Shown here: one piece after another, positions 1 to 64,000 of the stretch
Position numbering within the stretch: the stretch's first letter is position 1
Layout of the letters: the number at the start of each line of letters is the position of its first letter
Assembly (NCBI GenBank): GCA_034722245.1
Contig: JAYENT010000026.1
Location: 461 to 64,460, forward strand
Length of the DNA: 64,000 nucleotides
From: Chloroflexota bacterium
GTDB lineage: Bacteria > Chloroflexota > Anaerolineae > UBA1429
Reading direction: 5' to 3'
Position numbers and translations under genes: made by a program
Notes under the pieces: generated by a model
Database searches by the model: none
What the model was told of the DNA's origin: nothing
Seen by the model: the letters and a program-made list of their open reading frames with translations, nothing else

Positions 1-56
1 ATACCTTGATGCGTTTGGATCTGCCTGCTGGCGTGGATATCGAGATCAAGCTCTAG
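1..56 (+). CDS. rpsJ: 30S ribosomal protein S10, 3' end only (window begins inside the gene)
   Basis: Frame from nt 3 reads TLMRLDLPAGVDIEIKL* which matches the conserved S10 C-terminus; stop TAG at 54-56; followed by rplC as in the S10 operon. Confidence 0.6.
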   Translation, partial: TLMRLDLPAGVDIEIKL

Positions 57-180
57 AGCCGGGCAGGGATGGGTCAAATTTCTTTGTAAACAAAGGGGGA
101 AGAGGCGCTGCCTTGTGGCCCAACTGGGACGATTGTCGTTCTAGCGGCTGCGCATTGTGCTCCCCTGGAGAGGTTATCAA

Positions 181-819
181 GTGAACAGAAAAGGTTTGTT
201 AGGTAGAAAAGTAGGCATGACACAGCTCTTCGATGATGAGGGGCGAGCGGTGCCAGTGACGGTTATTGAGGCTGGCCCCTGCTACGTGACGCAGGTCAAG
301 ACCGTCAACACGGATGGTTACAATGCTATTCAGGTCGGTTTTGGCCATGCGAAAAGCCTTGTCAAGCCAGCTCTTGGACACTTGGGGGATTTGCCCCCTC
401 TACGGCACCTGCGGGAGATAAAGACCGATGACGTGGATCAGTATGAGGTAGGTCAGATGCTTGATGTGACCACATTTGAGCCTGGCGAGGCCGTTGATGT
501 CACGGGCGTCTCAAAGGGTAGGGGGTTTGCTGGTGGCATGAAGCGGTACGGATTTAGTGGAGGTCCCAAAACGCATGGTCAGTCCGACAGGCACCGTGCT
601 GTGGGGTCCATTGGTTCCACCACTACCCCCGGTCGCGTAAAGAAGGGCAAGCGCATGCCCGGACATATGGGTGACGAGCGCGTGACCATGCTGAACCTTG
701 AGGTGGTGCGTGTATATCCCGAGAGGAACCTGATAGCCGTGCATGGATCGGTTCCTGGGCCAAAGCAAGGTTTGCTTCTGATCCGTGATTCCGTTAAGGC
801 TCGGGCGGCGCAAGGATAA
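181..819 (+). CDS. rplC: 50S ribosomal protein L3
   Basis: Translation KGLLGRKVGMTQLFDDEGRAVPVTVIEAGPCYVTQVKT... is canonical L3; GTG at 181 preceded by GGAGAGG SD; ORF track extends to 157 but 181 fits the usual L3 N-terminus. Confidence 0.9.
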   Translation: MNRKGLLGRKVGMTQLFDDEGRAVPVTVIEAGPCYVTQVKTVNTDGYNAIQVGFGHAKSLVKPALGHLGDLPPLRHLREIKTDDVDQYEVGQMLDVTTFEPGEAVDVTGVSKGRGFAGGMKRYGFSGGPKTHGQSDRHRAVGSIGSTTTPGRVKKGKRMPGHMGDERVTMLNLEVVRVYPERNLIAVHGSVPGPKQGLLLIRDSVKARAAQG

Positions 820-873
820 CCATTGGCATCGGTAAGAGGGCTCTTTTGTAAGTAGAGTATAGAGGTTATAGTG

Positions 874-1500
874 ATGCAACTACCCGTTTATAACATGGCT
901 GGGGAAGCCATAGAGGCAATAGAGCTTGCAGATGATATATTTGGTATCATCCCCAATGTGGCAGTGATGCATCAGGCGTTCGAGCGTCAGAGGGCGAATG
1001 CGCGTCAGGGCACACACAAGACCAAGAAGCGGTCGGAGGTCAGTGGGGGCGGGCGTAAACCCTGGCGACAGAAGGGTACCGGTAGGGCGCGTCAGGGGAG
1101 CATCCGCGCACCGCAGTGGAAGGGCGGTGGGACGGTCTTTGGTCCCCAGCCACGCAGTTATGACCAAAAACTGAATCTCAAGATGCGGCGTTTGGCGCTG
1201 CGCTCCGCCCTTGCGGTTAAGGCGGCGGACGAGCAGATCGTCGTCGTCGACAAGCTGGAGATGCCGAAGCCCAAGACCAAGGAGATGGTAGCCCTGCTCG
1301 AGCGTCTGGGGCTGGACACGCCAACTTTGATTCTGCTAGATGTGCCGGACCGGAACGTGGAATTGTCGGCGCGCAATCTTTCCCACGTCAAGACCTTGCG
1401 GGCCACTTATCTCAGTGTGCGAGATCTGCTGAGCTTTGATCGTGTGCTGATGTCTCGTCGTGCGCTTGAGGCGATTGAGGAGACGTTCGGCGCACCCTGA
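874..1500 (+). CDS. rplD: 50S ribosomal protein L4
   Basis: MQLPVYNMAGEAIEAIEL... and RKPWRQKGTGRARQGSIRAPQWKGGG motifs typical of L4; operon position after rplC. Confidence 0.9.
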   Translation: MQLPVYNMAGEAIEAIELADDIFGIIPNVAVMHQAFERQRANARQGTHKTKKRSEVSGGGRKPWRQKGTGRARQGSIRAPQWKGGGTVFGPQPRSYDQKLNLKMRRLALRSALAVKAADEQIVVVDKLEMPKPKTKEMVALLERLGLDTPTLILLDVPDRNVELSARNLSHVKTLRATYLSVRDLLSFDRVLMSRRALEAIEETFGAP

Positions 1501-1564
1501 TGGCGGAGCCGCGTTGTCTTGAGACCACGGACTTTGATTATAGTGGGGGACGGAGGGTGGTGTA

Positions 1565-1852
1565 ATGCAAGCACATAGAATATTAAAGCGGCCCATAGTC
1601 ACAGAGAAAAGTAGCTATCAGGCCGACATGTTGGGGCGCTACACCTTCGAGGTCGATTTGGAAGCGAACAAGCACGAGATTCGTCAGGCGGTCGAGGAGA
1701 TGTTTGACGTTGCGGTGGACGACGTGAATACCATGATCATGCCGGGGAAGCCGCGACGTTTTGGGCGTCGTTTCGGATACACGTCCATGTGGAAAAAGGC
1801 AGTCGTGACGTTGGCTCCTGGCGAAAGCATTAGCTTCTTCGAGGGCGTGTAG
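1565..1852 (+). CDS. rplW: 50S ribosomal protein L23
   Basis: ILKRPIVTEKS...YTFEVDLEANKHEIRQAVEEMF is canonical L23; operon order. Confidence 0.9.
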   Translation: MQAHRILKRPIVTEKSSYQADMLGRYTFEVDLEANKHEIRQAVEEMFDVAVDDVNTMIMPGKPRRFGRRFGYTSMWKKAVVTLAPGESISFFEGV

Positions 1853-1896
1853 CTGCACCATAGTCTGTATGCGGCAATAGTTGAGGAGATCCATTG

Positions 1897-2733
1897 ATGG
1901 CTGTTAAGACGTATAAACCGACGACGCCGTCTCGGCGAGGGATGACAAGTTATACCTTTGACGAGATAACAAAAGAAGAACCCGAAAAGTCCCTGCTGGC
2001 GCCCATAAAGCAAAAAGCGGGGCGTAGTGGTGGCAAGATCACCGTGCGTCATCACGGTGGTGGGCATAAGCGTAGATACCGCATCATCGATTTCAAGCGG
2101 GACAAAAGGGATATTCCTGCCAGAGTCGCCAGCATCGAATATGATCCCAATCGTTCGGCGCGTATAGCTCTGCTGGTGTATGCCGACGGAGAGAAGCGTT
2201 ATATTGTAGCGCCTTTAGGCCTTCAGGTTGGAGACGAGGTGGTGGCCGGGGAAGAAGCGCCAATCCGCGTAGGCAATGCTTTGCCTCTGCACAAAATTCC
2301 CGTCGGTACCACGATTCACAACATTGAGTTGCATAAAGGCAAAGGGGGGCAGTTAGCGCGGGCGGCAGGAACCGCGGCTAGATTGACTGCCAAGGAAGGG
2401 AAATACGTGCAGGTTCGTTTGCCCTCAACAGAGATCCGATTGATCCCTCGCGATTGTATGGCCACTATTGGTCAGGTGAGCAATGTGGAGCACGGCATCA
2501 TCAAGTTGGGCAAGGCGGGGCGAAAGCGCTGGTTGGGGAAAAGGCCGCAAGTACGTGGCTCGGCGATGCCGGCAGGCGAGCATCCGCACGGTGGCGGTGA
2601 GGGGCGCTCTCCCATCGGTATGCCCAGCCCCAAGAGTCCATGGGGCAAACGCACACTGGGCAAGAAGACACGTTCCAACAAGGCGACCGATAAGTACATT
2701 GTGCGTCGACGTGGAGAAGGCAGAGGCAGATAG
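1897..2733 (+). CDS. rplB: 50S ribosomal protein L2
   Basis: [16 protein letters not shown]...[15 protein letters not shown]...HPHGGGEGR motifs of L2; ATG 1897 after GAGGAG SD. Confidence 0.92.
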
Positions 2734-2769
2734 ATTGCATAGTTTGGTTGCTTTGGAGGAGGGTTTCAT

Positions 2770-3063
2770 ATGTCGCGATCTTTGAAAAAGGGTCCTTACG
2801 TTTCGGAGAAGCTGCTGGCCAAGATTGAAGAGATGAATCGTCAGGGAGAGAAAAGGGTTGTTCGGACCTGGTCCAGAGCTTCCACCGTGTTTCCTCAGAT
2901 GGTGGGGCACACCATAGCCGTTCATGACGGGCGGCGACATGTGCCCATCTACATCACAGAGGAGATGGTAGGGCATAAGCTGGGCGAGTTTGCGCCCACG
3001 CGTACCTTCCGTGGCCATGGTCGGAAACGCGAGCAGCGGACCACGATTATGGAAATAGTATAG
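2770..3063 (+). CDS. rpsS: 30S ribosomal protein S19
   Basis: [11 protein letters not shown]...[29 protein letters not shown] is canonical S19. Confidence 0.92.
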
Positions 3064-3147
3064 TTGCAGAGGCAAGTATTGTCTTGCGACAAAGAGTGCT
3101 GGTGTGGATTACCGTAAGCGCGTAAGAGGCTTTTTAGGAGAGCGTGC

Positions 3148-3495
3148 ATGGCTTTGGAAGTCAGAGCAGTGAGAAAATACATTCGTATGTCGGCACAAAA
3201 GGTGCGCTTGGTGGTGGATCTGGTGCGCGGGAAGGAAGTGGACGAGGCGTTAGCCATTTTGCAGTTCACACCAAAAGCGGCGGCCAAGGAAGTAGCAAAG
3301 ACGATATCGTCCGCGGTCGCCAATGCCGAAGAGAACTATGGGCTTTCGCGAGACGAACTGTTCGTTTCCCAGATCATGGCCGACGAGGGGCCCACGTTGA
3401 AGCGTGGCAGGGCGGGCGCGCGAGGGCGTTATAAGCCTATACTGAAGCGGAGCACGCACCTCACCGTGGTGTTGGCCGAGAAGGATGAGGGGTAG
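3148..3495 (+). CDS. rplV: 50S ribosomal protein L22
   Basis: MALEVRAVRKYIRMSAQKVRLVVDLVRGKEVDEALAILQFTPKAAAKEV... is canonical L22. Confidence 0.9.
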   Translation: MALEVRAVRKYIRMSAQKVRLVVDLVRGKEVDEALAILQFTPKAAAKEVAKTISSAVANAEENYGLSRDELFVSQIMADEGPTLKRGRAGARGRYKPILKRSTHLTVVLAEKDEG

Positions 3496-3578
3496 TTGAT
3501 TGTGAATTGTTCGTCACTTAAGGCGATGGCTTTGCCCATCTCTATGTGGCAAAGGGGTTATTATAGGTATGGGAGCTT

Positions 3579-3779
3579 ATGAAGGCACAAGAACTTCGTG
3601 AGATGACGCCAGAGGAATTGACCCGGACGCTGGAGGACTTGCAGCGGGAGATGGTGAATCTCCGATTTCAATTGGCAACGCGGCAGTTGGATAATGTGAG
3701 TCGAATGAAGCAGGTGCGGCAGGATATCGCACGGATCAAGACGATTAAGCGCGAGCGAGAGCTCGAAACGGAGGGATAG
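3579..3779 (+). CDS. rpmC: 50S ribosomal protein L29
   Basis: MKAQELREMTPEELTRTLEDLQREMVNLRFQLATRQL... is typical L29; it directly follows rplV with no rpsC/rplP in between. Confidence 0.85.
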   Translation: MKAQELREMTPEELTRTLEDLQREMVNLRFQLATRQLDNVSRMKQVRQDIARIKTIKRERELETEG

Positions 3780-3784
3780 ACGAC

Positions 3785-4033
3785 ATGCCGCGTAGGACAA
3801 TGCGTGGTTACGTGATAAGCGACAAAATGCAAAAGACCGTGATGGTGGAAATCATGAGGACGAAGCGCCATCCCCTCTACAAAAAGGTCTTGCGTACCAC
3901 CAAAAAGTTCATGGCTCATGACGAAGAAGAGGAGTGCAGAGAGGGCGATTTTGTCGAGATCGAAGAATGTCGCCCCCTCAGTCGCCGTAAGCATTGGAGG
4001 GTGACCCAGATTCTGAGGCACGCGGGGACATAG
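3785..4033 (+). CDS. rpsQ: 30S ribosomal protein S17
   Basis: RRTMRGYVISDKMQKTVMVEIMRTKRHPLYKKV... is canonical S17. Confidence 0.9.
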   Translation: MPRRTMRGYVISDKMQKTVMVEIMRTKRHPLYKKVLRTTKKFMAHDEEEECREGDFVEIEECRPLSRRKHWRVTQILRHAGT

Positions 4034-4106
4034 CGTCGGCGGCGGGGGTTGAAGGCTTTGAAAAAGCCGAACAACCTGCGAATATTAGAGTGTGGAGTAT
4101 TAGAAG

Positions 4107-4475
4107 ATGATTCAGGCGTATAGCAATTTGAACGTGGCTGACAATACCGGAGCGCGTCGCATCATGTGCCTACGGGTACTAGGGGGATCTGGACGCCGCT
4201 ACGCTGGGGTGGGTGATATTATTGTTGCGTCTGTTAAAGAGGCGGCCCCCGGTGGCTTAGTGAGCAAGAAGGATATCGTACATGCTGTCATCGTGCGTAC
4301 AGCAAAAGGGTATAGCCGCCCGGATGGCTCACACATAAAGTTTGACGATAACGCGGCAGTTATTCTGGACGACGCCACGAACCCCAGGGGAACACGGATA
4401 TTTGGGCCCGTCGCTCGTGAGTTGCGTGAACGTGGTTTCATGCGCATCGTTTCACTTTCACCCGAGGTAGTCTAG
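4107..4475 (+). CDS. rplN: 50S ribosomal protein L14
   Basis: [27 protein letters not shown]... is canonical L14. Confidence 0.92.
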
Positions 4476-4524
4476 AGTCGCTGTTGGCGCACGCAGGTTG
4501 GGCGGTTGTTTCAGGGAGTTGGCT

Positions 4525-4839
4525 ATGAAGATCAAACGGGGGGATACGGTCGAGGTCATAAGTGGTAACGATAGAGGGCTTCGAGGGACAGTGCGGACCG
4601 TTTTCCCAAAAGAGGACAGGGTTATCGTTTCTGGTGTGAATATTGTGCGAAAACACCAGCGACCTACGCAAGATAGATCGGCGCAGGTCGGTATTATCGA
4701 GATGGAAGCTCCTTTGCACGTGTCGAACGTCGCGCTTGTGTGTCCACATTGCAACAGGCCTATGCGAGTGGGCTATGAGGTGTTGGAGGACGGCACCAAG
4801 TCACGCGTTTGCCGCAAGTGCGGCGAGCTTATCGACTAG
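4525..4839 (+). CDS. rplX: 50S ribosomal protein L24 with a C-terminal Cys4 zinc-ribbon-like segment
   Basis: [47 protein letters not shown]... KOW domain of L24; ATG 4525 after AGGGAG SD; the ORF-track start at 4498 is an upstream in-frame extension. Confidence 0.85.
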
Positions 4840-4858
4840 ATTGGCTGGAGATTGGGGC

Positions 4859-5407
4859 ATGGCACCTAGATTGAAAGAACGTTACGAAAACGAAGTTGTG
4901 CCTGGGATGATGGAGCATTTTTCCTATGATAACGTAATGGAGGTGCCCCGCCTGGAGAAAGTCGTCTTGAACGTTGGTCTGGGGGAGGCACTGGAGAACC
5001 CCAGTGCTCTGGAGGCTGCCTCTGAAGACCTGGCCATGATCACAGGACAGCGGCCGGTCATCACTCGGGCGCGCAAGTCATTGGCGGTACATCAGGTCCG
5101 TGCTGGCGATCCCATAGGCATCAAGGTTACGCTTCGTGGCGAGCGGATGTATTCTTTTCTTGACCGACTGATGAATATCGCTTTGCCGCGCCAGCGCGAC
5201 TTTCGAGGCGTCAAGAGGACGGCGTTTGATGGACGCGGTAACTATACTCTGGGATTGAGTGAGCAGGTGATCTTTTTGGAAGTGGATTACGATTCTATCG
5301 ACCGTGTCCGTGGTTTGGAGGTGTGCATCGTAACCACAGCTGAGACGGACGAGGAAGGGCGCTATCTGTTAGGGGCCCTGGGGATGCCCTTTGCCAGGGC
5401 GCGGTAA
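4859..5407 (+). CDS. rplE: 50S ribosomal protein L5
   Basis: [44 protein letters not shown]... is canonical L5; ATG at 4859 (ORF-track start 4643 overlaps rplX in frame). Confidence 0.9.
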
Positions 5408-5483
5408 GGGTGTTTACTGGGGAGTACCAATTGGTCACATGTGACGTGGTCCGTTGATTTGGAAGGTGTGAAGGGGAGTTGTT

Positions 5484-5666
5484 GTGGCAAGGAAATGTCT
5501 GATTGAACGCGAGAAGGATCGCAAATATGAGGTGCGCGAGCATAACCGTTGCGCCATTTGTGGCAGATCGCGCGGATATATGCGCCGATTCGGTATATGC
5601 CGTGTTTGCTTTCGCGAGTTGGCGATGGAAGGAAAGATCCCTGGCGTAGTCAAGGCCAGTTGGTAG
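5484..5666 (+). CDS. rpsZ: 30S ribosomal protein S14, type Z (zinc-binding, 60 aa)
   Basis: [46 protein letters not shown] with CxxC...CxxC; size and position between rplE and rpsH. Confidence 0.85.
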
Positions 5667-5778
5667 AATAGGAGATAATTGGCTTGGACCTGTTACAGAC
5701 GCCGAGTTCATTCACCCTTTGGTCGAGGTCTTAGAGGTGTATGGAAGCCAGGATTGAGATATAGGGAGTTTGTCGCAC

Positions 5779-6177
5779 ATGACCGTAACTGATTCCGTTG
5801 GAGATATGCTGACGCGTATCCGTAATTCGCTGGCCATGGGGTATGATGATGTCATTATACCGTCTTCACGACTGAAGGAGGCCATCGCGCGTGTGCTGCA
5901 GTCGGAGGGGTATATCTATGGCTACGAGGTGGTGCGTGATGGCAGCTACCCGGTATTGAGGGTCCATCTCAAATATACGGAGGATGAGGAGCCGGTTCTC
6001 AGAGGGCTCGAGCGAGTTAGCAAGCCTGGTTGCCGTATTTACACCAAAAAGAAGGACATTCCCTGGGTCAAAGCAGGGCTGGGGAATGTGATATTATCAA
6101 CTCCCCAGGGTGTAATGACGGGTAGAGAGGCGCGTCGCGTTGGAGTAGGGGGAGAGATTCTCTGTAAAGTGTGGTAG
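5779..6177 (+). CDS. rpsH: 30S ribosomal protein S8
   Basis: MTVTDSVGDMLTRIRNSLAMG... is canonical S8; ATG 5779 with GGGAG SD (ORF-track TTG at 5770 abuts the SD). Confidence 0.9.
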   Translation: MTVTDSVGDMLTRIRNSLAMGYDDVIIPSSRLKEAIARVLQSEGYIYGYEVVRDGSYPVLRVHLKYTEDEEPVLRGLERVSKPGCRIYTKKKDIPWVKAGLGNVILSTPQGVMTGREARRVGVGGEILCKVW

Positions 6178-6211
6178 CCGCAGAGAGTGTTGGTAGTAGG
6201 AGGTATGGATT

Positions 6212-6775
6212 GTGTCTAGAATTGGACGCATGCCTGTTCCGGTGCCAGAGGGCGTTTCTGCCAGTATGACGGGCAATGTTGTGACGATAGATGGTCCCCG
6301 TGGAAAACTTATAAAAGAGTTTCATCCCAATATGACCATTCATTTGGAGGATGATACCATTACCGTCTCGCGACCCAATGATAGTCGTGTGAACAGAGAG
6401 TTGCACGGTTTAACGCGCGCCCTACTGGCCAATATGGTTGAGGGCGTGACAGAAGGGTTCGAGAAGCGACTTGTGATCAACGGAGTGGGGTATCGGGCGG
6501 AGAAGGACGGCGAGGCCATCGTTTTGCAGGTGGGCTTCAGTCACCCTGTAAGGGTTGAGCCGCCCGAGGGCATAACCTTTACCGTAGAGAATCGGGGACA
6601 GCTCATCATCGTGGGAGGCAGCGACAAAGAACTGGTTGGGCAGGTCGCGGCCCAGATACGTGCTGTGCGGAAACCCGAACCCTACAAAGGCAAAGGCATC
6701 GCTTATGAGGATGAGAGAATTCGACGCAAGGCTGGCAAGGCTGGCAGAGTCGGATTGGGAGTTGGAGGCGTATAA
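6212..6775 (+). CDS. rplF: 50S ribosomal protein L6
   Basis: [32 protein letters not shown]... is canonical L6; GTG start after AGGAGG. Confidence 0.9.
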
Positions 6776-7134
6776 TGGCTGATGCTCTTCAGGCACGGAA
6801 GCGTCGGCACCGTCGAGTACGTAGCCAGGTCGTTGGCACAACAGAGAGGCCGCGCCTGAACGTTTTCCGGAGTCTACGTCATATCTATGCTCAGATCATC
6901 GACGATTCTATCGGTCATACGCTGGTTTCTTCTTCGACAGTGGATAAAGAGATCAGGGATGAATGTGCAGAATTGTCCAAGACCGAGGCGGCCCGGATGG
7001 TAGGCGAGACGCTGGCTGAGCGGGCCTTGGATCGGGGTATCACCACCGTTGTCTTTGACCGTGGTGGCTATAGATATCATGGGCGTGTACGGGCGCTTGC
7101 TGAGGCCGCTCGTGAGGGAGGGCTGGATTTCTAG
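6775..7134 (+). CDS. rplR: 50S ribosomal protein L18
   Basis: [36 protein letters not shown]...[26 protein letters not shown]; start overlaps rplF stop (TAATG). Confidence 0.9.
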
Positions 7135-7192
7135 ATGATGCGAGACTATTCTGCGCGGCGGGGAACCGCAAGGGTGGTAGGCGGGGAGATGC

Positions 7193-7723
7193 ATGATGGC
7201 TGATAGGGACGAACGGGATAGAGAGCAGGAGCTGGACGAACGCGTTGTGAGTATCGCTCGTGTCTCCAACGTGGTAAAGGGCGGACGTCGTTTCAGCTTC
7301 CGAGCCCTTACAGTGGTTGGGGACAGAAGTGGACGCGTCGGAGTGGGTGTGGGGAAGGCGCGAGAGGTCCCGGCTGCAATACGCAAGAGTTTTGATCGCG
7401 CGCGAAAAAACATGGTTTCCGTTTCTCTGAGTGATGACCGGACATTGCCCCACGAACTGACGGTCGAGTATGGGGCGGCCAAGGTATTCATGAAACCGGC
7501 CTCTCCCGGAACGGGCATCATCGCTGGCGGCGGGGCACGCGCTGTTCTGGAGGCCGCTGGCGTGAAGGACGTGCTGTCCAAATCTTTGGGGAGCGACAAT
7601 ATTGTCAACGTGGTAAGGGCGACGTTCAAGGGTTTGACGGAGGTCATGGATCTGGAGTCGCGGGCGAGAGCGCGTGGCAAGTCGGTGGAGGATCTCCTTC
7701 CGCCGTGGAAGGTGGCAGGGTAA
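7193..7723 (+). CDS. rpsE: 30S ribosomal protein S5
   Basis: [49 protein letters not shown]... is canonical S5. Confidence 0.9.
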
Positions 7724-7724
7724 G

Positions 7725-7913
7725 ATGGCGGCTAAGCTCCGAATGAAATACGTCAAGAGTGCTATCGGTTACAGCAAAAAGCAGAAAGAGACGATACGGG
7801 CCTTGGGATTTCGTCATCTGAACGAGACGGTGGAGCGGGACGATAACGCCGTTATCCGAGGGATGGTGAACAAGGTACGGCATCTATTAGAGGTGGAAGA
7901 GATAGAGTCATGA
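7725..7913 (+). CDS. rpmD: 50S ribosomal protein L30
   Basis: [60 protein letters not shown] is L30; ATG 7725 chosen over the longer ORF-track extension. Confidence 0.8.
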
Positions 7914-8365
7914 AGTTGCATGAGCTGAAACAACCTGAGGGAGCCAAGCGTTCTGGCAAACGCCGTGGTCGCGGTATAGCGGCTGGCCAAGGAAAGACGG
8001 GCGGCTATGGCACCAAGGGGCAGAATGCGCGCTCCGGCCGGGGCGGCAAACCCTATTTCGAGGGTGGCCAGTTGCCCCTGGTCAGACGATTGCCCATCAA
8101 GCGGGGATTCAGGAATGTGAACCGCGTCGAGTATGAGGTGGTGAACGTATGGGCTCTGAATCGGTTTGAGGATGGCAGCACGGTCGATCTCAATGCCCTG
8201 TGCGAGGCCGGGTTGGTGAAAAAGGGTGATCGCCCTCTCAAGATTCTTGGAGACGGGGAGCTTGATCGCGAGCTGATAGTTTTAGCAGATGCCTTTTCCG
8301 AGACGGCGAGGGAAAAGATCGAGGCTGCCGGCGGCAGTGCCGAGACCACAGGGACTTTCGCCTAG
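7910..8365 (+). CDS. rplO: 50S ribosomal protein L15
   Basis: [57 protein letters not shown] is canonical L15; start overlaps rpmD stop. Confidence 0.9.
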
Positions 8366-8403
8366 AGGGATCGTCGCGCGAATGATGCAGACGGAGGGGA
8401 TTG

Positions 8404-9708
8404 ATGCTCCAAGCGGTTGCTAACGCTTTCAAGGTTCCGGATCTGCGAAAACGCATATTGTTTACGTTGCTGATACTCGTGATCTATCGATTTGCCGCCC
8501 ACGTTCCCCTTCCGGGGGTGGATGTAGAGGCTCTTAGGCAAGTCTTTCAGCAGAATCAACTGCTGGGCCTACTGGACATGTTTTCCGGCGGGGCTATGTC
8601 CAACTTTTCTGTGATGGCCATGGGAGTCTATCCGTTTATCACCGCACAGATCGTTTTGCAGTTGCTGACGCCGATCATTCCCATGCTCGATGCGTTGAGT
8701 CAGGAGGGAGCTGCTGGGCGACAGAGAATCAATATGTATACGCACTTGGTTACCATTCCCCTGGCTATGCTGCAGGGGTTCGGTCAGGCATCGCTCTTGG
8801 CGCGGTCGACGGGGGCGGCGGGCCCCGTTATTCGGAACTTTGGCTTTGGACCTGGTACGTGGCTTTCCACGCTGGCGACACTGCTGACTTTGACGGGCGG
8901 GACCATGTTTGCCATTTGGCTTGGAGAGCTGATTGATGAACAAGGCATCGGCAACGGTCTTTCCATCATCATCTTTGGTGGCATTGTGGCAGGGATTCCA
9001 CAGCGTTTGGCCCAGATGTGGGTGTCTAACCCCTGGGCTATCGTTGTTTTCGCCTTTATCACCGCGGTTACCGTGGTGGGTATCGTGTTTGTGCACGAGG
9101 GGCAGCGGCGCATACCGGTGCGCTATGCCAGGCGTGTCCGCGGTAATAAGGTATATGGGGGACAGAGCACACATATTCCCCTGCAGGTTAATTCGGCAGG
9201 CATGATTCCCTTGATATTTGCCGTCTCCATCGTTATGCTGCCGGGCGTGATATCCAGCTATTTTGTGAATTCCAACGTGGAGGTGGTGCGGAATATAGCA
9301 GTAACTGTGTCTGGGCTCTTTGATTCCACCAGCGCGTTCTATTGGATTCTCTATTTCTTGCTGGTTGTAGGTTTCACTTATTTCTATACGGATATCATAT
9401 TTCAACAGCAGGATCTAGCAGGCACCTTGAAACGGCAGGGAGGCTTTATTCCCGGAATTCGGCCTGGCGCGCGTACGAGGGAGTATCTTAACAGTGTGGT
9501 TACGCGCATCACCCTGGTGGGTGCTCTTTTCTTGGGGATCGTAGCCATTTTGCCGTTTCTTGTGCGCCCTATTGCTGGAACGAGCCAGATGTTGGTAACG
9601 AGTACAGGGCTGTTGATTGTGGTTGGGGTGGTGCTAGATACGATGAAGCAGTTGGAGTCCCAACTGATGATGCGGCATTATGAAGGATTCATACGGAAGA
9701 TGAGATAA
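8404..9708 (+). CDS. secY: Preprotein translocase subunit SecY
   Basis: 10-TM protein with MLQAVANAFKVPDLRKRILFTLLILVIYRFAAHVPLPGVD...; position after rplO. Confidence 0.92.
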   Translation: MLQAVANAFKVPDLRKRILFTLLILVIYRFAAHVPLPGVDVEALRQVFQQNQLLGLLDMFSGGAMSNFSVMAMGVYPFITAQIVLQLLTPIIPMLDALSQEGAAGRQRINMYTHLVTIPLAMLQGFGQASLLARSTGAAGPVIRNFGFGPGTWLSTLATLLTLTGGTMFAIWLGELIDEQGIGNGLSIIIFGGIVAGIPQRLAQMWVSNPWAIVVFAFITAVTVVGIVFVHEGQRRIPVRYARRVRGNKVYGGQSTHIPLQVNSAGMIPLIFAVSIVMLPGVISSYFVNSNVEVVRNIAVTVSGLFDSTSAFYWILYFLLVVGFTYFYTDIIFQQQDLAGTLKRQGGFIPGIRPGARTREYLNSVVTRITLVGALFLGIVAILPFLVRPIAGTSQMLVTSTGLLIVVGVVLDTMKQLESQLMMRHYEGFIRKMR

Positions 9709-10376
9709 TGGAGATGGCCATCGATTTGGTATTGTTGGGTCCCCCGGGTGCGGGCAAGGGAACCCAGGCAGAGTTGTTGAGCGATTGGCTTGATATACCT
9801 GCTGTGTCCACCGGTGATCTGTTTAGAAAGGCGATGGCTGAATCCACGGAGTTGGGAGTGCAGGCCAAGGGCTATATCGAGCGGGGGGATTTGGTGCCTG
9901 ATGAGGTGACTGTTGGTATGGTGCGGGAGCGCCTGACAAATTCCGACTGTGACGAGGGGGTGATCCTGGATGGATTCCCTCGCACTGTGCCCCAGGCAGA
10001 TGCTTTGGAAGCGTTGCTGGTAGACATGGGGCGTCGGCTCGATGCGGCACTCTACATTGAGGTCTCACGGGACGAGTTGCTGCGAAGGCTGGGAGAGCGC
10101 TGGACCTGCCGCGAGTGCGGTGAGGTGTATCATGAGATTTACGACCCTCCTGAGCAAGAAGGGGTGTGTGATAAGTGCGGGGGCGAACTTTATCAGCGCT
10201 CCGACGACACCCCAGAGGCACAGGAGCAGCGTGTCAAGGTCTATCTAGAACAGACGGCCCCTTTGTACGATTATTACGCGGAAGATGGGCTGCTCATCGA
10301 AATAGACGGGGAGCAGGAGATTGATGCTGTTCAACAGGAGATCAGAGAGGCGATTTCCAGATTGAAGGGAGATTGA
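9708..10376 (+). CDS. adk: Adenylate kinase with zinc-binding LID
   Basis: LLGPPGAGKGTQAELL P-loop; LID has CRECGEVY...CDKCG Cys4; overlaps secY stop by 1 nt. Confidence 0.9.
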   Translation: MEMAIDLVLLGPPGAGKGTQAELLSDWLDIPAVSTGDLFRKAMAESTELGVQAKGYIERGDLVPDEVTVGMVRERLTNSDCDEGVILDGFPRTVPQADALEALLVDMGRRLDAALYIEVSRDELLRRLGERWTCRECGEVYHEIYDPPEQEGVCDKCGGELYQRSDDTPEAQEQRVKVYLEQTAPLYDYYAEDGLLIEIDGEQEIDAVQQEIREAISRLKGD

Positions 10377-10434
10377 GGAAATAGGGTAGTTTACCATTTC
10401 CTTTGGTTAGTGATATTTTGTAGAGGTTGAGAAA

Positions 10435-10548
10435 ATGAAAGTTTCTTCATCTGTCAAGAAGCGTTGCGAAAAATGCAAAATCGTACGGCGTCATGGTGTT
10501 GTGTACGTGATCTGTGATAATCCCAAGCATAAACAGCGTCAGGGCTAG
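10435..10548 (+). CDS. rpmJ: 50S ribosomal protein L36 (37 aa, zinc-binding form)
   Basis: Hand-translated: [37 protein letters not shown]; not in the ORF track (under 60 aa); GAGAAA-ATG context. Confidence 0.85.
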
Positions 10549-10592
10549 CGCTGACGCTGTGCAGGCAGAGAATGATTTGAGGGAGGGAAGGT

Positions 10593-10979
10593 ATGGCGCG
10601 TATCGCGGGAGTTGATATTCCCAATGACAAGCAAGTAGAGATTGGCTTGACACACATTTACGGCGTTGGACGTACGCGAAGCCAGCAGATTCTAGCGAAT
10701 GCTGGCATCGATCCGCGGACAAAGGGCAAGGATCTGACCGAGTCAGAAATCGCGCGGCTACGTGAGGTCATCGATCGGAACTATAAGGTGGAAGGTGAAC
10801 TTCGCCGTGAGGTGCAGACGAACATCAAGCGCTTGATCGATATTGGTTCCTATCGTGGATTGCGCCATCGTCGGGGGTTGCCTGTGCGTGGTCAGCGTAC
10901 ACGGACGAATGCTCGGACGCGGAAAGGGCATGAGCGAAAAACAGTCGCGGGCAGAAGGCCTTCTCGCGAAAAGACGTAA
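10593..10979 (+). CDS. rpsM: 30S ribosomal protein S13
   Basis: [34 protein letters not shown]... is canonical S13. Confidence 0.92.
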
Positions 10980-10997
10980 TAGTCATCGGAGGTTGGA

Positions 10998-11390
10998 ATG
11001 GGACGAGGAAGAGGTGGGCGGTCTCGTAGCCGCCGCGTGAGACGAAATGTGCCACGAGGGCGCGCGTATATCAAGTCCACATTCAATAATACTATAATCA
11101 CCTTCACGGATGCGGATGGAGATGTGGTTTGTTGGCACAGCGCGGGGCAGGATTTTCGCGGTTCGCGTAAGAGCACGCCGTTTGCCGCCCAGATAGCCGC
11201 AGAGAACGCAAGTAACAAGGCTATGGATATGGGGATGCGTGAGGTCGATGTGTATATCAAGGGGCCCGGCCCCGGGCGAGAGGCCGCGGTGCGTCAGATT
11301 CAGGCAGCCGGGTTGCGCGTGTTAAGCATAACGGACGTGACTCCGGTCCCCCATAATGGGTGTCGCCCGCCCAAAAAGCGCCGAATCTAG
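10998..11390 (+). CDS. rpsK: 30S ribosomal protein S11
   Basis: [44 protein letters not shown]... is canonical S11. Confidence 0.92.
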
Positions 11391-11486
11391 CGTTTGATGG
11401 GGATTGCTAAAGAGCATAACAGTTCCATGATAGGGAACTGTTGAAATATTTTGTAACAGGAAGTGATAGAGGATTTGGGAGGTTAG

Positions 11487-12119
11487 ATGGGAAGACGTAG
11501 GGAGCCCTCTTGCAAGCTGTGTCGTCGTGAGGGCAGGAAGCTCTTTTTGAAGGGAGAGCGCTGCTTTTCAGATAAATGCGCTATGGAGCGACGGGGTCAT
11601 CCGCCAGGTGCGCATGGCCGACAGAGCCGCTTCCAAAGAGAGTCCGACTATGGAGAGCAGCTTCGCCAGAAGCAGGCCGCAAAGCGGGTTTACGGTGTTC
11701 GCGAAAAGCAATTCCGTCGTTACTATGAACTGGCGGAACGTGTTCGTGGTCGTACAGGAGCCGCTCTGCTGGGCATCCTGGAGCGACGCATGGATAACGT
11801 TGTGTATCGCTTGGGATTTGCGGACTCGCGTGCGCAAGCGCGTCAGTTGGTGGTTCATGGCCACTTTGACCTAAACGAGCGAAGGATGAATGTCCCCTCG
11901 GCTTTGGTGGAAGTGGGGGATGAAATCCGTGTACGCGAATCTAGCAGGAACAACGGGTATTTCAATGGCCTGATCAAGATTCTCGAACATCGCACTGTTC
12001 CCGAATGGTTGAGCCTTGACGCTACTAATATGAGCGGTACAGTTTTGAACTTGCCGACGCGCGAACAGATCGACACACCGATCGAGGAACAGCTCATCGT
12101 GGAGTACTATTCACGATAG
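11487..12119 (+). CDS. rpsD: 30S ribosomal protein S4 (zinc-finger form)
   Basis: CKLCRREGRKLFLKGERCFSDKC N-terminal Zn motif; VYGVREKQFRRYYELAE...; S4 domain. Confidence 0.9.
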   Translation: MGRRREPSCKLCRREGRKLFLKGERCFSDKCAMERRGHPPGAHGRQSRFQRESDYGEQLRQKQAAKRVYGVREKQFRRYYELAERVRGRTGAALLGILERRMDNVVYRLGFADSRAQARQLVVHGHFDLNERRMNVPSALVEVGDEIRVRESSRNNGYFNGLIKILEHRTVPEWLSLDATNMSGTVLNLPTREQIDTPIEEQLIVEYYSR

Positions 12120-12190
12120 CGATGTACTACTGTATATTGAACAGTGTGTCATAGACATGTGGTGTGTTTGCTGGTCTATGATATCGAACA

Positions 12191-13159
12191 GTGAGGAGGG
12201 TACCTTTGTTGGATCGAGTACTCCCCAAAATCGAAGTTGAAGCGAGTACGCGCGACTATGGGCATTATGTGATAGGCCCCATGGAGCGCGGATACGGCAC
12301 GACCCTGGGGATCGCTATGCGGCGGGTTCTACTCTCCTCGCTGCCTGGGGCGGCTATAACCTCAGTGCAGGTGACGGGAGTGCCCCACGAATTTATGACT
12401 ATTCCCGATGCCAGAGAGGATATGACCGAGCTCCTGCTTAACTTGAAGCGGGTGCGAGTGGTCTCCTATTCGGAGGAGCCAGCGCGCATGCGCGTAGTGG
12501 CAAGAGGGAAAAGTCTGATTACGGCCGGGGATATAGAGGCCCCCGCGGATGTGGAGATCGTCAACCCTGAGTTCCGCCTGCTGACGCTGGACACGCTGGA
12601 CTCGGAACTCGAGATGGAGCTGACCGTTGAGCGGGGGGTGGGATATTCGCCGGCAGAGGAACGCGAATCCGCGTCGATCGGAGAAATTCCCATTGACGCC
12701 GTTTTTAGCCCCGTCGTTAGGGTGAAGCATGCAATAGAGCGGACGCGTATTGAGCAGGTCACGAACTATGACCTCCTCGACTTGGAGATATGGACGGATG
12801 GAACGATGCGTCCGGCGGAGGCCATGGCAACTGCGGCTAGTATTCTGGTACAGCATCTTTCTCTCTTGGCCGAGTTCGAGGAAACCGAGATGATCCTGCA
12901 AACGGAGAGCGGGCGAGGGGAGTCCGAAATGTCGGCGTTTTACGACGTGGATATAGAGGAACTGGAGCTCACGGTCCGTGCGTTCAATTGCCTGAAGCGA
13001 GCGGGCATCGATACCGTGGGCGAGGTTCGAGAGCGCCTGGAAGATGGCAGGGACGAGATGCTGGCCATTCGTAACTTTGGGATCAAGTCGTTGGCCCAAG
13101 TGGTGGAGAAGATGAAGTTGAAGGGGTTTCTTCCACAGGATTTCGACTTTGAGGACTAG
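12191..13159 (+). CDS. rpoA: DNA-directed RNA polymerase alpha subunit
   Basis: YGHYVIGPMERGYGTTLGIAMRRVLLSSLPGAAITSVQVTGVPHEF... N-terminal domain plus C-terminal alpha-CTD; true start may be TTG at 12215 just after a GGAGG SD. Confidence 0.9.
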   Translation: MRRVPLLDRVLPKIEVEASTRDYGHYVIGPMERGYGTTLGIAMRRVLLSSLPGAAITSVQVTGVPHEFMTIPDAREDMTELLLNLKRVRVVSYSEEPARMRVVARGKSLITAGDIEAPADVEIVNPEFRLLTLDTLDSELEMELTVERGVGYSPAEERESASIGEIPIDAVFSPVVRVKHAIERTRIEQVTNYDLLDLEIWTDGTMRPAEAMATAASILVQHLSLLAEFEETEMILQTESGRGESEMSAFYDVDIEELELTVRAFNCLKRAGIDTVGEVRERLEDGRDEMLAIRNFGIKSLAQVVEKMKLKGFLPQDFDFED

Positions 13160-13243
13160 TTTCGCTCTTGCCCCCGTGATATGACGCAGGGGTTGCTGTG
13201 CTCTCTGGGGAGATGATAAGTATTATGAGAGAGGTAGTTTGAA

Positions 13244-13624
13244 ATGAGACACCGAGTAGCAGGGCGGCATCTTGGTCGAAACTCGGCCCACCGCACCGCT
13301 CTTTTCCGAAACTTGATGCGCGAACTGTTTCGCCATGAGCGCATAAGGACGACGAAGGCAAAGGCATCCGCAATACGCTCCGACGCTGAGCATCTCATAA
13401 CGCTTGCCAAGCGGGGCAATGCCCGAGCGGGTGAGGGCGAGGGGGGGGTACATGAGCGGAGGAGGGTGTCCTCCATACTTCAAGACGAGGAGGTGGCGAG
13501 AAAGTTGTTTGAGGAAATCGCCCCCAGATTTGTTGATCGCCATGGCGGATATACGCGGACATTGAAGTTGGGCGGGCGAAAGGGTGATGGTGCCGAGATG
13601 GTCATCATGGAGTTGGTCGAGTAA
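13244..13624 (+). CDS. rplQ: 50S ribosomal protein L17
   Basis: MRHRVAGRHLGRNSAHRTALFRNLMRELFRHERIRTTKAKA... is canonical L17. Confidence 0.9.
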   Translation: MRHRVAGRHLGRNSAHRTALFRNLMRELFRHERIRTTKAKASAIRSDAEHLITLAKRGNARAGEGEGGVHERRRVSSILQDEEVARKLFEEIAPRFVDRHGGYTRTLKLGGRKGDGAEMVIMELVE

Positions 13625-13661
13625 TCCCTTGTTCCGGCAGTACATCGAGGGAGCATGAGAG

Positions 13662-14474
13662 GTGGCCAACTATCGCGCTATCGTGGAGTATGATGGGACA
13701 GAGTATAGCGGGTTTCAGATTCAGGTCGATCAGTTAACAATTCAAGGCGCGTTGGAAGAGGCGCTGCGCCGGGTTACGCAAGAGAAAGTGCGCGTGCATG
13801 GGGCCGGACGTACAGACGCGGGAGTGCATGCGCGAGGGCAGGTTATCAGTTTCGAGACGGCCTGGACTCATACGCAGACCGACCTACAGCGGGCAATGAA
13901 CGCCCTGTTGCCAGCGGACATTGCTGTGCGGGATGTCGCGGTGGTCGATGCAAGGTTTCATGCGCGATTCAGCGCCAGGAGCCGTACTTATGTGTATCGC
14001 CTCTATATGGGCGAGGTTCGGTCTCCGCTCCTGGACCGCTTTGCGCACCATGTTCCTCACGATCTCGATGTAGAAAGCATGCGTCGGGCGACGGCCCAGT
14101 TAATTGGTCGCCGTGATTTCGCGGCATTTGGCCAGCCCACCTCAGGGGGCAATACCGTTCGGTATATGTATCGTGCTGATTGGTCGGCGTGGACCGGAGA
14201 GCCTTTTGTTGGTTCCTGTGGATCTATTCCTCAACTACGGCTGGAGGTTGAGGCCAATGGCTTTTTGCATGGTATGATTCGTCGATTGGTGGCTACGTTG
14301 ATCCTAGTGGGGCGGGGAAGATTGAAGGTGAAAGATTTTTCCGACATCCTGGTCTCGCGGGATATTGGCCGTCCAGGCGTGTTGGCGCCCCCCTGCGGTC
14401 TTTGTTTATGGCGCGTGCGGTATGACAACGGGTTTGAGGGTGGGGCATTCTCGGTGAATGCTATGGGAGGATAA
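13662..14474 (+). CDS. truA: tRNA pseudouridine(38-40) synthase TruA
   Basis: [15 protein letters not shown]...[21 protein letters not shown] catalytic Asp motif; located between rplQ and rplM as in many Gram-positive-type operons. Confidence 0.85.
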
Positions 14475-14488
14475 AGGAGTCAACTAGG

Positions 14489-14917
14489 GTGAAAACGTAT
14501 ATTGTAACGCCTACTGATGTTGAGCGCAAGTGGTTCGTCGTTGACGCAACGGGAAAGACATTAGGCCGATTGGCCTCCAGGATCACCCCCATCCTGCGCG
14601 GGAAGCATAAGCCGATTTTCACGCCGCGCATGGATGTTGGCGACTATGTAATAGTTATCAATGCTGAGAAGGTTGCCGTGACGGGGCAGAAGCGTCAAGA
14701 TAAGATGTACTATCACCATACGCAGTATCCAGGAGGATTTCGGTCCATGACGTTGGGGGAACTGTTGGAGAAGCATCCAACGCGTGTGATAGAGCTTGCC
14801 GTGCGGGGAATGCTCCCTAAGAACCGTCTAGGGCGGGCGGTGATGAAGAAGCTCAAAGTCTATGCGGGGGATTCGCACCCTCATGAGGCCCAGCAGCCCC
14901 AGCCGCTGGATCTGTAG
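14489..14917 (+). CDS. rplM: 50S ribosomal protein L13
   Basis: [45 protein letters not shown]... is canonical L13. Confidence 0.9.
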
Positions 14918-14953
14918 TTTGCATTGGATATGCTTGTTGAGGAGGATGTATAG

Positions 14954-15346
14954 GTGGCGTCAAGGTACTATGCGGGGCTTGGTCGGCGCAAAACCTCTGT
15001 TGCTCGTGTGAGAATCTATCCGGGCGAAGAAGGTTTCGTTATCAACGGTGTGTCCGCTGACGAGTATTTCTCCCGTGACTGGGATGTGGCCTGGGCGACC
15101 AAGCCATTACGCGTTACAAAGACAGAGGGGGATATTCGCATCACGGTCCAGGCTAAGGGGGGAGGGATGACGGGGCAGTCCGGGGCGATTCGCCTTGGAC
15201 TGGCGCGGGCTCTGGTGGCGTGGAATGAGGAGTTCCACGGCCCCCTTCGCGGTGCCGGTCTGCTGACACGGGATCCGCGGATGAAGGAAAGAAAAAAACC
15301 GGGGCTCAAGGGGGCGCGCAAGGCGCCGCAGTATACGAAGCGGTAG
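14954..15346 (+). CDS. rpsI: 30S ribosomal protein S9
   Basis: YYAGLGRRKTSVARVRIYPGEEGFVINGV...KPGLKGARKAPQYTKR C-terminus is canonical S9. Confidence 0.9.
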   Translation: MASRYYAGLGRRKTSVARVRIYPGEEGFVINGVSADEYFSRDWDVAWATKPLRVTKTEGDIRITVQAKGGGMTGQSGAIRLGLARALVAWNEEFHGPLRGAGLLTRDPRMKERKKPGLKGARKAPQYTKR

Positions 15347-15494
15347 TCTGCATTCGCCCACACCCGACGATTATACAAGTGTGGGAGGGGTCTCGGTAAA
15401 AAGCTGACGTGGTGACGGTTTGCTGAGAGGCTTGTCCCTGGGGAAAGGGGTGAAGGGATTGTAGGAGGGCGCTAGGGAAGCTATGGAATCTTTT

Positions 15495-15537
15495 GCGAGG
15501 CTGGCACGAAATTGTAGAGAGCGGCCTCGCTTTTTTT
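15495..15537 (+). terminator. Rho-independent terminator closing the ribosomal-protein operon
   Basis: GCGAGGC(15495-15501)...GCCTCGC(15524-15530) stem (extendable by U-G and G-C pairs), then TTTTTTT at 15531-15537; lies between rpsI and the convergent UbiA gene. Confidence 0.45.
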
Positions 15538-15548
15538 CCTCGAGGGAT

Positions 15549-16415
15549 CTAGGCGTAGAGAACGACCGCTGCAGTTAGCGCCCAAAGCACAAGGGTTGCC
15601 AGCATGGGTTTATCGTGCAGGATGATGTCCTCAGGGGCCCCGCCCAGATGTTTCTCGTGGATCAGGTACAGATAACGAAAAATGCCATAGACGACAAAGG
15701 GTATGCTCAGCATCATGGCGTGGTTCTCGGGCAGGTTGGGCGCCGAAAAGGTGTAGAAGGAATAGGCCACCAAAGTAGCGGAAGTTACAATGGAGGTCAT
15801 GTTATCTAGAAGGGCCTGGCTGTATTCCTGTAAGCTGGATCGATGATTGATGGCCTGGTCGGCTAGGAGGTTTAGTTCATGTCGGCGCTTATTGAGGGAG
15901 ATGAACAGGGCGAGCAGCGTAGTGCAGACATAGAGCCAGGGGGAGAAGCGGGTTACATCTATCACCGTTGTCCCCGCCCAAACACGAAGAACAAAGCCTG
16001 CCGAAACCGTCATCACGTCGATGATTACGATATTCTTCAAGACAAAGCTGTAAAGCGCCATTAGGGTCACATAGATGATTACAACGATCCCAAATAGGGG
16101 GCGGAGCCAAAAGGCGGTGGGGATCGCGATCAGCAGCAACAGCAGCATGGCTCCCTTGGCCGTAAGCGGGTTGAGCGCTCCCGAAGCGAGGGGGCGGTTT
16201 TTTTTCACTGGATGTGAGCGATCCTTCTCGATGTCCACCAGGTCGTTCAGCAAGTATATGGCGCTAGAGGCCAAACAGAAAAGCAGAAAAGCGAGGATGG
16301 TACGAAACAGGGCTTGTATTCGAAAAAATTTGGCGTCGAAAAAGATTCCCGCAAAAATAAAGACGTTCTTGGCCCACTGTTTGGGGCGCATGGTTCTTAG
16401 CAGACTCTTGGTCAT
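15549..16415 (-). CDS. UbiA-family prenyltransferase, decaprenyl-phosphate phosphoribosyltransferase (DPPR synthase, Rv3806c-like)
   Basis: LRTMRPKQWAKNVFIFAGIFF...SSAIYLLNDLVDIEKDRSHPVKKNRPLASGAL (NDxxDxxxD motif)...NKRRHELNL...GAPEDIILHDKPMLATLVLWAL aligns block-for-block with mycobacterial UbiA Rv3806c as I recall it; start at ATG 16415 (ORF-track extension to 16514 unlikely). Confidence 0.75.
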   Translation of the reverse strand: MTKSLLRTMRPKQWAKNVFIFAGIFFDAKFFRIQALFRTILAFLLFCLASSAIYLLNDLVDIEKDRSHPVKKNRPLASGALNPLTAKGAMLLLLLIAIPTAFWLRPLFGIVVIIYVTLMALYSFVLKNIVIIDVMTVSAGFVLRVWAGTTVIDVTRFSPWLYVCTTLLALFISLNKRRHELNLLADQAINHRSSLQEYSQALLDNMTSIVTSATLVAYSFYTFSAPNLPENHAMMLSIPFVVYGIFRYLYLIHEKHLGGAPEDIILHDKPMLATLVLWALTAAVVLYA

Positions 16416-16535
16416 GGTTACAATTTCCTCTCTCTGGACTCTTGAGAAGCATATCAGAAACGCGTGTATCGTCAAGACGCCTTTGGTGTTGGAATAGTGT
16501 GGTATGGAATACACTGGATTTGCTGTATCGCCTCT

Positions 16536-17315
16536 ATGAAACAGATCAGGTTGGATGTGCTTCTTCGACGGCGAGGGCTTGTCAGCAGCCGCGAGCGCGC
16601 ACGGCGGCTCATAGACGCGGGGCAGGTGCTGGTTAACGATAGGGTGGTTGCTAAAGCCTCCTCCCAGGTGGAGGAGGATGCGAGAGTCGAGATCCGGCGT
16701 GGTCTTCCCTATGTGAGCCGCGGAGGGTGCAAGTTGGCCAAGGCGCTTGACATCTTTGGCATAGACCCCGCGGGCTGGGTCGTGGCCGATGTGGGGGCTT
16801 CTACGGGAGGGTTCACCGATTGCCTATTGCAGCGAGGGGCGAGACGCGTGTATGCCATCGACGTCGGGTATGGTCAGCTCGACTGGCGGCTGCGCAATGA
16901 TTCGCGCGTCGTCGTGATGGAGCGCACAAATGCCCGTTATCTTGAAGCGCTTCCCGAAGCGGTTGATCTGGTGACCATCGACGTGGCCTTTATCTCACTA
17001 CGTCTGATCCTTCCGCAAGCCAGGAATTGGTTATCGCCAGATGGGCAGGTGGTCGCTCTTATCAAGCCACAATTCGAGGCGGGGCCTGATCGGATCGGCA
17101 AAGGGGGCGTCGTGCGCGATGAGAGCATTCACCGCACCGTCCTCCAGGATGTATTGGGCTGGGCTGTGGCTAACGGGTGGTCTTTGTGCGGTTTGACCAC
17201 GTCTCCTATCAAGGGGGCTAAGGGAAACGTCGAATTCTTGGCCTGGTTGGATACGGGGTCCCCGGAGCGTGATCTGAAGCGGGCCATCGATGGTGTTACA
17301 CAAGGGGCGGTCTGA
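16536..17315 (+). CDS. tlyA: TlyA-family rRNA 2'-O-methyltransferase (S4 domain plus FtsJ fold)
   Basis: MKQIRLDVLLRRRGLVSSRERARRLIDAGQVLVNDRVVAKASSQV S4 domain; VVADVGASTGGFTDCLLQRGARRVYAIDVGYGQL SAM-binding motif. Confidence 0.8.
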   Translation: MKQIRLDVLLRRRGLVSSRERARRLIDAGQVLVNDRVVAKASSQVEEDARVEIRRGLPYVSRGGCKLAKALDIFGIDPAGWVVADVGASTGGFTDCLLQRGARRVYAIDVGYGQLDWRLRNDSRVVVMERTNARYLEALPEAVDLVTIDVAFISLRLILPQARNWLSPDGQVVALIKPQFEAGPDRIGKGGVVRDESIHRTVLQDVLGWAVANGWSLCGLTTSPIKGAKGNVEFLAWLDTGSPERDLKRAIDGVTQGAV

Positions 17316-17337
17316 TGATCATGAGAGGCCCTAGTAT

Positions 17338-18480
17338 TTGAGGAGACGGAATACCGTGCCGTCGTGGTTTGATTCCCCCAGAAAGCGATATCGCATTGTT
17401 CTAGTTGTCGCCGTAAGCGCTCTTATTGTAGGCTTATTTTTGGCTGCCTGGACGGCTCTCCTTCCTTTCTTTGCAGGTATGATATTGGCCTATTTGTTAA
17501 TACCCGTCGTCAACTTTTTGGACCAGCATGCTCCTCGGGTCTTGCAGCGCAAGAACATATCCCGCCCGCTGGCTATCGTCATAGTATATATCGTGGGTAT
17601 CGGATTTGTTGTGGGGGTCGTAGCCTACTTTGTGCCCGTTATCAGTCAACAGATGAGGGCTTTTGGCAAGGCCGCTCCCTATTACTTTCGGCAGATTCAG
17701 GAACTTTTGCGCTACGATGTGGTCGAATTGCTTGATAGCCTGCCGCCCGCGGTTCGCACGTGGTTGGAGGCCAGTATAGCCAATCTTATGAACACATTGA
17801 CTAATGCCCTTCAAAGAGGTCTTGAGGCTACCATAAGGACGGTTTCTCGGACGGTCGGTTTTCTGTTGGGCGTTTTGATGGTGCCATTTTGGCTTTTTTA
17901 TGTCCTAAATGATGAGAACGAGATACGGAAGGGTTTTTATCGTCTGATTCCGGACGTGGCGCGGGCCGATGCCCGCTGTATCGTAAGGATCATCGATGAT
18001 CTGCTGAGCGCCTATATCCGTGGACAGCTCCTGTTGGCTTTGATCGTGGGCGTCGCGTCCACTGTTGCTCTTCTCCTTTTGGGCGTGAATCTGGCCGTGT
18101 TATTGGGGACCATTGCGGGTATTTTGGATCTCATTCCCATCGTCGGCCCCTGGATTGGAGGGGTGCCCGCTGTGCTCGTGGCTTTGATAGGAAAGCCGAT
18201 TCGGGCCCTTTGGGTGGCGCTTGCCTTCCTGGCTATCCAGCAGTTGCAGGGCTCCCTTTTAGTACCCCATATATCGGGACATGCAGTGCGCTTTCATCCC
18301 GCGACGGTTATGATCGTCGTGGTAGTGGGCGCTGAGGTGGCTGGACTTTGGGGATTGCTATTGTGCGTTCCGGTGGCTGCGATCATCCGCGATGTGTTTC
18401 ATTATCTTTATCTCCGTACCACGGAAAAGGGCGCCACGCCTGAGATGGCCCTTGAGTATCTGTGGTCGCGCCGAGTATAA
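17338..18480 (+). CDS. AI-2E family transporter (PerM/UPF0118)
   Basis: 8-TM protein with ILDLIPIVGPWIGGVPAVLVALI signature region of the AI-2E family. Confidence 0.8.
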   Translation: MRRRNTVPSWFDSPRKRYRIVLVVAVSALIVGLFLAAWTALLPFFAGMILAYLLIPVVNFLDQHAPRVLQRKNISRPLAIVIVYIVGIGFVVGVVAYFVPVISQQMRAFGKAAPYYFRQIQELLRYDVVELLDSLPPAVRTWLEASIANLMNTLTNALQRGLEATIRTVSRTVGFLLGVLMVPFWLFYVLNDENEIRKGFYRLIPDVARADARCIVRIIDDLLSAYIRGQLLLALIVGVASTVALLLLGVNLAVLLGTIAGILDLIPIVGPWIGGVPAVLVALIGKPIRALWVALAFLAIQQLQGSLLVPHISGHAVRFHPATVMIVVVVGAEVAGLWGLLLCVPVAAIIRDVFHYLYLRTTEKGATPEMALEYLWSRRV

Positions 18481-18505
18481 GCAGCGCGCTTATCTGGAAG
18501 GCGGA

Positions 18506-20380
18506 ATGAGACGAGATATTTGCAAGAGGCTACATAGGCCTTTGCTTCTGCTCATATTGGGGACGGCACTAGCCTTGCGAGTTTATGGCATCGCGTGGGA
18601 CGGTGGATACCTCTTTCACCCTGATGAGCGCCAGATCATGTTTGTCGTGGACGCTCTGTCCTTCCCCTGGCCGCCGGATTGGTCCGTCCTTCTCTCTCCA
18701 GAAAGTCCCTGGAATCCCCATTTCTTTGCTTACGGGTCGTTTCCCATCTATCTCTTGCGCATTGCTACCGGTATCGTAGCACAGTTCAAGGGGGATTTTA
18801 GGGTTTTGCGGCAGGGATACCTATTGGGGCGTGCCTTGTCGGCCCTATTCGACGTGGGAACGGTGTATCTCACCTATCGTCTGGGGAGAAAGTTGTATGG
18901 GAAAGCGGTGGGCTTGCTGTCGGGGGGCCTTCTCGCTTGCGCTGTCTTGCATATCCAGCTCTCTCATTTTTACACCGTTGACACCCTTCTCGTCTTCTTT
19001 GTGGTCTGGACCGTGTCACTGTGTGTCGACTTGTCTCGGCTTCCGTCGTGGAGTATTGCGCTTCCCCTTGGCTCTGTCTACGGCCTTGCGCTGGCCACCA
19101 AAGTGAGCGCTGCCCCTCTGATGGTGCCCATTTCCCTGGCCTGGGTTTTTGTGGCGCTGAGACACTCAGAGAATGTGGAGGGTGAGGTTTGGCGCGGGCG
19201 CGGCCGGTGGTTCAAAGCGCTAGGAGGCCTTGTGCTGACGAGCGTGATCGCCCTGGTTGTGTTCGTATTCTGCGAGCCTTATGCCGTCCTCGACATTAGG
19301 AGCTTTCTTGTTGATATTATGGAGGAAGGGTATATGGCGCGTGTGGGGGCAGGCATCCCTTACACGAAGCAGTATATCGGGACGCGCGCCTATGTCTATC
19401 CCCTTCGGCAGACGGTGGTTTGGGCTGTGGGAGTGCCACTCGGGATAGCGGGATTCGGGGGTGCCTTGGCAGTGCTGGGCAAGACGGTGAAGGAGATTGC
19501 TAAAGGTCAATGGGCCTGTGCAGCAGAGGGCTTTTTGCCCCTTTCGTGGGGCTTGGTCTATTTTGGCATTGTCGGTTCTTTCCATACCAAATTTCTTCGC
19601 TATATGCTGCCCATCATCCCTTTTCTCTGCATGTGGGCGGCATGGCTCCTGGTTAGCGTCCTGCGCGTGCCAGGTATCCGCCGGCGCATTCGTAACGCGG
19701 TCGGGGTTGGGGTCTTTATCTTGGTGTTGGTGCCCACCGTTCTTTATGCTTTGGCCTTCATGAACGTCTACAGGGAGACGCATCCCTGGATTCAGGAAAC
19801 GGCGTGGCTGTGTCGAAACGTCCCTCCGGGGAGTCAGATTATGGTGGAGCACTGGGATGATCCCTTGCCTCTTGTCCAGGGGCAGGGAGATCTCGATTGC
19901 CACGGAGATTACAGGATAAGCGTCTTCCCCGCCTACCATGTGGATGACGAAGAGAAGTTGGCCACATTGTTATATCGGTTGGAGACGAGCGATTACATTG
20001 TCCTTTCCACTAATCGACTCTATAATACCATTCCCCGCCTGCCAGATCGTTATCCGCTTACGAGTCGATACTATGAACTGCTTTTGGGGGAGGAACTGGG
20101 CTATGAGCTTGTTCACTACGTGGCCGTCTATCCGCGTCTGTTCGGTGCGAACCTGATGAATGACACTTTTTCGGATCCCGATCTACCTAAGCCACACCTG
20201 TTAGCACAGCAGGAGACGGCACGTTGTAGCCTGAATCTTGGGCGGGCGGATGAGAGCTTTACCGTGTATGATCATCCCAAACCCTTGATATTCAAGAATA
20301 CGGGCCACCTGTCGCGGGAGGCGTTGCTGGCCCAGTTTGGGGATATTGTGGAAGAGTTCTCCGAAGACGCTGGGGAGTAG
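18506..20380 (+). CDS. Large polytopic membrane protein, GT-C-like glycosyltransferase candidate (HPDE loop); paralog of the N-terminal module of the 2482-aa protein
   Basis: MRRDICKRLHRPLLLLILGTALALRVYGIAWDGGYLFHPDERQIMFVVDAL...; C-terminal soluble part YRISVFPAYHVDDEEKLATLLYRLETSDYIVLSTNRLYNTIPRLPDRYPLTSRYYELL...FTVYDHPKPLIF matches giant-protein residues about 500-650; ATG 18506 just after the AI-2E gene stop. Confidence 0.6.
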   Translation: MRRDICKRLHRPLLLLILGTALALRVYGIAWDGGYLFHPDERQIMFVVDALSFPWPPDWSVLLSPESPWNPHFFAYGSFPIYLLRIATGIVAQFKGDFRVLRQGYLLGRALSALFDVGTVYLTYRLGRKLYGKAVGLLSGGLLACAVLHIQLSHFYTVDTLLVFFVVWTVSLCVDLSRLPSWSIALPLGSVYGLALATKVSAAPLMVPISLAWVFVALRHSENVEGEVWRGRGRWFKALGGLVLTSVIALVVFVFCEPYAVLDIRSFLVDIMEEGYMARVGAGIPYTKQYIGTRAYVYPLRQTVVWAVGVPLGIAGFGGALAVLGKTVKEIAKGQWACAAEGFLPLSWGLVYFGIVGSFHTKFLRYMLPIIPFLCMWAAWLLVSVLRVPGIRRRIRNAVGVGVFILVLVPTVLYALAFMNVYRETHPWIQETAWLCRNVPPGSQIMVEHWDDPLPLVQGQGDLDCHGDYRISVFPAYHVDDEEKLATLLYRLETSDYIVLSTNRLYNTIPRLPDRYPLTSRYYELLLGEELGYELVHYVAVYPRLFGANLMNDTFSDPDLPKPHLLAQQETARCSLNLGRADESFTVYDHPKPLIFKNTGHLSREALLAQFGDIVEEFSEDAGE

Positions 20381-20399
20381 TGCTGGTACGGGATTTCTT

Positions 20400-20428
20400 T
20401 TGTGAGTCGCCCCGTTGGATGTTATAAT
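20400..20428 (+). promoter_or_regulatory. Sigma70-like promoter (-35 TTGTGA, 17-nt spacer, -10 TATAAT)
   Basis: TTGTGA 20400-20405 and TATAAT 20423-20428 read directly; 30 nt upstream of the 20458 start. Confidence 0.4.
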
Positions 20429-20457
20429 TTGCTTCCTGCCCTTGTAGCTATGGTGTT

Positions 20458-21471
20458 ATGAGATTGCATGAATTCCTGAAGAGGCGAGCCCGACTCCTGG
20501 TCGGAATCGTGGTCAGTCTGATCTGTTTCTATTTCGCCCTGCGTATTGTGGATCTGGCCAAGGTCTGGGAAACCTATCGTGGGGCCAACTATTGGTATCT
20601 CTTGCCCGCGTTGGGCATGTTGATAGTTATCAGTTGGGCGCGGGCTCGCCGCTGGCGCCTGTTAATGTACCCCAACGATCAGGTGCCTCTGGAGAGGCTT
20701 TTTTCCATCGTCAACATTGGCTATCTTTTTAACAATATACTGCCTGCCAAGGCGGGGGAGCTTGTGCGCGCCTATCTTGCGGGGCGTGTGTTGCCCGGGG
20801 GCGTGCCCCAAACGTTGTCCACACTTCTTGTGGAACGTTTGCTCGACGTGCTCATGGTGGTGGTTCTCCTGGTTGCCCTTTTTCCCTTTGTAACACTCCC
20901 ATTGTGGATCATGAGGGCGGGTCTGTTGTTTGGGGGGATAGCGGTCGGTGGAGCAGTGTTCCTTGTCCTGCTCGCCAGGCTTGGTGATCGCGGACTGGAG
21001 AAGCTCTGGGGGTTCTTGGCGAGGCTTCCCCTGGTTGGTCATCCACGGGTCAAGGAAGCCCTGCGCAACGTGTTGAAAGGACTGCGCGTGCTGAGCGTGG
21101 GCAAGTTTCTGCCCCGTATTATATTATGGTCGCTGTCCATCTGGCTGGGATATGGAATATTCAACTATCTCATCATGGCTGCTTTCAGGATGACGTACCT
21201 GCCCCTGCTTTCCGCGTTCGTTGTGCTCTGCGCTACGGGCTTTAGCATGATGGTCCCCTCCTCCCCCGGAGCCTTCGGTCCCTTTGAGGCCGCCGTAGTC
21301 CTGGCCCTGTCCCTGTATGGCGTGGCAGAGAGCGCCGCTTTCGGCTATGGGTTTGGCCTACACGCCTTCACAAATATCTCCCTTATCGTGCTTGGGCTGT
21401 GGGGCTTGCGTCAGGAGAGTGTTAGCTTCTCTGCGGTTCGAGAAAAGGCGTTGGAGCAAAAGGAGACGTAG
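20458..21471 (+). CDS. Flippase-like domain protein (UPF0104 / LPG-synthase TM-domain family)
   Basis: ANYWYLLPALGMLIVISWARARRWRLLMYP...IVNIGYLFNNILPAKAGELVRAYL matches the lPaR.GE..R hallmark of TIGR00374/PF03706; 8 predicted TM segments. Confidence 0.7.
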   Translation: MRLHEFLKRRARLLVGIVVSLICFYFALRIVDLAKVWETYRGANYWYLLPALGMLIVISWARARRWRLLMYPNDQVPLERLFSIVNIGYLFNNILPAKAGELVRAYLAGRVLPGGVPQTLSTLLVERLLDVLMVVVLLVALFPFVTLPLWIMRAGLLFGGIAVGGAVFLVLLARLGDRGLEKLWGFLARLPLVGHPRVKEALRNVLKGLRVLSVGKFLPRIILWSLSIWLGYGIFNYLIMAAFRMTYLPLLSAFVVLCATGFSMMVPSSPGAFGPFEAAVVLALSLYGVAESAAFGYGFGLHAFTNISLIVLGLWGLRQESVSFSAVREKALEQKET

Positions 21472-21609
21472 ATCTTGAAGAACGGAAGCGACAGCGGAAT
21501 CTGTCGGCGCGTCTTGTGGCGGAGGTAGCTGGGACAAGAAGGCATAGGATTTTTTGCTAGAGCAAGAGGTGTAGAAGCGCTGTTTCGTGGCTCGCCTCAC
21601 GGGGTTTGG

Positions 21610-23622
21610 GTGCGGGAGGTGGAGTGTGACAAAGCGGTGAGTAAGCAACAGAAGCGTGCTAATCTTTGGTTGCTGGGCCTTTCCCTTGTATTGGCTGTGA
21701 CAGGGCAATACTATTTGGCCAATAAGCGCCAGTTCATGTGGGATGGGATCTTACTTTACGCTCTGGCCATGGTCCTCTTTGCTTGGGTCAGCGCGCGTAT
21801 CGAGAGCGGTGGACGTGAAAAAGGCCAAAAAGGCTTTCCCGGCCTGTGGCGGGGTATCTGGCGAGCGCTGAATCACAGTGTGCTTCGTTTGGCTTTGTTC
21901 CTCTCTGGCATTGCTTTAGTTATGTTTGTGAGCTTTGCCGCTAGCTCTCGTTCCGGAAGCAGGCCCTTTTACGACCTTCTCGCCTTGTGGGGCGTGGGTA
22001 TTCTTACGACTGGTGGAGCCTGTATCCCCTGGCAGGATATGACATTCCACCCCCAAGAATGGTGGAAACGCACAGTCGAGCAAGGTCCCGAGGCGTTGTT
22101 GATCCTAGTTCTTGCCTTGGCCACGTTTCTCACGCGAGTCGTTAATCTTGAGAATATCCCTTTTGTGCTAGATGGGGACGAGGCCGCCATGGGATTGGAG
22201 GCCGTGGCTGTCATTGAGGGAAGAAGGGTTAATCCCTTTGTGACCGGCTGGCTTTCCCATCCCACGCTTTACTTCTTTTTACAATCCCTCTTTTTGCGGC
22301 TCTTTGGCATTTCCATTGCCGCCCTGCGTTTTTCCTCTGCCTTTATTTCACCTTTTATCGTCATCCTCCTTTACTTTTTCACTCGACGCTTGTATGGACG
22401 GTGGGTGGCCATCTTGAGTGCCACGTTTTTTGCCGCCTATCACTATCCCCTGCACTTTGGGCGCATTGCCCTGAACAATATCTGGGACCCCTTTTTCGCT
22501 CTGGGGGCCATCTATTTTTTGACGGTGGGGCTAGAGGAACGGCAGTTGGCTTCAGTGTTGGTCGGCGGTGTGCTGACAGGGATGGCTATCTACTTTTACA
22601 TGGGCTCGCGATTGCTGCCCATCATATTGGTGCTCTATCTCCTTTACTGGGCGTTGACGGAGACGAACTTTTTGTGGGAAAATGCGGTCTACCTCTTCCT
22701 CTTTGGGCTGATGGCTTTTCTAGTGGCGCTCCCCCTGCTAAACTTTTTTCGCACCCATCCAGAAGATTTGGTGGCTCGTTGGGAATGGGTGGGGGTTTTT
22801 TCCTCGGATTGGGCAAAAGGGGAAATGCAGAAGACGGGCAAGACAGTTTGGGGGCTTATGCCAAATCAGTTGCTCAAGTCAGTGCTAGCCTTCAACTATT
22901 TCTCCGATCCCACCTTTTTCTATCATCCCAATACTCCTCTTTTGCACTTTGGTAGTTCGATCTTTTTTGTCGTGGGCTTGACCTATTCCCTCAGGCGGTG
23001 GCGGGAGAGGAGGTACTTTTTACTGCTGCTGTGGTTCTTTTTAGTTATCCTCTTTGGAGGTGTACTGCTCGAGAACCCTCCATCGAGCGCACGGTTTGTA
23101 CTTTCCATTCCTCCTGTTGTGCTTTTTGTGGTTTTTGGGGTATTCAAGGTTTCGTCGTATATTCAGAATAGTGTTAAGGCCCTTCCCAAGGTCGCTATGA
23201 TCTTGTCCCTGGTACTGATTCTGTTCTTGAGTTATCATAGTCTGTACTTTTACTTCTGCGATTACTCGCCCCAGCATCTGTATTCCTCGTATGGCAATAC
23301 TGAAGTTGCAACTGCAATTGCCCAGTATTTGAACTTGTTGGATGCAGACTATCGCTGGTATTTTTTTGGCCCCCCTCGGATCTACCATGATTTCCCTGTG
23401 ATCTCTTTTTTAGCACCCGAGGCGAAGGGAATGGATGTGGAGGAGTCTGTTTCCGGCAGAGTAGATTTTGTGGATCCCGTCTACGACGCGGTGTTCGTAT
23501 TCTTGCCTGAACGCCGGTCAGAGTTTGAGACGGTTCGTCGCCGCTATCCAGCTGGCGCTTTTCGCGAATTCACTAATGGAGAAGGGCGACTTCTGTTCGT
23601 TTCCTACGAGGTCGATCTGTGA
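21610..23622 (+). CDS. GT-C fold glycosyltransferase, ArnT/PMT (GT39/GT83)-like
   Basis: First periplasmic loop with DGDEA acidic motif, then RRLYGRWVAILSATFFAAYHYPLHFGRIALNNIWDPFFALGAIYFL typical of PMT_2 proteins; long hydrophobic protein with a C-terminal soluble region. Confidence 0.6.
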   Translation: MREVECDKAVSKQQKRANLWLLGLSLVLAVTGQYYLANKRQFMWDGILLYALAMVLFAWVSARIESGGREKGQKGFPGLWRGIWRALNHSVLRLALFLSGIALVMFVSFAASSRSGSRPFYDLLALWGVGILTTGGACIPWQDMTFHPQEWWKRTVEQGPEALLILVLALATFLTRVVNLENIPFVLDGDEAAMGLEAVAVIEGRRVNPFVTGWLSHPTLYFFLQSLFLRLFGISIAALRFSSAFISPFIVILLYFFTRRLYGRWVAILSATFFAAYHYPLHFGRIALNNIWDPFFALGAIYFLTVGLEERQLASVLVGGVLTGMAIYFYMGSRLLPIILVLYLLYWALTETNFLWENAVYLFLFGLMAFLVALPLLNFFRTHPEDLVARWEWVGVFSSDWAKGEMQKTGKTVWGLMPNQLLKSVLAFNYFSDPTFFYHPNTPLLHFGSSIFFVVGLTYSLRRWRERRYFLLLLWFFLVILFGGVLLENPPSSARFVLSIPPVVLFVVFGVFKVSSYIQNSVKALPKVAMILSLVLILFLSYHSLYFYFCDYSPQHLYSSYGNTEVATAIAQYLNLLDADYRWYFFGPPRIYHDFPVISFLAPEAKGMDVEESVSGRVDFVDPVYDAVFVFLPERRSEFETVRRRYPAGAFREFTNGEGRLLFVSYEVDL

Positions 23623-23911
23623 GGTTAGGTCGATGATGGGCGAACGTCGAGATGGGCTCTATTGGCGTGATGGCAGCGGCGCGTGAGCGTGACTGCGCAT
23701 TGAGGGGCAGCGGTGGGACGATGAACTCGCTAAGCCGTGGCCGGGTTGTCCTCCCAAAGGGCGTAGCGCTGAAACGTTCGTGCGATGAGGGCATACTACA
23801 TCTATGGCCTTTTATGGAGAGCGATAGGTTCTTGGTGGAGAGTGGTTCTCGGGACGGCGAGAGAAAAGGGAACACGCCAGTGTCCTTCTTGCACGGTGTC
23901 ATCCTGGAGAC

Positions 23912-26900
23912 ATGGCTCCTATGACAGGAGAGGATAAGTTCGTGACGTGGCAAGATGCGTCGCACGCTGTAAAGACAGTGTGGTCTCGACTTGGCAACCT
24001 GTCCTCCGACCGCCGTATGATGCTCAACTTGATGATAGTGATTCTTTTGATTGCAGGCGCGTTGCGTTTTACGGGGATAGATTGGGACGAGAATCAGCAC
24101 CTTCATCCCGACGAGCGCTTCTTGACCATGGTCGAGGACAGATTGCGATGGCCCAGTTCCTTCAAAGAGTATCTGGACTCCTCTGTGAACCCCCTCAGCC
24201 CCTACAATCAGGGTCACGACTACTATACCTATGGTTTGCTCCCCGTGGTTGTGACCAAGTTCATTGGTGAGATCGTGGGCGAGACGGGTTATGATAGCAT
24301 CTATCTCGTGGGGCGGGCGCTGAACGGCGTGCTTGACCTGTTTTCCATCGTGTTGATCTTTATCATGGGCAAGCGTCTCTATGACGCCCGTGTAGGGCTT
24401 TTGGGGGCCTTGTTTCTCGCTTTCAGCGTGCTTAACATTCAGAGCGCTCACTATTTCACCGTAGATACGTGGGTCACCTTTTTTGTAACCTTGGCCCTTT
24501 TCTATGCAATTCGCGTGGCCCAGGGGGAGGGATGGGGGAGTGTTCTAGCCATGGCTGTGGCTTTCGGCCTGGCCACGGCTTCCAAGATCAGCGTTCTCCC
24601 CTTTTTGCTTGTCATGGGTTTGGCCTACACGTTGAGGATCTGGAGACGATGGCAGGCTCACAGAGGTGGGGACTCCTCGCGTTTGATCCATCTGAGAAAG
24701 CAGTGGGGACGGTTTAATATCTTGCTTCGAGTTGAACCGGATGACGAGTGTGAGCCGGTGACGGATGGCGAGCGCCTGTTTTTCGAAATCCTTCGGGGGA
24801 CGCTTTCTTTCTTGGTGGCATTGGTCGTAGCCGCCCTTGTCTTCCGCGTGGCGCAACCTCACGCCTTCACGGGGCCCGGGCTGTTCAATTTCAAGCTCAA
24901 TCCCACATGGAAAGACGACATGAGTCATATCAGCAAGCTGACGAGCGGAGAGATCACTTGGCCCCCTAGTTACCAATGGACGGGCCGGACGCCGGTCCTT
25001 TTCATGCTCAAGAATATGGTATTTTGGGGATTGGGGTTGCCGTTGGGCATCGCGGCATGGGTCAGCTGGGCGTTTATAGGCTGGGAGATGTACAAGAAGG
25101 AGAAGCTGACCCATCTCCTCCCTTGGATGTGGATGACCTTTATCTTCCTCTATCACAGCACCCAGCACGTCAAGACCATGCGTTACCTGCTTCCCATCTA
25201 TCCCACGGCGGCCATGGTGGCCGCCTATGGTCTGATCAAGCTGTGGGATGGGGCCAGGGCATGGAGGGTGCATTATGGTCCGGAGAGGCGTCGGATACGC
25301 TGGGCGGTCGGCGTCCTGATTCTCGTCGTGGTGCTGGGTACGGCCTTTTGGGCCGTCGCCTTTACCAGCATCTATACGCGGCCGGTGACCCGCGTGGCGG
25401 CCTCGCGCTGGATGTACCGCAATCTTCCCCGGGGCGCCTCGGTATCCTATGAGGTGTGGGATGATCCTTTGCCTCTGAATATAGACGGACGTCTGGCGAG
25501 TTCCTACTTTGATCAGGTAAAAATGGATCTCTATGCGGAGGATACACCTGAAAAGCGGGAAAAGCTCTACGACTGGATAGAGAGAGCGGACTATATCGTT
25601 CTTTCGAGCAACCGCCTTTATAAGTCGATTCCTCGTCTTCCCATGCGCTATCCCATGACCACGCGGTACTATGAGGCCCTTTTCTCTGGGGAGCTTGGTT
25701 TTGAGCGTACAGCCACCTTTACCTCACGGCCAAAGCTGTTCGGAATTGAGATCGTCGACGACAATGCGGAGGAGGCCTTTACCGTATACGATCATCCCAA
25801 GGTGATCATCTTTAGGAAGCGCGCCGACTTTTCCATGGTCAGGGTGCGAAGGCTCTTTGAGGAGTATTCCCTTGATCGCATTGTGCGCATGAAACCCACG
25901 CAGGTGACGTCTGCGCCTAATGCTTTGATGCTCAGCGAAGAGGAATGGGCCGTACAACGCGCTGGCGGGACCTGGTCGACGATCTTTTCCCGGAACAGCC
26001 TGTCGAACAAGTTCCCGACGGTAACATGGCTTTTGGCCCTCTTTTATGTGGGATTTGCCGCCTTCCCCTTGGCCTTTGTGGCTTTTTGGCGCATGCGCGA
26101 TCGAGGGTATCTGCTCTCCAAAACCGTGGGCTTGTTAGTTATGAGCTACCTTGCCTGGCTCTTGCCCAGTTTGAAGGTGCTGCCTTATAGCCGAGGGCTC
26201 ATCGCTGGCGTGCTGTTGGGAGTGAGCGCCCTCTCTGCTGTGGTGGGATGGGTGCAAAGGCGCCCTCTACTGGACTTTGTGCGGCGACGCTGGCGTCTCC
26301 TCATAGTCGGTGAACTGCTGTTTCTGGCCTTCTTTTTCCTTTTCTGGCTTATACGCTTTCTCAACCCCGATCTCTGGCATCCGGTCATGGGCGGAGAGAA
26401 GCCCATGGATATGGCCTATCTCAACGCCATCATCAAGAGTACCCACTTTCCACCCTATGATCCCTGGTTCGCCGGCGGCTATATCAACTACTACTACTTT
26501 GGCTGGGTCGTGGCGGCCACGCTGATCAAGCTGACGGCCATCGTCCCCTCGGTGGCCTACAACCTGGCTATTCCCACGTTCTTTGCTCTCATGGCCATGG
26601 GCTCTACGTCCGTTGTCTTTAACCTGATACCCGCCGGAGAGGACGAGGATGGCTGGTTTCCCAGGGCGTTGGGTTATGGGCTCGTGGGCGCTTTGTTGGT
26701 GGCTGTGGCGGGCAACCTGGGCGAATTGCAACTCCTGTGGAATGGCTTCAAGGAACTGGGCAGTAGGGTTTCCTTTGAGAGCACCATTCCCGGGCTTGTG
26801 ACTCTGGTGCAGGTGGTTCGTGGGCTCTGGGCTTGGGTCGCGCAAGGCGAAAGGTTGCCCTTTCGCAGCGAGTGGTGGTATTGGAACGCCAGTCGCATCA

Positions 26901-29900
26901 TGAAGCACGGGGAGATCAACGAATTTCCTTTCTTTAGCTTTTTGTACGCCGACCTGCACGCCCATCTGACGGCCATGCCCTTTGCCATTTGCGCCTTGGC
27001 CCTGGCCAGCAACTTTGTCGTTGAGCCCGTGCGGTGCCTGTTCGGCCCGGCTGACGATGAGGAAGAAGGGGATAAGAGCGAGGGGACGCACGCCGAGGAT
27101 GTAGAGGGAATCCCTGTAGAAACGCGCGCACCTTTCTTGCCGGGCGTGGTACGCTCTGTGCTGCACTTCTTGCAGGGCCTGTCGTCGTGCATCCACTGGC
27201 CTATGATCGCTTCCCTGACCCTGCTCGCGCTGATCCTTGGGGAACTGTGGTGCAACAACTCTTGGGATTTCCCCACCTATGCTGGCGTGTCCGTGGTGGC
27301 CTTGGCCATAGGTTCGTATGCTGAGGCTGACAGGATCAACAAGAAGGTGGTGGCGCACTTCGCTCTTCGCGTCGCCTGCGTGCTGGCACTGAGCATGCTT
27401 TTCTTCCTGCCCTACCACGCCAACTATGGCCTGGCCTATTCCAGCGTGGATCTGTGGAAGGGGGAGCGTACGTCCATCGGCTCTTATCTTATCATTCATG
27501 GGACATTTCTTTTTATACTCGCCTCGTATCTTTTGGTGCTCCTTTTCGACAGGAGGCGCCGGAATGGAATCGTGCGTGCAATACGGCTGTTTCTTCAAGC
27601 CTGGGAGCGGCGAAGGCGTGCGCTGCATCTTTACGACCTCCTCGTGCGTTGCCCAAAGCTGGGCTACGAGCTGGGATGGCTGGGATTGGTTGTCTTGGGG
27701 ATCGTACTGCTTATATTCTTCCTAAAGCAGGCGTGGATCCTGTTGCTGGCGGCGCCTATACTCGCCTTGGCCCTGAGTGTCGTCCTCTTTACCCGAGTGC
27801 GGGCGGAGCGGCGTTTCCAGGCTGCCCTTGTGGGGATCGGACTGCTGTTGACCTTGGCTGTGGAGTATATCGTGCTAAAGGGCGACATTGGCCGTATGAA
27901 CACTGTGTTCAAGTTCTCCTTACAGGTCTGGATCATGTGGGGGGTGGTGGGGGGCGCAGCGTTGGCTTATCTGATCCCCCGCCATTGGGCCTGGCCGTCG
28001 CGCGTGCGTTCCGTATGGCGCAAAATGCTCATCTTTCTTCTCATTGGCGTTTCCCTCTATCCTCTGTGTGGTACCTATGGAAAGGTGAGAGATCGCTGGA
28101 ACCCCGATCTGCCACCGGGATTGGACGGCATGCGCTTTATGACGGGGGCACACTACCGGGATAATAATCGCGATTTGGCTCTGGAATATGATTATCGTGC
28201 CATCCGATGGATGCAGGAGCATATCAAGGGTTCGCCCGTCATCGCCGAGGCCAACACCCCCCTTTACCGCTGGGGGAGCCGCGTGTCCGTCTATACGGGG
28301 CTGCCGACCATCGTGGGTTGGGACTGGCATCAGAAGCAGCAGCGCGCTGCGGTCGGTAGTCAGGTGGTGGACTGGCGACTGGAGGATTTGCGGCTGCTCT
28401 ACAATACGCCCGATCCCGTGATGGCCGCTAACATTCTTGAGTGCTACCAGGTGGGCTACATCTATGTAGGCGAATTGGAGAAGGCCTATTACGACACGCA
28501 AGGTCTGGCCAAGTTCGGACGCATGGTTGGGTCCACGTTGGAGGTCGCTTATAGGCAGGGACCGGTGACCATCTATCGCGTCAAGGGATCGGGCGCTGGA
28601 TTGGTATCCTCAGATCCTGGAGGAGAAAGTCTCTGGAACACCGCGAAACGCTGGTTTGCCAAGCGCTGGTTGCCGGGTGTGGTGAGGGCCGAGGAGCCCC
28701 AGAAGCGTCCTCTTGGCGGGCTGCAGGCGATGGTGGGAGAGCCCTCGCTGATGTTGGACAAACCCGTTGATCAGTTGCCGGTGGTCGATGATCGAGGCTG
28801 GAATGGTCTGGCTGCGAACAGGACGATCTTTGCCCTGTTCTCGTGGTGGGTCGTGTTGCAGCTCCTTGGTTTGATCGCTCTCCCCCTGGTGGGGTATGCC
28901 TTTTCCCCTCTGCCGGACGGGGGGTATTATCTGAGCAAAGGGATCGGGCTGTTGCTCGTCAGCTATCTTGTGTGGCTTGGAACCAGCCTGCACGTGGTTG
29001 CCAACCGCCCTCATGTGGCCTGGGCCGCTTTGCTGTCGGCGGGAGGATGCTCTTTTTTTCTGTGGTGGCGCCACCGCCGTCGTCTGCGCAGGGCGTGGCG
29101 CCGACAACGGAGATTGATTCTGGTGGAGGAGGGCCTATTTAGCATCGCTTTTCTGCTCTTCGTCGGCCTGCGTCTCCTCAATCCGGATCTTTGGCAGCCC
29201 TGGTTCGGCGGGGAAAAGATGATGGAGATAGCTTTCCTAAACGCCATCTGTAAATCCGCCCACATGCCGCCGTATGATCCCTATTTCGCTGACGGGTACA
29301 TCAACTACTACTATTATGGGCAATTCATCGTCGCCACGTTGATCAAGCTCACGGGGGTGTTTCCTCGGGTGGCTTTCAATCTGGCCGTGCCCACCTTCTT
29401 TGGGCTGACCGTCTCCCATGTCTTTGGCGTCTCCTATGGTCTCGTAGCTTTGGGTGAGGAAGGGGTGGAAGAGACTGGAAGAGCAGAAGACGACGCTGGA
29501 ACTGCTGGCATTGCTCCTCGTGCCAGTCCCATCTCCTCCAGGGGGCTGTGGGCAGGGATAGGGGCAGTGGTGCTGGTGGCCGTCATGGGCAACCTCTCTG
29601 GCATACTCCAGGTGCTGGAGTGGCTTGCGAGGGCGGGCGGGGCCTCCTTTCCGGAGGGTCACGTCGCCTGGGCGGATATCCCGTACATTATTCCGGGGCT
29701 GGTGCACACGATACGTCAGGGGATCCCATTGCATTTCGAATACTGGTACTATGGCACGCGCATCATCCCCCACACCATCAACGAGTTTCCCTTTTTTACC
29801 TTTCTCTTTGCCGATCTGCATCCTCATCTGATGGGCATTCCCTTCACTATACTTGTCGTGGGGCTGGCTGCCTCTTTGCTGTGGAGCAAAAGGCGTCCTT

Positions 29901-31360
29901 TAGGGCGCTCTGTCGTGGGCGGGATTCTGACCATCATCGCTCTGGGCGCTCTGGGAGTGATCAATACGTGGGATCTGCCCGCCTATGCGGCGCTTCTGGG
30001 GTGTGTATTGCTCTATTGTGGCTATATATACGGAGGATGGCGAGGAGCGTTGGCCGGCGGGGGCGCTTTCTCGGTCCTTTTTTTGCTTTCTTTGATCGCC
30101 TACGGGCCCTTCTACACCCACTATCGGGCCCAGTATGTGGGCTTGGGGATCGTCTCTCCGGGTGAGCGCACGCGCCTGGGGCCGTTTATGCTTATTTGGG
30201 GCTTTTACGTTTTTTTAACCATCTCTATGGCCTTTTTTTGGACGGGGCGGGCCTGGCCGTGGTCCCGTCTTGCCGCCTTGGTGCAAAGGCATGGACTGGC
30301 CCGCGTCATGCATCACCTTTGGACTTTACGAAGGGCAGGGACCGTGGCCTGGAGCATCTATTCTCTGTCGGTTGCGGCGTTGATGGCCGTGGGCATCTTT
30401 CTTGTCCTATCCGAGGTATGGCTATGGGCACTGCTTGTTCCCCTCGCAGGGTTAACGGGGCTGGCCGTCCTCTGCAGTGGGATGGATCGAGCCGCCTTTT
30501 TTCGGCGCCTGATGGCACTTGGGGCTTTTTGCATCCTCTGGTTGGTGGAAGTCTTTTACATGAAGGATTTCCTGGCCAGCTCCGAGTGGCGACGTATGAA
30601 TACCATCTTCAAGTTCTACATCCAGGCCTGGGTGTTGCTCGGTTTGGCTGTGGGCGGCACTTTGCCCATACTATGGGATAGGCTGAGGGGACACCTGGGC
30701 GCTGTGTGGAAGGGCGCCTTTCTCTTGGGGCTGTTCGCGTCTCTAGTGTACACGGCGTTGGCGATTCCCGCGCGGGTGACGCAGCGGTTTCTCGACGCCC
30801 AGCCGCCGACGGGCACCCTCGATGGCACGTCCTACATGAAGACGGCGGTCTACTCCTGGCCGGATGAGGAAGACGAGATCCACCTCAAGTACGACCGTCA
30901 GGCCATCGCCTGGCTCTGGGAGAATGTGCGGGGTACGCCAGTGCTCGCCGAGGCGCCGCTGGGATATTATCGAGAAGGGGGGCTGCGAGTCTGTTCCTAC
31001 ACCGGCTTGCCAATGATCATCGGCGCCCATGAGAATGAGCAGCGCCCCTGGGAGCAGTTGGGCTCGCGCCAGGAAGATGCGGAGGCCATTTTTCGAAGCA
31101 CGGATGTCGAGAGGGTGCAGGATCTCCTGGACAAGTATCGCGTGCGCTACATTTACGTGGGGCAACTGGAGCGCAACGCCTATGATGCGGCGGGGTTGGC
31201 CAAATTCGATGTCCTGGTAGATCAAGGGGCCATCACGCGCGTGTTCCACAACGCGGGAGTCGATATTTACAGAGTCGTGGAGGACAGGCTGTCTAAGAGA
31301 ACCGGGGCCCCATATTCGGAGATAGTTGTAAGGAGTTTTGGTCTGTGCTGCAGGTCCTGA
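23912..31360 (+). CDS. Giant (2482 aa) integral membrane protein: N-terminal GT-C-like module plus two tandem Chlor_Arch_YYY (DUF2298/TIGR03662) modules
   Basis: Single uninterrupted ORF; N-terminus HLHPDERFLTMVED...YEVWDDPLPLNIDGRL paralogous to the 18506 gene; two copies of PDLW(H/Q)P(V/W)(M/F)GGEK(P/M)M(D/E)(M/I)A(Y/F)LNAI(I/C)KS(T/A)H(F/M)PPYDP(W/Y)FA(G/D)GYINYYY(F/Y)G with YYYxG motif; each followed by conserved periplasmic tail GLP(T/M)I(V/I)G...YIYVG(E/Q)LE. Confidence 0.75.
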   Translation: MAPMTGEDKFVTWQDASHAVKTVWSRLGNLSSDRRMMLNLMIVILLIAGALRFTGIDWDENQHLHPDERFLTMVEDRLRWPSSFKEYLDSSVNPLSPYNQGHDYYTYGLLPVVVTKFIGEIVGETGYDSIYLVGRALNGVLDLFSIVLIFIMGKRLYDARVGLLGALFLAFSVLNIQSAHYFTVDTWVTFFVTLALFYAIRVAQGEGWGSVLAMAVAFGLATASKISVLPFLLVMGLAYTLRIWRRWQAHRGGDSSRLIHLRKQWGRFNILLRVEPDDECEPVTDGERLFFEILRGTLSFLVALVVAALVFRVAQPHAFTGPGLFNFKLNPTWKDDMSHISKLTSGEITWPPSYQWTGRTPVLFMLKNMVFWGLGLPLGIAAWVSWAFIGWEMYKKEKLTHLLPWMWMTFIFLYHSTQHVKTMRYLLPIYPTAAMVAAYGLIKLWDGARAWRVHYGPERRRIRWAVGVLILVVVLGTAFWAVAFTSIYTRPVTRVAASRWMYRNLPRGASVSYEVWDDPLPLNIDGRLASSYFDQVKMDLYAEDTPEKREKLYDWIERADYIVLSSNRLYKSIPRLPMRYPMTTRYYEALFSGELGFERTATFTSRPKLFGIEIVDDNAEEAFTVYDHPKVIIFRKRADFSMVRVRRLFEEYSLDRIVRMKPTQVTSAPNALMLSEEEWAVQRAGGTWSTIFSRNSLSNKFPTVTWLLALFYVGFAAFPLAFVAFWRMRDRGYLLSKTVGLLVMSYLAWLLPSLKVLPYSRGLIAGVLLGVSALSAVVGWVQRRPLLDFVRRRWRLLIVGELLFLAFFFLFWLIRFLNPDLWHPVMGGEKPMDMAYLNAIIKSTHFPPYDPWFAGGYINYYYFGWVVAATLIKLTAIVPSVAYNLAIPTFFALMAMGSTSVVFNLIPAGEDEDGWFPRALGYGLVGALLVAVAGNLGELQLLWNGFKELGSRVSFESTIPGLVTLVQVVRGLWAWVAQGERLPFRSEWWYWNASRIMKHGEINEFPFFSFLYADLHAHLTAMPFAICALALASNFVVEPVRCLFGPADDEEEGDKSEGTHAEDVEGIPVETRAPFLPGVVRSVLHFLQGLSSCIHWPMIASLTLLALILGELWCNNSWDFPTYAGVSVVALAIGSYAEADRINKKVVAHFALRVACVLALSMLFFLPYHANYGLAYSSVDLWKGERTSIGSYLIIHGTFLFILASYLLVLLFDRRRRNGIVRAIRLFLQAWERRRRALHLYDLLVRCPKLGYELGWLGLVVLGIVLLIFFLKQAWILLLAAPILALALSVVLFTRVRAERRFQAALVGIGLLLTLAVEYIVLKGDIGRMNTVFKFSLQVWIMWGVVGGAALAYLIPRHWAWPSRVRSVWRKMLIFLLIGVSLYPLCGTYGKVRDRWNPDLPPGLDGMRFMTGAHYRDNNRDLALEYDYRAIRWMQEHIKGSPVIAEANTPLYRWGSRVSVYTGLPTIVGWDWHQKQQRAAVGSQVVDWRLEDLRLLYNTPDPVMAANILECYQVGYIYVGELEKAYYDTQGLAKFGRMVGSTLEVAYRQGPVTIYRVKGSGAGLVSSDPGGESLWNTAKRWFAKRWLPGVVRAEEPQKRPLGGLQAMVGEPSLMLDKPVDQLPVVDDRGWNGLAANRTIFALFSWWVVLQLLGLIALPLVGYAFSPLPDGGYYLSKGIGLLLVSYLVWLGTSLHVVANRPHVAWAALLSAGGCSFFLWWRHRRRLRRAWRRQRRLILVEEGLFSIAFLLFVGLRLLNPDLWQPWFGGEKMMEIAFLNAICKSAHMPPYDPYFADGYINYYYYGQFIVATLIKLTGVFPRVAFNLAVPTFFGLTVSHVFGVSYGLVALGEEGVEETGRAEDDAGTAGIAPRASPISSRGLWAGIGAVVLVAVMGNLSGILQVLEWLARAGGASFPEGHVAWADIPYIIPGLVHTIRQGIPLHFEYWYYGTRIIPHTINEFPFFTFLFADLHPHLMGIPFTILVVGLAASLLWSKRRPLGRSVVGGILTIIALGALGVINTWDLPAYAALLGCVLLYCGYIYGGWRGALAGGGAFSVLFLLSLIAYGPFYTHYRAQYVGLGIVSPGERTRLGPFMLIWGFYVFLTISMAFFWTGRAWPWSRLAALVQRHGLARVMHHLWTLRRAGTVAWSIYSLSVAALMAVGIFLVLSEVWLWALLVPLAGLTGLAVLCSGMDRAAFFRRLMALGAFCILWLVEVFYMKDFLASSEWRRMNTIFKFYIQAWVLLGLAVGGTLPILWDRLRGHLGAVWKGAFLLGLFASLVYTALAIPARVTQRFLDAQPPTGTLDGTSYMKTAVYSWPDEEDEIHLKYDRQAIAWLWENVRGTPVLAEAPLGYYREGGLRVCSYTGLPMIIGAHENEQRPWEQLGSRQEDAEAIFRSTDVERVQDLLDKYRVRYIYVGQLERNAYDAAGLAKFDVLVDQGAITRVFHNAGVDIYRVVEDRLSKRTGAPYSEIVVRSFGLCCRS

Positions 31361-33747
31361 TCTGGTGGCTCGTCCTTCAAGTGATAGGCTTGCTCGCTTT
31401 GCCCATCACGTTGCGACTCCTGCGCTTCCTGCCCGACCACGGATTCGGGTTCTCCCGTCAAGTGGGACTGATCCTGTCGGCGTTTGCTTTCTGGCTGTTG
31501 GTGACTTTGGGGATCCTGCAAAATACCACGTCGTGCATCGTGTTTGTGTTGCTGCTTATGGGGGGCTTTTCCGCCTATCTGTGGTCGAAAGATGGGGAAT
31601 GGATGTTGGCCGCTCTGGGGGAGCGAAAGCGCGTTCTCCTCATCACAGAATGTGTCTTTATTGTGGGACTGGCCGGCTTTGCTTTGTTTCGCGCCTATAA
31701 CCCTGACATTGCAGGCACGGAAAAGCCCATGGAGTTCGCTTTCATAAATGGCATTCTGCGCAGCCGCACCTTTCCCCCGAACGACCCCTGGCTGTCAGGC
31801 TATGCCATCAGTTATTATTACTTTGGTTACGTCATGACGGCCATGCTGACCAAGCTCTCGGGAGTGCCCAGCGAGATCGCCTTCAACTTTATGGGCAGTA
31901 CCCTGTTTGCCCTCACCCTGAGCGGATCCTTCAGCCTCGTGTACAACATGGCACAGGCACACCTTGATCGACAGGACGGCGGCGTAACGAAGAACACCTC
32001 TTCCGTATCGGGAACTGCCGTGGGTGCCGGTTTTTTAGGGGTAGTCCTTGTGGCACTGATGGGCAATCTGGAGGGCGTCTTTGAGCTGCTGCGCGCCCAT
32101 GGTGCGGGGTCGGAGGCTCTGTGGCAGTGGTTGGACATAAAGAATCTACACGCCACGGCGCAGAGTGCCACGTGGTATCCCGACGATACCTGGTGGTGGT
32201 GGCGCGCATCCCGCGTCATCCATGACGTGGATGCGGCCGGCCGCTCCATGGAGGTTATCGACGAGTTTCCCTTTTTCAGCTTTCTTTTGGGGGACAACCA
32301 TCCCCACGTGCTCGCGTTGCCCTTTGTGTTGCTGGCGCTGGCGTTGGCCCTCAACCTCGTGCTGAATGGGTCGCGACAGGGTAAGGCACGATCCGATGCG
32401 GAGGAGGAGAGGGGCCTCTGGGAACGAGTTGTCGCCTTCTTTTTAAATCTCTGGCCCGGCGACACCCTGGAGTTCGTGCTCTATTCTATGATCGTAGGGG
32501 GCCTGGGCTTCCTCAATACCTGGGACTATCCGATCTATCTGGGGATTCTGGTTCTGGTCTATGCCATGCGCCATCAGGCAGAAGTGGAATTTGGCCAACA
32601 GTGGCTGTTGGACGTGCTTGCCGTCTTTGGGGCGCTGCTCTTCACGGGCATCCTTTCCTATCTCCCCTTTTACATAAGCTTTCGCTCTCAGGCCGGAGGC
32701 ATCGGCTGGGTGGGGGCGATCAAGACCCGTCTTCACCAATACCTGATCATGATGGGCGTCTTTGTTTCCATACAGATCGGTTTTCTGCTCTCCCTTGTAA
32801 CCCATCGGCGGAGGAAGGGTGTGGTTGAGGGGCCGCCCTCGTTGGCGAAATGGGTTGCCGGTCTGATGGCGCTCTTTGTGCTGTTTTGTCTGTTTCAGCG
32901 GTGGTGGACGGGCGCTTTCATATGGGCTATCGTGGCCCCCGCGGCTGCCCTCTGGCTGTGGGGCAGTCGGGACGGGTGGGGCGAACCCCTTTCGCCCACT
33001 ATGTCCTTTGCGCTCCTGTTGGTCGCGGTGGGTTTCGCGCTGACCGGAAGCGTGGAGTTCATCTTTCTGCGGGATACGTTCGGTACGCGCATGAACACCA
33101 TCTTCAAATTCTATTACCAGGCTTGGGTGCTGCTCGCTGTTTCCTCTGCCTATGGCCTGTTCCACGTGCTACACCGGTGGGAGCGATTGCGCTCCATGCT
33201 GGGGCGGGTTGCCACGGGAGCATGGTTGGCCGTATCGGGGGTGCTTGTACTGGCTGGGCTGAGCTACACGGTGGCCGCCATATCCAGTAAGGCCGGCGGT
33301 TTTCGGGGCCAGCCAACGCTCGATGGCACGCGCTATGTGCGCCAGTATCGGGAAGCAGACTATGAGGCCATCCAGTGGCTAAAAGCTAATGCTCCGGCAG
33401 GGAGCGTGCTACTGGAAGCCCCAGGAGGCTCCTATTCGGAGTACAACTGGGTCTCCGCGCATACGGGGATACCCACCGTGCTGGGGTGGGGCGGACACGA
33501 ACTGCAGTGGCGAGGAAACTATGATGAGGCCGGGCGGCGAGAGCCGGATATCGCCGCTATCTACCAGAGTCTCGACAAGGCGCAGAAGCGGCAGCTACTT
33601 GAGAAATACGACGTGGATTTCGTATACGTTGGCCCGCTGGAGAGAGAAAAGTACGGCCTGAACCTGGCCATGATCGGTGCTTTTGACGGTTTCATGCAGC
33701 GCTGTTACGAGGGGAAGGGCGTCATCATCTACTGCTGGTCGCCCTGA
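31345..33747 (+). CDS. Chlor_Arch_YYY (DUF2298) membrane protein, single-module form
   Basis: GTG start with AAGGAG SD, overlaps giant-gene stop by 16 nt; PDIAGTEKPMEFAFINGILRSRTFPPNDPWLSGYAISYYYFG; C-terminal tail GIPTVLGWGGHELQWRG...VDFVYVGPLEREKYG is homologous to the two tails in the giant protein. Confidence 0.7.
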   Translation: MLQVLIWWLVLQVIGLLALPITLRLLRFLPDHGFGFSRQVGLILSAFAFWLLVTLGILQNTTSCIVFVLLLMGGFSAYLWSKDGEWMLAALGERKRVLLITECVFIVGLAGFALFRAYNPDIAGTEKPMEFAFINGILRSRTFPPNDPWLSGYAISYYYFGYVMTAMLTKLSGVPSEIAFNFMGSTLFALTLSGSFSLVYNMAQAHLDRQDGGVTKNTSSVSGTAVGAGFLGVVLVALMGNLEGVFELLRAHGAGSEALWQWLDIKNLHATAQSATWYPDDTWWWWRASRVIHDVDAAGRSMEVIDEFPFFSFLLGDNHPHVLALPFVLLALALALNLVLNGSRQGKARSDAEEERGLWERVVAFFLNLWPGDTLEFVLYSMIVGGLGFLNTWDYPIYLGILVLVYAMRHQAEVEFGQQWLLDVLAVFGALLFTGILSYLPFYISFRSQAGGIGWVGAIKTRLHQYLIMMGVFVSIQIGFLLSLVTHRRRKGVVEGPPSLAKWVAGLMALFVLFCLFQRWWTGAFIWAIVAPAAALWLWGSRDGWGEPLSPTMSFALLLVAVGFALTGSVEFIFLRDTFGTRMNTIFKFYYQAWVLLAVSSAYGLFHVLHRWERLRSMLGRVATGAWLAVSGVLVLAGLSYTVAAISSKAGGFRGQPTLDGTRYVRQYREADYEAIQWLKANAPAGSVLLEAPGGSYSEYNWVSAHTGIPTVLGWGGHELQWRGNYDEAGRREPDIAAIYQSLDKAQKRQLLEKYDVDFVYVGPLEREKYGLNLAMIGAFDGFMQRCYEGKGVIIYCWSP

Positions 33748-33784
33748 GATGTGAAGTCGTGTACTGCGAGGAGGCGTGCGGGTG

Positions 33785-33793
33785 TGTTATAAT
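33785..33793 (+). promoter_or_regulatory. Possible extended -10 promoter element (TGtTATAAT)
   Basis: TGTTATAAT at 33785-33793, 50 nt upstream of the 33843 start; no good -35. Confidence 0.3.
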
Positions 33794-33842
33794 CTCGGTG
33801 ATTCCTACGCATTGGACTGGCAATTCGCGTATCGGCTAGGAG

Positions 33843-35657
33843 GTGAATGAGCCGCTCATGGCCGTCAATTCCACCGGGTTACGCTCATGGTCTCCTTCCT
33901 CTTTTGAGGAGGTGGCTTCTGGTATAGCAAGGGGTATCACGGAGCATGGCGTGGTGCCCCGGTCGCTGACCGTCGAGGTCGCGCTGTACGGGCTCATCAC
34001 CTTTGCCGCCTTGATAGTACGGTTGGCGGCGCTGGGGCGCTGGCCCCTTTTGGAGAACGAGGCGCACACAGCGCTGGCAGCATGGCGCGCTCTGCAAGGG
34101 GCGCCGCCCGTGCGTGCTTTTGACTATGTCCCGCTGCTTTACGATGCGAACCTGCTGCTCTTTGCCCTATCACAGGCCTCAGACGCGGCCGTGCGTCTGC
34201 TGCCCGCTTTCATGGGGGCTGCCCTTGTACTGCTTCCTTATTTCTGCCGGGATGTGTTGGGGCGTCAGGGAAGCCTGCTGGCTTCTCTGTTGCTCGCCTT
34301 CGCGCCTACGTGGGTCTTTTTCTCACGCACGGCAGAGGGGGCCATCCTCATCGCCACCTTGAGTGGGGTCATATTGCTCTCGGTCAGTCGCTATCTACAG
34401 GAGGGCCATGCAGGCCGTTTGCAGTTGGCTTTTGTCGCCCTGGGATTGGGACTGACCGCCGGGCCGGGGATGTACACCTTCTTGCTCTATGCTTTCCTGT
34501 ACGGCGGCGTGTGGTGGCTTACTCAGCGTGATGATGTCCCCCGCAACCGCCTGCGGAGATTGCTCGAAGGGGCTTTCACTAGACGCAATGTCCTGAGTCT
34601 TGTAGGAACATTCCTCCTTTTCGGCAGCGCCTTCCTGACCAACCCTGGTGGCATTGGGGCTAGTGTCAATCTGGGCGGTCAGTGGGTACGTGCGCTGTCC
34701 TCCGAGGCGGATTTGTCGTCCCTCGCCCTCGTGAAGACGTTGCTGACGTACGAGTTCTTGACCATGGCCCTTGCCCTTGTGGGTCTCGTGTGGGGGCTGC
34801 GGCAAAAGGACACTGTCACCCTTTTTCTGGCTTTGTGGATTTTTTGGGGACTGTTGCTGAGCATCCCCTTGGGGCACCGTGAACCACGCTGGCTACCCAA
34901 TTTACTGTTGCCACTGGTCATCCTGGCGGCGAGGGGGTTTCAGTATCTTTGGGATCACGTGCTCGCTGGCGCAGGTTGGGACGAGGGGATAGCATTTTGG
35001 GTGATGGTTGCTTTGACGGCCTTTGGTTTCCTGGAACTCTTTGCTTTTACACATACGGCGCAAGAGAGGTATCTCTTCTACGCTGCCGGAGGCTGCTTGA
35101 TGCTGTTGGCTATGTGGGTCGCGTGCTGGTTTTGGCTTGGTCGCCGTGGGGCCTTGGCCGTCGGCGCGGGACTCCTGCTGTTGTCCATGGGTATCATGAC
35201 TATCAGGGCTTCTACGGCGGTAGCTTACCAGACTGGACGCGATGCGAGGGAGGGATTGGTTTATCGTCCCGCGTCCATGCAACTGCGTTTACTGGAGCGC
35301 TTTTTGCTTGACCTCTCCAGTCGCCGAACGGGAGGGCTGCATGCTCTGGACATCGACTACGAGGAAGCGTTGGATCCCTGGATGAGTTGGTATCTGCGCG
35401 ATTATCCCAACGCGCGTTCCGTGCCACTTGCCGATTCCCAGACGGCGACGAGCGCCCTCATCACCAGTGAGCGCTCAGAAAAACAGTGGCCCGCGGGCTA
35501 TGCGGGACAGCGCTTCTATCTTTGGGAGCATCACCCGGCGCAGGACCTTTCGGGGCGGCAGTGGCTGCGGTGGTTTTTCTATCGCGATGCTGTGGGGACC
35601 ATAGAGGCCAGACAAGTTCAAGTGTGGATACGTCTTGGTGGAGATGGTGAGCAATAG
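33843..35657 (+). CDS. Polytopic membrane protein, TIGR03663-like (GT-C-related family co-occurring with YYY proteins)
   Basis: About 12 TM segments (LTAGPGMYTFLLYAFLYGGVWWL etc.) with a C-terminal soluble segment; N-terminal region similar in organisation to the N-terminal part of the 35679 protein. Confidence 0.5.
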   Translation: MNEPLMAVNSTGLRSWSPSSFEEVASGIARGITEHGVVPRSLTVEVALYGLITFAALIVRLAALGRWPLLENEAHTALAAWRALQGAPPVRAFDYVPLLYDANLLLFALSQASDAAVRLLPAFMGAALVLLPYFCRDVLGRQGSLLASLLLAFAPTWVFFSRTAEGAILIATLSGVILLSVSRYLQEGHAGRLQLAFVALGLGLTAGPGMYTFLLYAFLYGGVWWLTQRDDVPRNRLRRLLEGAFTRRNVLSLVGTFLLFGSAFLTNPGGIGASVNLGGQWVRALSSEADLSSLALVKTLLTYEFLTMALALVGLVWGLRQKDTVTLFLALWIFWGLLLSIPLGHREPRWLPNLLLPLVILAARGFQYLWDHVLAGAGWDEGIAFWVMVALTAFGFLELFAFTHTAQERYLFYAAGGCLMLLAMWVACWFWLGRRGALAVGAGLLLLSMGIMTIRASTAVAYQTGRDAREGLVYRPASMQLRLLERFLLDLSSRRTGGLHALDIDYEEALDPWMSWYLRDYPNARSVPLADSQTATSALITSERSEKQWPAGYAGQRFYLWEHHPAQDLSGRQWLRWFFYRDAVGTIEARQVQVWIRLGGDGEQ

Positions 35658-35678
35658 ACTGAAGGAGAGAGCACGCGA

Positions 35679-38600
35679 ATGAGCGAGAAAAAAGAGATCG
35701 CTTTTCTGGACAGGCCCATTATAGGAGACAGGATCGCGTGGTGGAAGGTGATATATGCCCTTCTCATACTTTTTGTCGTGTTTACCCGTTTGTGGGCCCT
35801 GGCCCCCCGTGGTTACAGCCACGATGAGAGCATTCATGCCTGGGAATCCTGGAAGCTGATTACAGGACAGGGATACAGTCATGATCCCACCTATCATGGC
35901 CCCTTTCTCTATCATTTCACGGCTTTTATTTTCGGCCTATTTGGGCACAATGACTATACGGCGCGCCTGAGTCCTGCGCTCTTTGGCATTGCGCTGGCCG
36001 TTCTGCCACTCCTGCTGAAAAAGTGGTTGGGCAAAAAGGGCGTCCCGGCAGCGACTTTTTTGATAGCCATCTCGCCCGTGATGATGCATCGCTCCCGTTT
36101 TCTGCGCCATGACGTATACGTCGCCGTCTTCAATTTGTTGCTGTTCATCAGCTCGCTTCGCTATCTGGATCAACGCAAGACCAAGGACCTTTATTTGGTG
36201 GCCGCGGCGACCTCTTTGGGTTTCTGCGCCAAGGAGACCACCTTTATCACCTATTTCATCTTTGGCACTTTTTGGGCCCTTCTTTTTCTTTCCCAATGGC
36301 TGCGCGAGCGCACGCGCCCCTGGCGCGAACTGCCCGTTTTCGACCTGATTATCGTCATGGGCACCCTCATTTTGCCTTTGGCCTCTCCTTTTCTCATCAG
36401 GGTGCTGGGAGGCGACCCGCTGGACTATACACAGCAGGGCATCCTTTTCTCTGGAGCCATATTCCTGGTGGTCTTGGGCATCTCTGCGGCCATCGGCTTC
36501 TGGTGGGACTGGCGCCGCTGGCTGGTGTGTGCGGGGATATTCTATGGCATCTTTGTGCCACTATTCACTACGATGTTTACTAACGGGCGGGGCTTTGCCA
36601 CGGGGACGGTGGGCCAGTTGGGATATTGGCTCTCCCAGCAGGGCGTGAGACGTGGCGATCAACCGCCCTACTACTACTTGGTACTGATGCCCATGTACGA
36701 GTTTCTTCCCCTGCTCGGGGCTATCGGCGGGGGTATATACTTTTTCTCTAAAAGGTCTCAGGACGAGGAAGCGGTAGAGGATGCTCCCACGGGAATTCCC
36801 TTCGTACCCATGCTCCTCTATTGGAGCGTGTTGGCCTTTGTGATCTATAGCTGGGCCGGGGAAAAGATGCCGTGGTTGACCATGCACCTGGCCCTCCCTC
36901 TCCAGCTCTTGGCCGGCTGGGCTATCGGTCGCCTGTTTGATGCGGATTGGGGCGAACTGCGTGAGAAAGGCGCGCTGTGGCTTCTTTTGCTTATTCCCCT
37001 TTTCATCTATGTGATACTACGACTTCTTAATCTCAATCCCTCGGCGGGCACGACAAGACAGGAGTTAAGCGAGACCATGGCCTGGTTGACCTCCCTGCTC
37101 GTCGGTCTGGGGCTCGTGGTTGCCATCTCGCGGATTCTTTACAGACTGAGTGGGGGGCAGCGATGGCGGATCGGTTTGGTGTCCCTTTTCATCATTCTCA
37201 GTATGCTGACGGTGCGCTTCGCTTGGATGGCATCCTTTGTCAACGCCGATCTGCCTACCGAGTTTCTGGTCTATGCTCAGGGCACGCCCGACGTGGCGCT
37301 GGTGGCGAAGGAGATCGAAGAGATGTCGCGCCGGCTGACCGGGGGCTTGCACATGAAGGTGGCCTACGATGATGACTCCAGTTGGCCCTTTGTCTGGTAT
37401 CTGCGCAAGTTCGACAATGCCCAGTTTTATGGTCAAGAGCCGGCAGGCCCTTTTGATGCCGAGGTAGTTCTCGTCGGGCCGCCTAACGAATCAGCGGTCA
37501 AGCCCCTGTTGGGCAACGATTACTATCGGCGGCAGTATCGGCTCATATGGTGGCCCAACCAGGATTGGTACATGAGTCCGGAATTGAAGAGCATTCGGCA
37601 GGGGATGAAGGAGAAGAGGATTGCGGGCAAGCTGTCGGATCTCTTATTATATTTGAAGACGATGCTGAAAAAGATTTGGCGGGTGGTCAGAGACAAGTCG
37701 GCGCGTCAGAATCTCTGGGATGTCTTCTTTTATCGCGAATACGAAGCCTCTTTGACCTCCTGGCCCCACGTGCACAAGTTCGCCTTGTACGTGCGGCGAG
37801 ACGTGGCGCAGCAGTTGTGGGACTATGGGCCCGAGGTGCTCACGGCGGCGGAGCCTCTGCCCGGGGACGAATACGTGGAGAAATGGGAGCAGATCATGGC
37901 GACCGACGCCTTTGGTTCGTCGGGCAGTGGGCCGGGGCAATTGAATAGGCCAAAGGGCATTGGCGTGGACGAGGACGGGAATGTCTATGTGGCGGATACC
38001 CACAATCATCGTATTCAAGTATTCGACGGGGATGGCCAATTCTTGCGCCAGTGGGGGGCGGAAGGCAATCAGTCTGGTCAGTTCAAGGAGCCGTGGGGTG
38101 TGACGGTGGGCCCCGAGGGGGACATCTACATCGCCGACACATGGAATCATCGCATACAGGTGTTTGATGTTCGGGGACAGCTCAAGCGAGTCTGGGGAAC
38201 CTTTGGTGAGGTAAAAGATCCCATGGGCTCTGGCGATCTTTTGTATGGTCCTCGTGATCTCGTCGTCGATGCAGAGGGGAATCTCTACGTCACCGATACG
38301 GGAAACAAGCGCGTGATCAAGTATGATGCCGAGGGCAATATGATCAAGGCCGTCGGAGGCGCCGGGAGTGAAGAGGGGCAGATGCAGGAGCCGGTGGGAC
38401 TTGCCTTGTCCCCGGAAGGCGATCTGTACGTGGCCGATACCTGGAATCAGCGCATTCAGGTCTTTGATAAAGACTTGGATTTCCTGCGCAGTTGGCCAGT
38501 ATACGCCTGGGAGGGCATGTCGGTGCTCAACAAGCCCTACTTGGCAGTGGATGCTGAGGGTAATGTCTATGCCACTGATCCGGAGGGCTATCGCGTGCTC

Positions 38601-38759
38601 GCCTTCGACAGCCAGGGTGAGCTCTTGCGTGTGTGGGGCCAGAAGGGCGGGGCTCTCTCTTCCATGAACCTACCCACGGGTGTTGCTGTGGACCCGTCGG
38701 GCCGCCTGTTGATCAGCGACTCGGAGAACGGTCGCCTGCTGGTCTTTGAGGAGCACTGA
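35679..38759 (+). CDS. Fusion protein: N-terminal GT-C-like polytopic membrane domain (about 730 aa) plus C-terminal six-bladed NHL-repeat beta-propeller
   Basis: N-terminus ...YSHDESIHAWESWKLITGQGYSHDPTYHGPFLYHFTAFIF... with many TM segments; C-terminus has six repeats such as NVYVADTHNHRIQVFD, DIYIADTWNHRIQVFD, NLYVTDTGNKRVIKYD, DLYVADTWNQRIQVFD, NVYATDPEGYRVLAFD, RLLISDSENGRLLVFE (NHL consensus). Confidence 0.7.
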   Translation: MSEKKEIAFLDRPIIGDRIAWWKVIYALLILFVVFTRLWALAPRGYSHDESIHAWESWKLITGQGYSHDPTYHGPFLYHFTAFIFGLFGHNDYTARLSPALFGIALAVLPLLLKKWLGKKGVPAATFLIAISPVMMHRSRFLRHDVYVAVFNLLLFISSLRYLDQRKTKDLYLVAAATSLGFCAKETTFITYFIFGTFWALLFLSQWLRERTRPWRELPVFDLIIVMGTLILPLASPFLIRVLGGDPLDYTQQGILFSGAIFLVVLGISAAIGFWWDWRRWLVCAGIFYGIFVPLFTTMFTNGRGFATGTVGQLGYWLSQQGVRRGDQPPYYYLVLMPMYEFLPLLGAIGGGIYFFSKRSQDEEAVEDAPTGIPFVPMLLYWSVLAFVIYSWAGEKMPWLTMHLALPLQLLAGWAIGRLFDADWGELREKGALWLLLLIPLFIYVILRLLNLNPSAGTTRQELSETMAWLTSLLVGLGLVVAISRILYRLSGGQRWRIGLVSLFIILSMLTVRFAWMASFVNADLPTEFLVYAQGTPDVALVAKEIEEMSRRLTGGLHMKVAYDDDSSWPFVWYLRKFDNAQFYGQEPAGPFDAEVVLVGPPNESAVKPLLGNDYYRRQYRLIWWPNQDWYMSPELKSIRQGMKEKRIAGKLSDLLLYLKTMLKKIWRVVRDKSARQNLWDVFFYREYEASLTSWPHVHKFALYVRRDVAQQLWDYGPEVLTAAEPLPGDEYVEKWEQIMATDAFGSSGSGPGQLNRPKGIGVDEDGNVYVADTHNHRIQVFDGDGQFLRQWGAEGNQSGQFKEPWGVTVGPEGDIYIADTWNHRIQVFDVRGQLKRVWGTFGEVKDPMGSGDLLYGPRDLVVDAEGNLYVTDTGNKRVIKYDAEGNMIKAVGGAGSEEGQMQEPVGLALSPEGDLYVADTWNQRIQVFDKDLDFLRSWPVYAWEGMSVLNKPYLAVDAEGNVYATDPEGYRVLAFDSQGELLRVWGQKGGALSSMNLPTGVAVDPSGRLLISDSENGRLLVFEEH

Positions 38760-38772
38760 CGGGGAAGAAGCC

Positions 38773-39426
38773 ATGATGCTGAACGTCGACGTGTTTCTCT
38801 TCGATTTCGATGGCACCCTGATCGAGCCCACTATCGATTTTGATTTGATGCACCGGAAGGTGCTCAAGATAGTGCGCGATTTTGGTGTGGCAGATCGTTC
38901 GCTGAGGCAGTTGCATACCCTGGAGACCGTAGAGACGGTCGAGGCGCGGTTGCGGGACGACCATGGTGCGCGCGAAGAATTTCTGAAACGGGTACATGCT
39001 TCTATCCTCGATCTGGAACTGGAGGCAGCGGAACATGCCCATGCCTATCCGGGCGTCCCCGAGATGCTGGACGAACTGGCCACCAGGGGATTTGGGGTAG
39101 GCATCGTGACGCGCAACTCTCGTGCTGCCGTGATGCGCATCCTGCGGCGATTCCCGCTCCACTATGACGTGCTCCTCACCCGGGATGACGTGGCCCATGT
39201 CAAGCCGGACCCTCGTCACCTATTGAGGGCTTTGGAACACTTTTCTGAGGGGCGACGGCGCGCCGCCATGTGCGGGGACCATCCCATGGATGTGGTCGTG
39301 GGCAAGCGTATCGGCGCCCTGACAGTGGGCGTTCTACAGCCCGGCATGTCGGAGGAGCGCTTTGCAGGAGTGGACCCCGATCTCGTGGTCTCGCACCCGC
39401 CAGAGTTGTTGGAGTATGTGGGTTGA
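38773..39426 (+). CDS. HAD-superfamily hydrolase (phosphatase)
   Basis: DVFLFDFDGTLIEP motif I (DxDG); GVGIVTRNSR...; K...GDHPMDVVVGKRIG motifs III/IV; ATG 38773 is 14 nt after the upstream stop. Confidence 0.75.
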   Translation: MMLNVDVFLFDFDGTLIEPTIDFDLMHRKVLKIVRDFGVADRSLRQLHTLETVETVEARLRDDHGAREEFLKRVHASILDLELEAAEHAHAYPGVPEMLDELATRGFGVGIVTRNSRAAVMRILRRFPLHYDVLLTRDDVAHVKPDPRHLLRALEHFSEGRRRAAMCGDHPMDVVVGKRIGALTVGVLQPGMSEERFAGVDPDLVVSHPPELLEYVG

Positions 39427-39581
39427 TTGGAACTGCCAGCCTGCCGTCGGAAATATCCTGACGGAGCCTTTACAAAGAGTCATAGTAGAGGGGGCCACGG
39501 AATGAGCGGCAGCGATCAACGTGCGGGCATCGGCTGCTCGATTGGAATAGGGATCAAAAGTACGGTAGGTCAGGGGGATCC

Positions 39582-40211
39582 TTGTCATCCATATCGCAAG
39601 AGGGAGAGGCTTCGGGTAGGGTAACCAATCCACACCCCGATCGCGTGGAGGTGGTTTCAACCGAACGCGCCTTCGACGGTTTTTTCAGGATCGACCGTGT
39701 GCGGTTCCGCCACGCTAGGTACGACGGCGGCATGAGTGACGAGATTACCCGTTTGGTCTTTGAGCGGGGCGATTCCGTCGCCGTGCTGCCCTACAACCGC
39801 AAGCGAAGTGAAGTTGTTCTCGTCAAGCAGTTTCGCTATCCCGCGCACGTACGGGGCGGTCCGGGCTGGCTGTGGGAGATCATCGCTGGCGTGCAGGAGG
39901 AGGGGCTGGCCCCGAAAGAGGTGGCGCGCAAGGAAGCCCTAGAGGAGGCGGGATACCAACTTGGCGATCTGGAAAAGATAATGACCGTCTATCCCAGTCC
40001 TGGGGCTTGCTCCGAACGCATACACATCTATCTGGCGCCCTTTGAGCAAACAGATCGTGTGGCGGAGGGCGGCGGCATTGAATCGGAGGATATCCTTGTG
40101 CGCACCTTCTCATTGGATGAGGCGCGCCGCATGATGGAGGACGGCGATATTGTGGATGCCAAGACGACGCTTGCTCTGCAATACTTGATCCTCCATTGGG
40201 ATGACGAGTAA
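39582..40211 (+). CDS. nudF: ADP-ribose/ADP-sugar pyrophosphatase (NudF-like Nudix hydrolase)
   Basis: FDGFFRIDRVRFRHARYDGGMSDEITRLVFERGDSVAVLPYN...EIIAGVQEEGLAPKEVARKEALEEAGY aligns along its length with E. coli ADP-ribose pyrophosphatase including the Nudix box; exact start uncertain. Confidence 0.75.
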   Translation: MSSISQEGEASGRVTNPHPDRVEVVSTERAFDGFFRIDRVRFRHARYDGGMSDEITRLVFERGDSVAVLPYNRKRSEVVLVKQFRYPAHVRGGPGWLWEIIAGVQEEGLAPKEVARKEALEEAGYQLGDLEKIMTVYPSPGACSERIHIYLAPFEQTDRVAEGGGIESEDILVRTFSLDEARRMMEDGDIVDAKTTLALQYLILHWDDE

Positions 40212-40275
40212 TGCAGGTTGATGCTGTCTTTGTGGGAGGGCTTGCTGTATCCGCATCAGGCCGTGATAGATTGAG

Positions 40276-41655
40276 GTGGTGGTGCGCAAAGCGCTTTTGA
40301 AACGTTGGCTTGATCAAGTACCTTTTTGGGATGCCACGGTCGGCATATTATCCGCTGCTGCACTGCGGACCTATGTGGTAGGTGGCTCCGTGCGCGATGC
40401 GCTTTTGGAGCGTCCTGGCCATGATGTCGACATCGCGGTGGCAGGGGAGGCGATGGCCCTGGCTCGGCGCGTCGCCGATGCTCTTGGCGGAGCGTACGTG
40501 CCCCTGGATGCTGAGCACGATGTGGCCCGCGTGGTGATTTTTGCGAGAGGCGATCAGTATCATCTGGACTTTGCGGGGCTTCGCGCGGAGGATATAGAGG
40601 GCGATCTTTGGGCGCGGGACTATACCATCAACGCCATGGCCGTGGCCGTCGATGATGGTCTGGGGGAATTCTACGATCCCACGGGAGGCGAAAGCGATCT
40701 GGCCTCCGGCCTGCTTCGGATTACCCAGGACAGAGCCTTTGCGGATGACCCCGTGCGTATACTGCGGGGTTTGCGACTGCGGGGCATTTTGGGGTTCTCC
40801 TTGACCCCAGAGACGGAGAGACTCGCCCGGCATTGGCTCTTTGCCCTGGCGAGAGTCTCTGCAGAGCGTATCCGAGACGAGGTCTTGCAGATTCTAGATC
40901 TCCCTTGCGCTGTACCTTCTTTGCGCTATGGAGCAGAGTTGGGTCTGTTTCGCGTCGTGCTGCCGGAGCTTGGACCGTATCTGGAGCGCGCGCTGGAAAC
41001 CTTGGCTGCTCTGGAACGATCCTTTTCCGGAGAAGAGGAGAATGATGATGTGGGGCACTTTAGACCATTTTGCAACGACTTGAGGAGCCACTGGGCGGAG
41101 AAACTGGCCGGGGGGCGCAGCCGCTGGACGGTCCTGAAACTGGCTGCGATGCTGAGCATCATCCCCGAGGCCGAGGATGTGGGGGCACGCGTTGCAAAGG
41201 GCCTGAGGCTGAGCACCAAAGAGGTGCATTTTGTTGGGAACGTGATCAGGGGCAGTCTTTGTGGGGATGTCTGGAAGCCAAGAGGTCGAGTGGATGCACT
41301 GACGGCGCACCGCTTCTTCCGTGAATTGGGGGCGGCCGGCGTCGACGCGGCCGTTACGGCTGCTGCTGGTCGCCTCGCCGCCGATGGCGTGCACGCGAGG
41401 GATCTGTCCCTTGAAGAGACCATTGCCAGGGGGAGGGGATTGCTGGATGCCTGGTTCAAAAGGCGTGCCGAGATTGTGGAGCCCCAGCCTCTGCTTTCTG
41501 GGCACGACGTAATTCGTATTTTGGATGTGGATCCAGGGCCCATTGTGGGGCGTGCCTTGAGACGATTGACCGAGGCCCAGGTCGAGGGGCGCGTGGAAAC
41601 AAAAGCAGAGGGTGTGGCGTATCTTCGTCAAGTCTTCGGGGCGGAGAGTGCGTAA
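40276..41655 (+). CDS. cca: CCA-adding enzyme / poly(A) polymerase-family tRNA nucleotidyltransferase (class II)
   Basis: YVVGGSVRDALLERPGHDVDIAV head-domain motif (GGxVRD...DxD), RDYTINAMAV, and ILRGLRL flag motif. Confidence 0.75.
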   Translation: MVVRKALLKRWLDQVPFWDATVGILSAAALRTYVVGGSVRDALLERPGHDVDIAVAGEAMALARRVADALGGAYVPLDAEHDVARVVIFARGDQYHLDFAGLRAEDIEGDLWARDYTINAMAVAVDDGLGEFYDPTGGESDLASGLLRITQDRAFADDPVRILRGLRLRGILGFSLTPETERLARHWLFALARVSAERIRDEVLQILDLPCAVPSLRYGAELGLFRVVLPELGPYLERALETLAALERSFSGEEENDDVGHFRPFCNDLRSHWAEKLAGGRSRWTVLKLAAMLSIIPEAEDVGARVAKGLRLSTKEVHFVGNVIRGSLCGDVWKPRGRVDALTAHRFFRELGAAGVDAAVTAAAGRLAADGVHARDLSLEETIARGRGLLDAWFKRRAEIVEPQPLLSGHDVIRILDVDPGPIVGRALRRLTEAQVEGRVETKAEGVAYLRQVFGAESA

Positions 41656-41664
41656 CAGGCGAAG

Positions 41665-41701
41665 GCCGGAGGCAACATTGGTGCATCTACTCCGGCTTTT
41701 T
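41665..41701 (+). terminator. Rho-independent terminator after cca
   Basis: GCCGGAG(41665-41671)...CTCCGGC(41690-41696) followed by TTTTT 41697-41701; 10 nt after the cca stop. Confidence 0.4.
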
Positions 41702-41759
41702 GTCTTTGCGTTGTTGTGATAGAATGCTTCTGGTTGGCTAGACAGGGGAAGCACAGACG

Positions 41760-42461
41760 TTGGAGATCCAATTCGGAGCGGCCAAGGTTGCCAAGTATGC
41801 CACGCATGAGAGTGGGGATACCCTCGAGTTCATCGAGCGTCCCCATGGGGGACTGTCGGCCGTGTTGGTCGACGGACAGCGGAGCGGTCGCTCTGCCAAG
41901 ATCATCAGCAACATTGTGGCACGGAAGGCCATCTCCCTCCTGGGCGAGGGTGTGAGGGATGGCGCGGCGGCGCGGGCTGCCCACGATTACCTTCTCACGC
42001 ACCGCGCCGGCCGAGTGTCGGCCGAGCTGCAGATCGTGTCCGTGGATCTTCGGAGTGAGTCGGTGGTGATCTCGCGAAACACTCGCTGCCCCGCTCTCAT
42101 CATGCATGAGGGGCGATTTCGTCGCTTTGACGCCGATAGCCGAGCCATTGGTATACACGTGGATACAAAGCCCGTGATCATCGAGTTGCCTTTGCGGCCC
42201 GACACCGTCGTGGCGGCCTTTACGGACGGGTTGAGTTGCATTGAGGAGGCGTGCCCCGATTGTGGAGATTTGGAGGAAATGGTAACGTACGCCGCCCGGG
42301 AGCATCTCTCCGCCCAGGCGCTTGCCGATATGCTTCTTTCCAGGGCGTTGGAGATCGAAGAAGGCCGGCCAACGGATGACATCAGCGTTTTGGCCATGGT
42401 GGCGCTTTCTCATGTGGTTCCCTACGGAGTGCGGCGCCTTTCGGCCAGTTTCCCCGTTTAG
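41760..42461 (+). CDS. PP2C/SpoIIE-family protein serine/threonine phosphatase (catalytic domain only)
   Basis: THESGDTLEFIERPHGG...LVDGQRSG metal-binding motifs; C-terminal TDGLSCIEE and DDISVLAMV motifs of PPM/SpoIIE/RsbU phosphatases. Confidence 0.7.
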   Translation: MEIQFGAAKVAKYATHESGDTLEFIERPHGGLSAVLVDGQRSGRSAKIISNIVARKAISLLGEGVRDGAAARAAHDYLLTHRAGRVSAELQIVSVDLRSESVVISRNTRCPALIMHEGRFRRFDADSRAIGIHVDTKPVIIELPLRPDTVVAAFTDGLSCIEEACPDCGDLEEMVTYAAREHLSAQALADMLLSRALEIEEGRPTDDISVLAMVALSHVVPYGVRRLSASFPV

Positions 42462-42523
42462 GTTCGTTTTTGGGATAGGGGCTTTTTGGTCGTTTACAAT
42501 CGAGTGCTGCCTGGAGGTGGCCT

Positions 42524-42925
42524 ATGACGGCATATTCAGGGGATGGTAAATCTCTTCCCGATTCCATCGAGGGGAGGATAGCCGTTGTCGGCGTGTGTGC
42601 CTCGGGCAAGACCGTGCTGGTGGAAAAGTTACGTGCCCTCGGATACGATGCCCACGCCTGTGCTCAGGAGCATTCCTATGTCCCCCCTATGTGGCGCCTT
42701 CTGGTTCGCCCTCAAATCCTTGTTTATCTGGAAGCCTCTTTGGAAACCGTACGGCAGCGGGGACGTGTATATTTCGATGCGGCCTATTTGCAGGAGCAAC
42801 ATCGCCGGCTGCGACATGCGCGTATGCATTGCGACATCTATGTGAATACGGACAACCTTGACGAGGATGGCGTGTTGCGCGTGGTTGCCAGCGCTTTGGA
42901 GGGCAGATTCCACCTGGTGGCATAA
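42524..42925 (+). CDS. Small P-loop NTPase/kinase-like protein (hypothetical)
   Basis: RIAVVGVCASGKTVLVEKL Walker A; about 130 aa; no further family assignment possible by eye. Confidence 0.45.
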   Translation: MTAYSGDGKSLPDSIEGRIAVVGVCASGKTVLVEKLRALGYDAHACAQEHSYVPPMWRLLVRPQILVYLEASLETVRQRGRVYFDAAYLQEQHRRLRHARMHCDIYVNTDNLDEDGVLRVVASALEGRFHLVA

Positions 42926-42953
42926 TTTACCAGATTCACCTCCTTAGACAGCC

Positions 42954-42982
42954 TTGACGCCTTTCAGGGGCGGCGATATAAT
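42954..42982 (+). promoter_or_regulatory. Near-consensus sigma70 promoter upstream of secDF (-35 TTGACG, 17 nt, -10 TATAAT)
   Basis: TTGACG 42954-42959; TATAAT 42977-42982; implies an mRNA leader of about 107 nt before the secD start at 43097. Confidence 0.45.
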
Positions 42983-43096
42983 GGGGGCTCGTGTGTGGCG
43001 TTGGGAAGCGTAGTGCGGCATCATCATCCATATGGGTGTAGCATCTGCAAGGGTGCTTATTTTCACTGTTTTATCGCATAAGAGGAGAACTGCCGG

Positions 43097-44455
43097 ATGC
43101 GGCAAAGGGATATACGCTTGCTCGTTTTGATCGTGATACTTGCTGCTTTTGCCGCTTGGGTGGCATGGCCGGGGAATCCAGGCATTCATCTTCGCTTGGG
43201 GAGTGCTAGATTCGATCGCGATCTGGATATGCGACTGGGCTTGGATCTACAGGGAGGGATGCGCGTTCTCCTGGAGGCCAATATGCCCGCTGATCAGACC
43301 GTTGATGCAAAGGCCATGGAAGCGGCTCGTAATATCGTGGAAAACCGCGTGAACGCTCTGGGTGTTACAGAGCCCGTCGTGCAGTCCGTTGGGAGCCGTC
43401 GCATCCAGGTGGACCTTCCCGGGATAAAAGATCCGGAAGCGGCTATCGAGACTTTGAAGGAAACCGGATTGATGGAGTGGATCGACACGGAGACAGAGTA
43501 CGTGCCCCCAGGCACCGTGGTGCAAACCGACTTTGGCGAGTCGGTAGAGGCGAGTGAGGAGGTTTCTCCCACGGAGAAGGTCTATCATACCGTCCTCACG
43601 GGGCGGCGGCTGCAGACGGCGCGGGTGGAGTTCGACCGCAATGGGCTGCCCGTTATCGCCTTCGAACTGGACAGCGAAGGCGCCCAGATCTTTGCCCAGC
43701 ATACGGCGAATAACATCGGCAAGTTTGTGGCCATCGTCCTGGATAAGAAGGTTATCTCCTGTCCCCGCATTCAGTCGGCGATTCCCGAGGGACGGGGCCA
43801 GATTACGGGACAGTTTAGCGTAGAAGAGGCCAAGTCCATGGTGCTACAGCTTCGATACGGTGCGCTGCCCGTTCCCCTTGAGGTGGTGGATACCCGCACG
43901 GTGGGCCCCACGCTGGGCGAGGATTCGGTTACAAAGAGCGTGCGCGCCGGGGCCATCGGTCTGGTCGTCGTGCTGCTGTTCATGCTCGTTTACTATCGTC
44001 TGCCCGGCTTTCTGGCCGACCTAGCCCTGATCATTTACGCTCTGTTGACGCTGACCATATTCAAGCTCGTGCCTGTCACGCTCACGCTGCCTGGTATCGC
44101 GGGTTTCCTGCTTTCTGTGGGTATGGCCGTTGATGCCAACATCCTGATATTCGAGCGCATGCGTGAGGAGATACGCCTGGGGCGTACCTTGCAGCGCGCC
44201 ATACAGTCTGGCTTTCGCCGTGCCTGGACGTCGATCTTGGACTCCAACGTTTCCACGTGGATCACGTGTTTGATCCTGTGGCTTTTTGGCAATAGTTTTG
44301 GCGCGAGCATGGTCAAGGGGTTCGCCGTCACGCTGGCCATCGGTGTGTTCGTGAGCATGTTCACCGCCGTAGTTGCCACACGGACGTTCATCCACGCCGC
44401 TTTCGCCGTGACGGGCGAGCGTTTGCAGGAAGAAGAATGGCTTTTGGGCATTTAG
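43097..44455 (+). CDS. secD: Protein translocase subunit SecD
   Basis: N-terminal TM, periplasmic domain, C-terminal 5-TM block LTLPGIAGFLLSVGMAVDANILIFERMREE characteristic of SecD. Confidence 0.9.
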   Translation: MRQRDIRLLVLIVILAAFAAWVAWPGNPGIHLRLGSARFDRDLDMRLGLDLQGGMRVLLEANMPADQTVDAKAMEAARNIVENRVNALGVTEPVVQSVGSRRIQVDLPGIKDPEAAIETLKETGLMEWIDTETEYVPPGTVVQTDFGESVEASEEVSPTEKVYHTVLTGRRLQTARVEFDRNGLPVIAFELDSEGAQIFAQHTANNIGKFVAIVLDKKVISCPRIQSAIPEGRGQITGQFSVEEAKSMVLQLRYGALPVPLEVVDTRTVGPTLGEDSVTKSVRAGAIGLVVVLLFMLVYYRLPGFLADLALIIYALLTLTIFKLVPVTLTLPGIAGFLLSVGMAVDANILIFERMREEIRLGRTLQRAIQSGFRRAWTSILDSNVSTWITCLILWLFGNSFGASMVKGFAVTLAIGVFVSMFTAVVATRTFIHAAFAVTGERLQEEEWLLGI

Positions 44456-44483
44456 GAAGGCGATAAAGTAATAAGGGGGACAT

Positions 44484-45422
44484 ATGTTCAGTCTTGTGCA
44501 GAAGCGGCGTTGGTACTTTTCCCTGTCTGCTTTTTTCATCGCCCTCGGTGTCGTGGCCATGGTTTACTCCGCCATCTCCTTCGGCTCGCCGCTGCGTCTA
44601 AGTATCGATTTTACCAGCGGTTCCTTGCTGGAACTGCATTTTCCGGACCCCGTATCGTTGGGAAAGGTGCGCGAAATTATCGCGGAGAACGGTTTTGCCG
44701 ACGCGACGGTACAGACCGTGGGAGACAAACGGACCGTGAGCATTCGTACGGAGCCCATGGATATCAATACAAAGAAGGCATTGCAAAACCGGCTTGAGGA
44801 AACGTTGGGTAAGCCCACTGAGCTTCGCTTCGAGAGTGTGGGGCCTACCATTGGCCGCGAGACCACCCGGGCCGCCGTCCTGGCCATTCTGGCCGCCTCG
44901 GTGGCCATTCTTTTCTTCATCACCATCGCCTTTAGAAAGGTGCCCAACGCCTTTCGCTATGGCGTGTGCGCCATCGCCAAGATGTTCCACGATGTGCTCA
45001 TCCTCCTGGGGGTGGCTAGCGTTCTGGGGTTGGCCATCGGGTGGGAGGTGGATTCGCTATTTCTCACGGCCATGGTCACCGTGGTGGGCTTTTCCGTGCA
45101 GGACGTCATCGTCGTCTTTGACCGCATCAGGGAGAACATTCGCCGTAGGCGCGGGGAACCTTTTGAGACCATCGTCAATCGGAGCCTCTTGGAGACCCTC
45201 CACCGCTCTTTGGCCACGCAGCTAAATGCCATTTTCATCATGGTCGCCATCATCCTTTTTGGTGGTATCACCATCCGCCAGTTCATGGTGGTGATGCTGA
45301 TCGGCATGGTGACGGGAACCTACTCCTCCTTGTTCTTTGCAGTACCTCTCCTCGTGGCCTGGGAAGAGGGGGAGATCGGCGCCCTTTTTGGTCGCTCGGG
45401 CGGGGAGCGGGCGGCGGCATAG
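44484..45422 (+). CDS. secF: Protein translocase subunit SecF
   Basis: GPTIGRETTRAAVLAILAASVAILFFITIAFR...VVFDRIRENIRRRRGEPFETIVNRSLLETLHRS typical of SecF; follows secD. Confidence 0.9.
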   Translation: MFSLVQKRRWYFSLSAFFIALGVVAMVYSAISFGSPLRLSIDFTSGSLLELHFPDPVSLGKVREIIAENGFADATVQTVGDKRTVSIRTEPMDINTKKALQNRLEETLGKPTELRFESVGPTIGRETTRAAVLAILAASVAILFFITIAFRKVPNAFRYGVCAIAKMFHDVLILLGVASVLGLAIGWEVDSLFLTAMVTVVGFSVQDVIVVFDRIRENIRRRRGEPFETIVNRSLLETLHRSLATQLNAIFIMVAIILFGGITIRQFMVVMLIGMVTGTYSSLFFAVPLLVAWEEGEIGALFGRSGGERAAA

Positions 45423-45474
45423 ATCCCTTTAACATCTATTTCGGCTTTTGACATCCGTGTAGTGGAGGCTGGCT

Positions 45475-46839
45475 ATGGTTACCGTTGATCCCGCTTTGTA
45501 CGAACGCGAGGGCGAGACAGGGGTCCATCGTCGACAGATTGTCAGCATTCTGGAGGAGGCGTTGGATGCTGTTGATCCCGCCACGGCGGTGAAGCGGCAC
45601 CTTCGGCGCGAGAGAGACGCTCTTTTTATAGGCGACGTCCGGTATGATTTGGATGATTTCTCTGATATTTATGTGGTAGGCGCGGGCAAGGCGGGGGCTC
45701 CCATGGCACAGGCTGTCGAGGAGGTCCTCGGTGACCGCATCACGGCGGGATGCATGAACGTCAAGTATGGGTATGCTCTGCCCACGCAAAGGATCGAGTT
45801 GACCGAGGCCGCGCATCCTATTCCGGATCAGCAGGGCGTCGAGGGTACGCGTCGCATCGCGGAACTGCTGGACGAGGCCGAGTCCGATGATCTGGTGCTC
45901 TGTCTCATATCGGGTGGCGGATCGGCCCTCATGACCCTCCCCGTAGAGGGCGTCACCTTGGAGGACATGAAGGCCCTGACCGATGCGCTGCTCCGCGCGG
46001 GAGCGACGATCAACGAGATCAATGCCATCCGCAAGCACGTGGATCGCCTAAAGGGGGGAAAACTTGCGCGCCTGGCCAGCCCGGCGCGCGTGGCCTCCCT
46101 CATCCTCTCTGACGTGGTGGGCGATCCCCTGGACGTCATCGCCTCCGGCCCCACCGTTCCCGACACGAGCACCTTTGCCGAGGCCTACAGCCTGCTTGAA
46201 CGCTATGAGTTGCTGGATAGGGTACCTGCTTCGGTCGTGGAGCATCTGCGGCGCGGTAAGGAGGGGGAAATCGAGGAGACGCCCAAGCCGGGGGATGCCA
46301 TTTTCGCCGCGTCCCAGAACGTGGTGGTGGCGAGCAACGAGATCGCGGCCCGGGCGGCGGCCCACAAGGCTACGGATCTAGGCTTCAGCGCATTGCTCCT
46401 ATCCACCTTTGTGGAGGGGGAAGCGCGGGAGGTGGCCAAGGTTTTCGTGGCCCTGGCCAAAGAGATTCGCAACTCGGGCAATCCCGTGCCCTGTCCCGCC
46501 TGTATCGTTGCGGGGGGTGAGACCACGGTGACCCTGCGGGGGGACGGGGAGGGGGGACGCAATCAGGAGATGGCTCTGTCGGCGGCCATAGGGCTGGACG
46601 GAATGGACGATGTGGCCATCGTCTGCCTGGCCACTGATGGCACCGATGGCCCCACGGACGCCTCGGGCGCTCTGGCCGATGGTACGACGCTTCAGCGCGC
46701 GCGGGAGAGGGGACTTGACGCCTGGAGCTATCTGGAGAACAACGATTCCTATCGCTTTTTCGAGCCCCTGGACGATTTGCTGATGACGGGGCCCACAAAC
46801 ACGAACGTTAACGATCTGACCTTCGTTTTCGTGTGGTAG
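45475..46839 (+). CDS. Glycerate 2-kinase (MOFRL / GckA-TtuD family)
   Basis: IYVVGAGKAGAPMAQAVEEVLGDRITAGCMNVKYGY...LVLCLISGGGSALMTLPVEG...GGETTVTLRGDGEGGRNQE...LATDGTDGPTDASGA are hallmark blocks of the DUF4147/MOFRL glycerate kinase family. Confidence 0.8.
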   Translation: MVTVDPALYEREGETGVHRRQIVSILEEALDAVDPATAVKRHLRRERDALFIGDVRYDLDDFSDIYVVGAGKAGAPMAQAVEEVLGDRITAGCMNVKYGYALPTQRIELTEAAHPIPDQQGVEGTRRIAELLDEAESDDLVLCLISGGGSALMTLPVEGVTLEDMKALTDALLRAGATINEINAIRKHVDRLKGGKLARLASPARVASLILSDVVGDPLDVIASGPTVPDTSTFAEAYSLLERYELLDRVPASVVEHLRRGKEGEIEETPKPGDAIFAASQNVVVASNEIAARAAAHKATDLGFSALLLSTFVEGEAREVAKVFVALAKEIRNSGNPVPCPACIVAGGETTVTLRGDGEGGRNQEMALSAAIGLDGMDDVAIVCLATDGTDGPTDASGALADGTTLQRARERGLDAWSYLENNDSYRFFEPLDDLLMTGPTNTNVNDLTFVFVW

Positions 46840-46874
46840 GTACTCGCTGAGATAGTCGCTTTTTGGAGGAGACG

Positions 46875-48194
46875 CTACGGCGCTTGGAACGTGGCGTGTA
46901 GTTCGTCCTGTTTTGCCTGCAGCTCTGGTGCAGCGTCCAGATCCTCGACGATGATCCGCTCGACGGTCGCCAGCAACTCTGCTCCCACCTTTTGCAGCGC
47001 AACGGAGCTTTCGGCGGGCAGCAAAAGCACGTTCTCAGAGAAAGTTCTGGCCACCTCGGCCACCGCTTCTCCGACCTGCTGCTCGTAGGTCTTTGCGTTC
47101 ACCAGGCTCTTGCGAGGTGGCAGCTTTTGCCCCGAGGCCTCTTGGTGATCTGAGAGGAATCGTAACAGCTTCAGGGCTTCCGTGGGGTGCTCACATTCGT
47201 TGGTGATGTAGTAGCCCTCCATGTCTCCGAGGCCAAAAGTGGCCCGATCCCTTGGCAGCGGAAGCATTTTCCATTCGCTGCTCCATTCGAAGGGCATGTC
47301 CTTTCCCCCACGGCTACTGTACCAGCCCAGCCACACCCCACAGGCGCCCCGAATGGCTGCCTCCATGACGCCGCCCCGCCGAAACGTTGTGCGAATAACC
47401 TCTGGATCGGGCGCCACTTGGTAGACATTGTACAAATCGGCGTACCATTGCACCGCCTCAATGGTCCGGGGGTCGTCCAGGGTCACCTGCGAGGGGGCGT
47501 TTAGATCGTCCACGATCTTGCCCCCATGCAGATAGATGAAGACGACGGGGTCGACGCTTTCGGGCGCGGTGCAATAGCCAAAGAGCCTGGAGCCCGCTGC
47601 ATAGGGCAGCCCCTGAGGATAGTCCATCTTGGTGGTGAGTTCCAGGAAATCGGAGAGGTCCCATTCGGCACCGGGAAGGTCCACGTGGAGGGCCTTGGCC
47701 TGGTCCACGTTGATATAGACCACCATCATGTCCAGGCCAGCGGGTATCCCCCATTGCTGGCCCGCTATCTGCAGCCCTTCCCATGCGCCTTTGTAATAGT
47801 CGTTGCGGATGCCCGCCCATTCCCCCAACTGGATATCGTCTAGGGGTTTCAGAAGTCCCTCTTGTGCGTAGCCAAGAGCCTGACGCCCCTCGATAAAGAT
47901 GTCCAACTGCCCCGTGTGAAGCAAGGCATCCAGCTCATTCCCGAAGCGCTGCACCTCGCGCGCCTCCACGGTTATCCAGGGGTGCTGCTCATGGAAGGCG
48001 GAGAACAGGGGTTGCAGCTGCCTTGTGTGTTCTCGGTAGGCGATACGAAGCGTCACAGGTTCGGGCGTGGGTGCCATGGCCATCTTGGGCGCACATCCCC
48101 CCCAGAAGAGCAGGAACAGGAGAGAGGGGATGCACATCAGGATGTGCGCGAATCTCCCTCTTATCAGGTGCTGGGATGGGCGCTCTTTCCCCAC
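46875..48194 (-). CDS. ABC transporter extracellular solute-binding lipoprotein (family 1, sugar-type)
   Basis: N-terminal signal with lipobox LLFLLFWGGC; length and sequence features of SBP_bac_1 proteins; true start may be the internal ATG near 48137. Confidence 0.7.
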   Translation of the reverse strand: MGKERPSQHLIRGRFAHILMCIPSLLFLLFWGGCAPKMAMAPTPEPVTLRIAYREHTRQLQPLFSAFHEQHPWITVEAREVQRFGNELDALLHTGQLDIFIEGRQALGYAQEGLLKPLDDIQLGEWAGIRNDYYKGAWEGLQIAGQQWGIPAGLDMMVVYINVDQAKALHVDLPGAEWDLSDFLELTTKMDYPQGLPYAAGSRLFGYCTAPESVDPVVFIYLHGGKIVDDLNAPSQVTLDDPRTIEAVQWYADLYNVYQVAPDPEVIRTTFRRGGVMEAAIRGACGVWLGWYSSRGGKDMPFEWSSEWKMLPLPRDRATFGLGDMEGYYITNECEHPTEALKLLRFLSDHQEASGQKLPPRKSLVNAKTYEQQVGEAVAEVARTFSENVLLLPAESSVALQKVGAELLATVERIIVEDLDAAPELQAKQDELHATFQAP

Positions 48195-48313
48195 GGGGTG
48201 CTCTCCTCAGGCGTCTTCTGTCACCGTGTCATTAGTGCTTACAACCTTTGCTTTGGCATAATAGTCCTGTGCACAGGAAGCGTCAAACGCGCAATCGATT
48301 TTTCCTCACTCGG

Positions 48314-48342
48314 TTGACATGCCCTTTCGTTCGCGCTATGCT
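48314..48342 (+). promoter_or_regulatory. Sigma70-like promoter (-35 TTGACA, 17 nt, -10 TATGCT) for the enolase-superfamily gene
   Basis: TTGACA 48314-48319 and TATGCT 48337-48342 in the divergent intergenic region between the SBP gene and the 48394 gene. Confidence 0.45.
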
Positions 48343-48393
48343 AGTGTTTGCTAACAGGGTTGATCTTTTCTGCAAACAGTGAAGAGGAGAGAC

Positions 48394-49551
48394 ATGGCGG
48401 ATAAACCGATAATCACCAGCATCGAGGTCACGGAATTCGAATACACGCTGCACGAACTGGGGACGGACTATAACGGGTTCAACCTGGTCTATGAGCCTGG
48501 CAGCACCATCACCCGCCAGAGCGCCGTGCTGCAGATCCATACCGACCTGGGCATCACCGGCGAGTACGTTACAGGGATGAGCCAGCTCTCCACCCTCCCT
48601 GGCCTGGCCCAATATCTGATCGGCAAGAACGCCTTGGAGCGCGAGCGTATCTACCAGGACATAAAGCGGGCCATGCGACAGATGGCGCGCATCGGTGTGT
48701 CAGTCATCGATGTGTGCCTGTGGGATATTGCGGGCAAATACTATGAGGCGCCCATCTGGGAGCTTTTGGGCGGCCACATTCGACCGCTCAAGTGCTACGC
48801 CAGCACGACCCACGGCGATCATAATGGAGGACTCGACTCGCCCGAGGCCTATGCGGATTTTGCCGAGCGGTGCCTGGATATTGGCTACCCGGCTTTCAAG
48901 ATTCACGGGTGGGGGCAGTCGCTCGTCGATCTGGAGGTCGCCAACATCCATGCCGTGGGCCAGCGGGTGGGCGATGAGATGGATCTCATGTTGGATCCTG
49001 CCTGTGAGTTAGATACGTTTGGTGATACCATAAAAGTGGGCAGGGCCTGCGACGAGGAGAATTTCTACTGGCTCGAGGATCCCTACAAAGATGGTGGCAT
49101 CTCCCAGTTTGCGCATCGCAAGCTACGCCAGCTTATCAGCACGCCGCTGCTGCAGACGGAGCATGTGCGCACCCTGGAGCCCCATGTGGACTTTGCCCTG
49201 GCCGACGCCACCGACTTTTTACGAGGCGACGTGGGCTATGATGGGATCACGGGCGTGATGAAGCTGGCCCATGCCGCCGAGGGCCTGGGAATCGATGTGG
49301 AGATGCACGGCCCAGGGCCGGCGCAGCGACACGTCATGACCAGTATCCGAAACACCAACTACTATGAGATGGGCCTGGTCAATCCGAGAAGCCCGGGGAC
49401 GGCATCGCCCGTTTACGTGGACTATCAGGACGGGCTTGAGGCCGTAGACGAGAAGGGCTGTGTCTATGCGCCGGAAGGCCCTGGGCTGGGCGTGACACTG
49501 AACTGGGATTACATCGAATCCCATCGCGTGGACGGCACTACGTTCGACTAG
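48394..49551 (+). CDS. Enolase-superfamily enzyme (mandelate racemase/muconate lactonizing enzyme family; acid-sugar dehydratase-like)
   Basis: N-terminal capping domain plus barrel with metal-ligand-like acidic positions (...MLDPACE..., WLEDP...); about 385 aa as typical for the MR family; start ATG 48394 or GTG 48379. Confidence 0.7.
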   Translation: MADKPIITSIEVTEFEYTLHELGTDYNGFNLVYEPGSTITRQSAVLQIHTDLGITGEYVTGMSQLSTLPGLAQYLIGKNALERERIYQDIKRAMRQMARIGVSVIDVCLWDIAGKYYEAPIWELLGGHIRPLKCYASTTHGDHNGGLDSPEAYADFAERCLDIGYPAFKIHGWGQSLVDLEVANIHAVGQRVGDEMDLMLDPACELDTFGDTIKVGRACDEENFYWLEDPYKDGGISQFAHRKLRQLISTPLLQTEHVRTLEPHVDFALADATDFLRGDVGYDGITGVMKLAHAAEGLGIDVEMHGPGPAQRHVMTSIRNTNYYEMGLVNPRSPGTASPVYVDYQDGLEAVDEKGCVYAPEGPGLGVTLNWDYIESHRVDGTTFD

Positions 49552-49562
49552 TAACTTTTATT

Positions 49563-50573
49563 ATGGAAGGTAGTATGGAAAAGAGAACGCTGGGAGATTC
49601 TGACTTTGAAGTGAGCGTCTTTGGGTTGGGATGCTGGCCCTTGGGAGGGGGCTCTGGCTGGGGAGACCAGGACGAAAAGGAGTCCATCGCCACAGTCCAC
49701 GCGGCTCTTGATCACGGTATGACCCTGTTTGACACCGCTGAGGCCTACAACGCTGGGCGCAGCGAGGAGGTGCTGGGCAAGGCGCTGGAGGGCCGGCGGG
49801 ATGAGGCCCTTATCGCCACCAAGATATCGCCCTCCAATGCGGAACCAGACACCCTTCGGGCTCACTGCGAGGCCAGTCTGGAACGGCTGCGAACCGACTA
49901 CATCGATCTCTATCAGGTACATTGGCCCATCACCGAATACCCGGTGGAGGATGCCTATGCCACCCTTGAGGATCTGCAGAAGGAGGGCAAGATACGCGGC
50001 ATCGGCGTCAGCAATCACGGCGTGAAGCAACTTGGGGAGGTGTTTGACACGGGCGTGCCCATCGTCAGCAATCAGCTATCCTACAGTTTGCTGAGTCGCG
50101 CCATTGAGACAGGGATCGCGCCCTTGTGCCGGGAGCAGGGTATCGGGATCATCGCTTACATGGCTCTCATGCAGGGTTTGCTGGCGGGTGTATGGGATTC
50201 GCCGGACGAGGTGCCGCCCTTCCGCGCGCGCACGCGCCATTTCAGTGGGGATCGCCCACAAGCGCGGCATGGCGAGGAAGGGGCGGAGGAAGAGATGTTC
50301 GCCGCCTTGGGGCGGATCGAGGAGATCGCCGGTGATTTGGGGGTTCCCATGGCCCACGTCGCCTTGGCCTGGGTTGCTGCAAAGCCTGGTGTGTCCTGCG
50401 TGCTCGTTGGAGGCCGCAAGGTACATCAGTTGGAGCGGAATCTGGGCGCGGCCGAGCTGGAACTGCCCCCTGACGTGATCGCCGCGTTGGATGAGGCCAC
50501 CGAGAAATTGCGCCTCAAGCTAGGACCCAACGCTGACTATTTCCAGGGTAGTGGAGAGGGCAGAATCGAATAG
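49563..50573 (+). CDS. Aldo/keto reductase
   Basis: LGDSDFEVSVFGLGCWPLGG...DHGMTLFDTAEAYNAGRSEEVLGKAL...IDLYQVHWP...IGVSNH canonical AKR blocks (catalytic D/Y/K/H). Confidence 0.85.
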   Translation: MEGSMEKRTLGDSDFEVSVFGLGCWPLGGGSGWGDQDEKESIATVHAALDHGMTLFDTAEAYNAGRSEEVLGKALEGRRDEALIATKISPSNAEPDTLRAHCEASLERLRTDYIDLYQVHWPITEYPVEDAYATLEDLQKEGKIRGIGVSNHGVKQLGEVFDTGVPIVSNQLSYSLLSRAIETGIAPLCREQGIGIIAYMALMQGLLAGVWDSPDEVPPFRARTRHFSGDRPQARHGEEGAEEEMFAALGRIEEIAGDLGVPMAHVALAWVAAKPGVSCVLVGGRKVHQLERNLGAAELELPPDVIAALDEATEKLRLKLGPNADYFQGSGEGRIE

Positions 50574-50712
50574 GGTGAGACCGTAGAGAGATTGTAGATC
50601 GCAGAGTTGCATCCCCTCTTCGGAGGGGACGGGGATTGAAACACGAACAGGGAAACGTGCACCAGCGACGTCGGAGAGTGTGCACACGTGATGCTTGCTT
50701 TTATGAACTTCC

Positions 50713-51456
50713 TTACTGGATCAGGTCCTCCAGCCGGTGTCTTGTGAGCTTCAATGCGGCCCAGTATAGGACTGAGGCAAAGAGGGCGCTGGCGCCCAGA
50801 TTCAACGTTAGGGGATAGTAGGCCTCCCCTTTGGCTATCAGGAGATACCGTAAGGCATCCACCATATAGGTAAGGGGGAGGAAGCTGGCCACGATGCGCA
50901 GGACGGCGGGCAGACGGGAGAGGGGGACAAAGACGCCACACAAAAAGACCATGGGGAAGCGAAAGTAGTTGGACATGGTCATGGCATCGAATACCTCACG
51001 CATCAGGAGGCTGATGACCACGCCCAGCAGGGAGAATGTTATGCTGCCCAGGAGGATGGTGACAAAGGCGCCCAACCAGGCGAAGCGCAGGCCCCAGGCC
51101 GCGCTACCGAGCAACCATACCAGGCAACCCGAGGCCAGTCCGAACAGGGCGCCACTGACCATCTTGCTCAGGACTAGCGTGAAAGGTGCTATGGGAGCCA
51201 TCAGCAGACGTTCCATGGCCCCGATGCGTTTCTCAAAGGTGATTACCACCGCCTCCAAGGAGGTTGCGCCAAAGAGGACGGTCATGCCGATCAAACCAGG
51301 GACTACAGACCGAATGTCGCCTGGATTCCGAATATAGAATGCCAGGATCATCACCAGGGGCAATATGATGCCCCAACTGATGAGCGGGGGCTTCATATAA
51401 TACGTACGCATATCTTTCCGCGTAATGTACCAAGCGCGTTTGAGTTGCACTTTCAT
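50713..51456 (-). CDS. ABC-2 type transporter permease
   Basis: 6-TM protein about 247 aa starting MKVQLKRAWYITRKDMRTYYMKPPLISWGIILPLV, typical ABC-2 family exporter permease. Confidence 0.75.
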   Translation of the reverse strand: MKVQLKRAWYITRKDMRTYYMKPPLISWGIILPLVMILAFYIRNPGDIRSVVPGLIGMTVLFGATSLEAVVITFEKRIGAMERLLMAPIAPFTLVLSKMVSGALFGLASGCLVWLLGSAAWGLRFAWLGAFVTILLGSITFSLLGVVISLLMREVFDAMTMSNYFRFPMVFLCGVFVPLSRLPAVLRIVASFLPLTYMVDALRYLLIAKGEAYYPLTLNLGASALFASVLYWAALKLTRHRLEDLIQ

Positions 51457-51459
51457 CGC

Positions 51460-52181
51460 TATTCTTCTCCCTTATTGCTGGAAGACTTTTCCCGTTCCAA
51501 CGTTTCCACGTCCATGCCGGTCAGTTTTACAAAAGCATCCTCCAGGGATACGTCCACCGTTTGAATCTCCTCGATGGGGGCATGATGTTGGTGCATGATG
51601 GTGCAGATCTCTCGCGCAAATCCTCATCCAGCGAATGCACGCCAAGGCGCAGGGAGTTCGTTCTCGAAGAGATGATAGTGATCTTTTCGGACGTCTCCAG
51701 ATCGCGGAGAAGCGCCTCGCTGGGGGACGGCGTCACCACCTCCACGCGCAGATTGTCGTCCTGATACCGTCTCCGCAGCGCAGAGGGGGTATCCACGATG
51801 ACCAGTTTGCCCTCCATGATGATGCCCACACGGTCGCATAAACGCTCTGCCTCGGCGATCAGATGTGTCGTGAGAAAGATAGTCACGCCCTCTGCGTGGA
51901 GATCCTGTATCATGCTGCGCAGGCTTCTGGCGCTTTGCACGTCCAAGCCCGTGGTGGGCTCATCCAAAAAGAGTATCTTGGGGCGGTGCACCAGGGCCGC
52001 GGCTATGGTGAGGCGGCGTTTCATGCCCCGGGAGAGGGCCCTGAAAGGCGTCTCGGCCCGCTCGGAGAGCCCGACCTGCTTCAGGAGTTCGTTCGCCCGA
52101 TTCCACCGTCAGGTTCAGATTATCGACGGAGCACAGCCCGTCATAATAACGGGTCAGTCCGTCAGTTTCTATGGATGCCAT
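51460..52181 (-). pseudogene. ABC transporter ATP-binding protein gene, disrupted (internal deletion removing Walker A region plus a frameshift near the 3' end)
   Basis: Three reading frames carry pieces: N-terminus MASIETDGLTRYYDGLCSVDNLNLTVESGE (51960-52181 frame); then directly ELLKQVGLSERA...LSRGMKRRLTIAAALVHRPKILFLDEPTTGLD (signature and Walker B) in the 51527-52024 frame, with no GxxGxGKT in between; C-terminal ...APIEEIQTVDVSLEDAFVKLTGMDVETLEREKSSSNKGEE* in a third frame ending 2 nt before the permease ATG. Confidence 0.55.
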
Positions 52182-52212
52182 TTGCCTCTGTCTGTATCTT
52201 CTATTGTATTGT

Positions 52213-54018
52213 CTAGCCAGCGTCTCCCTTGGCCCACTGTCGCTGGTAGAGGCGCCGATAGGTGGGATTGCTCTCCATCAGCTCGCCGTGGGATCCCTGG
52301 CCGACGATGCGGCCATCTTCGATGACGATGATGCGGTCGGCCTTGCGCAGGGTGGAGAAGCGGTGGGCGATGATGATGGTGGTGCGATCCTCCCGGATGG
52401 CGTCCATGGCCTGTTGGATCAAGGATTCGGTGTATGGGTCCACGTCGGCCGTGGCCTCGTCCAGGATAAGTATCTTGGGGTCGGCCAGCAGAGCGCGGGC
52501 AAAGGCCACGAGTTGCCGTTGTCCGCCCGATAGGAGCACGCCGCTCTCTCCCACCTGGGTATCGTATCCCTGAGGCAATCCCTGGATGAACTGGTGCGCC
52601 TGGGCCCGCCTGGCCGCTTCCTCGACCTCCTCATCCGTGGCCTGAGGGTCGCCGTAGCGGATATTCTCCAGGATGCTGTCGGCAAAGAGGAATACGTCCT
52701 GTGGCACCAGCATGACCAGACGGCGCAGATCCTCGAAGGCGATGCGCTGTACGTTTATGTCGTCGATGCTCACGATGCCCTCTTGTGTATCATAGAGTCG
52801 GGCCAGCAGGCGCGCCATGGTGCTCTTGCCCGCACCAGTGGGGCCCACCAAGGCGATGGTCTCTCCGGGACGCACGTGCAGGTTCACATCATGGAGCACG
52901 GTCTCCTCGTCGTAGCCAAAGGTGACGTTGGAGAAGGTGATGGCTCCCTCGAACCCGTCTTCCGGTGTTTGGGGCTCGTCGGGAGGCTCCACCTGTAGTG
53001 GTTCATTCATATACTCGCTGATGCGGTCCAGCGAGGCGGCCGCCGACTGGAAGGTGTTGTAGACCAGGCTCAGCTCCCGGAGGGGGCCGAAGAGGCGGTT
53101 TACATAACCCATAAAGGCCAGGAGCACACCGATGGTGAGGGCGCCTCGAGCCACCAGGGTGCCGCCGTAGCCCAGGACCAGGGCTGTGCCCAGCATATTG
53201 GTGATGGTCATGGCGGGAAACACGGCGGCGAATAGGAGGCTCACGCGGAGGTTAGCCTGGAGGTTGCGCAGGCTCAGGTTCTCGAACTGCTGCACGGTAA
53301 AGGACTCTTGGGAGAGGGACTGCACCACGCGCATGCCAGATACGCCCTGCTCCACGCCGGCGTTGACGGCGGCCAGCTCCTGCTGTACATGGCGGTAGGC
53401 CACCCGCATGCGCTTGCCAAGGTAGCCCATGCTGAGGATGACCACGGGAATGGAGATCATGGCCACCAGGCTGAGGCGCACGTTGAGAAGGAGCATGATG
53501 ATCACTATGCCGCCCAGGCTCAGCAGATCGCTGAACAGGTTGATGAGGCTGCTGGATACCATGTCCGACAGGGTGTTGACGTCGTTGGTGAGGCGGGAAG
53601 CGATCTGTCCCACGCGTTCCTTCTCGTGAAAGGCCATGGACTGCTGCAACACCCGATGCAGCAGATCCCGTCGGATGGCATAGATAACGTGTTCCCCGAC
53701 CCAGGTCGACAGATATCCCTGGGCATATCGTGCCGCCCAAAAGAGGCCGTTGACGCCCAGGTAAAGGAGGCAGATAAGGCTCAAGCCCCTAAAATCGCCC
53801 TGTGCAACGTAATTGTCGATGGCCACCTTGCTCAGGTAGGGCATCAGGAGCACGGACGCCGTCACCAGCAGCATGGCCCCCATGGCCAGGAGCAGGCGCC
53901 CCAGATGGGGCCGCAGATACCGCGCCAGCATGTGTACTGCCTGGCGATCCAGATGACGAAGACTGGCGGTCTCCTCCTCGCCTTGTAAACGTCCCATAAA
54001 TCCGCCGCGAATGGCCAT
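52213..54018 (-). CDS. ABC exporter, fused permease/ATPase (MsbA-like), second subunit of a heterodimeric pair
   Basis: Start ATG at 54018 overlapping the upstream stop (TAATG); 6-TM domain then Walker A GPTGAGKST, LSGGQRQ signature, ILILDEAT Walker B; the 146-codon upstream in-frame extension in the ORF track is not considered real. Confidence 0.8.
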   Translation of the reverse strand: MAIRGGFMGRLQGEEETASLRHLDRQAVHMLARYLRPHLGRLLLAMGAMLLVTASVLLMPYLSKVAIDNYVAQGDFRGLSLICLLYLGVNGLFWAARYAQGYLSTWVGEHVIYAIRRDLLHRVLQQSMAFHEKERVGQIASRLTNDVNTLSDMVSSSLINLFSDLLSLGGIVIIMLLLNVRLSLVAMISIPVVILSMGYLGKRMRVAYRHVQQELAAVNAGVEQGVSGMRVVQSLSQESFTVQQFENLSLRNLQANLRVSLLFAAVFPAMTITNMLGTALVLGYGGTLVARGALTIGVLLAFMGYVNRLFGPLRELSLVYNTFQSAAASLDRISEYMNEPLQVEPPDEPQTPEDGFEGAITFSNVTFGYDEETVLHDVNLHVRPGETIALVGPTGAGKSTMARLLARLYDTQEGIVSIDDINVQRIAFEDLRRLVMLVPQDVFLFADSILENIRYGDPQATDEEVEEAARRAQAHQFIQGLPQGYDTQVGESGVLLSGGQRQLVAFARALLADPKILILDEATADVDPYTESLIQQAMDAIREDRTTIIIAHRFSTLRKADRIIVIEDGRIVGQGSHGELMESNPTYRRLYQRQWAKGDAG

Positions 54019-55916
54019 TATCTCACTCCTTCCAGCATCTCGCCTTGGAACTGCAAATCGTACATCTCTTTGTAAAGACCCCCTTCCCTCATCAGGAGTT
54101 CGTGGGCCGATTGCCCCTCGGTGCCGTGTGCCTCTTCCGCTATGCGCCCCTCCTTCAGAACCACGATGCGGTCCGCCTGCTGCACGGTCCACAATCGGTG
54201 GGCGATGACGAAGGTGGTGCGCCCCTCGCGCACTGTCTCCATGGCCTGCTGCATGCGCCGCTCGGTGTCCGCGTCCACGCTGGAGGTTGGCTCGTCCAGG
54301 ATGAGGATGTGTGGATCCGTGAGCAGCACCCGTGCCAGGGCGATGCGCTGGCGCTGTCCGCCGGATAGGCGCACCCCCCTCTCTCCCACGGGGGTGCCGT
54401 ATCCCAGGGGTAGGGACGCTATAAAGTCGTGTATCTGCACCGTGCGCGCTGCCCATTCAATATCCTCCTGGCTGGCGTCCGCGCTCCCATAGGCGATATT
54501 CTCACCAATGGAGGCGTCGAAGAGGAAGACGGTCTGCAGGGCTATACCGATGGCGTCGCGCAGGCTCTTCAACGTGACATCGCGAATATCGTGGCCGTCG
54601 ATGGTGATGCGCCCCTTGTCCACGTCATAGAAACGGGGCAGGAGGTGGACCATGGTCGTCTTGCCCGTTCCCGAGGGGCCTACCAGGGCCACCATCTCGC
54701 CGGGAGCGACGTCCAGGGTGATGTCGTGGAGTACCTCGTCGCCCTCATTGTAAGAAAAGTGAACGTGCTCATAGCGAATTCGCCCCTCAACGGGCGGTAG
54801 AGGGTAGGCATCGGGGGCGTCTTTGACCTCGGGTTCGATGTCCAGAACGCCAAAGACGCGCTGTGCCGCCGCCGTGGCGCGCATGAAGGCGTTGAGCATC
54901 ATGCCCGTCTGGCGAATGGGGCGAAACAGCATGTTGATATAGGTGGTGAAGCCGATCAGCGTGCCCAGGGACACTACGTTGCGCATGACGCCTCCACCGC
55001 CGACCCAGAGGACAAAGGCCATAAAGACGCCGCTCAACACATTCACATAGGGCATCCAGAGGGCGCGGATCTTGCCCGCCTCGATGCTGACGTCCATGAG
55101 GTTCTCGCTCTGCCGGTCGATCCTTTCCTCCTCCAAGTCCTCGCGTCCAAACAGTTTGATGACCTGGATGCCCACCAGGCTCTCCTGGATGGCCGTGGTG
55201 AGGTCGGCCAGTTTTCGACGTATCCTGCCAAAGACCGGGCGCAGCCGCCGGGCGTAGATCAGCATGCCATGAATCATAAGGGGGAGGAAAAAGAGGTATA
55301 GCAAGCCGAGACGCCAATCCCATACCAAAAGGACCCCCAGGATGCCTAGCAGGGTAAGGGAGTTGCCCACCACGATCACCACGGCGCGGGAAAAGAAATT
55401 GCTCAGGGCGTCCACGTCCGCCGTGACGCGGGACATCAGATCGCCCGTGCGGGTGCGGTCGTAGAAGGAGAAGGATAACTGGCTCAGATGCTCAAAGATG
55501 GCGTTGCGGATGCCAAAGATGATGCGCTGGCCCACATAGGCTCCCAAATACAGCCGGGCAAAGTCGATGGCCCCTTGCAGGAGGGAAAGTCCCAGCAGTC
55601 CCCCCGCCACCCACCATAGACCTGCCGTTCGGCCCGCGAGGATGAACTGGTCTACAGCATAGCGAATCAACCAGGGCGGAGCCAGTTCCATAATCGTGGT
55701 GACCAGCACGGCCGCAAGAACCAGCAGCATCATCCCGCTGTGGGGCCTCATATACTGCAGCAATCGCTTGAGGATGGGACCTATATTGCGGGGTGGACGC
55801 CCCCCTTTGGTTCCTGGACCTTTTCCCTGCCCTCTAGTGGCCTGGGGCCCACTTTTTTCTCGTGAGGCTCCTTGCCTTTGACTCTTGTTTGGGGATGGAG
55901 CGCTTGATCTTTTCAT
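54018..55916 (-). CDS. ABC exporter, fused permease/ATPase (MsbA-like), first subunit; N-terminal basic Gly/Pro-rich extension
   Basis: 6-TM domain then GPSGTGKTT Walker A, LSGGQRQRIALAR signature, ILILDEPTSSVD Walker B; about 45-aa basic G/P/K-rich N-terminal tail. Confidence 0.8.
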   Translation of the reverse strand: MKRSSAPSPNKSQRQGASREKSGPQATRGQGKGPGTKGGRPPRNIGPILKRLLQYMRPHSGMMLLVLAAVLVTTIMELAPPWLIRYAVDQFILAGRTAGLWWVAGGLLGLSLLQGAIDFARLYLGAYVGQRIIFGIRNAIFEHLSQLSFSFYDRTRTGDLMSRVTADVDALSNFFSRAVVIVVGNSLTLLGILGVLLVWDWRLGLLYLFFLPLMIHGMLIYARRLRPVFGRIRRKLADLTTAIQESLVGIQVIKLFGREDLEEERIDRQSENLMDVSIEAGKIRALWMPYVNVLSGVFMAFVLWVGGGGVMRNVVSLGTLIGFTTYINMLFRPIRQTGMMLNAFMRATAAAQRVFGVLDIEPEVKDAPDAYPLPPVEGRIRYEHVHFSYNEGDEVLHDITLDVAPGEMVALVGPSGTGKTTMVHLLPRFYDVDKGRITIDGHDIRDVTLKSLRDAIGIALQTVFLFDASIGENIAYGSADASQEDIEWAARTVQIHDFIASLPLGYGTPVGERGVRLSGGQRQRIALARVLLTDPHILILDEPTSSVDADTERRMQQAMETVREGRTTFVIAHRLWTVQQADRIVVLKEGRIAEEAHGTEGQSAHELLMREGGLYKEMYDLQFQGEMLEGVR

Positions 55917-56023
55917 GACCTGGAGTATCTCCCTCGTTTCATTATCTCCGTCTGGGAATCTTTAGGGACGTATTTTGTAGCCGCACTCGCAAGCGTGGCA
56001 TGTGTATACCTTGTCGCCTAGGG

Positions 56024-56338
56024 CTACGATTTCGTTTCCAACTTATGAAACGCCTCGCCCAAGCACTCTCGAGCCAGACGCTGATAGGCGGCAACGCGTT
56101 CGTAATCCAAATAGTAGTGCAGCCGATAGCCTTTGCGTTCGCCCCGTACGAGCCTCAGATCCTTGAGTACACGTAGGTGCTGGGACACGGCCGAAGAGGT
56201 TACGTCCAATTCCTCCGCCAGCCGGCTCACGCAGAGGGCCCGACCAGGTCGCTGTCGGGCCAGAAGACGTATAAGGCGCAGACGGGTCTCGTCGGCCAGG
56301 GCTTTATAGAAGGGAACCAGTTCGTCTATTTCGTTCAT
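56024..56338 (-). CDS. ArsR/SmtB-family metalloregulatory transcriptional repressor
   Basis: ALADETRLRLIRLLARQRPGRALCVSRLAEELDVTSSAVSQHLRVLKDLRLV winged-HTH of the ArsR family; about 104 aa. Confidence 0.8.
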   Translation of the reverse strand: MNEIDELVPFYKALADETRLRLIRLLARQRPGRALCVSRLAEELDVTSSAVSQHLRVLKDLRLVRGERKGYRLHYYLDYERVAAYQRLARECLGEAFHKLETKS

Positions 56339-56347
56339 CGCTTTGAT

Positions 56348-56369
56348 TTAGTGATTACTTACACACTAA
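56348..56369. promoter_or_regulatory. Inverted repeat (TTAGTG-N10-CACTAA) immediately upstream of arsR; candidate operator
   Basis: Read directly at 56348-56353 and 56364-56369, 10-30 nt upstream of the arsR start in the divergent arsR/larC-like intergenic region. Confidence 0.25.
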
Positions 56370-56603
56370 TATAGTCGGAGATTTTAGGTTGTCAAATCTG
56401 CTAGCCGCATCGACCGCCATGAATCGGCTGGCCGGTCCTTCACTCATCAATGTTCTTTTGGAATCGAGATCAAGAGCTGATTTGACTTTCTCCACCGCGT
56501 CGATCAGGCTGTGGAAGTTGCCGCTCCTGGTGGCTCTCCCTATAATCGACGCGGACATGGTCATTGAAGGGAATCCATTCAATCGCGAAGAAAGGGGCTG
56601 GAT

Positions 56604-57521
56604 GTGTCGAATAGAATCGCGTACTTTGACTGCTTTTCGGGCGCCAGCGGCGATATGCTGTTGGGCAGTCTTCTGGATGCCGGTTTGGATTTTGAGCAAC
56701 TGAAGGAGGATTTGGGGCGTTTGGGGCTGTCCGGTTACGAGTTGGAGATGACTCCGCAATTGTGCCATGGTATTAGGGGCACCAAACTGGACGTTGTCAT
56801 TCGGGGAAATGAGCGTCCAGCGCGAAACTTGCGGGCAGTGAAGAGTGTCCTTGAGAAAAGCGATCTTCCCGAGGAAGTGATCGAGCAGAGCGTGGCGGTG
56901 TTTCAGCGTTTGGCCGAGGCTGAGGCAGAAATACATGGTGTGTCGGTGGACGATGTACACTTTCACGAGGTGAGGGCTGTGGACACGCTGATAGACATCG
57001 TGGGGTTTTGTTCTGCTGTGCATCGCCTCGAACTGGTGAAGCTCTATGCGTCGCCCCTGCGCGTCGGTAGGGGGACGGTTCGTACGGAGCACGGCTTGCT
57101 GCCCGTGCCAGCGCCTGCGACGCTGGCCCTGCTCGCTTCTGCCGATGCCCCCGTGATCTCTTCTGAGGGGGAAGGGGAGATGGTCACGCCGACGGGAGCG
57201 GCCCTGCTCACAACGCTGACAATCTTCTCCCAGCCCCCAATGCGCGTGCAGCGCGTGGGATATGGGTTTGGCACAAAACAGTTTCCCTGGGCCAATGTGG
57301 TGCGCGTGTGGATCGGTGAGGAGATAGCGGGGGATGGGCTCTCTCCCGAACACGGAGGACATCATCATGTCTACGGGGACCCTCATGAGCACCTGCACGA
57401 ACATGCAGCCGGGGATAAGAGCGTCCACGTTCACGAGCATGAGCTTGACGAACACGAGAGCGACCCTCATGCTCTAGGAGCACATGGGCGTGTCCGAGAG
57501 GAGCAAGAGGACGAACAGTAA
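56604..57521 (+). CDS. LarC-family nickel-insertion protein, N-terminal (LarC1/DUF111) domain with His-rich C-terminal tail; CTP-binding LarC2 domain absent
   Basis: MSNRIAYFDCFSGASGDMLLGSLLDAGL matches the DUF111/LarC N-terminal consensus; C-terminus HGGHHHVYGDPHEHLHEHAAGDKSVHVHEHELDEHESDPH; protein ends at 305 aa versus about 400-420 for full LarC. Confidence 0.65.
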   Translation: MSNRIAYFDCFSGASGDMLLGSLLDAGLDFEQLKEDLGRLGLSGYELEMTPQLCHGIRGTKLDVVIRGNERPARNLRAVKSVLEKSDLPEEVIEQSVAVFQRLAEAEAEIHGVSVDDVHFHEVRAVDTLIDIVGFCSAVHRLELVKLYASPLRVGRGTVRTEHGLLPVPAPATLALLASADAPVISSEGEGEMVTPTGAALLTTLTIFSQPPMRVQRVGYGFGTKQFPWANVVRVWIGEEIAGDGLSPEHGGHHHVYGDPHEHLHEHAAGDKSVHVHEHELDEHESDPHALGAHGRVREEQEDEQ

Positions 57522-57834
57522 TGACGGAGATTCATAGGTAAGGATGGTTCGCAGGTAGGAGAACTTTGCCGGACAAAACAGCACACCTTGAGCGGTCTGA
57601 GTCTATGTGCGGTCGGTGTAACTGCATCTTGCGCATCGATCTATCCGACGGGCGAATCCGGGCGCAACAGACGGGGCGTTACGTACCGGACTGCTGGGAA
57701 GTCGAGGACTGGCAGCGAAACCGGCCAAGATGCTGATCACGAGCGGCCTATCTTTTTAATCTCGCTACAATGCTGGCCAGTATCTTGTCCGTGGACTGGT
57801 TGCGTCTTGGATAACCCGCTTCTGGGGCGTTCGC

Positions 57835-58503
57835 TCACACCTGCTTTGCAGAGAACTTGAGGCGGCCAAAGCGTGCGGGAGTGTGATAGTCGATGCGTCC
57901 CGGCGGCGACCAGGCGCTGAATTCGTCTCCCTCACGGGCTCGGTCGATGCGGTAAAGGTTGACGTACCATTCGTCGCCCGGTTGGGGCGGTATGTTGGGA
58001 GCCGTGAGGAAGTCGGCCATGGGAATGGCCATCTCTACCGTCCATGAACGGTCATCCGTGAAGCGCCTCTTCGGGTTGCCATCCACGGTTACCGCCGTGT
58101 GCAGCCCCTTGCTATCCCAGTCCCACAGCCCCTTGCGCCGCTGGCCGTGAATGAGCATGAATAGGTCCAGCACCGCGTTCAATGGATTTACCTCGATCTC
58201 CACGTAGCCATGACCGTCACAGTCGGCGTCGACGAACACCTCCACCACCTCTTGGTTGTAGATATCCCGATCCCGCTCCGTTGTGGTGCCCCAGATGTCG
58301 GTATCCTGGCAGGTGAAGGCGACATAAAGATAGTCATCGTCCCAGAGGAGACGCACCTCGGTATCCTGACGGGGCGTTTCGCCGGTATCGGCCAGAACGA
58401 GATGCAAGGCAGGTGCCTTTTCCCATGATAGTTCCTTCAAGCGGCCGTCGACGGTGATCGGTGAGGACGCGCGGTAACAGGTGTATAGGGGGCGTTTGAA
58501 CAC
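57835..58503 (-). CDS. CBM9-like (DOMON-like) carbohydrate-binding domain protein
   Basis: ITVDGRLKELSWEKAPALHL...RLLWDDDYLYVAFTCQDTDIWGTTTERDRDIYNQEVVEVFVDADCDGHGYVEIEVNPLNAVLDLF resembles PF06452 family-9 CBM fold proteins; no obvious signal peptide. Confidence 0.55.
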   Translation of the reverse strand: MFKRPLYTCYRASSPITVDGRLKELSWEKAPALHLVLADTGETPRQDTEVRLLWDDDYLYVAFTCQDTDIWGTTTERDRDIYNQEVVEVFVDADCDGHGYVEIEVNPLNAVLDLFMLIHGQRRKGLWDWDSKGLHTAVTVDGNPKRRFTDDRSWTVEMAIPMADFLTAPNIPPQPGDEWYVNLYRIDRAREGDEFSAWSPPGRIDYHTPARFGRLKFSAKQV

Positions 58504-58662
58504 GCTTCTTCCTCCTTGTCACTTTATAATCCACTAGAAAGTAAGTGCCGCCGATGGAGCCTGGCCTTTTGATACTCTTGTATGTCGATGATGATTTTGA
58601 TAGTCATACAAGAGTATCAAACTTGCGCGCCTGTGTGGTAGGGTGCCTTTCTCTTGCACGGT

Positions 58663-59913
58663 CTATTCTCGTCGGCGTCCCAGGAACAGGGCGTGAAGCA
58701 GCGCCACGAGGCAACCTTGCCCGGGGGCGGGCCCCGGCGGGGGAGGCGTGGGCGTGGGTTCGGGGGCGGGCGATATCTCATTCTGATAGGCGCGCCAGGC
58801 GTCCGCACGACCGCTCCCTTGAGCATAGGCCGTGTCGCCCAGGTCAAGGCTCGTGCTCATCAGCCGCTCTTTCACCTCCTGTGGGCTTAGGTTGGGTTCC
58901 GCCTGCAACAGCAGGGCGCAGATGCCCGCAGCGTGAGGTGCGGACATACTCGTGCCCGATGCGGTCGTATAGTATTGGTTGACCGGGCTCCCCATCTTGG
59001 TCCCATTGGCCCGTGCTGAGATGATATTATTACCTGGCAGCACAATGTCGGGTTTTATGCGGCCGTCGGCCGTGGGGCCTCGGGAGGAGAATTCTGCCAC
59101 CTGATCCGCATCGTTGGTGCCTCCCACTGTGATGACGTCTTTAGCGCAACCGGGTGAGCCTATGGTATAATCGCTGGGCCCCTCGTTCCCAGCAGCCACA
59201 CAGACGACCACCCCTTCACGGACGGCTGCATTGCACATGTCGCACAGGGCATCCGTGCCATCGCAGAGGCCTGGGCTTCCCAAGGACAGGTTGATGATCT
59301 GTACTCCCTGTTGGACAGCCCAGTCGACACCGGCCATTACGTCGCTCATCATACCGCCGCCATTGGCTCCGAGTACTCTGGCAGAGTAGATGTGTGCTCC
59401 GGGCGCTACGCCTCTGTACAAGGCCTGGCTGGCGGCGCCCGATCCAGCCGCTATTCCCGCACAGTGGGTGCCGTGACCGTGCTCATCGGCTGGCCCGTGT
59501 CCCGTAAAGTCGGTGGTCTCAATGATACGTTGCTCGAAATCCGGATGTGCTTCATCAATCCCTGTATCTATGATGGCGATGCGCACTCCCTCGCCCGTGA
59601 GGCCCGCTTTCCAGACGCGCGGTACTTGAATGTGTGGTACCGACGTATCCAGAAAGGCGTGTACGGGCAAGTCCTCATATATCCTGACTGTGTCTGGATC
59701 GGCCTTGAGATTCCGTATGGCATCGGGCGTAGCATACATCTGCACAAAGGGTCTCAGTCGATACCGATATCCTTCCTGAATGCCGCGCCGCGGAGCGCGG
59801 TGGTGCAATATGTGCCTCCTAGCCTTGTACTGTACGATAATGGGCAGGGAGGTCTCTTCTTCTGTCTCGGCCAGAGTGCGCAGGAGACCACGTGTAATTT
59901 TCTCGTCTGTCAC
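58663..59913 (-). CDS. S8 family subtilisin-like serine peptidase with N-terminal I9 propeptide and Pro-rich C-terminal tail
   Basis: Catalytic triad blocks AIIDTGID (Asp), HGTHCAGIAAG (His), GTSMSAPHAAGICALL (Ser); C-terminus PAPEPTPTPPPPGPAPGQG. Confidence 0.85.
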   Translation of the reverse strand: MTDEKITRGLLRTLAETEEETSLPIIVQYKARRHILHHRAPRRGIQEGYRYRLRPFVQMYATPDAIRNLKADPDTVRIYEDLPVHAFLDTSVPHIQVPRVWKAGLTGEGVRIAIIDTGIDEAHPDFEQRIIETTDFTGHGPADEHGHGTHCAGIAAGSGAASQALYRGVAPGAHIYSARVLGANGGGMMSDVMAGVDWAVQQGVQIINLSLGSPGLCDGTDALCDMCNAAVREGVVVCVAAGNEGPSDYTIGSPGCAKDVITVGGTNDADQVAEFSSRGPTADGRIKPDIVLPGNNIISARANGTKMGSPVNQYYTTASGTSMSAPHAAGICALLLQAEPNLSPQEVKERLMSTSLDLGDTAYAQGSGRADAWRAYQNEISPAPEPTPTPPPPGPAPGQGCLVALLHALFLGRRRE

Positions 59914-59918
59914 TGTGT

Positions 59919-60179
59919 TTACCTCCCCAGGGCGCTGACCGGCCGGTCGGTCTCAATGCGTGTGATCCATGACCGCCGGGCCAACTTGAGGGCTGTGCGT
60001 CCCGTGCAACGTACACTGGCGCCGCCCGTCAGGCGGAAGCGGCGTTTGATCTCCACGCCGAGATCCTCCAAGCTCTTGCTCCGCTCGCCCAGGTTGCCCT
60101 CGGTGTGGATGATTAGATCGAAATCAGCGCTGGGATTGTTGCGCCAAGCCTTGCGAAGTTCGGCATCGACTTTGGCCAT
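59919..60179 (-). CDS. Small stand-alone peptidase-inhibitor-I9-like (subtilase propeptide-like) protein
   Basis: 86 aa from ATG 60179 (GGGAGGAAG SD); ends ...LARRSWITRIETDRPV, resembling the V.yIE.D..v end of I9 propeptides; immediately upstream of and co-directional with the S8 peptidase. Confidence 0.4.
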   Translation of the reverse strand: MAKVDAELRKAWRNNPSADFDLIIHTEGNLGERSKSLEDLGVEIKRRFRLTGGASVRCTGRTALKLARRSWITRIETDRPVSALGR

Positions 60180-60751
60180 AAGTTTCTTCCTCCCTCGATT
60201 GGTTCCATACACTACCTCATCATAGCAGCAGCGGTGGACCACGTCAAAGCCGACGACGGGGTCTTGCTTCCACATGTGAGCATGGGGGAGGCTTGTCCGT
60301 ATTCGAAGGATGCAATGGGCGCGTGCGCGCGATGTGACCTAGTTGCCTATGCTCGGACTGTATGCTGCAAGTTTGGCTGATCTGCGCGTAATCTCTCAAA
60401 CTTGCGCTTAGGCCGCGAACTGCCCTGAGGGGCACCTTGCGATTGTCAGCACGACGGTGGTGCTTGGGGCAAATAGCGGACTGAAATTTCGTTCGCTTCT
60501 GTCAACGCGTTCGCCTATAATTGTGGTAGCGGGGACGATGCATGGATGAGAGAGGGGATGTGGGCATCGAGTGTGAGTTGAGGAAACCTATATCTTTCGC
60601 GGATATAGTCGTCAGGAAAGAGGCTGAAAGGGGAAGGAAGTAATGATACAGACGGTAGCCTCGATACAGTCGCTTTTTCACCTGCCGGCGTGTGGATTCA
60701 CTGGTCAAAACTTGTAGGAGAACTCGTTAGAAAGCTGGGCAAGGGGGCAAG

Positions 60752-61672
60752 ATGACAGAAAAGCTGCATATAGGGTTTATCGGTCTGGGAACTATGGGGA
60801 AGCCTATGGCGCGGAGGCTCCTTCGGGCCGGGTATTCGCTAACCGTTCATAACCGTAGTCGGGAGTCGGTGGAAGAACTGAGTCAGGAGGGGGCCACGCC
60901 CGCGTTCTCTCCGCGCGAGGTGGGAGAGGCCTCCGACGTGGTGATCACCATGCTTCCCTCCTCCCCAAATGTACGTGAGGTGGTACTGGGACCGGATGGG
61001 GTGTTGGAGGGTATATCGCCTGGCGGCATCATCATCGATATGAGCACCATAAACCCTCTGGTGACTCGCGAGATTGCCGCCGAGGCACAGGAGAAGGGCG
61101 TGAAGATGCTCGATGGGCCGGTGAGTGGGGGCCCTTCTGGCGCCGAGGCAGGGACCCTCACTATCATGGTCGGCGGTGAGGAGGAGGTCCTGGAGGCATG
61201 CCGTCCGATCCTTGCGGTTTTGGGAGAGAGGATCTATCACGTGGGCGGGGTGGGGATGGGAGAGGTGGTCAAGGTGTGCAACAACCTCATCCTGGCCAGC
61301 AGCATGGCGGCCGTGGGAGAGGCCTTCGCTCTCGGGGTAAAGGCCGGCGCCGATCCCAAAGACCTCTATGAGGTGATCACCCACAGCAGCGGCTCCTGTG
61401 CCTGTCTGGAGACGGGCGTCCCTTATCCTGGCGTCATCTCCGATGGGCCGGCGGACAAGGAATTTGCCCCCCGCTTTACCCTAGATATGATGTTCAAGGA
61501 CGTGGGGCTGGGATTGGACGCTGCAAAGGATCTGAAGGTGCCTCTGCCCGTGGTGGGAGCCGCCTATCAGATGTACAATGCGGCGCGGGGGTGGGGATAT
61601 GGCGGGAAGGACTTTAGCGCCGTGGCCCGGGTCGTGCAGCGGATCACGGAGCAGGGAGAAGGAGATGGTTAG
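60752..61672 (+). CDS. NAD(P)-dependent 3-hydroxyisobutyrate/tartronate-semialdehyde reductase family (HIBADH/GarR-like)
   Basis: IGFIGLGTMGKPMARRLL Rossmann motif; DMSTINP; DGPVSGGPSGAEAGTLTIMVGG; KVCNNLILA blocks typical of the family. Confidence 0.85.
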   Translation: MTEKLHIGFIGLGTMGKPMARRLLRAGYSLTVHNRSRESVEELSQEGATPAFSPREVGEASDVVITMLPSSPNVREVVLGPDGVLEGISPGGIIIDMSTINPLVTREIAAEAQEKGVKMLDGPVSGGPSGAEAGTLTIMVGGEEEVLEACRPILAVLGERIYHVGGVGMGEVVKVCNNLILASSMAAVGEAFALGVKAGADPKDLYEVITHSSGSCACLETGVPYPGVISDGPADKEFAPRFTLDMMFKDVGLGLDAAKDLKVPLPVVGAAYQMYNAARGWGYGGKDFSAVARVVQRITEQGEGDG

Positions 61673-61888
61673 GAGGAATCCTGCCCCTGTAAAACCGCCG
61701 CCCGACGAGGGACCATGTGCGCGGATCTCGGGACAGAGGTGATCTGATGCAAAACGTTCCTCTCTTATCGCTGCCGTTGGATGGCTCGCGAGATGATCGG
61801 GGAGATGCTTTGTAGACAAGCTTTTTCCATGTGGGGCAGATGTTTTCTCAAGAGCGGAAGGACGCTGTAGAAAGGTTAGGAGGGGATA

Positions 61889-62719
61889 ATGATCGTAGAT
61901 TCTCACACTCATGCGTGGCTTCGCTGGCCCTACGAGCCTCTGGTGCCGGATGTGGACAACCGAGGCCGCGTGGAGCAGCTGCTCTGGGAGATGGACCGCC
62001 ACGGCGTGGATAAAGCGGTATTGGTCTGTGCGAACATCACCCACAATCCCGACGATAACGACTATGTGGCCGAGTGTGTGGCGCGCTATCCGGAGAGATT
62101 GATCCAATTCGCTGACGTGGATTGTAAATGGTCATCCACTTATCATCTCCCTGGTGCGGCCGGCCGTCTGCGGCAGGCCGCGGGTCGGTACCAATTGAAA
62201 GGGTTTACCCATTATCTGCAAGATGATACGGAGTGGTTCGCGTCGGAAGAGGGGCTGGCCTTCTTTGAAGTGGCTGCCGACCTGGGCCTGATTGCGAGTT
62301 TGGCCTTGTCGCCCGCGTGGCAGCCGGCCCTGCGTGAATTGGCCCGGCAGTTCCCCTCTGTGCCTTTCCTGTGCCATCACATGGCGGGCGCTAGGGTAGG
62401 ACAGGAGGAGGAACTAGAGGAAATCCTGCGCTCCGCTGAGGTTCCCAATATCTACATCAAGCTCTCCGGTTTCCATTATGCATCCCAGGTGAGCTGGGAC
62501 TATCCCCAGGCCGATACGCATCCCATCGTGCGTGCCCTCTATGATAACTTTGGCCCCGCGCGCCTGTGCTGGGGCTCAGACTATCCCGTGGTGCGCTTTC
62601 ACATGACGTACCAGCAGGCATTGGAAGCTTTTCGCACCCATTGTACCTTTGTGTCCGATGAGGACAAGGAATTGATCCTAGGAGGAAACTTGGAGCGTCT
62701 GCTGGCGAGTGCGGGGTGA
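61889..62719 (+). CDS. Amidohydrolase-2 family metal-dependent hydrolase (lactonase-like, e.g. L-fucono-1,5-lactonase type)
   Basis: MIVDSHTHAW... HxH at N-terminus, about 276 aa TIM-barrel amidohydrolase_2 pattern (...CHHMAG..., ...WGSDYP...). Confidence 0.75.
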   Translation: MIVDSHTHAWLRWPYEPLVPDVDNRGRVEQLLWEMDRHGVDKAVLVCANITHNPDDNDYVAECVARYPERLIQFADVDCKWSSTYHLPGAAGRLRQAAGRYQLKGFTHYLQDDTEWFASEEGLAFFEVAADLGLIASLALSPAWQPALRELARQFPSVPFLCHHMAGARVGQEEELEEILRSAEVPNIYIKLSGFHYASQVSWDYPQADTHPIVRALYDNFGPARLCWGSDYPVVRFHMTYQQALEAFRTHCTFVSDEDKELILGGNLERLLASAG

Positions 62720-63068
62720 TAGCCGTGATCATGATCAAGACACGAGTGCGACGCATGCGCTCCAAGGGTCTCGCTGCCGCATCTTCGACGTCCAGCCCGT
62801 TCTTCTGATCGAGCGGTACTGTACGCGCGCCTTTGCGAGGCTGTACGCCCTGTCCTACAATGGAACAGGCAGTGTAAAAACCGCTAACGCAGCATTCTTG
62901 GCGATCACCTGAACGGCCAAAGTCCCCCCACGTGTGCGGGAAACGCCCGGCAGGGCGTACACAAGGAATCTGACACTGCGCCTAGACTTCTATGGGCTCA
63001 GCGTATTCTCAACGGGTATTGGGGGCTAACGATAGTGTACAAGGTAGAGATGAGAAGGAGCGAGCAGC

Positions 63069-63908
63069 ATGAAGATCGTCGAGGTCAAACCATTCATCCT
63101 TCATGTCCCTGTGACACGGAATCAGATCGCCGACAGCACACATCAGATATCGCACTGGGGCGCGCCCGGCGTCATCATAGAAACCGACAGTGGGCATCGG
63201 GGCTATGGCTATGGAGGCACGCACGCCCATAGCCCTACGGATAGGTTGATCACCGACTGTATCGCCGAGGCGTATACCCCGCTATTGATCGGTGAAGATC
63301 CGCGAGATGTGCGGGCCTTATGGTGGAAACTGCATCATAACTCGCCCATTATGTGGGTGGGGCGCACTGGCATCACCCATCTGGCGCTAAGCGCGGTTGA
63401 TATCGCTTTGTGGGATCTGAAGGCAAAGGCGGCAGACATGCCCTTGTGGAAGCTCCTCGGGGGAAAGGGCGATAAAAAGATCGAAGCATATAACACCGAT
63501 GGCGGCTGGCTCAACTGGACGGCCGAACAGCTTGTCGAGGACTCGCGGCGGCTGGTCGAGGAGGAAGGCTATGGGGGCGTGAAGATAAAGATAGGCAAGC
63601 CCGATCCACAGGATGATCTTGAGCGACTTGCCGCAGTTCGTCGGGCCATCGGGCCACGAGCAAAACTGATGACCGATGTGAATGGACGCTGGGATCTCTC
63701 CACGGCTATCAACGTGGGCCGACACCTTTGCGATTACGACGTGATGTGGATCGAAGAGCCGCTGTGGTTTGACAATGTGAGCGGACACGAGAGGCTGGCT
63801 CGCGCCATTCAGACGCCAATTGCGCTGGGTGAGCAGCTTTATACGCTTGATGCTTTTACGGACTTTATCTCGCGGGGAGCCGTTCACCCGTATGCATCAA
63901 AATCGTAG
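63069..63908 (+). CDS. Enolase-superfamily dehydratase (L-fuconate/galactonate dehydratase-like), apparently C-terminally truncated at 279 aa
   Basis: MKIVEVKPFILHVPV...VKIKIGKPD (KxK), MTDVNGRWD (Asp), WIEEP (Glu), ALGEQL; ORF stops at 63906-63908 before the region that normally carries the catalytic His; next gene starts 48 nt later. Confidence 0.65.
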   Translation: MKIVEVKPFILHVPVTRNQIADSTHQISHWGAPGVIIETDSGHRGYGYGGTHAHSPTDRLITDCIAEAYTPLLIGEDPRDVRALWWKLHHNSPIMWVGRTGITHLALSAVDIALWDLKAKAADMPLWKLLGGKGDKKIEAYNTDGGWLNWTAEQLVEDSRRLVEEEGYGGVKIKIGKPDPQDDLERLAAVRRAIGPRAKLMTDVNGRWDLSTAINVGRHLCDYDVMWIEEPLWFDNVSGHERLARAIQTPIALGEQLYTLDAFTDFISRGAVHPYASKS

Positions 63909-63955
63909 AGGACGCTATATAGATTTGTAAGCGCTTAGCGAAGGAGTATGTTGAG

Positions 63956-64000
63956 ATGAAAGAAGCAAGCGATATATCGAACGTGGTGATTACCGGGGCT
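63956..64000 (+). CDS. Short-chain dehydrogenase/reductase, 5' end only (runs off window)
   Basis: AAGGAG SD then MKEASDISNVVITGA, the start of an SDR TGxxxGxG Rossmann motif; only 15 codons visible. Confidence 0.3.
   Translation, partial: MKEASDISNVVITGA

Follow-up and report, generated by a model that had tools for sequence, protein, structure and literature searches.

The window analysed here, a stretch of 64,000 nucleotides from an uncultured Chloroflexota bacterium, contains two overlapping genes for large membrane proteins built from related modules, and the question that they raise is how these modules came to be distributed over two reading frames and what they could be doing together.

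Modules encoded by the two genes

As described in the first-pass annotation, the ORF calls comprise an ATG-initiated ORF of 2482 aa at 23912-31360 (+ strand) and a GTG-initiated ORF of 800 aa at 31345-33747 (+ strand), which share 16 nt in different frames. The giant gene encodes a PMT_2-like GT-C module (N module) followed by two YYY modules, M1 and M2, and the downstream gene (NCBI MEA3407039.1) encodes a stand-alone YYY module, M3. The giant protein is identical to NCBI MEA3407038.1, whose start is placed 3 codons later, and both proteins carry the NCBI label "DUF2298 domain-containing". Both genes are members of TIGR03662 (Chlor_Arch_YYY) and PF10060 (DUF2298), since they exceed the curated cutoffs: the Pfam PF10060 profile rendered 737 bits in two stretches for the giant protein and 382 bits for the downstream one (cutoff 27.8), and the NCBIfam TIGR03662 profile 1026 and 562 bits, respectively (cutoff 300.25). 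The YYYxG motif (INYYYFG, INYYYYG and ISYYYFG) is found in each case inside a hydrophobic module of 700-900 aa. Four membrane sugar-transferase modules are predicted over the two adjacent genes, three of them fused in the 2482-residue protein. No Rfam match was found in the window, no tandem repeat was detected by Tandem Repeats Finder, and a promoter/terminator scan of the 17-37 kb region was no better than with shuffled sequences.

In loop 1 the N module (aa 1-690; 23912-25981, + strand) carries the invariant motif W58-D59...H65-P66-D67-E68-R69, and towards its C-terminus there is an alpha/beta domain (aa ~505-650). It had been proposed to be a paralogue of the upstream gene at 18506-20380 (+ strand), a stand-alone PMT_2 GT-C gene, and this is borne out by 31% identity over 652 aa (E 2e-81). 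The FHPDER loop motif is common to both; the ORF tool places the start of the upstream gene at 18392, Met39 at 18506 being the likelier start. Pfam PF13231/PF02366 rendered no match at E <=0.01 in the N module of the window; the paralogue exceeded the cutoffs with scores of 38.5 and 27 bits, and orthologues have precomputed PF13231/PF02366 annotation. At the level of predicted models, the PMT_2 fold of the N module was confirmed.

Profile scores, BLASTP and motifs delimited M1 at aa ~700-1565 (26009-28606, + strand) and M2 at aa ~1640-2458 (28829-31285, + strand). That these two and M3 are homologous copies of one module, as had been suggested, is upheld by pairwise BLASTP, with 33% identity between M1 and M2 (E 4e-106), 32% between M2 and M3 (E 9e-96) and 30% between M1 and M3 (E 9e-78), 22 bits being the best of 20 shuffle controls. 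The motifs quoted in the annotation were all located where they had been placed, and those of M1 follow the order NPDLW, GGEKPMD, PPYDP, INYYYFG, INEFPFF..DLHAH, NSWD and RMNTVFKF, with a globular tail last. The C-terminal globular domain of M3 comprises aa ~650-800 (33292-33744, + strand), and the equivalent tails are found at ~28109-28591 in M1 and ~30809-31285 in M2. Two acidic, low-complexity runs had been taken for loops between modules; both are located within modules and are not linkers. The first, DDEEEGDKSEGTHAEDVEG (aa 1048-1066; 27053-27109, + strand), is inserted in M1 and corresponds to a low-confidence (disordered) loop at 343-355 of the M3 model, and the second, GEEGVEETGRAEDDAGTAG (aa 1848-1866; 29453-29509, + strand), is inserted in M2 and corresponds to another such loop at 212-219.

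Across 138 modules, a conservation of at least 0.9 in all three module clades is reached by 23 positions with polar or aromatic residues, including E126, D147, E307, D317, H319, H321, D394, R582 and K588. E126 and D147, positioned in the loop after helix 4, are invariant in YYY modules, and Y157 and Y158 show a conservation of 1.00 in every clade. Positions 284-287, 715 and 721-722 are clade-dependent, and in 84% of the M2 clade the Trp of the C-terminal family consensus LGWxxHExQ is replaced by A or M.

Age of the arrangement and the M2/M3 boundary

The layout had been interpreted as a record of serial duplication with a fusion or fission event. In a neighbour-joining tree, M1, M2 and M3 form three clades with bootstrap values of 99 (M1), 98 (M2; 82 when Roseiflexus is included) and 100 (M3), each of which contains the positional counterpart from Roseiflexus castenholzii. 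The duplications that gave rise to the three YYY modules are therefore ancient, and the modules are old paralogues and not recent copies. A recent, lineage-specific series of tandem duplications, from which M3 would have been split off by fission, could be imagined from modules that are adjacent, co-oriented and similar in length, but it is very improbable, because the modules share only 30-33% identity and almost no DNA similarity (DNA-level matches are restricted to the two most conserved motifs, with three copies each at a spacing of 2.5-2.9 kb), and because each of them groups with its Roseiflexus counterpart and not with its neighbours.

Nor does the layout record a fusion or fission between M2 and M3, since in every one of the 61 related loci with a YYY ORF upstream, and likewise in R. 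castenholzii, M3 has an ORF to itself. No fused M3 was found among the 120 best M3 homologues, and among the 150 best matches out of 1.84 billion representatives no protein is long enough to hold an N module and three YYY modules, the longest being 2744 aa. In 15 of the 61 loci the start of M3 and the stop of the preceding gene overlap by 1 or 4 nt, and the gap to the upstream gene is 150 nt or less in 23 further ones. Fusion or fission was found at the other boundaries, N|M1 and M1|M2 (loci L006, L054 and L072). An origin of M2 by transfer from a 'GTC_a~M2' fusion was also considered; in single fusions of the M2 type, the N-terminal portion scored about equally against N and GTC_a. As part of the explanation that we favour as a whole, the order N-M1-M2 followed by a separate and often translationally coupled M3 probably predates the split between Anaerolineae and Chloroflexia. 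The arrangement in the window is ordinary for its clade, and the layout is old and common across the phylum.

The 16-nt overlap is secondary. In the three closest relatives the first gene ends in ..VVENGDV*, which is followed by a 48-nt spacer and then by ATG. In the window, 1 nt is deleted after GAGGAC, so that the ancestral TAA (31294-31296) is no longer in the frame of the first gene and now lies in that of M3. The overlap results from this shift, the giant ORF continuing through an out-of-frame tail of 24 codons, RLSKRTGAPYSEIVVRSFGLCCRS, plus a stop (31286-31360, + strand). It is possible that the deletion is real or that it is an assembly error. M3 has a Shine-Dalgarno sequence of its own, AAGGAG (31330-31335, + strand), 9 nt ahead of its GTG, which aligns with the ATG of loci L001, L002 and L045. 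It had been feared that a frameshift at 31345-31360 masks a single ORF of ~3280 aa with all three YYY modules, a suspicion to which the overlap and the nearby 1-nt indel relative to close relatives could lend some colour. Restoration of the nucleotide, however, recreates the ancestral stop and the spacer and not a fusion, and therefore excludes such an artefact; the start and ribosome-binding signals of M3 and the consistent separation of M3 in the loci and homologues surveyed likewise leave this reading with next to no probability. Joining of M2 and M3 by stop-codon readthrough was rejected: a single in-frame stop separates the two in the closest relatives, but among the adjacent pairs listed only 8 share a frame and are interrupted by one stop, a number judged to be no more than expected by chance.

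The two-copy class of TIGR03662 is described as having an extra N-terminal region, two YYY copies and 3-4 TPR repeats, and the window had been contrasted with it as having a third YYY copy rather than TPRs. R. castenholzii Rcas_0532 (WP_012119093.1, 2679 aa) has the same PMT_2-like N module and two YYY modules, which are positional orthologues of those in the window, with 35% identity to the giant protein over 97% of its length, and it has C-terminal TPR repeats, whereas the window protein has no TPR match. The contrast proves to be false, since a third, stand-alone YYY gene is found downstream in the TPR class as well, as after Rcas_0532, where the two genes are 940 nt apart instead of overlapping. 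The sole real difference is the absence of TPRs here, and the TPR-less variant is common in Anaerolineae (~50 matches), whereas matches of the Roseiflexus type have the TPRs.

Predicted fold and operon context

A literature search rendered passing mentions of DUF2298/TIGR03662 and no functional study, and literature matches to a 'YYY domain' were discarded as the unrelated Y_Y_Y domain. A search of PDB sequences with the full YYY profile rendered nothing at E <=1, and one with the profile of the C-terminal domain rendered only 3vu0 (E 0.069), amid triosephosphate-isomerase noise. Since no solved structure is related in sequence, the fold assignment rests on predicted models, in which the YYY modules present a multi-pass GT-C membrane core. 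We consider it probable that the two genes encode four GT-C-fold glycosyltransferase modules, one PMT/ArnT-like and three of the DUF2298/YYY type, which would depend on polyprenyl-phosphate sugars and act successively on one envelope glycoconjugate.

In this preferred explanation, a YYY module is predicted to consist of a divergent GT-C core and, behind it, a globular domain that resembles the C-terminal one of the oligosaccharyltransferases AglB/PglB/STT3. From the helix count in the predicted model and the positive-inside rule we infer that three extra N-terminal helices bring the module to ~16 transmembrane helices with both ends extracellular, a topology that would allow modules to be joined head to tail with no helix in the linkers; no hydrophobic segment was found in aa 484-707 and aa 1390-1639 of the giant protein. 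The conserved polar motifs (NPD/EKPM/PPxDP/YYY; R..EFPFF..D.H.H; N.WD.P; RMNT.FK) would then all lie on the outer face of the membrane, where they may form the active site that binds a lipid-phosphate sugar donor and catalyses the transfer, and the globular tails may hold the acceptor. Since core residues are alike in the three paralogues and signatures are clade-specific, they would most likely each carry out a transfer of their own, one after the other, on a single envelope glycoconjugate.

The modules could instead be oligosaccharyltransferase-like enzymes that glycosylate proteins, for instance those of an S-layer or sheath, en bloc or stepwise, and a cryptic sister group of AglB/PglB/STT3 (GT66). 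These enzymes, like the YYY modules, combine a GT-C core with a C-terminal globular domain that, according to the models, has the same (OST core) fold. The WWDYG motif of GT66 is absent from YYY modules, which have about three additional N-terminal helices and show no significant sequence relationship to those enzymes; no STT3 Pfam match was found at E <=0.01, and archaeo_STT3 alone gave a match, of 18 bits and in the N module. We regard this alternative as rather unlikely. Still less likely is that the modules are not transferases and instead transport, flip or scaffold lipid-linked sugars, as has been proposed for the neighbouring Agl23 family. Agl23 of Haloarcula hispanica (TIGR03663), a single PMT_2-like protein and not a YYY module, has been reported to have flippase activity on lipid-linked sugars (PMC11182771). 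This reading is opposed by the invariant acidic and histidine clusters in the putative extracytoplasmic loops and by the substrate-binding type of globular tail, features that are characteristic of GT-C catalysis.

Relatives of TIGR03663 are encoded directly downstream of M3, namely an Agl23-like membrane protein (33843-35657, + strand; 101 bits, under the 126-bit cutoff), found after M3 in most loci, and an Agl23-like membrane domain fused to an NHL beta-propeller (35679-38759, + strand; 289 bits; loop motif SHDES). Upstream are a flippase-like membrane protein of the LPG_synthase_TM/TIGR00374 type (20458-21471, + strand), which is also kept in a number of other loci, L081-L083 among them, and a second stand-alone PMT_2 GT-C gene with the loop motif LDGDEA (21610-23622, + strand), in most relatives the gene immediately before the fusion. 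The succession flippase-like, PMT_2, N fused to one or two YYY modules, M3, Agl23-like and Agl23-NHL recurs over 80 Chloroflexota loci and in L081-L083. As judged from this synteny, a conserved operon with further PMT_2 and Agl23-like genes most likely specifies an extracytoplasmic envelope-glycan pathway, in which the two stand-alone PMT_2 enzymes, the flippase-like protein and the two Agl23-like proteins would be the partners of the YYY modules.

A decaprenyl-phosphate phosphoribosyltransferase-like gene (UbiA-like, DPPR-synthase-like) lies 7.4 kb upstream. In L081-L083 the 10 kb upstream do not contain it, DprE1/E2 genes are missing from the window, and the HAD gene downstream is generic; a link to the operon was set aside, the gene being kept as a lead only. 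No lipid-phosphate-sugar synthase (GT2/DPM1-like) was found in the part of the operon covered by the window, which speaks against the preferred explanation.

Tandem paralogous GT-C genes are also found in the mycobacterial embC-embA-embB/Aft (arabinofuranosyltransferase) system, which builds an envelope glycan stepwise outside the cytoplasm from polyprenyl-phosphate sugar donors. The structural matches include AftA and AftB, and the decaprenyl-phosphate phosphoribosyltransferase-like gene upstream is a further resemblance. The GT-C families of the two systems are different, however, and each Emb protein is a polypeptide of its own with a CBM tail; the window has no DprE1/E2 genes, and its UbiA-like gene is unlinked in relatives. 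The protein O-mannosyltransferases Pmt1-Pmt2 and ArnT (GT39/GT83) share the PMT_2 fold and the loop-1 Asp-Glu motif with the N module and its two stand-alone neighbours. Pmt1 and Pmt2 are paralogous GT-C enzymes able to act as obligate pairs; in the window, in contrast, there is no MIR domain and the paralogues are covalently fused instead of being separate chains.

Significance for the DUF2298 family

The two proteins of the window, which are already database entries, extend a known family, DUF2298/TIGR03662, and a representative search rendered 9515 clusters at 50% identity for DUF2298. Our analysis assigns to it, on predicted models, a GT-C fold and a tail of the OST type, distinguishes three ancient classes of paralogues with one candidate active site in common, and places DUF2298 modules in a conserved seven-gene operon with eight GT-C-type modules. 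A more far-reaching reading, which we offer tentatively and hold to be possible rather than probable, is that DUF2298/YYY represents a so far unrecognised branch of the GT-C enzymes, OST-like in kind, and the operon a covalently linked, multi-enzyme extracytoplasmic assembly line, with a predicted ~45 transmembrane helices in one chain and a coupled fourth module, for a phylum-specific envelope glycoconjugate. Its product would be a glycoprotein or a lipoglycan, and its donors possibly polyprenyl-phosphate pentofuranose supplied via the DPPR-synthase-like enzyme. The envelope chemistry of Chloroflexota is poorly known, and Rcas_0532 and its downstream gene in the cultivable Roseiflexus, together with the list of conserved residues, provide concrete targets for the study of surface-glycan assembly in this phylum.

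Three homologous modules in two ORFs

The giant ORF (23912-31360, forward strand, ATG start, 2482 aa) and the downstream ORF (31345-33747, forward strand, GTG start preceded by AAGGAG 9 nt upstream, 800 aa) share 16 nt, read in different frames, the second gene starting inside the first as the first-pass annotation had described. Both products are already known in NCBI as 'DUF2298 domain-containing protein', under the consecutive entries MEA3407038.1 and MEA3407039.1 of a Chloroflexota MAG. The Pfam model PF10060 (DUF2298) matches the giant twice (737 bits) and the downstream protein once (382 bits), and the NCBIfam model TIGR03662 (Chlor_Arch_YYY; cutoff 300) scores 1026 and 562 bits, respectively. 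After cutting the giant at residues 690 and 1600, its two YYY modules, M1 and M2, and that of the downstream protein, M3, were aligned end to end, with identities of 33% for M1 and M2 (E 4e-106), 32% for M2 and M3 (E 9e-96) and 30% for M1 and M3 (E 9e-78), against at most 22 bits for shuffled controls. Thus, the description of three tandem homologous modules is correct, and the arrangement is real. At the DNA level no tandem repeats were found, and only the regions for the two best-preserved motifs, INEFPFF..D.H.H and RMNT.FKF..Q.W, can still be seen, in three copies 2.5-2.9 kb apart. The N-terminal module of the giant, N (residues 52-655), is indeed a paralogue of the product of the 18392/18506-20380 gene (31% identity, E 2e-81), with a 'HPDER' loop motif in common. 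Two acidic runs previously regarded as inter-module loops are instead located within M1 (aa 1048-1066) and within M2 (aa 1848-1866).

The overlap had raised the question of whether a frameshift at 31345-31360 hides a single ORF in which the three modules are fused. In the three closest relatives (loci L001, L002 and L045, 77-79% identical) the first gene stops at '...DIYEVVENGDV*' (TGA or TAA) and an ATG comes 48 nt later, whereas the window has 1 nt fewer after GAGGAC (31285-31296). This 1-nt deletion leaves the ancestral TAA (31294-31296) out of frame and extends the giant ORF by 24 codons into M3, giving rise to both the 24-residue tail and the 16-nt overlap; the ancestral ending 'GGQAV*' is still legible in the other frame. 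The overlap is therefore a trivial mutation of recent date or an error in the MAG assembly, and no fusion underlies it. A scan of GTDB species genomes rendered 80 related loci, every one from a Chloroflexota MAG, and M3 was an ORF of its own in all 61 with an upstream YYY-bearing ORF, which it overlapped by 1 or 4 nt in 15 cases and followed after 0-150 nt in 23, the remaining gaps being longer. The best 120 M3 homologues were likewise all stand-alone (713-887 aa). Among 1.84 billion representatives, searched exhaustively with a profile, 9515 belong to the family, and the best 150 of these, at 2744 aa or less, are too short to hold N and three YYY modules in one chain. The junction alignment and the invariably separate M3 exclude a hidden triple fusion.

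Age and distribution of the arrangement

In a neighbour-joining tree (67 modules, 711 columns, 100 bootstraps) the modules fall into three clades, with bootstrap values of 100 for M3, 99 for M1 and 98 for M2 (82 with Roseiflexus included), each holding the same-position module of the cultured Roseiflexus castenholzii. In this bacterium Rcas_0532 (2679 aa) consists of N, two YYY modules and TPRs, and a stand-alone 939-aa DUF2298 gene lies downstream, so that the [N-M1-M2][M3] layout is older than the split of Chloroflexia and Anaerolineae. The arrangement is typical of the phylum: the giant is best placed in the two-copy class of TIGR03662/DUF2298, a known but uncharacterised family, as a variant that differs from Rcas_0532 in having no TPRs, and the M3 gene is the usual stand-alone partner of such proteins.

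Other lineages carry N fused to M1, or N', a possible orthologue of the stand-alone upstream gene, fused to M2, followed by a separate M3, and the modules are separate ORFs in a few loci (L006, L054, L072). In L006 (3444-13201) N fused to M1, M2 and M3 are distinct ORFs, as are N, an M1-type module and M3 in L054 (3095-11195); these splits are either real fissions or MAG frameshifts. A separate 173-aa TPR gene directly after a single-YYY fusion gene in L012 (4246-4767) echoes the Roseiflexus TPR repeats. The earlier reading of serial duplication with fusion or fission holds only in part: the modules are homologous, but the paralogues are ancient, and the fusion state, which varies among loci, does not vary at the boundary to M3.

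Predicted fold, topology and candidate active site

An AlphaFold2 model of M3 (32-sequence alignment, pLDDT 83.9, pTM 0.89) matched ALG12 (score 14.6), STT3B (14.1), Pmt4 (13.7), ALG9 (13.3), AftA (12.9), AftB (12.7), PglB (12.3), AglB (11.9) and ArnT (11.6); N was modelled with pLDDT 87.0. The C-terminal domain of the M3 model, taken separately, resembles the C-terminal globular domains of oligosaccharyltransferases (OSTs), and an independent Foldseek search placed full-length AfAglB at the top (E 9e-7; 3vu0, probability 1.00), while no solved structure was significantly related in sequence-level searches. The OST hallmark WWDYG is not present in the YYY modules, and the family carries LGWxxH, whose Trp the M2 clade has lost. 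Taken together, these results predict GT-C-type enzymes of OST-like build that fall outside GT66.

From the last helix of one module to the first helix of the next the chain is soluble (aa 484-707 and aa 1390-1639), with no hydrophobic segment, so that the N-terminus of a YYY module should share its side of the membrane with the globular tail before it. If the tails are extracytoplasmic, as they are in all known GT-C enzymes that have domains of this kind, YYY modules would begin and end outside the cell. The M3 model has about 16 helices, three ahead of a 13-helix GT-C core, a count that would place every conserved motif outside and both disordered acidic inserts inside, and the first loops agree with the positive-inside rule. 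From helix count, linkers and this rule we infer a topology with both ends outside, which would explain the stringing together of modules. For the giant it would mean roughly 40-45 transmembrane helices, against 38 in a stringent hydropathy scan.

In a comparison of 138 modules, the three clades share 23 polar or aromatic positions that are at least 90% conserved in each (M3 numbering: R116, E126, K127, N135, D147, Y157, Y158, R290, E307, D317, H319, H321, N391, D394, R582, N584, K588, Q592, E691, H718, R723, R732 and E766). Others are clade-specific, namely 284-287 (WYWN in M1, DYWx in M2, WWWR in M3), 715 (W, A and W) and 721-722 (QQ, EQ and QW). This pattern of residues fits three functional enzymes with differing specificities rather than decayed copies.

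Genomic context and possible role

Co-directional with the giant are a PMT_2 gene (18506-20380), an LPG_synthase_TM flippase-like gene (20458-21471), a second PMT_2 gene (21610-23622) and, after M3, an Agl23-like gene (33843-35657) and one encoding an Agl23-like domain (TIGR03663, 289 bits) fused to a five-repeat NHL beta-propeller (35679-38759), the latter being the second gene after M3 in most of the related loci as well. The block also includes genes for HAD and NUDIX proteins and for a CCA-adding enzyme. The HAD-family hydrolase gene (38746-39426) shares 14 nt with the end of the Agl23-NHL gene and is kept downstream in several relatives; its matches are to generic HAD models alone (PpaX-like, 83 bits, under the cutoff). 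The same gene order is found throughout the 80 loci and three long contigs, L081, L082 and L083, in which GT4 and SAM-methyltransferase genes lie between the flippase-like and PMT_2 genes (3879-5911, 3932-5963 and 6034-8075, respectively); the window has neither, with 138 nt between 21471 and 21610. A loop-1 Asp-Glu motif is present in several of the PMT_2-type proteins, and the Haloarcula protein Agl23 has been associated with the flipping of lipid-linked sugars (PMC11182771). This context supports a model in which an envelope glycoconjugate is built from lipid-phosphate sugars on the extracytoplasmic side. No Rfam family reached its gathering score in the window (1-64000), despite ribosomal-protein and rpoA genes at 12-15 kb.

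A UbiA-family gene (15549-16514, reverse strand), 7.4 kb upstream of the giant, between L13/S9 ribosomal protein genes and a TlyA/FtsJ-like methyltransferase gene, reaches 275.9 bits with the NCBIfam decaprenyl-phosphate phosphoribosyltransferase equivalog, above its cutoff of 234. It recalls pentofuranose systems, which combine a polyprenyl-phosphoribose synthase with a flippase and a GT-C enzyme (PMC11127046), but no epimerase genes were found in the window and the linkage is absent in L081-L083. The gene may, as a lead only, supply a polyprenyl-P-pentofuranose donor.

What the analysis adds is the predicted assignment to a GT-C fold with an OST-type tail, the division of the paralogues into three ancient classes that all retain the same intact candidate active site, the inferred topological logic of concatenation and the conserved operon. 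Should the modules prove to be a new OST-like enzyme class building a Chloroflexota-specific envelope polymer, the arrangement would gain in importance.

Follow-up and report, generated by a model that had tools for sequence, protein, structure and literature searches.

The window (the whole stretch of DNA that was analyzed, 64,000 nt in length) encodes a protein in which a polytopic membrane domain and an NHL beta-propeller are joined in one reading frame. The genes and signals considered at this locus are as follows:

18392-20380 and 21610-23622, + strand: PMT_2-type GT-C-like proteins, flanking the LPG_synthase_TM gene
20458-21471, + strand: flippase-like LPG_synthase_TM protein, between the two PMT_2-type genes
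23912..31360, + strand: giant membrane protein of 2482 aa in which DUF2298/chlor_Arch_YYY domains recur (TIGR03662, 1026 bits)
31345..33747, + strand: DUF2298/chlor_Arch_YYY (TIGR03662) membrane protein (562 bits)
33843..35657, + strand: upstream paralogue of 604 aa, TIGR03663-like, no NHL, below the TIGR03663 cut-off
35662..35670, + strand: Shine-Dalgarno-like GAAGGAGAG, read from the sequence, ending about 9 nt upstream of the ATG
35679..38759, + strand: fusion ORF, with a TIGR03663/Agl23-family GT-C membrane domain, a middle domain and an NHL propeller (from the translation)
38746..39426, + strand: HAD-family phosphatase gene, start probably at the ATG at 38773, 14 nt past the fusion stop

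The ORF list and the translation show one complete ATG ORF of 1026 aa plus stop, with a good ribosome-binding site ahead of it; the ORF is real and intact. An identical protein (100% identity) is deposited at NCBI as MEA3407041.1, "TIGR03663 family protein [Chloroflexota bacterium]". The AlphaFold model of the fusion protein (pLDDT 87.4, pTM 0.79) comprises three parts, i.e., membrane, soluble alpha/beta and NHL propeller, which are located as follows:

35679..37244, + strand: polytopic membrane domain with GT-C fold, residues 1-522, 15 hydrophobic segments
35802..35954, + strand: first extracytoplasmic loop, residues 42-92, with invariant R44, H48-D49-E50, H53 and H73-G74-P75
37254..37823, + strand: soluble alpha/beta middle domain, residues 526-715, predicted extracytoplasmic (secondary structure of models)
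37824..37913, + strand: linker, residues 716-745, of low confidence (pLDDT 47-64 in the N-terminal model)
37914..38756, + strand: six-bladed NHL beta-propeller, residues 746-1026 (Pfam NHL, PDB profile matches, Foldseek)

An earlier reading of this DNA, made from the sequence only, had described two parts and assigned about 730 aa to the membrane domain; the secondary structure of the models and the mapping of domain HMMs place the end of this domain at residue 522, the soluble middle domain of about 190 aa and the linker having been overlooked.

The fusion protein scored 288.8 bits with TIGR03663 (NCBIfam "flippase activity-associated protein Agl23"; cut-off 126.25), with profile positions 4-431 of 435 aligned to residues 26-579, i.e., full coverage of the profile, and 43.1 bits with Pfam PMT_2 (gathering cut-off 26.1). 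As a TIGR03663 member that also lies above the PMT_2 cut-off, the N-terminal domain is GT-C-related, as the sequence-only reading had proposed. The kinship with the neighboring protein (33843-35657) that was part of the same proposal is likewise supported (E 3e-14; the first 193 aa are 29% identical). The neighbor scored 101.4 bits with TIGR03663, under the cut-off; the bona fide family member of the pair is the fusion protein. In the predicted model of the N-terminal part (pLDDT 85.2, pTM 0.87), DSSP counted 13 membrane helices, two pairs of the 15 hydrophobic segments being merged into long helices; the span count is ambiguous for the N-terminal half (13 or 15, odd either way). Fold comparison of this model showed that the membrane core can be superposed on solved GT-C enzymes. 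A phmmer search of solved structures with the membrane part gave no match at E <= 10, and a family profile built from 25 sequences found no GT-C chain among them, its single match (E 0.22) being spurious. Because sequence searches against solved structures gave nothing useful, the link to GT-C structures was drawn from the fold comparison; the tie to characterized GT-C enzymes, such as those of the CAZy families GT39 and GT83, rests on this predicted fold and on the PMT_2 profile.

TIGR03663 proteins are marked by an invariant N-terminal DE dipeptide, an HGP tripeptide and two arginines, and the DE, the HGP and the conserved arginines are all present in the fusion protein. The invariant columns of the first loop were seen in alignments of 59 orthologues and of 25 more distant ones; D49-E50, H73-G74-P75, R44, R96 and R140 are invariant in both sets (33-51% identity for the 25 distant orthologues). 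This long loop, which follows TM1, contains two helices and carries D49/E50 (nt 35823-35828), which in these alignments appears as a candidate catalytic acidic pair; in an hhalign alignment, the DE of a PMT_2 paralogue falls onto the same loop. Columns that are invariant across the orthologues with 33-51% identity lie mostly in predicted outer loops, in helix ends or in the middle domain, and none lies in an inner loop.

Across the 59 homologues, the predicted inner loops contain 23.0 Lys and Arg residues in 79 residues, as compared to 9.05 in 133 residues for the outer loops. The last six helices alternate cleanly (4.5, 2.8 and 2.5 Lys and Arg in inner loops; 1.0, 0.9 and 0.03 in outer loops), which takes the chain to the outside after residue 521; no hydrophobic segment follows residue 522. 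The N-terminus is strongly predicted to be cytoplasmic. The outer membrane face is, with the same strength of prediction, the site of H48-D49-E50 (just after the first helix), H73-G74-P75, R96, R140/R143, the loop 302-333 and G394-E395-K396-M397-P398-W399, and the last membrane helix leads outside, into the alpha/beta domain and then into the rigid six-bladed propeller. The C-terminal domains of the matched GT-C structures sit on the outer side of the membrane. Overall, the positive-inside rule, the conserved residues of the outer face and the GT-C homology all predict an extracytoplasmic middle domain and propeller, in agreement with the location outside the cytoplasm first assigned to the NHL domain.

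Invariant residues of the middle domain include E528, Y532, A533, P570, W573, Y574 and R576, and this domain of 190 aa probably corresponds to the periplasmic domain found in ArnT. TIGR03663 proteins without an NHL domain exist and have the middle domain as well; domain HMM mapping placed their ends at about positions 137-169 of the MID profile. Since these relatives stop cleanly after the middle domain, the propeller represents a discrete add-on.

The propeller was matched by Pfam NHL (PF01436) with E 1.9e-53 and 176 bits over five scored repeats, and six copies of the NHL motif, one per blade, can be recognized by eye (ADTHNHRIQVFD, ADTWNHRIQVFD, TDTGNKRVIKYD, ADTWNQRIQVFD, TDPEGYRVLAFD and SDSENGRLLVFE). 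In the AlphaFold model, residues 743-1023 form 24 strands arranged as six four-stranded blades (pLDDT about 95); judging from the list of strands, the strand at 743-745 appears to close the last blade. Solved NHL domains were matched by the family profile at 1e-75 to 1e-60, Thin, TRIM71 and PknD being among the PDB matches of the profile, and the model superposes on the NHL domains of TRIM71 and Thin with Foldseek target TM-scores of 0.89-0.92, so that the six C-terminal NHL repeats initially read from the sequence are borne out by profile and structure alike. Among 74 orthologues, the mean identity was 47.7% for the NHL part, as compared to 36.4% for residues 1-745, and this stronger conservation speaks for a fusion that is maintained by selection.

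Relatives of the fusion protein were found in at least 593 species genomes, almost all labelled Chloroflexota. Among the related loci are some from MAGs assigned to Anaerolinea, Levilinea, Leptolinea, Flexilinea and Thermoflexus, and one from Anaerolineaceae bacterium BD1. In the best 80 loci, the alignment covers nearly the full query, and wherever the membrane part and the NHL part both align over long stretches (74 related loci), the two lie within one ORF. All 120 best database matches are about 1000 aa long with both Pfam domains, and of the 150 nearest clusters at 50% identity, about 110 have representatives with an NHL domain. The fusion is hence no rarity; by sequence comparison it is a common feature of the Anaerolineae (Chloroflexota) lineage, shared by hundreds of genomes, and the view of the architecture as something unusual had to be given up, all the more as an identical protein is already deposited. 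Full-text literature searches found no paper on NHL and GT-C, nor on NHL repeats, Chloroflexi and glycosyltransferases, which agrees with the sequence-only reading that no characterized GT-C enzyme carries an NHL propeller. The design of the fusion is undescribed in the literature, although the protein is annotated at the family level. In other Anaerolineae, genes adjoining the orthologues encode members of PMT_2, a different GT-C family, with C-terminal PA14 and NHL domains. A common origin of the NHL domains in the TIGR03663 and PMT_2-PA14 fusions was considered and found unsupported, as they share 26-37% identity and are thus no closer to each other than to the NHL domain of animal TRIM71 (34%).

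TIGR03662 is the usual companion family of TIGR03663, and two such genes lie upstream of the fusion gene. Among 78 related loci, a DUF2298 gene is located upstream of the fusion gene in 28, and the paralogue, which in the window lacks D49, H48 and the histidine of HGP, is located directly upstream in 32. Kinship of DUF2298 to the TIGR03663 core went undetected when hhalign was run against a single sequence (probability 0.15), and the DUF2298 proteins are therefore not called GT-C here. On the downstream side, the position of the HAD phosphatase ATG, 14 nt past the fusion stop, makes co-transcription likely; the closest relatives (loci L001, L002 and L007) also have this gene downstream of the fusion. 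Recurrent flanking genes were the paralogue, DUF2298, PMT_2-PA14-NHL and housekeeping genes (sucCD, pseudouridine synthase, ScpB, sigma factor, NAD-dependent epimerase), and roughly half of the related loci have the fusion gene among housekeeping genes that offer no clue to a pathway. Neither a candidate acceptor gene nor a polyprenyl-phosphate glycosyltransferase (GT2) gene was found next to the fusion gene, and a search for conserved partners or acceptors among clustered flanking ORFs of the related loci yielded no acceptor candidate. A UbiA gene at 15549-16514, 2 kb from the GT-C cluster, passes the model for decaprenyl-phosphate phosphoribosyltransferase. We considered a pentofuranose "three-component system" and set it aside as a weak lead; a UbiA homologue occurs within 10 kb in just 3 of 80 related loci, in which genes for pyruvate:ferredoxin oxidoreductase, an integrase and an aldehyde oxidoreductase separate it from the fusion gene.

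Several known proteins share parts of this design. The fusion protein belongs by profile to the same NCBIfam family as Agl23 of Haloarcula hispanica, the sole studied TIGR03663 member, and it has the DE, the HGP and the conserved arginines as well as an adjacent TIGR03662/DUF2298 gene; unlike the fusion protein, Agl23 is archaeal and uses dolichol, and the NHL propeller lies outside the family model, which ends at residue 579. We know of no TIGR03663 member for which transferase activity has been demonstrated. ArnT (GT83, PDB 5f15/5ezm), an undecaprenyl-phosphate-L-Ara4N:lipid A transferase, shows 17% identity and was not detected by sequence search; it lacks a propeller and acts on lipid A as acceptor. 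The accessory fold of PMT1/2/4 (GT39) and TMTC1-4 is a beta-trefoil or TPR rather than an NHL propeller, and the MIR domain of PMTs sits in a loop, whereas the NHL domain of the fusion protein is C-terminal and follows a middle domain; also unlike the situation for PMTs and TMTCs, nothing in our analysis of the fusion protein speaks for a protein as its acceptor. GT136 ORF12 of Citrobacter youngae, whose periplasmic C-terminal CBM is described by its authors as involved in substrate binding (PMC11127046), and mycobacterial EmbC/AftD resemble the fusion protein in that a GT-C core is followed by a beta-rich extracytoplasmic domain, but their accessory domains are carbohydrate-binding modules and not NHL. 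The DPPRS-like UbiA gene near the fusion cluster is a further point of resemblance, the linkage being weak (3 of 80 related loci). In PknD of M. tuberculosis (PDB 1rwi/1rwl), likewise a bacterial membrane protein, the extracellular sensor domain is a six-bladed NHL propeller, and the propeller of the fusion protein matches it with a profile E of 2.2e-26 and a Foldseek target TM-score of 0.79; the PknD propeller is carried by a single-pass Ser/Thr kinase, that of the fusion protein by a polytopic GT-C domain. To our knowledge, no ligand of the PknD propeller has been reported.

The fusion protein is most likely an enzyme that depends on a polyprenyl-phosphate sugar and has a ligand-binding propeller built in. 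Its joint reading as a TIGR03663/Agl23-family GT-C protein that acts as an outer-face sugar transferase, with the NHL domain as attached binding module, has in our judgment about an even chance of being correct, and both transfer and binding are activities that we infer. The GT-C core would bind a polyprenyl-phosphate-linked sugar at the outer leaflet, by analogy with other GT-C enzymes, and would pass this sugar on to an acceptor, D49/E50 serving as the catalytic acidic pair. The propeller would be a permanently attached extracytoplasmic binding module that may hold or select the acceptor (an envelope protein or glycan) or may anchor the enzyme to the envelope, a role that can be likened to that of the MIR domain in PMTs, of the TPR array in TMTCs and, for GT136, EmbC and AftD, of the carbohydrate-binding module at the C-terminus. 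Its DE-less paralogue and the DUF2298 proteins, whose genes lie immediately upstream, probably act alongside it. That acceptor recognition is built into the enzyme, as suggested earlier, is something we only infer.

The family name points to a different role. As an Agl23-like translocation factor, the membrane domain would move polyprenyl-phosphate-linked sugars or lipid-linked oligosaccharides across the membrane, or present them there, without transferring sugar, and the middle domain and propeller would dock partner enzymes, such as the cluster's DUF2298 and PMT_2 proteins, or a growing polymer. Such a role fits the score with the TIGR03663 ("flippase activity-associated") model and the row of other large GT-C-like membrane proteins alongside, which may be the actual transferases. 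It also fits what PMC11182771 reports on H. hispanica Agl23, namely that it suppresses yeast rft1-delta and that, once purified, it supports translocation of the lipid-linked oligosaccharide M5GN2-PP-Dol in proteoliposomes; the same paper, citing Lu et al. 2020 Mol Microbiol 114:762, calls Agl23 a putative dolichyl-phosphate-hexose flippase, and lipid scrambling in liposomes could be a side effect of a lipid-binding GT-C protein. The fold is that of GT-C transferases, however, strictly conserved polar residues, the DE after TM1 among them, are predicted on the outer membrane face, which is the side of GT-C catalysis, and a separate flippase-like protein, LPG_synthase_TM, is already encoded in the cluster. 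We consider a translocation factor possible, if rather unlikely.

It is improbable that the protein is a bifunctional enzyme in which a catalytic propeller, modelled on the six-bladed peptidyl-alpha-hydroxyglycine lyase, SMP-30/gluconolactonase, strictosidine synthase or virginiamycin B lyase, modifies or trims the product or substrate of the GT-C domain. The propeller is unusually conserved and does give secondary Pfam matches (SGL, E 3.1e-18; Vgb_lyase, SSL_N and Phytase-like) and a PDB profile match to the PAL domain of peptidylglycine amidating monooxygenase (7e-22), but these matches to enzyme families are far weaker than those to NHL or fall under curated cut-offs (Vgb_lyase, 23.9 vs 50; ScyF, 211.9 vs 350). 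By far the best matches are non-catalytic NHL binding domains (Thin, TRIM71, TRIM2/3, PknD); moreover, the invariant residues belong to the canonical structural D-T-x-N-x-R motif of each blade, and no metal-binding or catalytic constellation was found in the propeller. The joining of a TIGR03663 gene and an NHL gene by a frameshift or a lost stop in a metagenome-assembled genome, for which nothing was found to speak save the existence elsewhere of NHL-less TIGR03663 proteins, has a negligible chance of being the explanation; it is refuted by the conservation across genomes described above, the 74 single ORFs coming from independently assembled genomes.

For now, the practical value of these observations is limited, as the protein has been deposited and annotated. 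How GT-C enzymes recognize their acceptors is among the points less well understood, and the known solutions are non-cytoplasmic accessory domains (MIR, TPR, CBM). If our preferred reading of a transferase with an attached propeller is true, a covalent NHL domain on a GT-C core would be a new type of reader module, conserved above the membrane core across hundreds of Anaerolineae species. It would also mark an unstudied and probably core step of envelope glycosylation in Chloroflexota, a phylum whose cell envelope is poorly understood. A reader module of this kind would further bear on whether TIGR03663/Agl23 proteins are flippases or transferases, as a permanent external ligand-binding domain is easier to explain with an enzyme that acts on an external acceptor. 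More tentatively, and with considerable doubt on our part, TIGR03663-NHL and PMT_2-PA14-NHL proteins may form a lineage-wide, essentially core extracytoplasmic glycosylation machinery of Anaerolineae, in which two unrelated GT-C families each recruited NHL as reader for the same class of envelope acceptors, alongside DE-less pseudo-enzyme paralogues and giant DUF2298 proteins. Such a machinery, if real, would parallel in bacteria the O-glycosylation of proteins by PMT/TMTC in eukaryotes, or the assembly of arabinan in mycobacteria.

The fusion gene (35679-38759, forward strand) is an open reading frame of 1026 codons with an ATG start, as found in both the ORF list and the translation; a ribosome-binding motif (GAAGGAGAG) ends approx. 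9 nt before the ATG, and 21 nt separate this start from the stop of the preceding gene. The encoded protein matches Pfam NHL (E = 1.9e-53, 176 bits, five scored copies), Pfam PMT_2 over residues 73-211 (43.1 bits; gathering score 26.1) and, across the entire profile, NCBIfam TIGR03663 over residues 26-579 (288.8 bits; cut-off 126.25). The fusion is real and well above chance, and the last of these scores supports the relationship of the N-terminal part to GT-C or TIGR03663 families that the sequence-only reading had proposed. A full-length AlphaFold2 model built from 59 homologues (pLDDT 87.4, pTM 0.79) and a second model of residues 1-745 only (pLDDT 85.2, pTM 0.87) divide the protein into three parts:

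Up to residue 521: helical membrane domain (both models)
Residues 526-715: alpha/beta middle domain, followed by a low-confidence linker
Between residues 743 and 1023: NHL propeller, 24 beta-strands in six four-stranded blades

The approx. 730-aa multi-TM domain described earlier had thus merged the first two parts. The middle domain shows an apparent insertion of approx. 29 aa relative to the family consensus (residues ~634-671, nt ~37578-37690, beginning MKEKRIAGKLSDLLLYLKTMLKKIWRVV), which is K/R-rich, helical and modelled with lower confidence (pLDDT 63-83). Very large insertions within the membrane domain were observed in many other family members (e.g., the 50%-identity cluster representatives P0183, P0193, P0224 and P0207), in which this domain reaches up to ~1300 aa, as compared to 525, in proteins of 1400-2000 aa.

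Profiles and motifs identify the protein as a TIGR03663 member, and its modelled structure has a GT-C fold, closest to ArnT and the PMTs. As sequence methods alone did not reach solved structures for the membrane domain, the GT-C link rests on the predicted fold and the PMT_2 profile. Hydropathy averaged over 59 homologues yielded 15 hydrophobic segments; according to DSSP on the model, the pairs at 92-130 and 252-297 are single long helices, giving 13 spans instead of 15, an odd number under either scheme. ArnT has 13 membrane helices. Under the 15-segment scheme, predicted inner loops contain 23.0 K+R in 79 residues and predicted outer loops 9.05 in 133 residues. Over the last six helices, the predicted inner loops 357-372, 421-431 and 488-496 contain 4.5, 2.8 and 2.5 K+R, respectively, and the predicted outer loops 393-398, 452-462 and 522-536 contain 1.0, 0.9 and 0.03. 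The predicted sidedness of these helices is unambiguous, and the alternation indicates that the chain exits the membrane outward after residue 521, past which no hydrophobic segments were found in the protein. The middle domain and propeller are hence predicted to lie outside the cytoplasm, in agreement with the earlier claim of an extracytoplasmic NHL domain.

Among 25 orthologues (33-51% identity), the invariant residues are R44, H48, D49, E50, H53, P70, H73-G74-P75, A82, G89, D92, R96, G121, S132-P133, R140, R143, E186, thirteen positions between G305 and E341, W382, G394-E395-K396-M397-P398-W399-L400, H403, P407 and, in the middle domain, E528, Y532, A533 and several further residues. Most of these columns map to the middle domain, to the ends of helices or to loops predicted to be outer, and none to inner loops; on the predicted topology, this is the pattern expected of an outer-face GT-C active site, and it likewise points to an outside location of the middle domain and propeller.

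The translation contains six NHL motif copies (ADTHNHRIQVFD, ADTWNHRIQVFD, TDTGNKRVIKYD, ADTWNQRIQVFD, TDPEGYRVLAFD and SDSENGRLLVFE), and the family profile matches NHL domains of known structure from Thin, TRIM71, TRIM2/3 and Brat as well as the M. tuberculosis PknD extracellular domain. Superposition of the propeller model on the TRIM71 and Thin domains (target TM-score 0.89-0.92), together with the Pfam E-value and the six modelled blades, bears out the propeller assignment. Mean identity to the window protein is higher for the propeller than for the core (47.7% vs. 36.4%).

NCBI entry MEA3407041.1 ("TIGR03663 family protein [Chloroflexota bacterium]") is identical to the fusion protein. 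Among 5.8 billion clustered proteins, the best 120 matches, mostly of ~1000 aa and named, where named at all, TIGR03663 or Agl23, all carry NHL-family domains, and all but five, which are N-terminally truncated, also carry PMT_2. When one genome per species was scanned, at least 593 relatives were found. Among the best 80 loci, nearly all align to almost the entire query, and 74 have long alignments of both parts in a single ORF. The label of these 80 is Chloroflexota in every case but one, chiefly Anaerolineales, Anaerolineaceae and Caldilineaceae, with Thermoflexus also represented. The exception, L059 (JBLMXX010000378.1), is a 5.4-kb contig binned as Acidobacteriota, on which the full-length orthologue is preceded by the paralogue and DUF2298; its label may reflect a binning error or transfer. 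A full HMMER pass with residues 1-745 against 1.84 billion 50%-identity representatives gave 4874 relatives (939 at E <= 1e-30). A full NHL domain is present in 102 of the best 150; approx. 8 others are cut inside it, and approx. 25-30 stop cleanly past the middle domain, i.e., are genuine NHL-less forms. The propeller has therefore been added as a separate unit to a core of membrane and middle domains and is fixed throughout a large lineage, and the rarity previously attributed to the fusion was overstated given these counts. This cross-genome conservation also rules out an assembly artefact.

The fusion gene is the last of a same-strand row of large membrane-protein genes:

18392-20380, forward: PMT_2 protein (Pfam/NCBIfam)
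20458-21471, forward: flippase-like LPG_synthase_TM protein (Pfam/NCBIfam)
21610-23622, forward: PMT_2 protein without PA14 and NHL
23912-31360, forward: giant 2482-aa membrane protein, two or three chlor_Arch_YYY/DUF2298 domains (TIGR03662, 1026 bits in three stretches)
31345-33747, forward: DUF2298 protein
33843-35657, forward: TIGR03663-like paralogue, 604 aa
38746-41655, downstream of the fusion gene: HAD phosphatase, ADP-ribose-type NUDIX hydrolase and CCA-adding enzyme genes

The probable start of the HAD gene lies 14 nt past the fusion stop, and the HAD-NUDIX-CCA order is also found in the closest relatives (L001, L002, L004 and L007). A UbiA-family gene (15549-16514, reverse strand), 2 kb from the row, scores 275.9 bits with the "decaprenyl-phosphate phosphoribosyltransferase" equivalog model, above its cut-off of 234, which hints at a polyprenyl-phospho-pentofuranose donor; just 3 of the 80 related loci show this linkage.

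Many related loci share the order giant DUF2298, DUF2298, paralogue, fusion: in 32 of 78 the paralogue immediately precedes the fusion gene, and in 28 of 78 a DUF2298 gene is found upstream of it. Giants like 23912-31360 precede the orthologue in many loci, and the N-terminal part of some resembles the PMT_2 protein at 18392-20380. In many other loci (e.g., L004, L007, L075, L033 and L034) the orthologue sits among housekeeping genes, with sucC/sucD downstream and pseudouridine synthase, ScpB, sigma factor and NAD-dependent epimerase genes upstream, suggesting that it is a core gene rather than part of a variable glycan island. In the paralogue family (the window copy and orthologues in 20 loci), H48, D49, H53 and the HGP histidine H73 have consistently been lost, and E50, P75 and R96 are retained; by analogy with heteromeric GT-C pairs, the paralogue may be a non-catalytic partner.

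In 11 related loci, genes found downstream of the orthologue fall into a single sequence cluster (median ~1015 aa). Its four scanned members encode another type of GT-C fusion (PMT_2, PA14, NHL propeller; ~1230-1470 aa), whose propellers share only 26-37% identity with that of the window protein; one has an extra N-terminal double zinc ribbon. The four genes, all downstream of the orthologue, are:

L022: 16204-19956
L006: 14086-17799
L027: 15345-19745
L056: 13399-17097

The best-supported reading, to which we give roughly an even chance, is that of an outer-face GT-C enzyme with a polyprenyl-phosphate-sugar donor and a propeller that binds an acceptor or envelope component. The family, fold, predicted sidedness, conservation pattern and selection of the fusion are established, and catalysis, donor type and the role of the propeller are inferred. 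The GT-C core would use a polyprenyl-phosphate sugar at the outer face, with D49/E50 as candidate acidic catalytic pair, and the middle domain and propeller would together serve as a fixed module outside the cytoplasm for such binding. In PMTs, a DE motif is found in loop 1, the proposed analogue of D49/E50. The main rival, which we regard as rather unlikely, is that the protein acts as a flippase with the propeller as a docking platform; it follows the literature on the sole studied TIGR03663 member, H. hispanica Agl23, which PMC11182771 describes as a putative Dol-P-hexose flippase that rescued yeast rft1-delta and supported the translocation of M5GN2-PP-Dol in liposomes. That the propeller itself is catalytic is suggested only by weaker matches to enzyme propeller families and seems improbable.

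Other GT-C enzymes also carry non-cytoplasmic accessory domains: PMTs have MIR, TMTCs have TPR, and EmbC and AftD have CBMs. GT136 ORF12 likewise joins a GT-C core to a non-cytoplasmic accessory domain, there a C-terminal CBM for which involvement in substrate binding has been described (PMC11127046), and PknD is a known case of a bacterial membrane protein that bears its NHL propeller outside the cytoplasm. Full-text literature searches found no paper on the combination of GT-C and NHL. Overall, the observation made in the sequence-only reading is confirmed with new domain boundaries, and its interpretation is partly supported, i.e., in modelled structure and predicted topology. The GT-C-NHL design is new and undescribed; it is widespread, and family-level annotation for it already exists.
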